Shown: in pieces, positions 1-64,000 of the stretch | Layout of the letters: every line of letters starts with the position of its first letter | Position numbering within the stretch: position 1 is the first letter of the stretch | Assembly: GCA_050084515.1 (NCBI GenBank) | Contig: CM114271.1 | Coordinates: forward strand, 45,632,001-45,696,000 | Direction: 5' to 3' | Origin: Blasia pusilla | Taxonomy: Eukaryota | DNA: 64,000 bases | Notes under the pieces: generated by a model | Told to the model about the DNA's origin: nothing | What the model saw: the letters and a program-made list of their open reading frames with translations, nothing else | Databases searched by the model: none | Translations under genes and position numbers: made by a program

Positions 1-379
1 TTTTTCCGGAAATGCCTCCATCTATGTCCACGACGAATCCCTTGATCAGTCGCCTTGCTGATGTCGAGATGGGTAGCTTGAATTGCCTTGATGGGTAGCT
101 CGAATCGTCTCGCGATCGTTCAGTTGAACCGTCTCGCTGTCGTTCGGTCAAACCGTCTCGCTGTCGTTCCCTCCTATCGACTCGCGATGTGTCTCCGTGT
201 GAAACGCCCTTCAGATCGATCATCGCGCGGGAGAGTGAGGAATGAAGATCGCGAAATGAGAAACCGAAATGAGCGATTTTCGCCCTATTCATACTTTTCT
301 AGCCGTTTGGTGACCGTTGGGTCCCGGTCCTTCGACGGCAACGCGTCGGAGGTTATGGAAGTCCAGAGGTGAAAAATGG

Positions 380-972
380 CAACCCGTCGGAGTCCGACAG
401 TTGCGCGCGCCTCCGCCATCCTAGGTACGCCGCCACGCGCGCGCGAAAGCAACCCGTCGAGACCGACGGGTTGAGCGCCGCCGTCCTTTTCGAAAAGAAC
501 GCGAGGTACCGTGCAACCCGTCGGAGACCGACATGTTGCGCGCCTCCGCCCGTGTTTGGGACGGAACGGACGTACCAGGAAATCCGTCGGAGACCGCTGC
601 GGTTGCACGCCCTCGTCAAGGGTTAAGAACGCAGCTTCCGTGCAAGTCGCCGAGTCCGGCCTGGTCGCACACTTCATGTAAGCACCACAAGGCGAGGCCC
701 TTGCGCAACTCGTTGGAAGGCGACGGGTTGCACGCCTCGCCGTCTTTGGGCAAATAGGTGAGGCACCCGCGGAACTCGTTGGGAACAGACGGTTTGCACG
801 CCTCCGGCATCTTCGGGCAAGAAGGAGCGGTATCCGAGCAACTCGTCGGAGAGCGACGGGTTGCTTGCTTCGTCAATGTTTGGTAGAAGCATGCAACCCG
901 TCCGAAGCCAACAGGTTGTAGGCTTCAGTTAGCTTCGGGTAATTTTGGAGTTACCAGGACTCCGACGGGTTC
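380..972. repeat. Array of ~10 degenerate 55-70 bp units, each with a ~25-bp palindrome (CAACCCGTCGG-n-CCGACGGGTTG)
   Basis: Palindromes start at about 380, 450, 514, 580, 643, 706, 772, 839, 894 and 948; e.g. caacccgtcgagaccgacgggttg at 450-473. Confidence 0.9.
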
Positions 973-1795
973 CAAGTGTGATTTGCAACCCTCTACTTCC
1001 CAAATCCAGTAACATATTGCAATAGAATTGAATGTGTTACAGAATTGGATCCATTGTGTCAGACAATGTCACCCACCAAATTCATCTTGTCAGTAAAAAT
1101 CTGTCAGGAGTATCTATTTTCCTATTCACTATAAATTAAAAATTCTCATTCTCATTCTCATTCTCAGTCTCCTCCCGTTGGAATCTTCTTGGAATGGATA
1201 ATTATGTTAAGCTCACTTGTGGTAGTCATCTGGCGGCCCTTCCTCAATCAGAAATCATTCGACCCCAAGCTCGTGAGTCTTTCATAGCAAAGTGGATGAA
1301 AATTTTTCATCTGCTCGATTTCTTCTCCAATTGGAACCATCTTTGTATCCAAAGATATTAGGTGGACGATACGGAAGACATAATAGGTGAGACGGTCCAG
1401 CCAAAGTGACCTCGCATCGTAAAGTATGGAATCTCCTACCTCTAGCAAATGGTCAATACAGAGTTTACGGCCTGCCCCTGAATTCGTCTGTTTCCCAAGT
1501 AGACGGTCTAGAATTTCCTAGTGCTCCGAGCTCTATGTTTGCAACTCCAAGCTCTGCAGATCCGGCTTCCACTCCAACTTTGCACGCTCGTAACAATGTT
1601 GTTCTTCCTGAAGAGATTCCGGATGTTATCAACCTCAGTGGATCCGCTCGGACACCAATTGGGCCCTCTGTCGCCTACTGTTCCTCTTGCGAGTATTAGG
1701 CAATAGTTTGCTTTGCCTCTCGGCCTTGAAAATGTTCAAGCACATTCTTGTCGATTTAGCCGCCGCCCACGTACGATGGTAATTGCATTTTTGAG

Positions 1796-4700
1796 TTGCC
1801 TCCACTTGCTGCTCCTGCTCAAAAGAAGGATGGAGGATGCTTGAAGGGTATGGACAGAAAGTCTGATTGTCATCGATGGTGCAGGCTTCAACGGACTAGT
1901 GCTTCCATTCCATATGGTCCTTGGATTGTCTCCCTCCGCCAATGCCTGGGAGCCTTGGAGTGTAGAAGTCCAGCATGCCCGTATCTAGAGCGCAACGGGC
2001 GAGTCAATACGTCGCAATTCCCTCCCAAGAATGCAGAAACTCCATACGAGGTCGGTGCCACCATACCGCCGGGAGGCCATCGATGTCCTCATTGTCAGGC
2101 ATCGCCCTTCTGCGTTGGAGCGTGTCCTACATACATATTTTTCATTATCCATGACTTGGGCTCCACGTCAGAGTATACAAGGCTGGCAGTTCATGTTGGC
2201 TCCCACACTCATCCTGTGACCGATGCAATTCAAAGACACATCAAGGAGGATGTGGCGAAGAAAGTAGCCGAGGTCTACAGAAACTCTCCGGGTTCAAAGC
2301 CCGGAGTGATCAAGCTCACAACGGCATCACAAATTTGTGAACAATTGCTTGGAATCCTTGGACAGGGCGAGATCACGGCGGTTGAGGAGAAACAACTCTG
2401 GGAAAATCTCGCATTTCTTGTTGATCCTGAATGCTTCCGGAATTTGCTGCGTCAAATACGAGTTCTGGATGGAAAGACGGCCAAAATGGATGCCATCGCC
2501 AGAATCAAGGCCAACTCCAGATTTTCATTCATTCAGAGATGGCAATTCATGGGCCAAGGAGGCGAGGGATCAAGGGCCTATGTCTTCAAAATGTCAACCA
2601 CAGGTCCGTCGAGTGGCCTCGATCTTATAGATCGAATGAGGGAAGGGGAATATCTTTACGAGAGCTGGGTAAGCTTTGATATTTGCTACAAAGTGCTGAA
2701 CGGATGGTTGACGATGGGTGCTCACCTTTATGACCATGTGGAGAAGGGACTCAAAACTATATTTGTCTGTGAAGTAAAGGCAGAAGACGTTGGCAGTTTG
2801 AAGATGTGCTGGTTACTCTTATTGGAGGTGGTGAAGGAAAAAAAAAGGCCACCTCCGGAAATTTATGGGTTCATGGCGGACAATGCACAACCTGGGTGGA
2901 TTGCTATCCGGGAAGTGTTCTAGGATGGAGAGGTTCAACCGGAGAGGGAAAGGTCGGATGCTTTCCATTGGCAACAGTCTATGACCCGGTACACCAAATC
3001 TTGCATCAAGGAGAATAAGAGGACAGAGCATGTCACTCTACTCCAACGCTGCAAGGACAAAGAAACTTTGAAGCAGGCCATGGAATGCCAGGGAAGAACT
3101 TCATGGGTGGTGGAGGAAGCATGCGATTGAGGGGAAGTACAAAGAGTTGTGCTCTTGGTTGAGTTGGTGGATCAGACGTATGAGACAATGGGGAAACTTC
3201 ATGCGGCAGGTGAGTTCACTATTTTGTCTTGTCAAGCTCACGCTGAGAATTGTTTGTAAAGTTGTAGCTTAGGGTGAGAAGCGTGGGAACTATATGGATT
3301 TCAAACCCAAGAAACCAAGCAAGTTGTCGGATGCGACGGGTTGCCCGAGTATGCAACCCGACGGAAACCGACGGGTTGCATCCAGATTTTTGGTGCAACC
3401 CGAGTGTGCAACCCGAGTGTGCAACCCGTCGGGACCCGACGGGTCACAGAGTCGTTCATGGGATGCCTCGGCCTTGTAACCCGTCGGGTTCGGACGGGTT
3501 GCAGTAGGTGGGATTTAGGTTACAACACGTCGGGACCCGACGCGTCATAGAGTCGTTCATGGGATGCCTCGGGCCTGCAACCCGTCTAGTTCCGACAGGT
3601 CGCTTATTTCTTTGACTCTGAGTTATTTTTTCCTTCTAACATTGCCGCCGTTGCTGCGGTGGATTGAACGTTCATGAAAATGCCCTCTGCCCCAACACAA
3701 GTGGAGCAGAAAGTGTTCATTCCTCCTGGAGGTCGTCACAAGCATGCCAACAAATTTCACTTATGGAGGCATGCCAACAAGACCAGGCAAGAGCAATGCT
3801 ACACTTTGCAGCTTCCCATATCTTCCTCACAAAAGGCATAACAAAAGGAAAGGGGCCGTCGATCTACGAGCTCTATGTCAAGGCGGTTGTGAGATCTGGT
3901 GATGAAAAAATGTATGTGGAAGCCTTCAACCGGTGCGTAGCTGGAACTCCACTCGAGCAAGACGTACACATTGGTGGGGATATTCGTGGGCGGGTTTCAA
4001 GACGTCCCATACAGATGGTGGTAGAGCAGTCCAAGCGAGACTCGTGGAGACCAGATAAGTATCTTGACTTGAGCGAAGGTGAAGAGGCAGCATCAAGGAA
4101 CGAATCCGGTGATTGATTTGGATGAGGAAATTACGCCGCCCAGGTATTCGAGGACCCCGGACCCGTCCCAAATCCGTGATGGAGTTACTTCTCCAAAATC
4201 AGTGAATGTTTTATTTCAAAAGCCCTCCGTTGCTGGAAGTTCGCAACATCTTGTCACTGGGGTGGTTCAACAATATGGGATTCCGGTAATGGAGGTGGAT
4301 TGCAACCTAAAAATGGTGGCATATATCTCGGAGCAACCCAAGACGTGGACCCACCTGCAGGGCAGGATCTGATGGCATTAGGAGAGCATGCGGCACTTTC
4401 CTAAATAAGGACTGTACAAGGACTGGACGACCACTGCCTGGGTTTTGGGGACTCAAAACCTTTGATCGTTTCATGAGGACCGGGGATCAATTGAAGTACT
4501 TCTTCTGCCCAAATGAATCTTGCACTTTCCGGAAGTCTTATCCGCCGCCATTGAGCTCCGGAATACCCCACGATTTGGCCCATCGCCGCAGGTACGAACT
4601 GCACTCAAGACGAAGTGGACAATCTTACAAGTGCCGGTTTCAGACTCGTAGACGGGGGAAGTTTGGAGCATGTTTGCATTACAAAGACCTTCGCATTTCG

Positions 4701-5160
4701 TATTCAACCCAAGATTGATGTCAACATGTACCCAGAGAAGGTGGATGATCTCAATCCATTATTTCTGTTTGAGTCTAGAAATGGGGTGAAGAGAAACAAT
4801 ATGTGCTGGCCAACGGTGGAGAGAGCAAAGCGAATTGCATCAGCTCGGGAGGCAAAATTGGAGATCATCGCCACGAAAGATGTCTTGAGTGGCAATGGAA
4901 TAGGAAGGATGTATTGGGTCAGGAACAACACTGTAAATTCAAGTGTCACAGGGGTGTATGTGGTGCACATCTGTTGCTTTCCCACATGTTCATGTGATGA
5001 CTTTGTCCAAAGAGAGACAAGTGGCAAAAGGTATTTCCCTTGTAAGCACATATACTATGTGTTGCTGGTAGTTTTAAGAGAGTCGGAGGTAGGAGTAGGA
5101 ATCCACCATCCAATTCTGTCCCTCAAAGAAGTTCAAAGTATTGTAAACAAACCACTTTGA
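1796..5160 (+). pseudogene. MULE-like transposase with N-terminal GCM/WRKY-like Zn domain and C-terminal SWIM finger; stops, frameshifts and one intron
   Basis: CLGALEC..C...CPHC...C...HVGSHTHP (GCM-like). SFDICY, FMADNA and TSGAES give a candidate D-D-E; SDAFHW sits at the CxxH position; PTCSCDDF..PCKHIYYVL is a SWIM finger. TAG at 2921-2923, frameshift near 3092, GTGAGT donor at 3210. Confidence 0.75.
3320..3601. repeat. Second array of the CAACCCG(T/A)CGG palindromic motif inside the transposase intron
   Basis: caacccgacggaaaccgacgggttg (3354-3378), caacccgtcgggacccgacggg, taacccgtcgggttcggacgggttg and others; duplicated agagtcgttcatgggatgcctcgg. Confidence 0.9.
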
Positions 5161-5559
5161 GGATGCAAAATGAGGTTTTAGATTGTACTTTTATTTTTTT
5201 CTCAACCTTCACTTTGAGCTTGAACTCTATTCATCCCGGGGCAAATGACAGATTTTTTCCAGACCTTGGATGGAAAAAGTGATTGGTTCCACACTTATGA
5301 TTCCACTGATTTTTCAGTTTTCTAAATTTTGAGCAATTTGCAACTCGTCGGACTCAGAGGGGTTGCCAAAATATGGAAGAGGAAAAAAAAACAGTGGGAC
5401 TGCTTAATATATGAACAAAAAAGTGCAACAAAATTCAAACAAAAATTTTCCTCTCTTCAACCCAACGGAAACTCTCTTCAAAAAAAAGTATTTATTTCGG
5501 TTGAAGGTAGTTTCCTCTCTCCTCTCTCCTCTCTTCCTCTCTTCCTCTCCTCTTACCAC

Positions 5560-5750
5560 ACCTCAGAGAGAGTGCATACCATGGAGAGCATGGTGTGAGA
5601 CCTTGTTGTTGTGATGGAGAGATTTGATCGATTTATTGGAGATATTTTGGTACTTCTCGTCTCGTTGTGTGAATTCCATGAGTAAACATGGGATTGTGTA
5701 TGTTTGATGATAGGGATGTATGTTGTGTAGCGATGTTTATGCGCACGACA
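5560..5750 (+). mobile_element. 3' fragment of an LTR of the family at 42472-43117
   Basis: attggagatattttggtacttc...gcgcacgaCA is the reverse complement of 42472-42599. Confidence 0.8.
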
Positions 5751-6900
5751 ACCTTCATCTTTCATTCCTTTCCTATGATCCTATCTCTATTACCTGCTTC
5801 TGCTTGCCCTTACCCTTCTCAGTGCTTTCGATCGTACATCGCTTCCTATTGCATCTTGCTTGTCACAAGCTCCAAAAATCTTAGCGTGTGATTTACGCTG
5901 CCTTATGGGTTGCTGCACCGGGTGTTGAGTTTTCACCACATCATCCCATCGTACTCTTTTCAGGATTTCCAAGAGAAGGCAATGAATTGAAATTTTAGCT
6001 CATTATCCTCTAATCCTATTGCACGCTTCCCCCATCAATAAGATGCATATGCCCTGATTCGGGCTTTTGGTTGATTACTCTATACGTTGCTTTGATCCAT
6101 AGCCAAGTTCCCTTTGTATAGACTTGCTATCATTTATAATGTTCATGATCACAAGAAATTCCGATGTAATGTACAACTCAAGGAATGCGTGTAATGTACA
6201 ACTCAAGGAAAAAAGGTACTCCTTTAATCAAAAAGTATAAAGTTCGTTCTCAAGAGACCACTATTTCTGGAGTAAAGAGAGGTTTTTTAAGAAATATCAA
6301 GAATAACTCCTCCTTCACTAATTTTACTAACTAACTACAACTACACTGTCTTTATGAGTATAAAAGAATAAACAGATTTTCTTCCCTCTATGAAAAGACT
6401 CTTCTCAAGTGCAAACAAAGACTCTTTCAAATCTTCAAAAAAAAGGCTCCACGAAGACCTCAAAGACACCTCAAGAATGGCGGCTCACCCTTCTTTCAGA
6501 ACCGAATCTGTCACGACATGTTACTCACTGTCTAACAGCTTTCCTACGATCTTCTTGATTATCTTTTGGAATTTTGAAATCACAAGACTCAACTCTCATT
6601 CCTACTAAAGCCCAATAAGATTTTACACCCTACTCCCCACCTCAGAAAGTATGAGAGAAGACACTTCTACTAGATCAAAGAGTGGAACGAACCAAAAAGT
6701 ATTGCTTCAGAAAGTAAAAGACTCTTTAGCTTGGATCATCCCCCAACAACCTATCCACACAATCCTCACAAATAATGGTAAATTCCAGTCGCAAGGGAAT
6801 GATCCCTCTTCATCCGATCAGTCACGAGTATTTGGAAGATTTAGGGCACTAGACAATCTTCACCATTATTCTTATTGCGGTCTTCCTTGCGAAGTACCCA

Positions 6901-7156
6901 CGCCTCTTTGTTTTCCAATCTTTTCCTATTCTTACACAAATTTTGACAGAAAGAGCAATTTTTGTAGAGAAGTCTTCTTTGAGTGAAGACTAAAGACTCA
7001 ATACCAGAAGTAAAGAGGCGTACTTTATTGAAATTGTGTGAAAATATTGACGGAAAGAAATCTTATGAGAGGACAAAAGATACTAAGAGATTAAGGATTG
7101 TCTTGGAAAAGTGAGAATTGTGTAAGAATAGGAAAAGATTGGAAAAGAAAGAGGCG
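6901..7156. repeat. 39-bp inverted repeat pair (1 mismatch) bounding 256 bp; MITE/foldback-like
   Basis: 6901-6939 cgcctctttgttttccaatcttttcctattcttacacaa pairs with 7118-7156. Confidence 0.8.
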
Positions 7157-8599
7157 CCCGGACCTTATAACTTTCCCCTATTGTGTGTGATATAGCCCTC
7201 CTTGCGATTGCACACATGCACTTGTGCTTGCTGCCAAAGCTTTGCATCTATGTCGTACGTTGCTGTTAGAGTAACGATATTCGCTTAAGCTATGTTTCAT
7301 AGTCACATGTTTATTTATATGCAGCAATATTATAGATAAGCATAGTTCATTTCCTTTATTTGCAATAGTGTTGTAGGTGAGCTCTGTGTGTGTGCCCCAT
7401 GGATAAAAATTTTTGTAAACAACTTGGTTTCTTGTTCCATTGAAGTCCATATTCACAAATATATCCAAGAATTTTCAACCATATTTTTGTGGTTCCTCTA
7501 CTAGTTCCGATAGAAGGAACTATTCTTTTTTTGTACTCTATATAAGGGAGAATCACTACAACTATACAAACCATATATTCTTTCTTCATTGCAACCTATT
7601 ACTTTCAAGATCTGTGATGGAGCACCAATCTACACAAGGAGCCCGCATAGTGTTATCAATAGACAACGAACAGTCAATAAAAAACCAGTAGGGAGAGTAT
7701 TCTCTTGGCACTCGATAGCAAGACATACTAATAACAGGCAACGCTTCTTACATCCATCCTTGTCAATTATCTAGTTTCAGTGATCTATGTGCAAACATAT
7801 TACTGTAGCTAGTGATTCACGACGGTTACATGTTCCTCATTAAAACTGAATATAAATCCACAACGCATATTTTTTACTAGTGCAATAAATTTAGTTGTCT
7901 CTTACATTGGCTGTAGTTTGTAGCCTTCTTGCGTGAAACCTAGCCAGTGTTCCACAACTCAATACATGTAAGACACATAAAGTGCAAATCTTCTTTGCTA
8001 AACCTCTGAAAAAACTCAGTGGGTTGTTTGCTTACACTTACTATAAAACACATGTGTAAAAAAGTACACTTCTTACGCCTATGGTTTCATTCATGCAGCA
8101 TTGAGTTGGGTTCTAATCATACTACGCAGTGTGATCTAAGCTACGCCGAGTTCTTTCCATTGGCTCCAGTTCATTCTTTGCAACTTAGTTTGCACAAGCA
8201 TATATCAAAGTCCTCATCATGGCTAGACCCCGGAGGGTAATAAGACTCAGATGTCGTCTTCTCCTCAACAATGTGAGGCTGAATCTATGTAGAGACTATG
8301 TGAGAACGAGAATCTACACATTAAATAGGGTACACACACTGCCTGTTTGTGTTGCTTCGCTTGAAATGGAGCTATTGCTCAAGGGTTGGTAACCCTAGTG
8401 TTCTTCATTTATTAGGGATATGAAGTGTTTTGGATACTGTTGGGGAGGGGGATGTATTCTACAACACCAGTCAGTTGAGAATGGCCATTGAGACATCACA
8501 AACATATCCAAAATGTGCCTTATGTAATGGTTATATGAGCGACTGTATTATATCCTCTGTTGGTAGATTTTACGTGTGCAAACAGTGTACATGAATCAA

Positions 8600-11500
8600 C
8601 TTGAATACTACACACAATGTGTACATGACGCCAACGTATATTCGGGATGTGCTCAATGTTAACCCTTTGTACCTAAAATTTTTATCTCTTGTCGACTCAA
8701 GACTTGCCATTGAAACCTAGTATAATGGCTTTCATGATGGTTTTTTCTAGGTTGAGTCCCTACTAGATTGTCCACTTGTTGCTTGGGGGCTTTGAGATTC
8801 AAAAGTGACAAACTCAAACGTCTTGGATCGCAAGGTCAGGGATATTCTATTGGTAAAATTATGAATCAATGAGCTATATTTGCAGTATGTGTCGCTTATT
8901 GAGCTACCTAATCCAACCTACGGACTTTTAATCCTACCATCTTCATCTATTGAAACTATTTTGAGAGCATCTCCAGACAAGGGCTAGATGTCACATAGTA
9001 TGACTTTCAACCGTTAAAGCGCAGAGCTCAATGTGTTGCAAGACATACACTACCCACTGCCCATTAAGAGAAGACATGCATATGACATATTTCATATTGG
9101 GAGCGTGTTTCTTAGAGATAATACACATATTCGTGAACATTTCCTTAGTGACAGACACGGTATATCGGAAGACACGAAGTTAACTATTGAGACTGGGATT
9201 TTCCCATATGTTCTTGTTCTCCTACCTTAGGGGGCATTTAACTGTTCAATACACCTTTGTTGATTAACTTCAAAGCCGAGTGAGACAACTATTCAGTGTG
9301 TTTACACTTTACAAACCATACTTGCTTATTATGCATCAGTTGCGAAAATCGATCACACTAGCTTCACAAACTCGCTCATGCATCTGAAGCAGAGAACTTG
9401 ATTAACTGAAACTGAAACATCTGGACCTTATGAACCACGATTGTATTCCTACAATTTACATGACTACAAAGCAACTACATACATATAAGCCAAGTAGCTG
9501 TATCACCAAGGCAAACAAGGATCATCTGCCATATTGCCGTACGGATTTCCTGGCTCCTAATAACATGCAAGTAGAACCTGCCATAGATCAAAAGACTCTG
9601 AAATGGAACTATTAGAGACCTGGTGAACAGCATAGGAACATTAGACCATATCATCCTACTATCTTGCTCTTGTGGGGTGCCCATATGAATTTACAACGTG
9701 TTATGAATGTGCAATGGTCTTTTCATCTGTTGAAGTGCGCCTTAAAGTGTGAATCCCAAGGTGCCCTTGATATCATGCTAGAATGTGCTAAATATCTCAG
9801 GCTTGAGGGCTTGGACCAGACATGATTGCGGCTTATATCTGGACTAGTGCTCGTTAGGTTAGTTTCTTCTACTGAAGCAACATTGGCAGCCTTGAAAATC
9901 CCGATTATCACTAGGTCATAGGGTGTTGAATATGTCAATTCCAGCCCACCGCATCAACAGACTATATTGTACATAAATGCAATAATTGCCATCGCCCAAA
10001 ATGTTTGTCCGAAATGACATTTGTACACTTATGTACTCAGCATGAGGTTTCTAGGCTTAGCACAAGAAGCACCAACAACTTTGTTGTCCTTGATTTAAAA
10101 GGAATTTTTTGTTTATTAAAAAACGAGACTTGTTCAATTTATTGAGTATCATCCCTTATACCAATGGAACGAGTTCTTTTATACAATACTACTAAGGAAA
10201 ATCTTCTTCAGATTTGAGTCAAAAGTATTGTATATCTCATCAGACATATGGACTCATCTACATGAATACATCCATAGAAAAAAAAGCAAAAGTGCATGGT
10301 GTATTGTTGATGAGATCTAGAATCACGCCACTGCCAGCCTCTGCAACTAGGTTCATGCTAGAGAAATCAAATCGAAAGTGATGGATGTCATTGCATTGCA
10401 CCTCTAGATATGCTTTGACTTGCATATAGATTCATTTCCAGACCTTGCTAATCAACCTTCTATCTTACCTAGTACCATCCTACCAGAAATTCAAGCAAAA
10501 ACTCAGCCATAATTATTGTTGTACAGTTGCATACTAGTGCCACAACCATGCACTTAGCATTTGGTATTCCATTAAAGGGAGATCTTCCTTGCATGCAAAC
10601 AACTTCAGATCAGTGTATGCGTCTTGGAGACACAAAAGTGATTGTTATGGATGAAATCTCTATGCCTACACCTTGCCTACAACAAATAGTTGCTTTAAGA
10701 TTACACCAAGTGTCCCCATCATCGAACCTAGGCCCTTTCTCAAACAAACTTGACATTTTGCTAGGTGATCTCTACGAACTACCTCCTGTATGTCGCCACG
10801 ACAATATGCCTTTTTGTTCCTTCTGCCACATATCTTCTTCACCATTCTATAGCAATATGAAAAAATGTAGCCTCCAATGTTGGTGACCCCGTGTTCCTTG
10901 CATTTCTGTTCCACATAAGGATAGAAGATCCTACCGAGGATCACATAGAAAATTGCCTTGGTAGTTGCTTTGTAGACGAGGATACTGCTATAGATTATAT
11001 AGATGATTGTACTCAAGTAATTAGTACATACCATGTCGATGTACAAGTCTTCAATCTTGTTGCCCTTCGTAGACTATTTGGTGCAGTTGAGATCTTTCTG
11101 GTACATGTAACCACACATGCCCTTGGTGACCCACAATTCAATAATTGGACATCAGATAATCAATTTCATGAGCTCAAATTTCTAGCAATAGGGTGTAGAG
11201 TCTTGCTTACATCAAACATTGACATGAAAAACCTGGCTAAAAACAATGCATTAGCCACGGTTGTAGATTGTGTTTACAAATAAGAGGAAGTAGTTGCTAT
11301 CCTAGTTAGTCTTCACTCAGATAGCCAAGTTATAAGGGTAACAAGAAAAAATTTGCCACACTGAGGCATGGGCCTAACCACAAATATCATAGCCACACCT
11401 TCACTCTTATGTTGGGCTACGCTATGATATGCCATAAAATTTAGGGTCTCACAATAAAATACAATTGTGTTTGCTCAACATCAAGTCTGCCTTTGCTACA

Positions 11501-11600
11501 ATACTTGTGTATATTACGTTGTCTTGCGTGCAAAGTAGATCTCAATTACGAATTCTTGGTAGCTTAGTACCTACAGATTTCCAGATGTTTAGGCAGCAAC
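8600..11600 (+). pseudogene. Helitron RepHel relic (Rep-associated region plus PIF1-family helicase)
   Basis: PYHPTILLLWGAHMNLQRV (~9646-9705, Rep-associated). TMHLAFGIP, VIVMDEISM, LLGDLYELPPV, RVLLTSNID and LGYAMICHKI*GLT are PIF1 motifs. Many stops. Confidence 0.75.
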
Positions 11601-13084
11601 CGTAACATATTCAATCAAGTGAACCTAGGAAGATGGCCAACAATGAAGGAACGATGAGGAGATGGATGAGAAGGTCGGTCGTGCATTCAACATCAACACC
11701 TATACCACATTTCAATCTACCCACAGCTTGCACATCTAAGGCAAACCCCATTCTACTGAGCAAGAGCAGCTCAGATGATCACGACAAAGTAAACACATCA
11801 TTACATGATCCACAAAATCAATTTGATCACCATGCGGACCATCCAACTCTGGTTTGTGCACACCTTCTCCGCTGAAATCTAATGCCCTGAATGCAAATTA
11901 TGTTGCACTAACAACCAAATTTTCAGGTACCAAAGTCCTACTTGGACTTTTCCAAAATGATTTTGGAAGACATGCCTACCTGGCCTCCCTAACAAACCAA
12001 ATATCACTATTGTTCCACCCATAGATGCTCAGCTAAGATACGCTAATAGTCTAGGCCTGGACCAGTATGAGGGCATTACAAGTCGACAGTTAAGTCGAAT
12101 GATAGACCACCAAAAGGCACGGGCAACTTCATTCCGAGAATTAAGAAAGCAACCACCAACAACATGTACTTCTCTTGCTGAACTTTGTGCTTTATCCACA
12201 ACTGTTGAACTTGTTGAGGAATTTCTTGCTTATTAACATACTTTAATCTGTTACGGCCTCATCAACTCCAAGAATTCAAAAGGAGGTTATGAGCTATAAG
12301 GGGATTGAATTCAATGAAGCTGAGCTAACTTGAAAGCAGTCAGCAATCCATTTTCCAAGATTGAAAACTAGCATAAAACCAGACCAATTCCAAGAATTGC
12401 GTCTAATCATGAAGCCGCCACTACCAATGCTCATTGGACTCTCGGCAGCAAAAGCTACACATTACTTGAAAGCATGAAGATAGCTCATGAAGCTGGTGCA
12501 ATTGCAAACATGCTTGCATACAAGGATGATATAAATGACCTGCACACAGGGTCCTCTTCACAATACCCCGATGATACTATGTCTCTATACCGCTTTGCTA
12601 CTACCTTGGCTACAACCTCTCATTTCTATAATGACGGGAATTTTTATCAAAACCCCAAGCTACCTAAGTCACCCAACAAGAGGAAGTGTGTGTAGCACTA
12701 ATTGCACTTCGTGTAAGTCCTAACTCAACAACCATCGTGCTTTTTGTCACTATAATCTGTAGTTCTCTCATGTAATGTTGGCCGATTGTCATTTACTAAT
12801 TTATCCTTTCTGAAACATATCTTGCAGATGTTGATCGTGCCACTGCAAAGATGATGATATGCCCTCTTTACCCACAATAGTTCACGTCGACTATGCTTCA
12901 CTATCCAAATAATCACATCAGCCTTTACTGCATTTTTCTTTTTATCCTAAGTTTTTGCATGCACACTTCTCCAATTTTTGCATAGTGAAGCCAGCTCAAC
13001 TAGCTCATTAATGTATGGCTTCTTGATTTCTGCCACAATTGCTGTAATGATGCTACACCACTTGTGTGTGGATGCCTAAGCTTA

Positions 13085-13930
13085 GGCTCGTCTAGATTTC
13101 AGGATTTCAGATCTGAATCTTGCGGAGGCCATATCTTTAAGATGGAGTATTAGGTGAAGCTGAGATTTTGAAACAACGTTAATTGAGAGGAGACGCCTTA
13201 GCCCTGCAAATTGCAAGCACAATGGAGTTATACAAACGAAGTTGTGTGAGATTTGAGTTTCTGCTCTTCTAGATTTCAGGATTTCAGATTTGAATCTTGC
13301 AGAGACCATATCTTTAAGATGCACTATTGCATGGAGTTCAGATTTTGAAGAAACGTGAAATGTAAGAAGGCTCCTTAGCCCTGAAAATTTCAAGCATAAT
13401 TGAGTGATACAGACGAAGTTGTGAGAGATTTGAGTTTCTGCTCTTCTAGATTTGAGGATTTCAGATCTGAATCTTGCAGAGGCCATATCTTTGAGGTGTC
13501 GTGTCATATGAAGCTGAGATTTTGAGGGAACGTGAAATGTGAGGAGTGCTTTAGCCCTAAAAATTTCAAGCATAAAAAGTTACACAGACAAAGTTGTGAG
13601 AGATTTGAATTTTTGCTCTTCTAAATTTGAGGATTTCATATCTGAATCTTGCGGAGGCCATATCTTTGAAGTGGAGTGTTGTATGAAGCTGAGATTTTTA
13701 GAAAACGTGGAATGTAAGGAGGTCTCTTAGCCCTAAAAATTGCAAACATAATTGAGTTATATAGACAAAGATGTGAGAGATTTTAGTTTCTGCTCTTCTA
13801 GATTTTAGGATTTCAGATCTGAATCTTGCGGAGGTCCTATTTTTGAGGTGGAATGTCATATGAAGCTGAGCTTTTGAGAAAACGTGGAGTTTCAAGAGGT
13901 GCCCTAGTCGCGTGAATTTCAAGTACAACC
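13085..13930. repeat. Tandem array of ~4.8 copies of a 177-bp unit immediately upstream of LINE ORF1
   Basis: tctagattt(c/g)aggatttcagatctgaatcttgc recurs at 13091, 13268, 13445, 13620 and 13797 (spacings 177, 177, 175, 177). Confidence 0.95.
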
Positions 13931-14168
13931 TACTTCTACAACAGAAGTTGTGTGGTTTTGGAGATTTGGTAATACTTTATTGGAGGTCGTAAAATATCTC
14001 GGATGTAGTGAAGTCGACTACATGATGACTACTCAAGACGAAATCTTGAATCTAGTGCAAGTGGTCTTGCATGAATTGAAAGAGCTTTGACAAGAATTCA
14101 AAGTACAAACTTCTCAATTAAACCTTGCACATATTAAAATCCGAGAGTTAAAGGCAACACAAGAGGTT

Positions 14169-14780
14169 TTGAAGAAAGTGTTAAAAGATAATTCTAGTGT
14201 GATGCTTGATCTTTCCAAATCTATTGCGGATGTTCAAGAGAAGGCATCATCATTAGCGCCTACTCCCAATAGTTCAAGATTGCATGAGGTTGTTGAAACT
14301 TTAGAAGTGAAAATGAAATCTTATGCTGAAGCTACAAAGGTTGCTCATATCTCTTTCTATCAAGAGCAAGAGATAGAAAAGGAAAACCAATTTGCCCGTA
14401 GAAAGAATGTGAGAATCTCAGGTTTGCCGGAAACAGAGAGCGAAGAGGTGAAAAGTGTTGTCACCAAGTTCTTGGTTGATACACTTCATGTTCATAACCC
14501 AAACTTGGCTCAAGCTTTCCGTATTGGGAAAACGGGAGCACAACCTCGTGCCATTCTAGTTAAGTTCGTTGATCAAACTCAACGTGATACTGCCATGGCT
14601 AACAAGGCCATTCTCAAAGGACGGAGGATATGGTTGGATCTTGATCTTACACCTCTACAAGTCGAAGCTAGGAGAAAGGAGCTTGCAAAGGTCAAAGAGG
14701 CTCAAGAAGCAGGTTTTATTGCTTATCTACACGATGGTCGAGCAATTGTTACCCAGAGAGAAAGAGAGTTATCAACCTAG
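14169..14780 (+). CDS. LINE ORF1 C-terminal part (coiled coil plus RRM-like)
   Basis: RRKNVRISGLPETE...AFRIGK...PRAILVKF...DLTP, a typical LINE ORF1 signature; the upstream part is interrupted by a stop. Confidence 0.8.
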   Translation: MKKVLKDNSSVMLDLSKSIADVQEKASSLAPTPNSSRLHEVVETLEVKMKSYAEATKVAHISFYQEQEIEKENQFARRKNVRISGLPETESEEVKSVVTKFLVDTLHVHNPNLAQAFRIGKTGAQPRAILVKFVDQTQRDTAMANKAILKGRRIWLDLDLTPLQVEARRKELAKVKEAQEAGFIAYLHDGRAIVTQRERELST

Positions 14781-14798
14781 CAATCCAAGAAGCTGAAA

Positions 14799-17700
14799 GT
14801 GTTGATGTGGAATATACGAGGCCTTTCAACAACAAAGTATGTGAGTGCTCTACCAATTTGGGAGATGGCGGACATCATCAATATTGTGGAGACTTGGGAA
14901 CATGAGAGCAATACTATTACAGAGATGCAAGGATTTACTTTGGTGGGATCGACATGGAACCAAAGAAGGCAACGGGTAGGAAGGGGTTATGGCCGTATTT
15001 CTACTTTCATCAGGTCTCAATTTCTACCTCTCATACATCTAGAAGATCAAGATATCGAGGGCCAATATCATTGGCTACGTCTTGGTTTGGTTGGAGGATC
15101 TTATTGTTATTTGGCAGTTTGTTATTTTGCACCATTGTCCATGCCTATCTACTCAACACGCACTTACAATCGAAGTCAACCATTCCATCGACTTATTGGG
15201 GATGTTCTCAAATATCAAAGCAAAGGTGAACTCTTTCTAGTTGGGGATTTCAATGCTCGCACACGTACTGCTCAATTTTCCCAATTCAGTGATTCCTTGA
15301 CTTCTCCTCTTCTCGAAGAACATGAGGATGGTTTGTGGTCTAGAATCTCTTCAGATCTTTCTACAAATCCTTTGACAGAGCATTATTTAACTTTCGGAGC
15401 CACTTGTAATTTGAAAGTTCTTAATGGAACCTCTCATTTTCTTAACTCTCATTCCAATACGCGTTTCTCCTCTACCGACGCTAGCACCATCGATTATCTT
15501 CTGTCCTCGCCCGCTAATAGCTCTCTTATCTCTACATTTGATATTCTAGAACCTCATCCTGAATCAGATCATGCACCTCTTTTGTTTACTCACTCACTAT
15601 CAAAGGCAATTCCTCTCTCGACATGTCAATCTATTTTAGCTTCTCCCAAGTTTCGCTTAGATCCTGGTAAAAAAGATCTTTATGTGCTACATTTACAAGA
15701 ACTCCTGACTCGCATTGTATGGAGCCCAGATCCAACCACGGCAAGTTTGCAACTAGCCGAATTGCTCAAAAATACTGCATCTAAGTTCTTTTCGCGGCAC
15801 AGGGACAAAAGTGGTAGGAGACTGCCTTGTAATGGGTGATTTGACTTTGAATGGAAGCAAGCAAGGGCAAGATCAATATATAATTCTTTGGATATCCAAA
15901 GTCCGCTTATTATGACGAGCCTTTATAAATACTTGGTGAAATCTAAGAAACGAGCTTTCTTGTGGCGGAAGCAAAAATCCTTGACAAGGGAGCTACATGA
16001 CGACCCCAAATCATTTTAGAGACGGTTAGTAGTACGGTCTTCAAAACCTACTCTTGATCCCAAGTCTTTGATATCTTTTGCCAAAAAGCTTTATTTCTTC
16101 CCTGATGCTGCATCTATGCCTCGTTATGAAGGAATCCTTGGCTTATTCTCTGAAGCAGAGGTGATGACTCAACTAAGAAGATTAGCAAATGATCAATGTG
16201 AGGATTTGGATGGTCTTTCTATTGAACTTTTCAAGTGGGGAGGAGATTCTATTGGACCGATCCTCACCAAAGTATTGGGTGATGCTACTATCTATGATTT
16301 TCCTTCAACTTGGTTGCTACGGGAGATTGTTCCTATTCACAAATAAGGAAGGAAGGACTTGGAGACAAACTATCGCACTATCATGGTGGGTAGTGTTTTT
16401 TCCAAGCTGTTTGGGAAATTGGTGGAGTCAAGTTGAGCGCATGGATAGAGTCTTTCCAAAAGAGAGCATGGGTCCAAGCTGGTTTTCGCCCAACATACAA
16501 CATCATCGACCATATTTTGGCCTTGCGTGTTTTATGGGAGAAATCTAAGGGCAATGGAAAAGCTTTATTTTGCGATTTCATCGATTTCAAGAAAGCTTTT
16601 GATACTGTATCTCGTAAGCTCTTATAGGAAAGGTTGCAAGCCATTGGAGTACCACCAAATCTCCTAGTAGCCGTGGCCACGTTATACCATTCCGTTCGGG
16701 CCAAGATCAAAGGTTCACAAACTCAAGAGATCTTGAGTATCATCGGAGTCATTCAAGGTTTCCCTCTCTCCCCTACTCTATTTGGAGTTTTCATAGATGA
16801 TATCGAAAAGTGGTTGGAGGAATGTGATAGTGAAGGTTTCAAGCTTGGGGACTTTGTCATCAAAGCTCTATTGTATGCAGATGATATCATATTACTAGCA
16901 CGTGATGGCATTAGTTTACAAAAACACCTCGACACTTTGGCAAGGTTTTGTATCCAGAATAGATGGAGGTTAATATGGAGAAGTCTAAAGTCATTTTAGT
17001 GGGTACTAGATCCAAGTTCTCATTCTTTTACAAAGGTCTACAATTTGAACAAGTGAAGAGTTACAAATATCTAGGCATCGATTTCTCTCATGACTATAGT
17101 TGGGCACTTTGCGTGCAAAAGAGAGTAGAAGTTGGTTACAAAGCTCTATATTCATTTTTAAACCGGTGTAGAAGAGCTCATCTTGTGTCTTGGGGTCTTA
17201 AGAAATTCTTATTTATGAGCTTAGTGTTGCCGGTGGTCTTATATGGGACCCAAGTTTGGGGCCCTAGTTGTAAGAAGGCAGGTTGGGAGCGCGTGGAGAG
17301 GGTGCAAAAGATCTTTCTACAAGAAGAATAGGGTGTAAGAAACCAAACTCTGTATGCTATTCTTCTTGCGGAAACAAGTTGTCTTCCTCTAGAGCTTGAA
17401 GCTCTTTACTTGACCATCACTTATATCGCAAGGGTGAGATCTCTTGATGTTTCTCGCCTCTCTCATCAAGCTTTGCAAGCCACACGTTCCATAGGGTGGA
17501 TGGCGGATGTGGTGACTTGGTCTTCAAAGTGGAATGTGGTGGAACGCGATTGGGACTTGAAACCGATGGCACTCTGCGAGCATCTACAGAAGTAATTTCT
17601 CAACATTATTTGGAGCAGCCCGCGCACCAAAATGGAGTTTTATCAACTTCATGTTAATCCTATGCTTGTATATTGTGAACAAGGATACCTACTTGCGGGG

Positions 17701-17940
17701 ATCTCCACGTTCTTACGTCATATTATCGCACGACATAGAACTGGGTCTCATAGGCTAGGAATTGAGGAAGGAAGATGGTTTAATATTGATAGAAGTGAAC
17801 GAATTTGTGGGTTATGTGACGGAGTAAATATTGAGGATGAAGAGCATGTGTTTGTTACATGTCCAAGGTATGAAGAGATTAGACTAGCTCATAAAATAGA
17901 TGTGGAAAATTTCTATTCTTTACTACAGCTAGTGATTTAG
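14799..17940 (+). pseudogene. LINE ORF2: AP endonuclease, reverse transcriptase and C-terminal CCHC knuckle
   Basis: WNIRGL, ETW, GDFNAR, IDY and SDH (APE); QAGFR, FIDFKKAFD, QGFPLSPTLF, LYADD and YKYLG (RT); RTGSHRL..CGLC..EDEEHV..C. Several stops and frameshifts. Confidence 0.9.
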
Positions 17941-18502
17941 GTTGTTATATTAGGGACTTCATTATTCATCGCTCAAGTGCTCTAGGTAGTAGCTAGGAGA
18001 AGGTCTTTAGGATCTTTTTCAAGATGAGTGAATGAATGACTTGTAATGTGTTTTTCAGCCTTTTGACCCTTTGAGTCCCACGGGCTTGATCTATTTACCA
18101 TTTACCATTTACATTCTCAATCTTCCTTTTTTCTCATCACTCTGCCCTCATATAAAGTGTGGCTCATTCGAGTTTGTCTACACTTCTCTTTGAGTCCCAC
18201 TTGGCCTTATTTAAAAAAAACACTCTTGTGTGTTTTTTTTAAATAACACAGTGTGGGAAATGTCTGTGCTGAATCGGCCAGATACTGGAGAAGCAGTCAA
18301 TAGAATAATGCACATAGATCAACCTAGAACCATGTACATCGCAGTTAGTAGAGCTCCAAGACTATTGAGCTTCAAGACTATAATACTTGTAACCATTTTC
18401 TCACAAAAATAAACCTCAGAAGTCACAACATCAATGGCGTATGTAGAAGCAGGGTTGCGAAGGTCAGTTGACAGTACCTGATCGTCACGAGCACTATGGA
18501 AC

Positions 18503-18728
18503 CAATGTCCGGGGAGAAGCAGGGTTACGTGTTGAGCTGGCCGGAAGAATTTGAGAATTTCCGATTCAGTTTGTCACTTACCAGCCAAAAACCAAGGGTT
18601 CAAGGAGGATGTCCTTTGTATTCGTATTTGTTTAGCCGGCTGGAATGACAAAATCTTCAAAAATTTCCGCTCGGTTTTGTAGAGACCGGAAATGTACCGG
18701 TTGTCACGAAAAAACTCCCCGGACCCTG
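18503..18728. mobile_element. hAT-type MITE, 226 bp
   Basis: TIRs caatgtccggggag / ctccccggaccctg (12 of 14 match) and an exact 8-bp TSD tatggaac at 18495-18502 and 18729-18736. Confidence 0.9.
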
Positions 18729-19259
18729 TATGGAACTTCTAAATTTGGATGTAAGCAATAAATAATCTTGCAATCCCTCCATAACTTCAAAGCCCTAAAG
18801 GCCGATTTGTACCCCCACAACTCTTGGCTTAGTGAGGGGCCAATGTGATCAACAGATCTCCCTCCTCGAGAAGATCTTAACTGTCAAATAATAAGGACAA
18901 ATTTCAAAATGGTTCCAAAAGCCGTTAGAAGCGAAGTCGGCGGATGTGAAGAAACCTTATCGCAAAGGATCTCATCATCCAACGGCTGTCAAAAGCGTAC
19001 AACAAACGGCTAGTAACACATGTCCACACTTGCTCGAAAGTACAAGTGTCATAACATGGGTTGTTTGCACGGGAGACAACACTCTCGCATAATAGTATAG
19101 ATTTGCTATCACAGCCATAGTATCTACTATGTACAGCAACATGTCTCATACCCTTTTTTTTAACTGTTCCTTTAATCGTCGCTGCTCCAAGCCCGGGCTG
19201 CATTCTTGTTCCCCATTATGGCATGGATAGGAAAGTAGACCTGTTCTTAAGCCCTATCT

Positions 19260-20376
19260 TATGGGACCCTCGGAGGGATCCGTCCGATTGCCATAGGGAA
19301 GGTGCTCTTGCGGTTGGTGAGTCGCACTATCGCTTTGCAGTTCCGTGAGGCTTTCCAGTCATATCTGAGTCTGCACCAGTTTGGAGTTGCCACGCCAGCC
19401 GGTTGTGAGGCTGTAGCCTTAGGTTTGAGGGCTTGTTTAGACATACATTCCGAGTGGGTGGTTCTCCAAGTTGATGTGGAGAACGCCTTTAACTCAGTGT
19501 CTCGAGCAGCTATCTTCATGGAGTTGAGAGACGTAGGGGGTCCCATAGCGAGTCTGATTCCCTTCGTGCATGCTTTTTATGGGGCTCCCTCGACACTCTA
19601 TTTTCACCACGGTAGGTTCGAGGAGGAGGTCACGGTCTTGGAGTCTGCTACCGAGACGCGTCAGGGTAATCCCTTGGGGGTGCATTGTTTGCCTTGGCTC
19701 ATTATCGAGCGGTTCTTTCTATGGTGGAGGCTTTCCCGGGTTGCATTTTCCCTTCGTTGGCAGATGATACTCAGATTGTTGGCTCTGGAGACTTGGTTGT
19801 TCGTGCATTTCAGCACTTCTTAGCACCATTGGCACGTGTCGGCCTTGCGGTGAAGGTGGGAAAGTGCAAGGCTTGGTCTTCTTTAGGCTTGTCAGCGGAT
19901 ATTCATTTACCCGACGGTTTTTTGACACCTATTGGAGGGCTTCGTGTCTTGGGAGTTCCACTCGGGAGCCAGGACTTTGTATCGAGTTTTTGGCGGCGGC
20001 TCTTACCGAGGATCTTCTCCACGTCGACGATCTCACGAGGATTGGTGATCCTCAAGTAGCTTATGGAATCCTCTCGTCATGTTTTGCTCGTAGACCTGGT
20101 TATCTGTGTAGAATCGTATGGGCGACTAGCCATATTTCTTCCTTGTATAGATCCTTTGATAGAAAGATTATGCAGGCATTTGGGGATCTTCTAGGACCCG
20201 GCTCATTAGAGTGCCCCGCGAGGGAGCTAGCTCGTAGACAAGCTTCTTGGCCGATTGCCTTTGGTGGAGTAGGTCTCATAGCGACTGAGTTAGTGGCGTC
20301 TTCAGCCTTTTTAGGGAGTTGGGCCACTATAGCACCCCTCCTTTGCTCCCGATTTTTGTTAAGGATAGACCGCTAA
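19260..20376 (+). pseudogene. Reverse transcriptase fragment of a CRE/R2-group non-LTR retrotransposon
   Basis: GIRPIAIG, QFGV, VDVENAFNSVSR, RQGNPLG, SLADD, LRVLGVPLG and WPIAFGGVGL; frameshifted; no endonuclease seen. Confidence 0.75.
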
Positions 20377-23071
20377 TCATAGTTCTGTAAGTGTTGCTGA
20401 TATTGTCTTTGCTGTTGGTGATTCTGATCGTTAGAGGAGGAAGGCCCCCTTCTTTCCGCTTGGGGCCAATTATGGCCTCTTGAGGTCTTGCCCCCTCTTT
20501 TGTATCGTGATGGGTTCCCCATCCTTTTTTATACATATTTTATACCTCTCATGGGACACATGGGTCGTCCTGACGAAGCCATACTAAGATTCAGATCGGT
20601 CTTGATCGACGGACGGCCCGATTCCATCCGCTTAGTCGCCATTTTTTCACGGCATTGCAAATTTTCTTGCGCTGGTGTTTGGTCAGGGCAGCGTCCTGGG
20701 GGCCTGGGGCACGGACAGAAGCAGAAACGAAGCAGGCAGTTTTATAGAAGAACACCGGGAGGTATTTGACCTTTTAAAAATTCCCGGCCGGCTGCCTCTC
20801 CGTTCACGTCGAGGATCAGGTGACAGGTGGAGCCATTGGGAGGTGGACTCTGCAGTGGGCCATTGGGGGTAGAGGGCCATTGGGGGTAGACACCAACTGG
20901 ACAGTAGTCATCCGGAAGAAATGATGAACCTCAATAAATATGCACAAAGTATACTCGGTTGCGCGGGTGAAAAAAAAGGTTAATTAATCGTATTTGGGCT
21001 TGCAGACGGGAAGGCTTAAAAAAACCTACGTGTCGAGGAGGGGTTCCCCATATCTGTCCTCCCATGAAAACCCATCCGAAAAACAAAAAGGGAAAGTAAA
21101 GTTACTTGTGATCCCAGCGAGTTACGAAATCGCGACCTTCGGCGTGTAAGTCCGGAACAGCTCACGGACCTGAAGTCAACGTTGAACGATGACGTGACTG
21201 GGTTTTCCGTACTTACACGGCCTTGCGTTTTTGCGATGCAGATGCGTTTCCGTCCTCGCAACTCGTGGATCGTGGCTGAAGCTGGAAATTCCGCTTTCTT
21301 CCCGTTCGTGTACAGAGACTGAGAGACCCGAGGATGGAACGTGGGAGGGCGGTGGTTTTCGGGATCAGGCGCGGGTGAAGATTCGGTTCACGATTGAATC
21401 GCGTGCTTCCCATCCTCGTTGAAGTCGTGGAGATAGGTAGATCATAGATCGATCGATTTTGCAGTCTTTGTGTGTACAGCGGTGGGATGACGGAGCGTTT
21501 TGCACCGGAGAATTCGTCGCCTTCACGGTAATGCAGTGCGGGGGAGGTCCGCATTGAAGCTGTCGGATTGCCGCCTTCACTGCGAGACGTGCACCTGCGC
21601 GGCGCGGGGGAGTAGGCGGCTCCCTCTCGAGGCGGGCAGGCAGACAGACGAGAAGATTTCATCCATCGCGCGGCGAACTCGGGAGGTACAGCCTTCCTAT
21701 CGCTGCATCTTCGTTTTTTAAGGTCAGGAGATCGTCCAATCGCTTCACTGCCGTTGAGTAATCCATGTGCTGAGGGCTGGCGCTTGTTACTTGGGCAGCG
21801 TTTTTCGACTCTATTGCATTGAATCAGCTTTGCAGCTTCTGAGGGAACAGCCCTAGAATCATCTTCATAGAAGCGAGGGCCGAGCCTTAAATCGTATGCA
21901 GAGCAGCTACAGTTTGGCAGATTCGAAATTGAGTGAACTAGGGAATGAGGACGTGGAAGGAAAGTAGAGAGCTAGAGGAGAATATGATTATCTGTGGCAG
22001 GAGTTGTGAGCTTTTGCTCGTCCCATTCCCCCAGTCAAACAATCTCCTCGGTTGGATGAAGAACCGGTAGGCGAACTCGTCCTGTTATTTTCCAGTAACA
22101 TCTGAGCATTTGACTAGTAGCTCACTTTTGGAAGATAGGAGTCGATTAGATTTTGCGCGTGTGAGGAGAAGTTAGAGACAGGTTGCCATGTGGTCTGGGT
22201 ACAACAACAGCTTGTCAATTCCAGATTCATAGGAGAGCACAGCGGTATGTTGAGCTCAATCCACTCCGAGTTGTCTGCTCAACGCATTTCAAGAATTTTC
22301 TCTTGGACCATCCCTGTCGCTCCCTAAGCCTGTGTATTCCATTTGGAATTTCTATTCACGTCAATGTCACATATACTTAAGGGTGACTCATGGTAGTAAG
22401 GAAATGTCCTAGCAAATCCGACGTTACGATTTCAGGCGTGGAATCTTGTTAAGTCAAAGGCAGTTTTGTTCCCCCTTGGGACCAGGCGAACCAGTGATTT
22501 TGTTTGGCACCTCTCTCGTATCTCTGGCAATCCTAGAAGAAGTGTTTTCTCACTTTTATAGGACTTATTGTTGGGAGTTCCATCCCGATGTTCACTGCCA
22601 AATCAGTGCAGCGCTAACTTGAGCACAACTCGAAAGATGAGCAGCTTCATTTCTGAGCTTTGTGCATCGCTCACGGGCCGACGACATTAAGTATTGATCG
22701 TGAATGTCCTCAACCGAGTGAAGCTTGCAAGGGAGTTGAGAAAAGTTTCGGCATTGAGAGTAAATTCGGAGCAGAGATTTCTCAATGACGCGGGCGTGAC
22801 GGAGAAATATTGCGCATTAAGTAGTATGTGTCGTAGGCTCCTTGCTCCGGTTGGACGGCGCTGCAAACTGGGATGAGTGAAGAGGGAAGCCAATATCAGA
22901 TGAGAGGAGGTTGTAGTGGAGGGAGAGGAATATTGATTCGATTTGATTTCCTCATGTGCAGAAATTGTTCGATAGACGCTCATGGGAGATACAATTTGAT
23001 ATAGAAGCAGAAAATCCGGAGAACAGAAGGTGATCATTAACGGCGCCGCCTTATTTGCACGGCTGCACACA

Positions 23072-26000
23072 ATGAGCCGAGGACGTGCGGGGGAAGTCCT
23101 GTTCGGTGTGGTCGTGTGGTGTTTTAGTTTTCTGCAGACAACGAACGCTCAAATAGGTACTTCCATCTTCAAGTTCGTGGCTGAATTGCCTAGCAGTTCT
23201 GGCAACACTCGAGGATATTCGAATCATGTCAAGCAAATTCTTCTTTAGCTAATGGTGAAGGGAACCTAGGACCTAAATAGGATTGTGCGTGCAGCTTCTT
23301 TCGGGTTGGTTTCAAGCATAATTGTGGTAACTACGGAGGCCCATTCGATCTTTGAGCGCAGGTTTCATCAGTATCGATTGCGGCACGGGTTCCAACTACA
23401 CTGACAATCGCAAGATTTTTTGGGTAAACGATGAAAGATATACGGTGACGGGGCAGAATGGCATAGTAGATATCTCGGGAGCAAATCTCAACATAAACCA
23501 AGTGAATGATATTGGCCCGCAGTTGCAGACGATCAGATACTTCCCTGGGACCCAGAGCAAGTCGTGTTACATGATTCCTGAAGTCGAAGCGAACCAGTTG
23601 TACCTTGTCCGCTTGACGTTCCTCGCTGGTGACTTGACTTCCAAGCTGGGGAAATTGATCACCTTCGGCGTGACACTTGGAAATTACCGGTGGGAGGATG
23701 TTGTAATCGATGATCCTCTCACTCCTGTGATCATGGAAGCTGTACTTACAACGATGATGAGTCCGTGGCCTATCTGCTTCCTGCGCCACGTAGGGACTCC
23801 CTTCATCTCGTCGATCGAAATGCGAATTCTCCCCAGCTTTTATTACCAAACAAGTTCTCTGCAGTCGTACGTCCTCACGGGCGTTTCTAGGATTGATTGT
23901 GGCTTGAAATCGGGCAGCGCAAACCTGAGGTCCGTACACCTCACCTATCCTTGCTCCACTGGCGGCTATGACCTCCTTCCTATAATGTCGTGAAATATGC
24001 GCAATGTGCAATGCTTCCCAACAACTTTTTTCTTGAACTACTCTTGAAGCTCAAATGAGGTCCGTACGTCGAACGCTTCTAGGCACTCGAGAGATTGTTA
24101 GCTCTATTTCATCACGTCATGGTCATGGACTAAATTTCAAGAGTATTCAAAGTGGACGCCTACAGACGCGGTGACCTAATTCTTCATTATTTCGGTCTCG
24201 ATGGGAAGAAATTACTCTCATCGCATTCATAGTCGCACGAGTCATTCCATTTCCTTTCTCACTCCCATGAAATTTTCCATCATGAATTTCAGTAATTAAA
24301 ACTGCCTCGTCCTCCCTTTTAAATCTACGAATCCGACCAAATCCAGGCAACCCTGATCCTATCCTACAATGCGTGCATCAAAAGTTGTTACCTTCGTAAA
24401 ACAGAGACAGACTTGCAATGTTGGAGGACTTGTAAGGAAGAGCGAATGTTTCACTTGTCCCTCAACTTCAGGTCTTGGGATGATTGCCATGTACTAAACA
24501 CAGTGAAGGGGAGGCCATACAACTCCAACTTGTCCGGTCTGACAATCCAGGTTACTGACGATCGTACGCATGTTTTTGTGGCCTCCAGATACCCCTCAGA
24601 CACCTTCGATCGCTTCTGGACGCCCGATCCCGCCAACGTCAGCTTCCCAGTGATCACGAACGCCACGCAGAGCTTCTATCTTCGGAATGACTTTCGGTGA
24701 GTCTCCCCAACGACGCGTTACGATCTGCTTGGGTCGCTCCGTCGCTTAATTCGAGCATCTCTTTCTCTTGGCCCATCCCTCCGTCGAGGAAGATGTACTA
24801 CGTCGGCTTCTTCGTCGTGGAGCTTCAGCAAGTGAAGCCCACTGACATTCGGGAGGTGGACATATATTTGAGCGGCGTATACCAAAAAACGGCGACGATT
24901 AACTCGTCGGTGCTTTCTACGTATGACATAACCATACCCGCTTACACGTCGTTGAACGTCACCCTTGTTCGGAATCCGAGATCCACTTTGCCGGTGATGC
25001 TGAACGCGGTCGAGTCGTATATGTTTGATTCATACAATTATTCCTTCGTTACACATCCGGACGATGGTACGTGCTTCTTAATTTCCTGACGGTCTTTTAA
25101 CTTATATTTGCCCTTCCATTTCGCAAATTCCTTTTCTCTTGCATTTACAGCTAGTAAAACCGCTTTTCTAGTGAGCCAATTGCTCGAAAATGATTAAAAA
25201 TGATACGCAAAAATTTCAAATATGGGAGGTAATTTAATTAGCACAAGTGTAGGCTTATATAATCTATATACATAGACTAATGGTTGGTTTTCGGAAGTGT
25301 CGTATGGAGCTCACACTATCGCTGAAAAAATACTTTGACCCGTTTCATTGTGAAAAGAATACTATTTTATTTTTCGTTATTCCCCAAAGATTTACTCTGA
25401 TTCTCCTCGACTTACACAATGATAATACACGTTTAAAAAAGCAATTAAACTTGTAATCCCAAGACGGCTAAACCTTAGCCTTTGCTGCATGGACAAGCAG
25501 CAGCCGCCATTGCTTCATTCATAACGAGCGCCAACTTAACAACTTGGAGCGGTGATCCTTGCTTGCCTGTTCCATACTCTTGGTTAAAGTGCAGTTCTCC
25601 ACAAGTTTCAAACATTTCTAGGGTTTTGCAAATGTAAGTTCTACTTCCAATGTTTTTCCTTTCTTAATCGGATTTGACTTGTTTGATTTATATGTGCAAT
25701 AGAAGTGAGAAGCTTTGATCAACATATTACTTATTATGTGGTTATGAATACTTGCAGAAACTTATTGAATCAGAATATCAGTGGCTTTATTACAAAAGAT
25801 ATTGCAAAATTAATCGAGTTGACGGATCTGTAAGAGCTAGAATCCTTCGAACTTCATTTGGTTGTGGATATCTTAAACCAATTTACTTTGAATGTTCTAC
25901 TTCTGGAGTTTTTTGGGAAGGAAGATCTCCTTAGAAACATTGTGACGGATGTCAAGGTTGCGTCCGCACTAAAGTCAAGTTGGAGATGCATGAGCAGGGC

Positions 26001-29000
26001 ATTGGACAACAATAATATAACTGGTACCATCCCCGACTTGAGTGCTCTCATCAATCTTCAAACAATGTAAGGGAGTGAATTGGATCCCATGCAGACTGTT
26101 GTGGTTTACAATGCACTCAATTATTTTTGGAAGTGGCTTTTCCCATCCTAAAGTAGCCCTTATTTTGTTCACACAATATATTTATGTTTACATTTTTTAC
26201 TACTTTTGGCGCATTGAGATGTGCAGACGATTTCAAAACAACCAATTACAAGGATCTATTCCGGATTCATTGGCTCTGCTCCCAAATCTCACATTGTTGT
26301 ACGTAGAAACTTCTCATGGTATTAACAAAGTTATGATGCATATTAGAGCATTCAATTGAAGAGATATTTTGTTTTGAATGGCTTTCAATGAGAAGGATTG
26401 CAAAGTGTTCACATAATTGGGGATGGGTAAGTTTCTTATAAGAAGTTGCCTATAATCACAAGGCACCAATTATGATATAGAGAATATATTCAAGAATCAT
26501 AGAAAGTAGTTTGAACTGCAATTTCAAGTTGTAGTTGTCGTGATCATCTTGAGAAGTTGTTATTATCCCAATTAGAAGATGGGTACTAATGTGACCAAAG
26601 TTATTGTAAATAGATTTGGTCTTGACTATACAATGGATGAGTAGTATGTAACTATGGTGTTTTGTGCATATTGTCCAGAACTTTGGACCATAATCTCTTG
26701 GAGGGAGGGCTACCACCAGGTCTAGCGAAGAAAATTGATATGGGCTCATTGACTTTTTCGTAGGCATTCCTCTCCTTCTTGGTTCTAAGGTGTAACTCAA
26801 TGATATATGTTGTATATAAGTGAGCGCATGATCAAGTTTCAAACAATTGATTGATCAAGAACATTATTGATCTACAAATTTAAAATAGCATTGCTTATTT
26901 TGGAATTCCTACAGGGCGAGTGATAATCCCTACCTATGTTTTGGAGGAAATCCATGCTTACGATCAACAAATAGTTCATCAACCTCTTTCCCAAGAACTC
27001 CTTCCAAGAGCTCAAGCTCTAACATTGGGCCCAAAGTGGGTGCGGCAATAGGTGCCGTACTTGGGCTACTACTTCTAGTGATGATTTTGGTTTGTGTATA
27101 TAGAAAGAGAACGAACTCCAAGCTGCCAGGTATGAAAATACATTCTCAATCCAATAATGGTTGTCTACCTATCTTAGTTGCTTTCACGTACTTGGTTCTT
27201 TGAGTCCCCTCTTTTTTGTATTCTTGATAGATTTCCCTCCTGCTTTTTGTTGAGGTTTTATTCCTACATATACTTATATAAATTGCTGTAATATGTGCTA
27301 TAATCGTGAATTCGTTGAATATCTTTATATTTTTCTTCTTTCTCTTCTATTTGTGACTACTGAATGGATTCTTTTGTTAGTCCAGGTGAATCGAATGTGA
27401 ATGTTGTCGCCCATGGGGTTTCTTCTTTTTCAAACCAACCTAGAGATCCAAACCAACCAATCCCTTTCTCACGAATCGAGGTACTTCAAGCCACAAACAA
27501 CTTTTCGAGAAAAATTGGCAAAGGTGGCTATGGAGATGTTTACTACGGACAATTGCCTGATGGTCAAGAGGTGGCCGTGAAAGTGAACAAAGGAAATTCT
27601 CACCAAGGAGCAAAGGAGTTTTTGAATGAGGTAAATCACATCATCATCAATTGATGCCCATGTCCAAGTAGGATCAAGCATCACAAAGATTTTAACTCAT
27701 TTCCATGTTTAATTGCAAGTACTTTCAATCATCGAGCTTTAAATCTCATTTAGTATTTGGTGGTGGATGTGGTTAGGTAACGCTCTTGTCAAGATTACAC
27801 CACAAAAATTTGGTGTCTTTTGTGGGTTATTGCAAGGAAGAAAATGAGCGTGTTTTGATATATGGATTTATGTCTCAAGGGACATTGCAAGAGCACCTCT
27901 ATGGTAAGCATCCCCTTCATTTCACTCCAATAATCCCTTCATCCCATCCAATTGATCTCATACCAACTCAAATCATCCTTCAACTCATGAGTAGATATAG
28001 ACTTTTTCCTTTGACCAATTGTTCAAAGGTTTTGTTATTTCCTAACCATCTAGTAATATGCTTGATTGAAAGGAAATCTTTTCTATTGAGGCATTTAGAA
28101 ATAAAACTCTTGGAATAGTGGGAAGAACTTGAGTGTGTTTAAAAGACTCCTATGTTTCCACTAAGTTGTTTCTCCCTTTGAAATAGGTGAAGGAGGGGCT
28201 CCTGTACAACAACCACTAGATTGGCGAACAAGACTAGATATTGTCCTCAATGCTGCTCGAGGTGATGATGATACTCGGATTTAGCTTGCATTTAAACTCA
28301 AGCATATGCAGGCCAATGTTATGAAGATATGCATGTAGAGCATTTATTCCTTTCAAATGAAAGATGTGTGATTCTCTTCACCCCAAAATAATCCTTCATG
28401 CAATTGATTTTTTGTTCTACTCTAATTGTAAGTTTTTCATGTTTGTGGCTTCTATACTTTCCCAGGAATTGAGTACCTACATCATTCTTGCTCTCCCCCT
28501 GTCATTCATCGTGACATAAAACCAAGCAATATTTTATTGACCGATAGGCTCACGGCCAAAATATCAGATTTTGGCATTTCAAAAAGCATAATTCAAAATA
28601 ATCAATTTGGGATCATGACGGGAGTGAAGGGTTCCTTCGGCTATCTTGACCCAGAGTAAGTCTCTTCTCCACTTAGACCACCCATACTTTCATGAATTCA
28701 AAAAAAATTCACAAACTCAATAAATATCTTTGTATTTAAGATAGGATTTGTTGTGGTCATTGGTCAGGTACTCCAAGGAGAATCGATTGAACTTAAAGAG
28801 CGATATCTATAGCTTTGGCGTTGTTTTGCTTGAAGTTATCACAGGGAGAAAATACAACACAACTCAATTTCCAAATGGCGTGACATCCACTCTCATAGAT
28901 TGGGTAAGTGCAATTGTATGAATATAATATATGCTTTAATCATGGGATATTCTTTTCCTCTTTCCTCCCTCTGTTTGGCCTCATTACATAAATCATTAGA

Positions 29001-29711
29001 ATAAGGAAAAAGGCGGTATGAAATCTACATCACCTACAATGAAAGAAAGTATGCACCATACATAACAACTACAACTTATGATTCCTTAATTTTTACTTGT
29101 GTTTAACATCCATGTACATGAAAAAGATTCTTCATTCCAATCTTAGGAGTGTTGTAGTTTTTTTTTTGTAAAGCTCTTGCACATGAACTTTCACCTCATT
29201 AGTGGATCTTAGCTTTAACTTTGGGTTATTTGCAACTAGTTCTAATGAGATCTTCAAAATGTCATTTTTCTTGGTAATCTAGAGAAACAAGTGTACCCTT
29301 ATCCCTTTGGATAATGGTATTGAGAAGTTGTAACAATAAAAGAGGTTGTTTCGACAGGTGGGAGATGGTCTACGGGGAAATTCTATCCAAGAGATAGTCG
29401 ATCCTATGTTAACTACAAATTACAATTTAGACTCTGCTTGGAGACTTGTAGAGTTAGCGATGGCATGTTTAGAGCCTCATGCAGTGAATAGACCGGATAT
29501 ACAAGAAGTTGTTATTGCATTGAGCGAGGCTTTGGATCTAGAGGAGCATCAACAAGGGATCATAACACCTTCAAATCATTCTCCATCTGACCTTGTTGCT
29601 TCTTCTTTTGACCAATACCAACGAGTTTACCCAGGATCCCGATCTTCTGCTAGGTCCTCCAATGAGAGCTTTCCTACAATGACTTTGAGTACCAATGTTG
29701 CAGCTAGGTAA
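23072..29711 (+). CDS. Malectin-like domain LRR receptor-like Ser/Thr kinase (LRR-I type). Exons: 23072-23156, 23362-23929, 24589-25066, 25501-25633, 25758-25829, 25998-26066, 26227-26298, 26679-26759, 26915-27129, 27386-27630, 27777-27903, 28187-28261, 28466-28655, 28768-28903, 29358-29711. One apparent frameshift near 24692.
   Basis: Signal peptide; GFISIDCG, RYPSDTFDRFW and LNAVE (malectin-like); WSGDPCLP; 69-81 nt LRR exons; TM segment AAIGAVLGLLLLVMILVCVY-RKR; kinase motifs IGKGGYGDVY, VAVK, HRDIKPSNILL, DFG, GSFGYLDPEY and SDIYSFG. All introns are GT-AG. Confidence 0.92.
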
Positions 29712-30659
29712 TATTAGTCGAGTATCCTAGATTGAAAGGATTTAAGATTTGCCTTTTATATTCTTCCTATTTCTCTTACCACATGTGGAAAGAAAAAGAT
29801 GGAAGAAAACTTGGATTGTAAACAGGCCGCATGTGATGTTTCAACATAAAATTAAGTCCTTGTAAATGAGCAAAACCCAGTGTTGTTGTTTTACAATGAT
29901 AAGGACGATTGGTTTTTTAGTTGTGTCATTGTATCCGAGATTGGAAATTGGAAGCCTTATTTTGTAAAGCAAAAAAATTAGTTTTTTGCTGGTAACTAAC
30001 CATATAGAATTGTCCATGTCATTTGGGCTAGGGTAAAGAGATATCTACGATGTTGGATGATTTCACCCGAAAATTTTGTGACACCCAAAGCCTAAAGGAC
30101 TCACGGGCATTGTAATTTGTGCGGGGTTTGCACTAGGCAGCCAAGTAGTGCTTGGCTTTGATTCACTAGAATTCACTCTATAAGAAGTGAAGTTCAAAAA
30201 CCTGCAGATCAAAGAAAAAGGCAAGGACATAACTTCAATATACTATCCCATCTCTCTAAAATCTTACCTTATGGATATTGGACTCTTTTTCATCTTTTCA
30301 TTTTTTGATCTTATTTAGTGATGCATGTCGTGCTTTCATTGGCGGCTTGAAAGGACTCTACACGGACCCCTTTAATCCATACTATGAATTATTGCGGCCA
30401 TATCCACACATGTGTGTTATAGTCACATAATCAGCTTTGGAATAAATGAGATGCTTGTGATAGTTGATTTGAGGTCAAAGTTGGAGTCACGAAGTTGGAA
30501 CTGCGAGCGGAGGTGAACTAAGAGTCGTAAGAAGTTGGAGGTGTGGTCTAAAGGGACGTTGGAGCCGCGGCGACAACGATGCCTGAGATTTTTTACCTGG
30601 TAGAACTGAAATTTTCTTTTTTGGATCACATGGTGTTGTTGGATCTCTTTGATTGCAAC

Positions 30660-32353
30660 GCCTTCAAGCTGAGTCGCAATAAGAGGAGAGGAAGAGAGAA
30701 GAGAGGAAACTACCTTCAACCCAAAGAGATATATTTTTCTAAAGAGAGTTTCTGTTGGGTTGAAGAGAGGAATTTTTTTTTGTGAACATTTTTGCAATTT
30801 TTTTCTCTGTTTAGTCACTCCCATACATTGGTTTTTTCTCTTCCATAGTTTGGCAACCCGTCTAAATCTGACTATTAGCGACTTGCACAAAATAAAAATA
30901 ATTGGAATCACAAATGTGGAACAAATCACTTTTTCCATCCAAGGTCTGAAAAAAAAATCATCATTTTTCCATAGCTGATTAGAGTTCAAGCTCATAGTGA
31001 ACATTTTGGCACTTCAAAGTACAATCTAAGACCTCATTTTGCATCCTCACAGTGGTTTGTTTAGGATACTTCACACTTCTTTGAGGGACAAAATTGGTTG
31101 GTAGATTCCTACTCCTACCTTCGACTCTCCTAAAACTACAAGCAACACATAGTACATGTGCTTACAAGGGAAATACCTTTTCCCACTTGTCTCTCTTTGG
31201 ACAAAGTCATTACAGGAACATGTGGGAAACCAATAGATATGTACCACGTACACCCCTGTCACACTTGAATCAACAATTTTGTTCCTGACCCAATACATCC
31301 TTCCTATTCCAATGCCACTATGAACCTCTTTTGTGGCGATGATTTCCATGTTTGCCTCTTGAGCTGATGCGATTCTCTTTGCTCTCTCCATTGTTCCTCT
31401 ACACATTTTGTTTCTCTTCACCTCATTTCTAGACTCGAACAGAAATAGTGGATTGAGATCATCCACTTTCTACGGGTACATGTTAACATCAATCTTGGGA
31501 AATACGAAGGTCCCTCTAATGCAAACATGCTCTGAAATCCCTCCCTCTACGAGTCTGAAATCGGCACTTGTAAGATTGTCCACTTCATCTTGAATGCAAG
31601 TGGTATCTCCAGCAATGGGCCAAATTTTTGGGGTATTCCCTGCAGCTCCAATGGCAGCCGATTAAGACTTTCAAAAAGCGCATGATTCATTTGGGAAGAA
31701 GAAGTACTTCAATTGATCCTCGATTCTAGTAAAACAATCAAAGGTTTTTAGCCCCCAGAAGCCTGGCAGTGGTTGTCTTGTCCTTGTACAATTCTTATTC
31801 AAGAAAGTGCCATATGCTCTCCTATTGCCATCCGATCCTGCCCTGCAAGTTAGGCCACGTCCAAGGTTTCTTCAAGAAATATGCAATTGCTTGAGGCTGC
31901 AATCAATCTCAACGACCGGAATCCCGTACTTTTGAACTATCCCCGAGATTATATGTTGGGAAGTTCTAGCAATAGAGGGATTTTAAAATAAAACATTCAT
32001 TGATTGTGCAGAAGGTATTTCAACTCGAATTCGGGAGCATTCTGGTGTCTCTGAATACCTGGGCGGGGTAATTTCATCATCCAAATCAATCACCCGATTC
32101 GTTCCTCGATTTTGACGCTTGACTTGCTTGAAATCAATATACTTATAAGGTCTCTAAGAGTCTCGTTCAAACTGCTCTACCATCATCTATATGAGACATC
32201 TTGGAACACGCCCACGAATGTCCCCACCAATGTGGACGTCTTTCTCGAGAGGAGTTATAGCTATGCACCAATTGAAAGCTTCCACATATAATTTCTCATC
32301 CCCACATCTTACAACGGCTCTAACATAGAGCTCCTAAATCAAAGGGCCCTTTT
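30660..32353 (-). mobile_element. MULE-like element copy 2 (3' part including SWIM ORF 31071-31466), inverted relative to copy 1
   Basis: DDLNPLFLFESRN...PTCSCNDF..PCKHMYYVL is nearly colinear with 4615-5160; nucleotide similarity extends over ~3850-5530. Confidence 0.9.
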
Positions 32354-32426
32354 ACTTAATACTAATAAAACTCTCTCTAACATTTAATGAGAGAGGAGTT
32401 TACATAGTGAGTGATTTTACTATACA

Positions 32427-33275
<849 letters not shown>

Positions 33276-33298
33276 CCGCACTTCATATATATATATAT

Positions 33299-33365
33299 AG
33301 ACAGGATTCAAACCTACGACCTCAAGGTTATGAGCCTTGCGAGCTACTAGACTACTCTACTCCGC
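33299..33365 (-). tRNA. trnfM-CAU: Plastid-type tRNA-fMet(CAU) copy, degenerate and 3'-truncated (organellar insertion)
   Basis: The minus strand reads gcggagtagagtagtctagtagctcgcaaggctCATaaccttgaggtcgtaggtttgaatcctgtct, matching the plastid trnfM pattern. Confidence 0.85.
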
Positions 33366-33872
33366 ATCTAGATTTCTTTGAATTATCCCCTTTACGTTGA
33401 GACATCATTTGTTACCACTGTTAGATTCAACTGAAACTTGGTGGGATTGATAGCTTGTAGGATTTAACTAAGAATGCAAGACCCCCATTATGGTTTAGGC
33501 CTTAGCTATGGATGTCTCAGATAAGACAATCTTCTAAATGAAGGAAGATCGAACGGTCCCTTTATGACATGGATGGGGAGGGTTTTGCTAGTGAGAGAGC
33601 ATGGAGTGGTGACCTGTCTTACAAACCTACATGTTTGGGACTTTGTATTTTTGTATTTTATCTCTGATCATTTTTTTTCCAAAGGATGGGTGCAGAAATA
33701 GGGCTACTCAATGGTGACCTCGTGAGCATTGCAATAGTTTTCGGGAAAACTTCGTTAGAAACTCTCGTCCCTTTTTTACAAGAGAAAGGTAGTCAACTTT
33801 ATAAAGCGTCATTAGGGGTTGTAATGAAATGAAAAAATTAATCAAGAGCAGAGTCATACATCAATGAATGTA

Positions 33873-36800
33873 TGAATGTTCTACTTAATATGAAGTTTTT
33901 GTGAAGAAATATCTCCATACAAACTTTGTGTCAAATGCCACACTAAAATCAAGTTGGGGATGCATGAGGAGGCATTGGACAACAGTAATATAACTGGTAC
34001 CATCCCTGACTTGAGCGCTCTCATCAATCTTCAAACAATGTAAGGGAGTGAATTGGATTCCATGCAAGTTATTGTGGGTTTGTGTTGGTTTAGGGTTTAG
34101 GGTTTATCTTTGGAAGTGTCTTTGCACATCCTAAAAGTAGATCATTATTTGTTCGTATAATAGATATGTTTAGATTTTTAACCACTTTTGGCGGATTGAG
34201 ATAACATTGTGTAGGCAATTGCAAAACAACCAATTACAAGGTTTTATTCCGGATTCATTGGCTTTGCTCCCAAATCTCACGTTATTGTACGTAGAACCTT
34301 CTCATTGTATTATCAAAGTTATTGTGCATTTTAGAGCATTTAATTGAAGAAATATTTGGTTTGAATGGCTTATAGTGTGAAAGATTACAAATTGTTAAAA
34401 TTTTGAGATAATCATTGATAGTTAAGTTTTTCTTTGTAAAGTTTCCTTCAATCACAAGAGACAAATTATGATATAGATGATCTATTCAAGAAAAATAGAA
34501 AAGAATTTGGATCATAATTTGAAGTTGTAGTTGTTAAGATCATCTTAAGAATTTTTTTATTATCTAGATTAGAAGATAGGTAGTGTTATGAAAATAAATA
34601 TTGTAAATGATTTGTCTTATCAATATCTACAAAATGTATGAGTAGCAAGTAACTATGGTATTTTGTGCATTTTCTCAAAAAATTTAGACCATAACCTCTT
34701 GGAGGGAGATCTACCACCAGTCTATCGAAGAAAATTGATACGGGCTCATTGACTTTTCATAGGCATTCCTTCCTCTCCTTCTTAGTTCTAAGTTTCAATT
34801 CAATGATATGTGTTATATATAAGCGAGGGGATGATCAAGTTCCAAATGATTGATTGATCAAGAACTTTGTTAATCTATAAAAATAAAACTGCGTATTTTG
34901 GAATTTTTTCAGGGCAACTGATAATCCATATGTATGTTTTGGAGGAAATCCCTGCTTACGACCATCCTCCTCACCAAGATCTCCTTCCAAGGGCTTAAGA
35001 TCCAATATTGGGCCCATAGTGGATGCGGCAATAGGTGGCGTACTTGGGCTATTGCTTCTAGCAATGATTTTAATTTGCGTGTGTAGAAAGAGGAAGAATT
35101 CCAAACTTCCAATTGTGAAGATACATACTCAAACCAATAATGATTGTCTACTTATGTGAATTTTTATAATATGTAATCTAATCTTGAATTTAATGAATAT
35201 CTTTATATTTTCCTTCTTTATCTTATGTTTGTGAGTATTGAATGCCATTGGGTTCTTTTTGTTAGTCTAGGTAAATTAGATGTGAAAGTTGTTGCCAATG
35301 GGGTTTCTTCCTTTTCAAACCAACCTAGAGATCCAAACCAACCTATCTCTTTCACACGAATTGAGATACTTCATGCCACAAACAAATTTTCAAAAAAAAT
35401 TGGTTAAGGTGGCTACGAAGATGTTTACTACGGATAATTGCCTGATGGTCAAGAGGTGGTTGTGAAAGTGAACAAAGGAAATTCACACCAAAGAGAAAAG
35501 GAATTTTTGAACAAGATAAATCACGTCGTCATCAAAAAATTCGTGTGTCAAAGTAGTATCAAGAATCACTAAGATGTTGACTAATTGGAAATAAGTGTAA
35601 ATGAACATACAAACTTATGATCTACAAGAAATCAATAGCATGAGTATGGTTGGCATTCAAAGTCTTTCTAGGCTTAATTATTAATACTTTCAATCATTTA
35701 GCTTTGAATCTCATTCAACATTTGGTGGTGGATGTGGCTAGGTAATGCTCCTATCAAGATTATACCACAAAATTTTTTATTTTTTATAGATTATTGCAAG
35801 GAAGAAAATGAGCGAGTTTTAATATTTGCATTCATGTCTCAAGGGACTTTGCAAGAGCATCTCTATGGTAAGCATTCCCTTCTTCTCATTCTAATAACCC
35901 CTTCATCCCATCCAGATTATGTCATACCCAAAATCATCCCACGACTCATGAAAAGATATAGACTTTTTCCTTCGACCAATGGTTCAAAGGTTCTATTCTT
36001 TTCTTACTTGAAAGGAAATTTTTTGCCTGAGGGAGAAAGAAATAAAACTCTTGGAATAGTGAGAAAAAACGTGAGTGTGTTAATAAGATCCCCCAATTTC
36101 CACTAACTTGTTCTTGGCTTTGAAATAGGTGAAGGAGGAACTCATGTACCACAACCACTAGATTGGCAAACAATACTAGATATTGTCCTCAACGCTACGC
36201 GAGGTGATGATGATACTTGGATTTAGCGTGCATCTAAATTCATGCATATGCATTGTAGTATAAGGAAGATGTGTGCATTTAGAGCACTTATCCCTTTCAA
36301 ATGAAGGATACATGATTCTATTTACTCAAGAACAGTCCTTCATGCGATCGATTTGTTGTTCTACTCTAACTACTACAAGTTTTTCTTGTTTGTGGCTTCT
36401 ATACTTTCCAAGAATGGAATACTGCATCATTCTTGCTCTCCTCTCTTATCCTCGAGACATAAAACCAAGAAATATTTTATTGACCGACAAGCTCATGGCC
36501 AAAATATCAGATTTTGGTATTTCAAATTTTGGAATCATTTGAGTGGCAACTACCACTCAAATGATTCCTTATTATTTACTTGTGTGGTAACATCCATGTG
36601 CATGTAAGAGTTCTTAATTCCAATATTAGGAATGTAGAAGTTTTTTTTGGGCGAAGCTCTTGCGTATGAACTTTCACCTCATTAGTGGGTTTTAGCCTTA
36701 ACTTTGCAATGGTTATTTGCAAGTAGTTCTAATGAGATCTTCAAATTTTCATTTTTCTTGGTTATGTAGAGAAATAAGTGCACCCTCATCCCTTTAGATC

Positions 36801-37195
36801 TTGTTATTAAGAAATTCTAATAATGAAAGAGTTTATTTCAAAAGGTGGGAGATTGTCAACAAAAAAATTCTATCCAAGATGTAGTCGATACTACGCTAGC
36901 CACAAATTATAATTTACACTCTCCATGAAGAGTTGTTGAGATAGCAATGGCATGTTTGGAGCCTTCTGCAATAAATAGACCGGATATACAAGTTGTTATT
37001 GCATTGAGTGAGGCTTTGGATATAGAGGAGCATCAACAAGGGATAATAACATCTTCAAATCATTCTCCATATGACCTTATTGCTTCTACTTTTGACCAAT
37101 ACCAACGTGTTCATCCAGGCTCTTGATCTTCTGCTAAGTCCTCCAACGAGAGCTTTCCTACAATGACTTGGAGTTCCAATGTTACAGCTAGGTAA
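33873..37195 (+). pseudogene. Partial tandem duplicate of the LRR-RLK (intron 5 to stop), pseudogenised
   Basis: Exons 6-15 and introns align with 25890-29711. TAA in the Gly-rich loop (35405-35407), damaged splice sites, and deletion of the exon 13 end plus exon 14. Confidence 0.92.
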
Positions 37196-37805
37196 TACTA
37201 GTAAAGTATCATAGATTGCAAGGATTTACGCTTTTCCTGTCATCTTCTTTATATTTTATCCGTGTTCATAACTCTTAACACAAACTAATTGGATTCAAAT
37301 GGAGAAAATATCTAAGCATTGAACTATAGCGTTCTTGGACTGGATTAAGAGTAGTAGACTATTACTCACATTCCAAAATTTCCAAGATGCCCTATCCTAG
37401 GGGAAAAAATTGTGACTATAGTTGAATTGGTTCAACACATAAAGTAGCTCTACCATATTTTAGGAATTATTACTCTTTAAGCCCAATAGATCAATATCTT
37501 ACGGATGTCATCTTGAATCTCCATGGCATACTTAGTTTTCACCATGAGGAAATTGATGTATCTAATCATTGACCTGCTAGTTTTAATGACCATATCTTTT
37601 AGTTGTGCACCATTATTTTTTCTTTGCTCTATGATTTATCCAAGTTTTTTAAGAGCATCGAAGCAAGAGTATTAAGACACCTTAATAATGAAAAATTAGA
37701 GAAAATTAATAGGGGAAGTGGTGATGGGATTCTAGATTTATAGTGCAAAGTTTATCCTTAGAAAGATGTCATGATTTTAAGTTGGTGCATTACCATATAA
37801 AGAAA

Positions 37806-38898
37806 CTAGTAAGGTGCCTGTGCAATGCACGGGAATAATAAGTGTTTGAAATTTTTTGTTAGTTTATAACTTGTGATTAATGAAGGGAAGGGATTAATGA
37901 TGCAACATACAAATTCAAATCTTTTTTTATCGCTTCTTACATAAGGAGACACATTTTCTTGTCGCCTAGTTGCCATATGTCAAACAGAGAGGTGAGGTGT
38001 TGGCAAATCAAGAAGGCACTCTCCCATAATAATGTAGGCATTTCCCGTTCCATACACAGTTTCCTCAATAGACATGTGCCGATGATATTTTTTAGAAATT
38101 AAATTAAAAATTTTAAAATCTATTAAATTTCAAAATTTAGGTGTAATTTCCACTCTTATAAATCTTAAAAGAGTAAGAAATCACCTTTAGATAATATCCA
38201 TCTCCCCTAAATAATTACATTACTCCCTAAAAGTTCCAACAAAAATTATTCTTCCCCTTCCACTCTTCCTACCAAAATCACATTTACTAAAAACTTTTCA
38301 TTAATTTTATTTAATTAAATGATTTTCCTTTTCCATTAAATTGATTTTATTTTCCCAAAATATCACATGTGAATTCATATGATTAATTTAAGAATAATAA
38401 AATCATTAATTTAAATTTTTAAATATAAGAACTATTTTCTAAAATCTTAGAAGAATAAGAAAATTTCACTCTTTTAAGTAATTAAAATACTTCATTTAAA
38501 TGATATCCCAATCCTCTAAATAATTTTAACCTTCCATAAAATTTGATCTTCTCCTTCTCCATTAAAATTTGTGTGAATTAAGACACAACTTCTAAAATTT
38601 TTTAATCCAAATTATTCCATTTTACTGATATTTATAATATGAAATAAATTATTAATACTTAATAAAATATTTTTCTATTTTATTCAAATCCTTTTGATTT
38701 TTTCTACTTTGAAGATTTCTACCCATCTAATGTGATTTAAATAATAAAATAAACAGGTTCAATACTTGAATGCCCCTCCCTAACCCTAAAGCCTCCCTAC
38801 CCTCCTCCCTCAATGTCGTAAGGCTAAGACCTCAAAACGCCTACGTGTTATTATGTGAGGACGGGTTTTCAAACCCCATCCTCTTTTAATAATATAGA
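37806..38898 (-). mobile_element. Non-autonomous Helitron, 1093 bp
   Basis: The minus strand starts A|TCTATATTATTAAAAG and ends with hairpin cccgtgcattgcacagg (37817-37833), then CTAG|T; AT target site, no TSD. Confidence 0.88.
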
Positions 38899-39481
38899 TA
38901 AGAGTACTCCAAATCAATTCAAAATAAATTTGGGTGCTAAATAGGAATAAGTATATTGAGACTAATGCATTCTAGGAAGATCTACTCCATGGAAGAGTGG
39001 CCATTCGAATCACTTTTGGAACGAATGGTAACTTGCTCTATTACATTAATGAAGTTTTCTTGAAGTAATTCAATTTATAGGAGAGAGAGTAGAAAGAAGG
39101 CAACCAAATCTTGGCTTGATATTGTTGTTTGTTGGTGAAGTTTATGATTTTAGGGCTTCTGTTTTTTTTCCATCCTCCAATTGGATTAGGCCATAGAGCA
39201 CTTTGGGTCTTCAGACTCTTTTTGTACTTAATGAAGTCACCTATCCTATTTTATTAAAGTTGCGTATTTTTTTGGATCTAGGTCCATTCTAGCATAAGGT
39301 TCAAATTTAGAATGTGAGTTTTATTCATTCCAATATTTTTAAAACTCATTCTATTCGATGATACATATGTATTTTGTATGTTTTTCCCTTTGATTTTATT
39401 GAAGATTGAGTTACAATCAAGCTCATGAGACACCTGAACTGCTACATTTTGGTACTCACAAAAAATAGGGAAGCTTAATCT

Positions 39482-42470
39482 TGGTTAGTCAGTTAAGCAC
39501 GATCATCTTAACTAGGGTTAGTTAATCACAATTAGTCTAACTCAAGACTATGGTTAAGGGTAGGGTTAGGGTTGATTGCACAAACCCTATATAATTGAGA
39601 AGAGGACCAGCCTATACTCATTCTCTCATTGCAAATTTCGTTCTCCATGGTGGTGTGTGTGTGAGAGCCATTTTCCACCAGTTATGCTTGTTTAGCAATT
39701 TTCCATATGATATCAGAGCGAGAGGGGAACATCACTTGAAATTCTTAGTGTTTGAAGAGAGAAGAGAGGCAAGAGAAGGAAAAATTCCAATTTGGGAGGA
39801 GGAAATTTTATTCAGAGCTCAGTTGGTGTAGATTTCAGGTGGAGCTTTGACGGTGATAAAACTTTGGAGACATTTTTTAGGGCTTTCCCGGTCGATTCAA
39901 CCATCTGGGGCCGCTTCGGCTAGAACGACAACAAAGGCTAGTTCTAACCATCCTATACAACTTGTTGAGAGCTTTCCAACGTACCCAAAATTTCTCAATT
40001 TTGATACTTTGAGCTCTTGCGGTAGCAATTTCAGTGTAGGAAAGTGCAATTAGTGAAGAAAAGTTGTGCAATTTGCTCTCTACAGGCCAATTTTGACTAG
40101 TTATTTCATTCAGTTGATCAATTTTGGCAAATTTCAGATCGATTTCTATGTAGGAGTGGTCTATGCTTCAATTGGAGCAATAGAAAGCCTAAAATTACAT
40201 TTTTATGAGTAAAATCATTTTTGATGGAATATTCCTCAGCAACAATCACAAGCGAGAAGCTAGACAAGCAAAATTACAATGTTTGGAAGTTTCGCATGAA
40301 ACAATTTCTCATGGGTCAAGAACTATGGAAGCTTGTCACAGGTGATGAGGCCAAGCCAAAAGATGACTCAACAGACTTAAATGTTCGCGCTTGGAACAAA
40401 CGCGCAAGGCAAGTAATCCACTACATTTCAATAACGATCAGTTCGCCAATAATAGGTCACATCCAAGATGTTGATATTCCGAAGGAGGCTTGGGATGCAT
40501 TGGAAAAGATGTTCCAAACATCTACAAAAGCCAGAAAGCTTCAATTGAAACAAAAATTGAATGAAGTGAGGAAAGGATCGGAGAGCATGAATGATTATAT
40601 TTTGAGTATCAAACATATTGTTGATTAGTTGAATAGCATTGGAGTGACAATAGAAGATGATGATCTGATTTTATTCACTCTTCAAGGCCTTCCAAAAGAT
40701 TACAAGTCCATTGAGATCTCTATCTCTGTGAGAGAGAAGTATCCAACCTTTCAAGAGTTAGTTCCTCTGTTAATCAATGAAGAGATGCGCCTAGTAGGGA
40801 GCGGTAGCTCGTCTAGTCAGCAAGAGAGTGCGCTATTTGCAGGTTATGGATCAAGCAGAGGCAGGGGTCGTGGCAGAAACTTCCGTGGTCGTGGTGGATA
40901 TCAAGCATATGGAGGAAGAGGCACTCAATATAACGTCACTCAATCAACTACGAACCAGTACCAGACACAATCACAAGGTGTTGATGGTGGAAACCGTTGG
41001 GGTCGAGGTCAACAACAGATGGTCCCTGGATCTTGCAATTACTATGGGAGAAGGGGTCACTATGCAAGGTTTTGCTTCAAGAAGAAGGCAAATATGAGAA
41101 CATGAGCCTTACAACAACAAAACTATGTGGAGCAACAACATCAAGAGCAATACCAAGAACAACAACATTCACAAACGGAGCATCTCTTGGTCATGACTCA
41201 TCATATGGGAGCAATGGTCAAGAAAGACTCGATAATAGATTGGTACATGGACTCTGGTGCATCAAATCATATGACCTCACAAGCTAAATGGTTAAATAGT
41301 TTGGAGTCGATGAAAGATCCTGCAATTGTGCTCACAAGAGATGACACTCAACATCATATCACGTATATCGATAAAGTTCCAATAGCATCAGATGATCTTT
41401 GTGCTCTTGGAAATGTTCTCTATGTTCCTACCATTGCAAGAAATCTCATCTCTATAGGACAGATATTAGAACAGGGTTATCAAGTGAAGTTTAACGTAGA
41501 TGGTTATTTCATTGAAATAATGGATGACCAAACTACGATAGCCAAAGGAACTAGATCTGGCAGAATGTTCAAATTAGATGTTTCTATGCTAGAGATTCAA
41601 ACAACAATGTATGGTCAAACCGGCCAACAAGTCACAGATCTAAATGTGTGGCATAAAAGAATTATACATATGAAACTTCAAAGATTATAGAGTCTTTCAT
41701 CATCTAATATAGTTATAGGACTCCCTAAATTAGCGAGTCCTGTTACGTTAGAGCTATGTCCTCCTTGCTAATTTGGAAAACAAGCTAGATTTCCTTTTCC
41801 AAAGCAAGGTAGAAGAGCATCCAAGATATTCGAGTTGATCCACAATGATGTGTGGACAACATCACAACATAGCCTTAGTGGTTCCCAGTACTTTGTTTCA
41901 TTTATTGATGACTTCTCTAGGTATATATGGGTATATTTTTGAAGGCCAAGTTAGAGATATTCTCAATGTTCTAGTAGAGAAGCTATTTGCATCGACAACA
42001 CATTCTGAAATTGCGTTGTGATGGAGGAGGATAGTATCTTTCAAAGTGTTTGATGACTATTGAAAGATAAGTCACTTGACGCGTTCGGATGGCATCCAAC
42101 GTCAAGTGACTTGCCGTTACACTCCACAACAAAATGGAGTGGTCGAGAGGAAGAATCGACATATTGATGAAGCGGCACAAGCTATCTTTGAATGAGAAGA
42201 ACATGCCTAAGGTATATTGGGACAGAGGTTGTAGCATGTGCAGTCTTCTTAATCAACCGAACTCCAAGAGTAGGAGTTCATGATAAAACTCCATTTGAAG
42301 TCTTCACTGAAGTAAACCTGATTTTTCCTTCTTGAAAGTATTTGGTTGTATTTGTTATGCTTATGTTCCTTTTGAGAGACGTAAAAATTAGACCCCAGTC
42401 CGAAAGATGTATCTTCATTGGCTATGCTGATGGAACTAAGGGAAATAAGTGCTACATTCCATCCTCTAGG
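39482..42470 (+). mobile_element. Ty1/copia retrotransposon, 5' half (LTR, PBS, gag-PR-IN), cut by an LTR insertion; LTR start approximate
   Basis: TATA at ~39588; PBS tgatatcagagc (39708-39719, Met-i type with G>A); NYNVWKFRM gag; WYMDSGASNHM protease; VWHKRIIH; rve remnants; CIFIGY. Confidence 0.88.
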
Positions 42471-42471
42471 C

Positions 42472-43117
42472 TGTCGTGCGCATACACATCGTTACACAAC
42501 ATACATCGCTATCATCGAGCACACACACAAACACGCACAATCCCATACTAACTCATGGCATCCAAACAACGAGACAAGAAGTACCAAAATATCTCCAATT
42601 AAAGTAAGATCCAATCTCTCTCTACACAATCTCACACCATAGCTCTCAAAGGTGTGCACTCTCTCTCATGTCAAACCAAACCTACTCTCCTAATGAGAGG
42701 CTTGGATAACACTCACAAGGCAAGGGACCATAGCTCCGTGGCCTCATGCCAAGAGGTTCAACAAAGAGAGAATGAGCTCTCAAGCTCTCTCTCCTTGGGA
42801 TATATAACCCCCTCCCCTTTCCCAAGCTCTCTCCATGGTAACCTATTCTCCCAAGTCACCTCCTTGGCTCTTGACCTGATGTAGGAGGTCAAGGGCCACA
42901 TACCAAAAATAGAAAGTTGATCATATACTCCAAATGGTACTTACCTAAAATAGTAAGTTCCTCAATATGGCTCCAAATGAGCCAAAACGAAGGGGAAACC
43001 TGCTCTCTCAGGTTTCCCACGGCCTCAGCATGTCATCATCAACCTGCTAGGCCTGTCCTCCACTACTCTTGAAGACGCTTTACTAGATCTTACCGATCTA
43101 TCCTAAAGGACGTGACA
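42472..43117 (-). mobile_element. 3' LTR (Y+x, 646 bp) of the PHD-integrase Ty3/gypsy element
   Basis: TG...CA termini (tgtcgtg / cgtgaca); TATA-like motif at ~42801; related segments at 5560, 32427, 59233 and 59984. Confidence 0.85.
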
Positions 43118-43434
43118 GCTGTCGTGCACATACACATCGCTACACAACATACATCGTTGTCACCGAACACACACACAAATACGCACGATCCCATGCTAAC
43201 TCATGGCATCCAAAACAACGAGACAAGAAGTACCAAAATATCTCCAATCGCCCCCTTAGCTGGTGGTTAGGTCCCTCTAACTCCAGATAGCCATCTATCC
43301 CTACCTACCATGACGTACATCTCTCGGACGCTAAGAGCAAGAAAGTCCGGTGCTCATGTGGCCCCATTGTTAGTTGCCTTCCTGTCATCCATGTCAGAGA
43401 AAAAGTCGGGATCGAAACCTACCTAATATCTCCT

Positions 43435-46400
43435 CTATGTACATCTTGGACACATCCATTGTCCCCGAGGAACCCTAGTGAGAGGTGGCGTTAGACATGC
43501 CATATGCCAACCTCTCGAATAACCATCACAGACTAGCATCGTGGTCGCACCACGGGCAGAACCACACAACATACAACGCAAGCCTAAGCTCGGATCCACT
43601 GTACCATCAATGTTAGGAAGGTGACATGGTGCACAATTATGCACATGGTCCTTCCATACCATACCATCGCGTTCCTCCAGCAAGAGAACACCAGATGGCA
43701 AAACGTAACACACTCTCAAGATAGTGCGCCCTACAGTCACATCCAACGTCGTCGGTGCCGTCTGCTGCAAGTAGACATAATCTCCTTGATAAAACCTCCG
43801 GATAGTTGGTCGATAACCACCACCCCAAATAGTTGCATACCTCAACGTATCTCGATGCTGCGCAATCGCCAAGTTCTCAAACGCCATGGGCATCACTCTT
43901 TGAAACAACTCAGCCCTCTGAGAACATGCTCGCATCCATACATTTGAGCACTTGCATTTTTGTCCCATTGTCATCCACCACCCTCAAGGGCATTCCATCT
44001 CTCCTCTTTGGCCTTTCCCAAAGATATTTATCTTGTAGTAGATAGCCATACGTCTTATGTCGAATCTCCTTGAAGAACTTATCTGTCCATCCACCTTCTC
44101 TCTGCAGAGTGCTTAAATAGCGCCTAATTTCTTTCAACTTGCCCTCATACAAATTCTCTTTGAAGGCTAGAGCATTCTTTATGCCACCCTGTTCTTGCGA
44201 TGACACTTGCCATACATATGCATCATCCTCATCTATCTCAACTGCCTCCATATTTTCTTCTTGACTAAATCTAGCTCTAGGCAACATGTCAGCTAATGAG
44301 TTCTCTTTTCCAGCTATATGCCTCAATTGTGGATTTAAGGACCTAATGTAGGCTATCCAACGTAACATGGCTATATCTGGAGTTGCACAATTTGCAATCA
44401 TTCCTAACAGAGGTAGACAATCAACTTCATGCAACATATAGGCTCCCATAAGATACTCCTTCTCAACTTTCATCGCAGTCACAACTTCCCAAAGCTCCCT
44501 CTTTACCTGAGGGTACCTCCTTTTTTGTTCCGTGAGTGTACGAACTCCAAACCTTGTCGCAAATCTTCTTCCTTCTACATTATCGTGCCCAACTGCCCAC
44601 CCGATAGCAATGGGGCTAGTGTCTACTGTGATGATAATAGGTCTTCCACATTCGTAGCTCATTTGTCATAGAACCGGTGGCAACTTCAATGCCTCCTTTG
44701 ACTACATCATTGCTGCTCTTTGCCTCTTCTCCCAAGTGAACTTCTTCTTCTTTCTCAACAACTCATACAAAGGATCAGATATGTGGCCAAAATGAGGAAT
44801 CAACACCTGATAAAATACATAAGCTCCTAAAAACCTTCTCACTTCGGTGACATTTTTGTATCCTCGTATCCTCCCAATGACATCAACTTTTGCTCGATTT
44901 GGTTTTCGGCCAAACTCTCCACAAAGATGACCCACTACCACAACTCGAGGAATCCCAAAGCTACACTTTTCTCTAAAAAGAGTAAGATTGACCTCTTCTA
45001 GTCTTGTTAGGATCATATCCACATCACAAATATGATCAGACACAAACTTTCTACATCCATCTTTCACAACCCTCTCAATCCTATCTTCTATTGCACATCC
45101 CTTTATAAGAATATCATCTACAAAAGGAATAGTTTTCTCAGGAATGAACTCTCTCAAGATCTTATTCATTGCACCCTTCATGTGAGCGATAGAATTTGTT
45201 GCTCCTTGAGATAATGTGCACATTCTTACAAGCCCAAGTGGATTACGCATACTCAACTATGTGCAATTGTGAAATTTACCATCGCTGCCACCACACTTGT
45301 GTCTACACAACCAATTTCTTGTGTAGTAAAAGAGAAGGCCTTACCATATCTCCTTAACATCTCCAAAAAGCTTTTTCTTTCAATTTATGTGAGAAACTCA
45401 CCCCTCCAATTTCGTGCAGACAATCTAGCATACATCCCACTAATGAACTCTTCATCTAATAGAACACCCTCATATTTTAACAAACCTTTCTTCTTTTTTT
45501 CTTCATAAAACGTCTTTTCTTTTCATTCATTTCTTTCATCATTTGGAATCTACTAGACCACAAAGGAAAACATTGAGAAAACCCACACCTAAACATGTAT
45601 GATTCTTCCCCCTCTGCTAGCGGAATGCTCTTTCTTTTCTCTGCACCCCCATATTCCCGCTCTACAAGAGTACTAACTAAAAATCCGAAAACTTTTTCTC
45701 TACCTTCATAGGACCATCTCTCAACTTCTCTCTATTCCTTTCATAACCTACTTGTACAGTAAGGAATTGAACTGAACTCATTCCATCCTGACTTCTGATA
45801 CGAATATAATGAGACCCATCATCCATGACTTTGGTCTCCATTCTAGATGCTGTGATATAAGGTTGCCCAAGAATCATAGGATAAGCAGCTCCATTCTGAA
45901 CAAAATAATTTTGCTCAATCAACACATCTCCCATACGAGTTTTGACAGTTGGACAAACACCGTAGAGTTCACTTTTTGGGTTGTTAGCTGCATGTAGTAC
46001 CCATCCATGCCTTGTATCAATTGGCCACATCCCTTTGTCGTATACACTTTGTGACATAATGTTGATCTCCGAACCATGATCAACGAGAGCCAAAACTGAC
46101 TCTTGGAGAGAGCCAAGTCGAGTTGTAGCCTTCGTCGTTGCACACGCCCAATATGACCGAGAATAGTGTCCACCATTGTGCCTTTCTTCACCTTGTTCTG
46201 TCAAGGCTTCTCCTACTCTTGCCTCTTCTCCTTGTAAGTCAAGCTTTTGTCCAAAAACTTGGCAAAGCTCTTCATCTTCTTCTTCTGTAATGTCAGTATC
46301 CAATGCCCTCACCATCACCATATCTACAATCATCTACCTTTTCCTTTTGATCACATTTATGATCAACTCATGAAAGTCACGTTTGGCTATGCCCAAGACT

Positions 46401-46830
46401 TCCCTTAGAGAAAACTCTATTTTTGCATCCAAAACCTCTCCTCAAGAATCTCCTTCAAATTTGTGCTTGTCTATATATCAGACTGCAGCTTGTATGTAGG
46501 AGTCTTACCCTGGTCTTCTAAAAACACCTCAATTCATTTTCCTTCATCCATGCTTTTTTGACATTAGAATCCCTCATAGATTTAGGTGTGAAAGGTCCTT
46601 CTTCTCTTGATGGCTGCGCCTCGGGTTTCCCTTTCTTTCTTGCGGTCCTCGCTCTTCTTGCAACTTCCTCGGGGATCAACACCATCATTGTCGTCTCCTC
46701 TTCTCCTCCACACTAGCATCTTGCCGGCCACATGTTTCTCTTGTGCTAGGTATGCTTTAAAACACCCAACTTCCATTAGATCATCCCATCCAGTCAGATG
46801 ATGGATAGTCTATGCCCCTCGTATAATTAA
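43435..46830 (-). pseudogene. Ty3/gypsy pol remnants: gag end, protease, RT, RNase H, integrase C-terminus plus PHD finger
   Basis: ALVDHGSEINIM (PR); QGATNS and FVDD (RT); DTSPIAIGW..E..D (RH); CMLC..CDGY..WHMAC..WMCPRC (PHD). The integrase core is missing at ~43944. Confidence 0.88.
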
Positions 46831-48636
46831 TTCTAGAGGAAATTGTAATGATTCCACTAGTACAAAAACTCCCTCTAAATGACTTAGAAAAATGACTAGA
46901 TGTTACTTAAACCGGGCATGTGTGACTAAGTAATTACTTAACCAGACTCTAGTAATAAAAATTACTCCTATTCGTATAAGTTGTTACTAAAACCGAAGGT
47001 AGTCAAATCTAAGTCTCTTTTTTGTTACTCAACATAGTCACTAAATATGACTTGACCTAGTCAATTTTTTATGACTAGACAAGTCATAAAGAATGACTTT
47101 TCTAGTCATAAAGAATGATTGGACGAGTAATAAAGAATGTCTAGAAGAGTCATTAGGACTGACAAGACGATTCATTAAGAATAACTAGATTCATTAAGAA
47201 TTGACTAGACGAGTCATTAATAATGACTAGGCGAGTCATAAAGAGTGACTTCTCACAATAATAAATAATGACTTCATGCGTCATAAAAGAATAACTAAGA
47301 GTCATTAAAATGACTTGTCCATGTCATTTACAATCCTATTCACTAAAAATATCCAAATAACAACTATACCAATCATTATGTATGACATATCGCATTATTG
47401 CTGACAAAAATATGTACATGAAATTGGCATTTTAGTCCATTTTGTATCCATGAATATGAATTACTCCTTCATACCTATCCTCCCTACATCTATCACTACT
47501 TCTCTTACATCCATGCAATGGAGATGCCATTATGTATCTATTGTACAGTCCTAATGCTACCAGCATTGTGTTAAAACATACGAGCACATTACTCATATAC
47601 CAACCCATCCATGTTGTAGCATCTGATCATATCACTTTTTCACAGTAAAAAAATCCTTATCTGTTGAAAGATACATCTAGCAAATGTTTCTTACATCCAA
47701 TTTTGGCCATAAGTCCAAAGCTACAAAGTGTATCCATACATCCTGAAATGGAATATTTTCTTACGTCAAAAGAATGCCTAGTGAATTATAGTGAAAGATG
47801 GTCATCAATGGAAGAACACAAAATCTACTTCTCAGTGCAAACTCCCCCTCTAATATTCTCAAAATTGAGACATCGAAATCCAAGTACATCTCAATTGTCA
47901 CACTCAAAACTGAAACACAAACATCAAGTTCCTCTACTTATGAGCACAAAAGTTACAAGTATATGGAGATCGCCACACTCAAGAGGGATGTCAAAGGGAA
48001 GGTTTACTCAAAATTATACACACAAAGCTTAAGGTGCCCCCTATTTTGAGAGAAGGCATAACAAGATGAGATGGCCATAACACTACACTATCAATGGCAT
48101 CTCCAACATAAATCTATGGTGGATCGTCAGCTATATTTGGAAATGGCAATACATTTTTCTTCTTGCAGACCTCTCTCAAATGGAGAATACAATGCCCATC
48201 TGGAATGTCACGTTCTTGGAAAGTAGAACAACCATCATGCAAGTTGCCATAACCTACAACCACAGAGGGGTTCTCACGTGATATTAATTGCTGCAACGGA
48301 GGCACAACAGATTTCAACACCGGCTTGGTAGCTTCTCGGGTCCTCTTCCTGAGTGTCGCTCTTCTCACCACCATTGGCTTTTGCAGAAGATCCAAATGAT
48401 CCTATTCCATGGGTCCACCACTCCCCAACATCCTTGCACTATCTTCATTCTCCTCTGAAAATACCGTGGCCTCCAAATTGCATCTCCGCGATGTCCTCAC
48501 TTAGCGTTTGCCTACAATGGCCGGGGCCTCATCTGTGGTCTCTACAATCACAATCAACAAGAAACTTTAACTACCCTTTCAAACAGATCATGATTTTCAG
48601 CAACTTCAATGTAAAATGCACAAAATCACTCTAAAC

Positions 48637-51156
48637 TCACATACCTAAACTCAAAGGGTCACCCACAAACACAAGAGCATTAACTCTCTTGTGCCTCACT
48701 TTTTCTTTGGACCAGTTGGTGCAATCCCAAAAATTGTATCTAGTCCTCTTCTTTGTATGAACACCCTTGGCAACTTGTGGAAGGACTAGAGGCGAAGGCA
48801 CAATAGTGATAAGCTCCGGAGAGGGTGCACTCTCCCTTGAAGGTGGTCCGGTGATTGGGTGAGGAGAGGATGCACTCAACGGCATAGAGGCAAGTGCTCC
48901 ACTAGGAGCAGGGTCTCGATCATGAACTCCACGAGGAGAGGATACAACTCTTGGATTTTCCGATCTCTCCTTGGAACCCCTCATGTCCTCATGGTCCCTT
49001 CTCAAGCTCATGGAAATTAATTCCATCAACTTTGTGAAGTTCTCTTGTTGATTAGCAACAACAGTCTTTATGCTTGCCTCTAGCACGTCCAAGCTGCTGG
49101 AGAATGCATCCATGCGATCAATTATGTAAGTCATAGACTCGGGAAACAACTCCTCCATAGACTTTAATCGGGCAGAGATCTCTGTTAGCTCAGATGTTCC
49201 TGGCACCTGAAATACAAGACTTGGATCTTAGTCTATATCAGTAGGCTTGTACTAGAAATACACTAGATTCACTTCTACTCTAAAGCAACCAGATGCAAAT
49301 ACCTGCTTTGACACTCTACTTATACCATAACTCCTTTGGTTCTTTGCCTCCTCATGCACCTATGCCTTAGTAGGTTTTCCCTTCTCTTTCTCTACAACAC
49401 ATGTTACACCAACCAAGTTCAGTCTTCCAGACACCAATTGCCAAACTATATGCATGGTGGTAATAGAAATTAAAGATGGGTCCTTCAATATTATTCATAC
49501 CAAGTGCTTTGCAATTGGTGCATTCCCTTTTCTTCCTGCAGGGTTTGGATTGGTCACCGCTGCCCGTGCTTTGGACATCTTCTCCCTCTTTGTCTTTGCA
49601 CTCTCGCTCATGGAGTGCGTAAGTAATCTTCCCCATTGGTTGGGGTCTACATAAGGTGGTGGGGCCACTTTCTTGCCTCCTCCAGCTTCTTTCCATGTCT
49701 GACGCAATCTAAATCTCTCCGTCTTGAATATTCATTGTGCATATTCCTCCAAACATGGAACAGCCACTCCATTGTTTCCAACATACTCCCATCTAGCAAA
49801 AATATCACTCAACACCGAATATTCCAATACCTTGAGTGTTGGTATGAGAAATTCACAATGGAGATGTCAAGCCATCGCAACACCTCGACTCTAAAATCTG
49901 CATGCCACCTATTCTTTCCTTCTGAAGTTGTGGTGATCCAACCAGAGTTGTTCACACCCACTTTTCCGACCTTCACCCCCTCGCCTTGCACACTTCTCTC
50001 AGTCAGTGAGTTTGGTGTGTATGTTGTTCCTACGCTTGCCCGTCGCAAGCCTAGAGTCGTAGAGTTTGCTGCACACATGAATATCTTCAGTCAAGACTAC
50101 TGCCCACTTTGCAAATCTTTATGCCTACAAACAGACTCTATGCATCGATGTCAGGTCACTTAGTAATTAGTAAAGACACGAGGAAGAAATTCTCCAAATA
50201 GGGATGATACTTCTCTATATATATGTGACTTGCTATTACCTGTAGCCTTTGTCATTTGCACTTCTTGAGTGGGTCCTAGCCCCAACCATTGAGGCTGTCC
50301 ATACATTTTTTGAGTGCTATTATTGAGTCCATAAAGGTATTGGCTACTTCCAAACCAATCTTGACTATTTGGCACCGCATGATAGGGTCCCTCGGTGTAG
50401 TTGGAGAATCCATCTTGCATAGAGTCTACACATGACATATATGTCGGTGTAGTATAGACACATCACACAACCATCATCTAACGATGTATAATCAAAGAGA
50501 AATTTGAGATTGCAAATCGATACATTCGTACTATTCCACCCTTGCCCCGTTGGACAATATCCATTGTATAACGAACTTGGCTTGGAGTTCTATGCATAGG
50601 GTCCATCTCTACCGCCTTGAGACATGCTTGCCTGTCCCTCCCCACTATATTGTACACCCACTTGCTCTTTGAGAGGAATACAAATTTTCAGGTACACGTC
50701 CGGTGCAAAGATCCCTTGCCCAAGTAGCTTGCCCCCAACTGCCCCTTTCTCGCACAATGCAATGCAACCCACTAATTAGAGACAATTTCTTTCAAATGCC
50801 ACTAACCTTGAAACACAATTGTAGACACACGTCCTGTCTAATTGAAATGGAGAAATTACCTGCTTCTTCTTTCCCCCAATAGTTGATGGACAAGGCTCCT
50901 TAGGAGCCGGAAGCTCATCTGAGCCTGATTGATCCTCTTCACCTAAGTCTCCAACAAACTCAGGGATCACAAGTGGAAGATTCTTCACCTCCAATGTAGC
51001 ATCAATGTCACCAAAAGATTCTTCCATCGCCAATACCTTTTCAAGCAATTGAGAGCTCCTCCGCTTCGGTCCAAGATGGAGAGGCTCCCTCTTTGCAGTC
51101 GTGGGGCACGACTTGCTTAGAACAAGCCTCCTGGCACATGAGGACAAGTTTTTCAA
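48637..51156 (-). pseudogene. Probable CACTA second (TnpA-like) gene remnants
   Basis: Fragmented minus-strand ORFs downstream of the transposase inside the TIRs; the assignment is positional. Confidence 0.4.
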
Positions 51157-51308
51157 GAATATGAATTATGCACAATGCTTGATTTATTCATAAAGGCCTG
51201 ACCTAAGTGCTCAATATGTCAAAGCTTACAATTCAACGCCTCTTTGTTTGAGTTCTTCCGCCAATTCCTTAAGGTATCTGTTCACATAAGCTGGCCTCCA
51301 CATTAAGT

Positions 51309-54130
51309 TCATCTACAATATGGATGTTGCCTTCCCATCTTTCTACCCTCATCAATGGTACATAATGACTCACTGACAACTGTGACCGGTTGAATCGTTC
51401 TATTGGGAGCTTCAAAAGCCCTATGTCCATCTAAACTGAACTCCAAAGTATTACATGATACCCTATGATTCTCGCCTACTTGTAGCACACTACTCGCCAT
51501 TCGGGGCGATTCTTCCATGTCTAGGAAGAAAGCTTGTTCAACCCGACTAGGGAATACAAAAGGTTCGAGACCATTGGTTGCATTTGCGAAGTTTGCTAGT
51601 AAGAATCCATCACTATCACGCTTCATTGTAGCCCTAGCCCCACGCCAATCTGGTCGCACCTAAGTCCCTTTCATGAGAATGATAGGATTGGATGTGTTCC
51701 CGTAGTCCAATTTCCAAAGGTCAGTTAGCTCTCCTATGTATCCCATTTGCATCCATCCTCTATCTTGGTGATTGCTCATTTGCTCGAATAAAAATATCAA
51801 CCTTGAATCATATGTGACAAAATGATCATCACTTTGATCTACCATACGGAAGTGGTTTCCATAGGCTTGCATTCTCTTGTAAGCTAAGACGGCCATTCGA
51901 GGTGGAGCAGACAGAAGGTAGACATCCCACTCCATATTTGGGTGTAGTGCTGAATGCTCTTGGATTGCCAATCGAATCCATTCTGTGAATGGTGGTAAGC
52001 CCCCCGCACCACCCCCAATATGTGCATTTTTCTCCATATTATATTTCATGTAGAGGTCATGCCATTATTAGTCGACTGGTATCTGGTGAGCTACGACATA
52101 AAAAAAATAAGGAAGCCAAATAAATGCAACAACACGTAGGCTTGAGTCATTCAACCCCTTACTTACCTCACCATGGTTGCATTACTCTAGTGTTTTGCAA
52201 CACATATTCATGAGCCATCTACCAAATATTTTTCGGCAATTACAATGGGGAACCTCTGCCTTGAAGAACTTCACCTAACGTTCCCTCATCTTCCTCCGCT
52301 TGCCATATCCTGGCCTTCACATGTTCAAACCCCGCTATATACTCTATCAAATATCCCAAGGTCTCGTGCGAAATGTAACCCATTGCCATGCTGGCCTCAG
52401 GCCTTTATCTTGTCAAGACGTGGTCTTTCAAGACTTTCATAAAATGCTCCAGTGGGAACATCCACCTCGTATAAATAGGCCCGTACTATCCAAGCTCTTC
52501 CACAACATGGATAACGAGATGACTCATGACATCAAAGAAGGCGGGAGGAAAATGGATCTCCAAATCGCAAAACAATTCTGCCACATCATCTTTGAGCTTG
52601 AGAAAGCTTGCTGGATCAAAGACCTTCACACATATATGACCAAACACCTTGCACAATTGCATGATTGCATTGTGAATAAAGCCGTGATCAATCCCCTTAA
52701 GCATACAGCGAATCTATTGCATAAGCACATGATAATCGTGTGTCTTCATACTACCGAGTTTCTTGTTTTTTACATGCTTTTTAAAGGCAACTGCATAGCC
52801 GGTCGGAGCTCTCTAAGATTGAAGCCTCGAAAGAATTTTTTCCCACTCTATGTTTGTGCAAACATAAGGTGCCTGGTATTTCAATACCACATTGGGTATG
52901 GTCTCATCATCCTTCAACCACAACCGAGAACGTATTCTCTCTCTTGGAGATCCAATCGCACTTGTTGTTGTGTCCTTCTCCCGAAAAGGAACCTCAATAG
53001 GCTCTCGCATACATTTTCTCAATATGCATTACGTCTAGATTGTGTTTGCTAGGGTCAACCTGTTAAACCACATATGACAACCATGAGTACAATCGATGAT
53101 AAACGAGCCTCAATTCTTGAAAGCATCTAGTGTGGCAAATAATAAACGTTGTAAGAGCGGATGGGTGACATAGATTACCCTCCAGTAGTCCAACTCCACA
53201 TCAAGTATGCTCTTCCGTTTCACACCATATCTCTGCCTCGGATCCCGTTGAGCATTTGGAGCTTCGTATCTTGGCATTCTAGTCCCCCTCTAAACCCCCA
53301 CTGTGCCTCTTTCCATGTCGTACATGGTCTTTGGTGTCCCAATCGAGAATCTGCTCTTTAGTGACTCGTGGAGGTGGACCACTTAAGCTCTCGGGCATTG
53401 TTGAATTGAACTATCTATGATGTCCTATATCTGTAAGGATGATCTAATGGGAGGAAACGTCGATGTCGAGTGTATTTCATGCTCCTCAAAGGTTTGGAAT
53501 GCTCACGAGTGAAATTGGGGCCACATGCAGTACAAGCCAAATACCCCTTTGTTGCTTGACTAGAAATCATGCCGTGGGCTGGATAATCTCCCAAAGTCAA
53601 TACCAATTGGGCTTGTAGCCTAAATGGGTTTGGTCTCCCAATCTGTTGCACCACATCATGGATCCAAATGCCTTTGTACCACAAGCGCTTCAACTCATCC
53701 ACAAGAGGAGCTATCCAAACGTCTGTATTCCTAGAAAGAGCAGATTGTGGGCCCGGGATTAGCAAAACCAATAAGACAAAAACTTTAGTATTCAACCACG
53801 GAGGGAGGTTGTAATTTAGCATGGTTACAAGCCAGCAAGAATATACATTGTTCTTGTCTCCGAATGGATTGACTCCATCGGTCGAGAGGCCAAGTCTCAC
53901 GTTCCTTGTCTCTCTTGCAAACTCTGGCCATCTCCGGTTGATGAATCTCAATGTTCTGAATCTCCGATGTGCGCCGCAGCCATCGATACTTTATTCTCGG
54001 ATGTCCAAGTCATCAACTTTGAAATTTTTGGGCTCCTGTACATCCATTTCAATCTAGGAATGATTTCAAAATGTCGAAGTACCTTGGTAGGCTGCATGGA
54101 TACGGATCCCTAGACACTTCATTGTACCCA
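51309..54130 (-). pseudogene. CACTA TnpD-like transposase (Transposase_21 / DUF4218 / DUF4216-like regions)
   Basis: RNVRLGLSTDGVNPF, YNLPPW, GDYPA, HRRFLPLDHPYR; CDLEIHFPPAFFDVMSHLVIH; GYIGELTDLWKLDY; EPFVFPSRVEQAFF. Confidence 0.9.
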
Positions 54131-55299
54131 AATCTTGCATGCTAAATGCAAAACAACTCCTTTAACTCCCAAGGAACTGGTGTATCTGGCGTCGCTCTCC
54201 TCCTGTCAACTTAGGGCCCATATCTGGCTCCCAAGTTTCCATCGTGACTACGGTAGGACTCTCATGCGTGCGTGTTGGTTGTTGCTATGGTGCAACCCAT
54301 CTCGCATAAATGTAACTCTCAACCCACGTGCAATTCCTCGCAACCACGCCGATCTTCGTGACTACCATCTCTGGCGACTTGCAAAACATCCCAAGAAGTC
54401 CGAGGTGTCTCTCCTGATCATCCCTAGTGTGTCAATCTCCTTGAATCTCGCCCTTGATCCACCGACTCAACCGTCTTGGTAGGCATTGGACTCACCAACG
54501 AATAATAGCTATGATCCGTCGCATCCTCAAACGATGCTACTCACCTCGCCTAAGCTAAAAATCCAGGTCAAGAGTTCATGTCCATTGCGTGACCCAAGAC
54601 ATGACGTCGCAATGCCTCACGATAGTGATGGTACTACCGTCACTCTTATGGGACTACCTCGTCAACACTCGATTGGCCGACACACGGCCAACCAACAATG
54701 ACCAAATCTATGGCCCTCCCCTGCTCCAAGTCCTACGCTCCCAACAATGAAATATCCCTTGGTAGGAACTATATTATCCTCGACAAGGGATGCAGACAAC
54801 AAGTAAGGAAAACGGAGACGTAACTATGCCAAATGGTGAAGTGAAGCACGATTGCAACATCATCAATCTCCATGTATATATCTTGATGCACGCGCACTCC
54901 TACCTACAAAACAACAAACTAAACGAGTGCCGATCCCTCCAAAGAGATCCAACACCCGAATATCCTCCTTTGGAATGCGCCACACAATGGGTGTGGTATC
55001 CAAGCGTCATCATAGCACTCGGTTATCTCGGTTTTTTCTGACCCATTACGCTTTGGTGCAAACATCTCGCTCCACGCTGTGCACATGCTCATGGCTAAGC
55101 ATCAAAGCTCCTTCTGCCGAGCCCCAAAGCGGCACCTCTCCTCCACGGATCGACCATCGCACCCCTCTCTCCATAACAATGTCAAGAATGAGAGTATCTG
55201 TGCATGGACATGTCCTCAATCAAATCACTAGGCCAAATGATGGTTTGCTAAATCTTGTTGAGGTTGCCATCTCTTATGGTTGGCGCTTCATCACTGCAC

Positions 55300-57455
55300 T
55301 TGTGAATTGAACGGGTAATGAGATAAGGCGCCCATCACCTGACTGCCATCTTGGTTTGTAGGATGCTGAATCCTCCTAGTAATCTAGGGGAAACCCCATC
55401 GGGTACAACACTGCTCCACCAACCAAGACGTCGTAGGATTCTAGATCGGTCACTACCGCCTTGGCTCACACCATGGACTCATCTATAGGGTGTCCGGGGA
55501 GAATCCTCACCACGACCTCACGTCGGGTGATATACTGTGTGGTACTCGCTATAACCAAGGATGTTGGTATCTGAAATGGACAACACTCCACATCGACCCT
55601 CATGAGGCCAAAACCTCTGAATGCCGCTTTCCCCAACATTAGGGGTTGCGCTCTTGAATCCAACAAGAAGCGTTGCAGACCAAAAGCTCTATCTCGTGGA
55701 CTCACGAACTAGAAGACCTCTCCCCAACTTTACAGCAAAAAAAAACCAAGAGAAGCCATGGCACTCTCTATCATGGGTCTAGCGGGCATCTCTGCCATCC
55801 TTGCAGCCGCAGCCTACCATGAATCTGACATGGATGGCCCAAGCATCAGCTCCAAGGGCAGGTCCAAGACCTCCTCTATAATCACCTCTAAACGTGATGC
55901 AGAACTCCAACTCCATGCTCACATCGCGTAGGCAAACAGCCGGAAAACCTTGACAGGCATACCTCCCAACGTCTTTACACTGGAAGCAAAAAGCAAAGGA
56001 GCGCGGTCCACAATACTGGCCACTCCTAACAACATGCTCGACACATGCTCCTCCTGAGCATCACCAATAGGAGTCGTTGCACTCCCTTCTCCCATTGCCC
56101 TACATGCCTGCACACCAACAACATCACCAACTCTCCGAGAACTCTGATCAGGACCCATCGATGGGGTCCTCATCGCCTCGGACAACGTGAAGGACTGAGG
56201 AAGCCTCGTCTATTTCCTGGCTTCCCTTCGCTATGGTCCAACTCTGCGCTGCTCCACAAGTAATAATTGCATCGGCCTCCATGTGGGCAACCTCGCACAT
56301 CCAACCAGGATCCTCCATATCTCTCGCGGCTCCACAAGACGTCGATGCCATAGATTTGGCATCGGGTAACCTCAATGCCATAGCATCAATATGCTGCTGT
56401 AGCTGTTTTATCTGAGCAACCATCCCAGCCACATGCCTGGAATCCCTCGACGCATCTAGGTGGTTGGACTCTACCTCCTCCATGGGCAACTCCACCATCC
56501 CCTTGGATGAATCCAACACCTCGTCCCCCAATGGGACCACCTAGTGCACGACCTCTGGGCCCACCCTGACCGGGAACTCACTATGGTGCCCTTTCAGGCC
56601 CTCGATCTAGACGTAACTCAAGGTGCAAGCTGAAACACCTAGAGCATGTGTGATCGTACCTCTGATAATAGTCACATTGATAACCTTATTATGCAGCACC
56701 ATCTCCTCCTCTATGCTGAGGCACGCAACCATGACCCTCACGAGTGCACTCATGATGATGATGGGCTCCACCACATGACCAACAAATAATTGTAAGCGGC
56801 TGCTGTTAAGCCGCATATGAAGGTGCAGGTCTCTGTGGCATGGCCTCCCGATATCCTCCCCGATCTCCCTCGCACACGTGTCCACAGGGTTTGGTCCAAC
56901 TTTGCGTACCATGACTGGATAGCTTGAGCCTCTATCACCCCTTAGTGAAGTTAATCAACCAATGCAAGTGGGTGTAGGCCTCACGCAAACTCTCAGCCGG
57001 GCGCCTCTAGAAGTTGTGAATGCTCCACAACTTCTTCGTCCGTACCCCGTGGTAGCTCGCCCTCAACTCAACGAAGAACTCAACCACGAGGTTGAACCAG
57101 GGACGAACTCGACCAGACGATGCAAGTGCTCTAGTGCTAGTCAACCATTGTACAACATCATTGGTGGAGGAACTCTCTCCTGACTCCTGCTCCTCACCTC
57201 GAAATGGCTCAATCCATGACACATAGTGTGGATCATAGTAGAGTCTCCATGCCTCAAGCTCATGGGCATATCTCTGCGAGAGCTTATGGTAGTCGTCCAT
57301 GGGTGCCCCCTCTAAATGTTGGAACATTCGGTTCCATGCTGTAAATGGGTTGAACTCTCAGGAGTTCCTGGCCCATTGTGAGTCACACCAACTTCTAAAC
57401 TCCTCAATGAAGTCGTGTAACTCTATAGTGCCTATAGCATCCAAAAATCCACGCG
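55300..57455 (-). pseudogene. Retroelement gag-protease fragment nested in the CACTA element
   Basis: FLLDSRAQPLMLG...YDVLVG (retropepsin-like, D-S-G read as D-S-R); gag-like ORF at 57007-57327. Confidence 0.6.
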
Positions 57456-57895
57456 GTCCTCTACCCCTCACTCAAGGAGTTATCCAAGAAAATTGGAAAT
57501 TTCACTCACACCTTGGAATGGTGGCTATGGCAGCCCAACAAAAATGATCATAACTCCATGCTTCAATCTCCAAATCATGTATTTCTTCCATAACGTACAC
57601 CACTTCTTGATCTACAACCTTATCAAATTGGTTCCACCATTTGATTTTCCACAAAAATTGTCAAAAATTATCGTAGCCCAAACGTCTCTTCTCCTACACA
57701 AAATTGGTAGCGATTCCACCTGATTTCTTCCAACAAAATGTAAAACCTATGAAACTACAAATCAACAAGCTACATAGTGCTCTTGAGAGCATCGACATGG
57801 GAAAAACTTTGCCCCATATTCAATCTTTATTAAAAATTGGGCAATATTTGTCAGATAGTACAATGAGCGATTTTGTAAGCCTGTTCCTCATTAAG

Positions 57896-58392
57896 TGTTA
57901 GATAGAGTTTTATTAGTATTATATAAATTAGACTATGAAAGGAAATTCTCATGTTTAAACCTCTTTATGATGCCTCTTTTATGTAGGCCCAACTTTAGGA
58001 AAAGAGGTAATAAATAAAAGATGACTTTATAAAAGAAAAAGTAGTCTTGGTTGGTGGCTAGGTTAGTTGGGATAATTTAAAAAATATCAAGTGTGTAAAA
58101 GAGGATATTTTGGAAGAGATAAGAGGAAATCTACTTGTGTCAAAATGTGATCGGCTAAACTTTGAAAGGTAGCCATGTGGCACAAGATAAGATTAGCTCT
58201 ATTTCGTACTCGTGTGGATCCCTTGTGAGTATATAAAGAGGAGGGACTTTCAAGGGTTCATCACCTTCTATTTCACATCTTGAGTCTCTTGAGTGTATGG
58301 ATTTGGGATTGCTCGCTCTTCCAATGAGAGTGGATCACCCCTCTTGGGAGAGTAACTTGACCATGGTCTATTGTTCGAGAGGTTTCTAAAAT

Positions 58393-58425
<33 letters not shown>

Positions 58426-59102
58426 AGATGAGAGGCTTGCCACCTTAGAGGATTTTAGTCATACTAAAATAGTGAATTTTTTGGCTTCTTATTTTCCCAA
58501 TGAGAATGGATTATCCCTCTTAGAAGAATAATTCCGCCAAAGCCCATTCTTGAGGAGAGTAGAGAATGTCTATCAAGCATGGATAGGGATGGAACACGAG
58601 TTCTTCCTGACTTTCCTTTCCTAAATCCTTACCATGTCAAGGTATTCTTTGAAGATAGGCACTGGTTCACACGTTATTTAGTTTATCACTTTGGAGAGGT
58701 GTTCATGAACCAGGACATGCAATATCCAACTCCGGTGATTCTTCCTATCGTCACATATGGAAGGACATGGGATTGTACTTTGTATGTCCTTATATAGCGA
58801 TCCATGGACGTCAATAGGCCTGCACAAGTAGGGCTTAACACTAATTGTGCTATCTTCTCGTGTACAAAAGCGTAAAGTAGTTTATAGGGATTTTATTGTT
58901 AGGAATTTCGGGGTCCGATGTTACTAAGAAGTGATCGCTCTCGGCGCTTCCATTTGTGATACCTGTCGTGAGAGAATGGAGAGTATACATAATAATTTTG
59001 TATTGAAAAAGGAGAACCTCTTAGAGAGTTCATCTTGCATCGATCACGTCTGCTACAGCTAGAAGGTCCGCCCTTACTCGAAGAAAGGCTCTCCACACGA
59101 CA
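57896..59102 (+). mobile_element. LTR (C-type family) followed by a tRNA-Thr-like PBS (59105-59122)
   Basis: TGTTAG...CACGACA, TATA at ~58230, internal (GT)n and an internal duplication; homologous to 62863-63736; PBS tggtgcttccactgagag. Confidence 0.8.
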
Positions 59103-59232
59103 AATGGTGCTTCCACTGAGAGATCTTTGATGCGATAGACTGTTTTTGCAAGTTGGAGTCTTATCAAGATGACTACTGCTGATAGTACTTCAAAGGTCCG
59201 CCCTTCCTCGAAGAAAGGTTCTCGACACGACA

Positions 59233-59923
59233 ACGCTTCCGCGTGCCACTCTTCCACACGAAAAATCGGCAAAGGAAACATCAAAAGTAAGCAGCTCTTG
59301 CTTTGGTGAGCTCTTTCATGAACCGCTGAATAGGGAATAAAATCCCTAACCTGCAAATCAAAACCAGCGAGCTTCCCCATGAAGCTCTCTCACTCATTAA
59401 TTTCTCTTTTTGTAAATCAAGTAATTAAATCCAATCTCTCTCACCACCATAGCTCTCAAATGTGTGCACTTTCTCTCAATGTCAAACCAAGTCCACTCTC
59501 CTAATGAGAGGCTTTGGTTGCACTCACAAGGCAAGGGACCAAAGGTCCGCCGCCTCATGCCAAGAGGTTCAACAAAAAGAGAATAAGCTCTTAAGCTCTC
59601 TCTCCTTGAGGTATACTACCTTCCCTCTCCCAAACTCTCTCTTCGATAACTATGCTCGTAGGTCACCTGCTTTGCTCTTAACCTGTTGTAGCGGGTCAGG
59701 GCCACTTCCCAAAGTAGAAAGTAAACTCTACCAAACATTGAAACTTACCCAAAATAGTAAATTTCTCTATATGGCTCCAAATGAGTCGAAAGCGAAGGAG
59801 AAACCTACTCTCTCAAGTTTCCTACGACCTTAGCACGTCATCCTCGACCACCTAAGTCTGGCCTCTTCTACTACATAAGCCGCTCTCACGAGATCTCTCG
59901 ACCTATCCTAAAAAGTTGTGACA
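59233..59923 (-). mobile_element. LTR (Y-type family)
   Basis: Aligns with 32427-33275 but lacks the long AG run; ends aaagttgtgaCA. Confidence 0.75.
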
Positions 59924-59983
59924 CATTCTTTAAGTGAGTCATTTAGAGTCTAGTCATAAAACCACCTATTTCTTTTAGTGTAA

Positions 59984-61217
59984 TCGATCTATCCTAACAA
60001 ACGTGACAATTTTCGTGCGCATACACATTGCTATACAACATACATCATTGTCACCAAACATACACACAAACATACATGATCTCATGCTAACTCATAGAAT
60101 TCACACAACAAAATGAGAAGTACCAAAATATCTCCAATCGCCCCCTTAGCTAGTGGTTAGATCCCTCTAACTCGAGATAGCCACCTATCCCTACCTACCA
60201 TGATATACATCTCTCGGACGCTAAGAGCAAAAGATCGGATGCTCATGTGGCCCCATCATTAGTTGCCTTCATGTCATCCATGTCACAAACACAAGTTGGA
60301 ATCTAGAACTACCTACTTTATGTACATCTCAGGCACATCCATCATTCCCTAAGAATCTTAGTGAGAGGTGACGTCAAACATGCCATATGTCATCTTGTTG
60401 AACATCCATCATACACTAGCATAGTGGCTGCACTACAGGCGGAACCACACAACATATATGGCAAGCATGCAAGAACTACTGCTAAGCTTGGATCAACTTT
60501 ACCATCAATGTTAGGAAGGTGACATGGCGCACAATTACACACATGATCCTTCCAAACCATACCATCACATCCCTCCAATAAGAGAACACTAGATGGAAAA
60601 ATCTCACGCACTCTCAAGATGGATGTAAGTGCGCCTAAACTTACATCCAATGTCATGGATACTGGAAATCTGCAAGTAGACATAGTCCTGATGAAACCTC
60701 CGGATAGTTGGTCGATAATCAACTCCCGAATAGTCACATACCTCAACGTATCCCCATGTTACGTAATCGCCACGTTCTCAAACGCCATGGGCATCACTCT
60801 CCAAAATAACTAAGCCCCCTGAGAACATGCTCACATCCATATATCAGGGTCATCAAGATTCAACACCTCACCAACATCTCGACAAATGGCTATAGGTAAA
60901 TCCAACTCTCGGCCGTAAAGGAGCAAATACGATGAGAAAGACACTAAGGATGCTTGCTTGTTGAATTTGTATCTAATCGCCAACCACGGCAACTAGAGGT
61001 CCCAATCTCTTAGGTGATCTGCTTGCAAGCCATACTTGCGTAATCCTCTCTTCACCGTTTGCACAATCCTCTCCGGTAGTCCATATGCCTTAGGATGATC
61101 TCGAAAAGTGATGCAATGTTCGATCATCACTTGATCACACAAGGCCTGAAACTCCTCGCAAAACTCTGTACCTTTATCTGTCAAGACCTCCGCTGATGCG
61201 CTGTAATGATTTAGCAT
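59984..61217 (-). mobile_element. Second copy of the PHD-integrase Ty3/gypsy 3' end (integrase core, PHD, PPT, x segment, LTR stub)
   Basis: [10 protein letters not shown]...GLPERIVQTVK (rve); degenerate PHD at 60318-60460; 60011-60843 aligns with 43120-43944. Confidence 0.88.
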
Positions 61218-62860
61218 TCAATCTAGGAAGGCATACTTGCCACCAATACTGTATTTGGAGCAAGTTGTATGACCACTTTGAATACTTAGTCATGCCATTT
61301 GATCTTACTAATGCACCTGCAATCTTTATGGGCCTAATGAATGATATCTTTCGTCCATATTTAGACAAATTAATAACATATCTAAAGTGGACATTCACTC
61401 TAGTTGGTGGAAAAAGTTATCCAAAGCCACAAATGAGGATGAAGAAATTGCAGTTGCTATTCATGCCAACAAAGTATACAAGGCTCAAGGATTGGTTTTC
61501 CATAAAGATAAAGTATGGATCCCACAAGATTCACAATTACGCATTGAAGTATTTTCTGAAGCTTATGACACAGTCATTGCAGATTAGATGGGAGCTGAAA
61601 AAGCCTTAGAGGGATTACAACGGGCATACTATTGGCCCAAAATGAGAAAAGATGTTGACGTATATGTAAGGAGTTATAGGATTTGTTAACAAATCAAGGC
61701 TAGAAACACAGAATCCGTTAGATTGTTGTAGCCCATCCCAATACCTCAAAAACATTGGGAACAAATCACTATTGATCTTGTTTGTGAGCTACCATGCGAT
61801 CACGGGATATGACTCTATTGTGGTCTTTGTGGATAGACTAAGCAAGATGATACACCTTCGTCCGACCAAGAAGACTGTGATTGCACCAGAGTTGGCTAGG
61901 ATCTACATCGAGACAGTCTTTGTCCATCATGGTCTTCCTAAAGTGCTTATCACTAATAGGGGAACCCATTTCACGAGTTTATTTTGGAAAGCTTTATTTG
62001 GATTGCTCCAAACTAAACTAGCCATGTGTCTGACTTATCACCCTCAAAGTGATGGACAAGTGAAAAGGGCCAACTGTACCATTGAGGATATGCTACGCGC
62101 CTTAACATTGGAGGATCAACAAGGATGGGACTCATTTTTACCCTTAGTAGAGTTCTCATACAATATCTCCATGAACTCTTCTACTAAGGCCACACCGTTC
62201 TTTTAAATGCATGGCAAGTATTCCTCAATTCCTTCTAGTCTCACTTGAATAGGGAGAAGTCTGAGGGAACCTACAAAAGTAGCTGCAATTAATGAGTTTG
62301 TGGACCAAATTCTTAAAAGGGGTTCAACTTGCTAAGAGAGAGGTTGGCTATTTCCCAAAATTCACAAAACAAACATGCAGATGCTTATCGTAGAGATGTT
62401 GAGTTTTTGAAGGGACAAGGTTTGTTAGCAACAACCAATTTATCATTAGTAGGAGTTAGTAAAAGCTTAATCCTCGCTATATTGGGCCTTTCACTATCCT
62501 ACAAAAGTAGGGGCGCCATGGCGTATAAGCTAGACCTACCGATGTATATGAAAATCCATCATGTGTTTCATGTCTCTCTCTTCTTTGACCGTTTATTCCA
62601 CGCCCTAGAGATTTAAGGATAATATTGTCACTCCACCACTATCTCAAATAGTTGGAGATCATGAAGAATTTGAAGTGGAACGTATCTTGGAAACGCACTC
62701 GAGAAGCTCATCACCTGTGAGTTGAATATTTGGTCCAATGGAAAGGATATCCACTATTTGAGGCCACATGGGAACCCTCACCAACTTGGCCAACGCACCA
62801 TTAATAGTACAACAATTTGAAAGTTCTCACAACAAGGACATTGTGTCTTAAATGGGGAGG
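61218..62860 (+). pseudogene. Chromovirus (Ty3/gypsy) fragment: RT piece, integrase, GPY/F motif, chromodomain, PPT
   Basis: [50 protein letters not shown]...YLVQWKGY..EATWEP; PPT aaatggggagg at ~62850-62860. Confidence 0.9.
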
Positions 62861-62862
62861 TT

Positions 62863-63736
62863 TGTAGCCACCCTTTGTTAGTAATAGTTAAGTTAGAATC
62901 TATGACATAGCGCATAAGTGGAAAAGAATCAACCAAAAGAGAAAAAGATAAGATACATGATATAAAGATGAGAGGGGCCATAGGTTGGTGAAAAGGAAGA
63001 CAAGGATGAGGTTGAGGAAAATGAGGTTGAGACATTAGACTCTAAAGGAGATCCTCTCATGCTATGAGAGTAGGACACGTGGCATAAAGATAGGTAGAGC
63101 TAATTTGTCTTCATTGTACCTATCTCTAAGTATATAAAGGAAGAGGAGAGGCCTTGAGGGATATTCTACCTTTGAGCAACTCTAGAGTGGTTCAGTTAGA
63201 GGATGTTTGTCAAGTATGGATAGGGGTGGACCACGATTTTTGCGGATTTTTTCTTTTCTTAACCCGTAGCACATCAAGATTCTCTTTGTAGATAGGTACT
63301 GGTTCACTTGCTATCTAGTTTATCACTTTGGGGACTAGTCATGAACCAAGTCATGCAATCTCGAACTCTGATGATCCTTCCTATAGTCACGTACGGAAGG
63401 ACATGGGATTACACTTTGTATGTCCTTATATAGCTATCCATGGACATCAATAGGCCTGCTCAAGTAGGGTTTAACACTAGTTGTGTGATTTTCTTTGTGT
63501 ACAAACGTAAAGTAGTTTACAAGGACTTCATAGTTAGGAATTTCGGGATTCCATGTTATGAAGAAGTGATCGCCTCGGCACTATCTTTCGTGATTCCTAT
63601 CGTGAGAGAATGGATGGTTTACATAATAATTCTGTATTGAAAAAGGAGAAAGTCTTATAGAGTTCGACTTGCATCAACCACGTACGCTGCAACTAGAAGG
63701 TCCGTCCTTACTCGAAGAAAGACTCTTGACACGACA
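62863..63736 (+). mobile_element. LTR (C-type family) followed by a PBS (63739-63756) and the start of a gag ORF (~63830 to window end)
   Basis: TGTAGC...CACGACA, TATA at ~63131, PBS tggcacttccactgagag; MGTQGAEELL...LG*FDGRNITKY. Confidence 0.82.
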
Positions 63737-64000
63737 AATGGCACTTCCACTGAGAGATCTTTGAGGCGGTAGATTGTGTTTGCAAGTTGGAGCCTTGTCA
63801 ATATGACTACTTTTTGGAGAACTTCATCAATGGGAACTCAAGGAGCTGAGGAACTTCTCCGAACTTTGACAACATTGTTGAGCCAGCAAGGAGGAGTCCA
63901 CATAGGAGAGCAAAAATCAACAAGGCCTCTCCAAGCGATTGTAAAGAAGTTGGGGTGATTTGATGGGAGGAACATCACCAAGTATGTTCTAGAGTATGTG

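Follow-up and report, generated by a model that had tools for sequence, protein, structure and literature searches.

A PHD-finger-bearing Ty3/gypsy family with split repeats and a DNMT3-like methyltransferase, found as decayed copies in a stretch of the Blasia pusilla genome

The 64,000-nucleotide stretch of Blasia pusilla DNA analysed here (contig CM114271.1, positions 45,632,001 to 45,696,000; referred to as the window, whose coordinates are used throughout, with features on the minus strand unless a plus strand is given) contains two integrase ends that carry a PHD finger, a 5' half-element at 59923-54090, and stray terminal repeats designated A and B. All of these pieces are very probably the decayed remains of insertions by a single high-copy Ty3/gypsy family, one of the KnitGypsy-Dnmt3 type. 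The explanation that we consider the best overall, covering the anatomy of such a family together with the steps proposed below, is a likely one; it envisages the layout A, gag, protease, DNMT3-like methyltransferase, a leaky stop, reverse transcriptase (RT), RNase H (RH), integrase (IN), PHD, purine tract, B, 2 bp, A, B.

The original prediction held that an integrase frame in the window ends in a PHD finger, and this was borne out. The frame at 43435-43983 closes on a C4HC3-type finger (...CMLCGSARGATTMLVCDGYSRGWHMAC...WMCPRCT*, stop at 43435) that scored 37.9 bits against Pfam PHD (cut-off, 24; E, 1.9e-9). Of the integrase claimed for this copy (copy 1), the C-terminal tail is present at 43435..43944, consisting of the end of the core helices and an SH3-like beta domain followed by the PHD, but the catalytic core is missing and the RT-RH upstream comes from another gypsy. 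The tail was 74 to 80% identical to relatives P0001, P0002, and P0005, and the nearest named relatives were liverworts (80% and 78%). The finger itself (43441..43575) has Tyr at Cys4, and seven codons have been deleted directly before Cys1. A structure model of the region was of moderate quality (pLDDT, 68; pTM, 0.36). A Cys-His motif just ahead of the PHD linker (43627-43605) was invariant across 26 aligned proteins and is possibly an extra zinc site.

Copy 1 combines sequence from two families. The breakpoint between the PHD-family tail and an unrelated gypsy (43943..43944) is marked by the end of similarity to both relatives and copy 2 at 43944, by loose reads, and by a step in depth. In four runs, reads from 43943 took one of two paths, into the core that copy 2 retains or into the continuation of the other element, and DNA contig depth at this position went from ~1e4 to 1-4e2 in runs X2 and X3, where summed depth does not equal copy number. 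The protease-like, RT, and RNase H remnants at 43945..46333 belong to a different gypsy family rather than to the PHD element, and their RT was very divergent, forming a long branch outside the PHD-family clade in RT trees. The shared strand and the expected order would suit a single natural element in which the RT-RH (44189-45214) runs into the PHD-bearing integrase. However, this RT-RH has ~25% identity to that of the PHD family and a different frame from the tail, no integrase core is present, and reads pass into two families where the depth steps, so that a single element is very hard to credit.

In RNA run X21, which bears the same species label and of which 6 in 100 was used, first mates over the PHD bins numbered 143 to 215 on the plus strand versus 10 to 33 on the minus strand; under the usual stranded protocol, this bias means sense RNA. 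The unrelated gypsy upstream had the same strand bias. Since 2172 of the 2520 reads were less than 95% alike to the window, their source was copies other than copy 1. Among the runs listed as holders in a run search, none was recorded as RNA.

The second copy that had been predicted also exists. Copy 2 (60318..61256) comprises integrase core, tail, and PHD with many stops and has 80% DNA identity to copy 1 across 874 bp. The claim that it keeps the rve core was only partly upheld: the region aligns with the integrase core of relatives at 58 to 59% identity, but copy 2 on its own had no rve match in Pfam, and its PHD alone scored 23.8 bits, just below the cut-off of 24. Repeat B1, a junction (AT), and the first 24 bp of A2 follow at 59985..60138, where the copy is truncated.

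The two fingers had been described as carrying complementary lesions that leave an intact C4HC3 consensus. Tyr was indeed found at Cys4 in copy 1 and at Cys3 in copy 2, but in copy 2 Cys1, too, is replaced by Tyr, and two stop codons interrupt the finger. Although every zinc ligand survives in one copy or the other, the lesions are ordinary independent decay: among 73 complete PHDs of the family in databases, 7 are likewise missing a ligand (the eight ligands are all kept in 66).

A search for longer relatives returned 86 proteins, many of which have RT, RH, H2C2, rve, and PHD in a single chain. In such intact relatives the PHD is in frame with the integrase, as had been anticipated, and the Pfam chromodomain PF00385 was found in 0 of the 86. 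The named relatives were from Calypogeia, Marchantia, Sphagnum, Tetrabaena, Haematococcus, and Chlamydomonas eustigma, along with one Coleochaete transcript; most matches were unnamed, and no seed-plant or fern names occurred among the relatives found. P0203, a family member labelled as uncultured cyanobacterium, probably comes from a misassigned contig. Of the 15 listed members of the Marchantia P0108 cluster, 4 map to the V chromosome, where they carry hypothetical-gene annotations. Linker and finger are alike from chlorophytes to liverworts, and the integrase residues D, D-X34-E were found in 8 of 8 proteins checked. The relatives have the Ty3/gypsy order PR-RT-RH-IN with an HHCC and DDE integrase, of which the window holds pieces only, and their full order is Gag-PR-DNMT3-like-RT-RH-IN-PHD. 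Among 50 pattern matches in viral contigs there were 0 relatives.

The association with a methyltransferase was counted in the best 80 of 536 metagenome loci, with duplicates retained. Of the 34 loci with enough upstream DNA, 30 had a same-strand C5-methyltransferase match there, and a PHD match was present downstream in 70 of 80, most of the misses being loci that end early. The best solved relatives of the domain were DNMT3A/B/C (E, 5e-8). Motifs I, IV, VI, and VIII were all present in 31 of 45 matches, and motif IV was present in 43 of 45. The pN/pS ratios of DNMT pairs ranged from 0.29 to 1.03.

In locus L015, a Gag-PR-DNMT frame of 1369 aa is followed by TAG and then, in the same frame, by RT-RH-IN-PHD of 1047 aa. 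Across 21 rows, the stop between DNMT and RT was TAG-CAR in 12, TAA-CAA in 3, absent in 2, and an edge or frame artefact in 4. The two stop-less rows belong to another subfamily, and the window itself has TAG-CAA. DNMT and RT-RH share a frame throughout; one subfamily, as well as P0141 and P0230, has this frame open, and the stop is conserved in the window's subfamily. TAG-CAR is a context for stop read-through. In the window's subfamily, Gag-PR-DNMT would be the abundant product and RT-IN-PHD would be made by read-through of TAG-CAR.

The ends of the family are split repeats instead of paired LTRs. Downstream of the PHD, in copy 1 and in relatives, come a G-run, B (CACGACA), two bases, A (starting with TGTCA), and B. 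In copy 1 these are a G-rich polypurine-tract-like run directly 5' of repeat B (43249..43260; a G-run also precedes B in relatives); B1, which ends in CACGACA and is 92% alike to B2 (43120..43248); the palindromic internal junction B-GC-A, GACA-GC-TGTC (43110..43126); A2, which starts with TGTCAC (42600..43117); and B2, whose CACGACA forms the element end and abuts a copia element on the other strand (42472..42599). The junction motif occurred in 26 of 61 loci versus 6 of 3050 shuffles. Sequence ahead of repeat B had no Rfam match of weight, and a hairpin considered there was no better than shuffles (z, +0.89 and -0.94).

The 5' end of complete relatives is repeat A alone, and a TGG primer site after the 5' A was absent in 11 of 11 relatives. 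Two forms were found, A-coding-B-A-B (for example, L018, L042, L048, L051, and L070) and A-coding-B. Of the 59 loci with a B match, 27 continue into A, 28 into unrelated DNA, and 4 are incomplete; 19 of the B-then-A loci and 26 of the B-end loci were distinct by flank, and 7 loci of other subfamilies were unmatched by the probes. Target duplications of 4 bp, scored on 11 relatives (5 long and 6 short) as the window copies are not scorable, were exact in 8, had one mismatch in 2, and were lacking in 1. The TG...CA ends and short target duplication of the relatives are as in Ty3/gypsy, and by all appearances a DDE integrase inserts this element with split repeats. The internal B-xx-A junction would be the template that supplies or bridges the TG/CA ends, as in split-repeat elements of the DIRS type, before insertion by the DDE integrase, and the A-coding-B form would arise from B-B recombination or use of the internal end. 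A symmetric two-repeat circle, which would also yield A-B-xx-A-coding-B, was considered and set aside; none of the listed 5' ends has that arrangement. In the five long-form examples above, the A pair was usually more diverged (84 to 91%) than the B pair (88 to 94%), and the A2-B2 join was variable in some copies (L054/L059 and L070).

A third piece of the family in the window begins with a 5' repeat A that is followed by a leader instead of B (59430..59923). Gag and protease remnants (55289..57462) match Marchantia Mp4g09160, one of 18 proteins within 90%, at 44% and 35% (E, 3e-38 and 4e-46). A C5 cytosine methyltransferase remnant (54540..55003) retains motif I and the catalytic PC motif but is frameshifted, with an internal deletion of ~540 bp; it is followed by an in-frame TAG-CAA stop and the start of an RT-side frame, which is then cut (54090..54287). 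The gag and DNMT remnants had no Pfam match in six single-frame reads and were identified via relatives; window positions 57462-54090 are colinear with the 5' halves of relatives' loci (gag, protease, and methyltransferase). The DNMT remnant and the PHD copies are separate insertions in the window, linked only via relatives. Joining the 5' half at 59923 and the 3' end of copy 1 into one element was rejected: the flanks differ (AATG versus GCCT), and the A repeats are 80% alike versus 92% for B1/B2.

A further 5' repeat A with leader lies at 32600..33275, and the end of a repeat A plus a repeat B ending in CACGACA lies at 5565..5750 on the plus strand. A transposase-like gene with a SWIM-like zinc motif, recognized by eye, is present twice, at 1760-5536 on the plus strand and at 30683-32352; each copy has PHD-family A or B repeats beside it. 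Related stretches at 23331-29772 and 33873-37256 on the plus strand (78 to 84%) resemble, by eye, an LRR receptor-kinase-like gene with a malectin-like start.

The RT-RH tree was built from 44 of 81 rows, with 37 left out, including the window's unrelated RT; the window holds no RT of the PHD family, and the clade placement is that of the relatives. Land-plant-type, Coleochaete, and chlorophyte elements formed one clade with Klebsormidium nitens KFL_009030040 (UFBoot, 100; short branch). Haematococcus chromodomain elements, used as stand-ins for REXdb chromovirus references, fell in a separate clade (90), and deeper nodes were weak (39 to 69). The DNMT is located after RH in chlorophyte members and before RT in streptophyte-type members. 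KFL_009030040 (DNMT-RT-RH-IN) was equated with the published KnitGypsy-Dnmt3 element from its domains. Judged from sequence, the lineage is of the KnitGypsy-Dnmt3 type and is also present in Marchantia, Calypogeia, and Sphagnum. KFL_009030040, the only K. nitens protein found, ends ahead of the PHD position.

KnitGypsy-Dnmt3 is described, in the sections available of PMC5890265, as a gypsy Pol with a DNMT3-related domain and DIRS-like repeats, and those sections and supplements contain neither the word PHD nor land-plant members. The family studied here resembles it in the DNMT3-related domain, the A-coding-B-A-B repeats, and an RT clade with DNMT before RT; the methyltransferase and the non-LTR ends, which link the family to that element, were absent from the original prediction. 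Unlike that element as described there, it has a PHD at the integrase end, liverwort and Sphagnum members, one subfamily in which a stop separates DNMT from RT, and two forms of insertion with 4-bp duplications. The phrase 'streptophytes (Gypsy-DNMT3)' occurs once in the accessible portion of 10.64898/2026.05.21.726589. Like chromoviruses, including algal Chlamyvir (PMC6317226, in part), the family is Ty3/gypsy with a chromatin reader at the integrase C-terminus; unlike them, it lacks a chromodomain and paired LTRs, and its RT stands apart from the Haematococcus stand-ins. REXdb relied on LTR-FINDER with two LTRs at 95%, and the text seen of it includes no PHD or methyltransferase (PMC6317226); the two-LTR criterion would miss the split-repeat ends of the PHD family.

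PHD-bearing retrotransposons are known (excerpts of PMC6673714 and 10.1101/2022.06.16.496473), and the earlier statement that such elements are reported in green algae is correct, Chlamydomonas REM1 and Gypsy-7a_cRei being on record in those excerpts. Compared by their partial descriptions, both are gypsies whose PHD has been proposed to influence where they insert, as here. They differ in that the REM1 integrase is described as truncated, reversed, and chromodomain bearing (PMC2774666, in part), and Gypsy-7a_cRei has near-ordinary LTRs and a legend that lists PHD before INT. Split-direct-repeat elements of the DIRS type (SymbioDIRS-Dnmt3, as partly described) share the A-coding-B-A-B layout and a DNMT3 domain, but they have a tyrosine recombinase, whereas the PHD family has a DDE integrase, TG...CA ends, and a 4-bp duplication. 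According to excerpts of 10.1101/2021.11.30.470311, its supplement lists PHD-transposon fusions, which may include this family; the available parts of 10.1101/363937 and PMC7466625 held nothing relevant. The open-access literature, with subscription papers and Repbase outside its scope, had no description of a land-plant gypsy with PHD and DNMT. The kind is known from one alga, and its details and presence in land plants appear to be little described.

The residue two before the His, a Gly in both window copies as originally noted, was G in 70, A in 6, L in 2, and W in 1 of 79 fingers, the W protein being truncated. The cage Trp of H3K4me3 readers was therefore absent in 78 of 79, which agrees with the prediction and differs from ING/BPTF-type cage PHDs, where that Trp is present. 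The nearest solved fingers were KDM5 PHD1, CHD4, DPF, BHC80, ATXR5, BAZ2, and UHRF1. Likeness to cage-less PHDs (KDM5A/B PHD1, CHD4 PHD2, BHC80, BAZ2A/B, UHRF1, and ATXR5) had E values of 1e-13 to 1e-8, and the model superposed on them at ~1 to 1.4 A over 46 to 57 residues, with the R2 and A1 pocket residues kept. Foldseek top matches to PHF1 and UHRF1 Tudor-PHD (TM, ~0.2; rmsd, 12 to 18 A) were discarded as reflecting domain order only. An Asp follows Cys3 in 77 of 79 fingers, and a P-x-G-x-W-like loop is present in 64 of 73. In KDM5A and UHRF1, the equivalent Asp binds H3R2 and the Trp late in the finger frames H3A1. The cage-less finger of UHRF1 nevertheless tolerates K4me3 with only a 3-fold loss (from portions of PMC3214078).

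In contrast to the cage-less PHDs, the K4-pocket acids and the second R2 Asp are mostly absent in the family: D at Cys4+1 was found in 5 of 79 fingers, and a KDM5A E305/D306-like acid was found in 1 of 23. BHC80/AIRE-type readers of unmethylated K4 have an acid before Cys1; an acid within 4 residues before Cys1 was found in 4 of the 21 closest relatives versus 41 of 51 more distant ones. The predicted binding to unmethylated H3K4 is consequently left with mixed evidence, favoured by the missing cage Trp and by nearest fingers that read unmodified H3, but not by the K4-pocket acids. As these acids are absent in the window's subfamily, it cannot be concluded that the finger strictly prefers unmethylated K4, and a strict reader is somewhat doubtful.

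These comparisons nevertheless suggest that the PHD probably serves as an H3-tail tether of the integrase. It has been suggested instead that a strict reader of unmethylated H3K4 steers insertion to silent chromatin, as a stand-in for the chromodomain, whose position in chromoviruses the PHD occupies. The absent cage Trp, the nearest solved fingers, and the V-chromosome members of the Marchantia cluster would agree with this, but few close relatives have the acid before Cys1 and fingers of the UHRF1 type tolerate K4me3 (PMC3214078, in part). Sex chromosomes and TE nests, moreover, accumulate insertions because these are not purged there. The unmethylated state of K4 extends over most of a genome, beyond its silent parts, which also weighs against such steering. 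The window copies sit among LRR-kinase-like genes and TEs alike, and because most of the window is TE, the argument from TE nests has no control. Real steering into silent chromatin is accordingly tentative at best.

The PHD might alternatively serve the methyltransferase, keeping particle proteins on K4-unmethylated chromatin, where the new copy would be methylated after insertion. The ADD finger of animal DNMT3A is a model for such holding on K4-unmethylated chromatin. That the DNMT is DNMT3-like, and that PHD and DNMT co-occur across chlorophytes and streptophytes despite the change in DNMT position, would be expected if so. However, the two domains are in opposite parts of the polyprotein, with a stop between them in the window's subfamily and presumably proteolysis, and near the clade there are PHD gypsies without a DNMT match (P0277 and P0300); this role is unlikely.

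A structural or protein-binding appendage, or a recently picked-up host PHD, with no chromatin reading, would account for the loss of K4-pocket acids in the window's subfamily. It seems improbable, given that linker and finger are the same from chlorophytes to liverworts, that H3R2 and H3A1 pocket residues are kept in most members, and that the least decayed pair, L015/L038, shows purifying selection on the PHD (pN/pS, 0.11). The ratio was 0.23 to 0.70 in most other pairs, up to 0.70 between subfamilies, and 1.65 to 1.71 in two close decayed pairs.

In the preferred explanation, that of the H3-tail tether, the PHD would hold the integration complex on nucleosomes via the free H3 N-terminus (A1 and R2), any bias away from H3K4me3 promoters being moderate at most, and the methyltransferase would methylate new cDNA or the fresh insertion. 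Against it stand the lack of both K4-linked acids in the window's subfamily, the subfamily without a stop before RT, the K. nitens protein that ends ahead of the PHD position, the KnitGypsy DNMT result in yeast, the high pN/pS ratios of some PHD and DNMT pairs, the short branch and weak deeper nodes of the RT-RH tree, the moderate model quality, and the separate insertion of the window's DNMT and PHD pieces. We consider evenly balanced the broader proposal of an old gypsy clade of chlorophytes, charophytes, and bryophyte-grade plants, missed by LTR-based classification, that would combine a working DNMT3-like writer with a working H3 reader on the integrase, split-repeat replication without paired LTRs or tRNA primer, insertion by a DDE integrase, and recent multiplication in Marchantia.

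Were both domains functional, a single land-plant retrotransposon would be at once a reader of histone H3 and a writer of DNA methylation, with implications for how transposons select sites and how they evade or exploit silencing. The KnitGypsy DNMT gave no methylation in yeast, a result its authors call inconclusive, and the inactivity of this Klebsormidium enzyme in yeast is one reason why the function of transposon-borne DNMT3 was not settled in 2018 (PMC5890265, in part). Marchantia, with many near-intact copies annotated as hypothetical genes, offers a genetic model. In genome annotation, LTR finders overlook elements that lack paired LTRs, and the methyltransferase frames of such elements can be mistaken for host DNMT3 genes.

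Four chlorophyte-type members (P0040, P0046, P0077, and P0188) have a tail of ~300 aa after the PHD with weak leads to adenine-methyltransferase-like proteins (Atlas, 0.84; Pfam D12 E, 0.03), the Atlas look-up of this long tail giving only leads under 0.9. If the match is true, these members would carry two methyltransferases and a PHD. C5-methyltransferase matches also occur together with a copia-type pre-integrase domain in P0130 and in a gypsy outside the clade in P0341, and these are possibly further methyltransferase captures.
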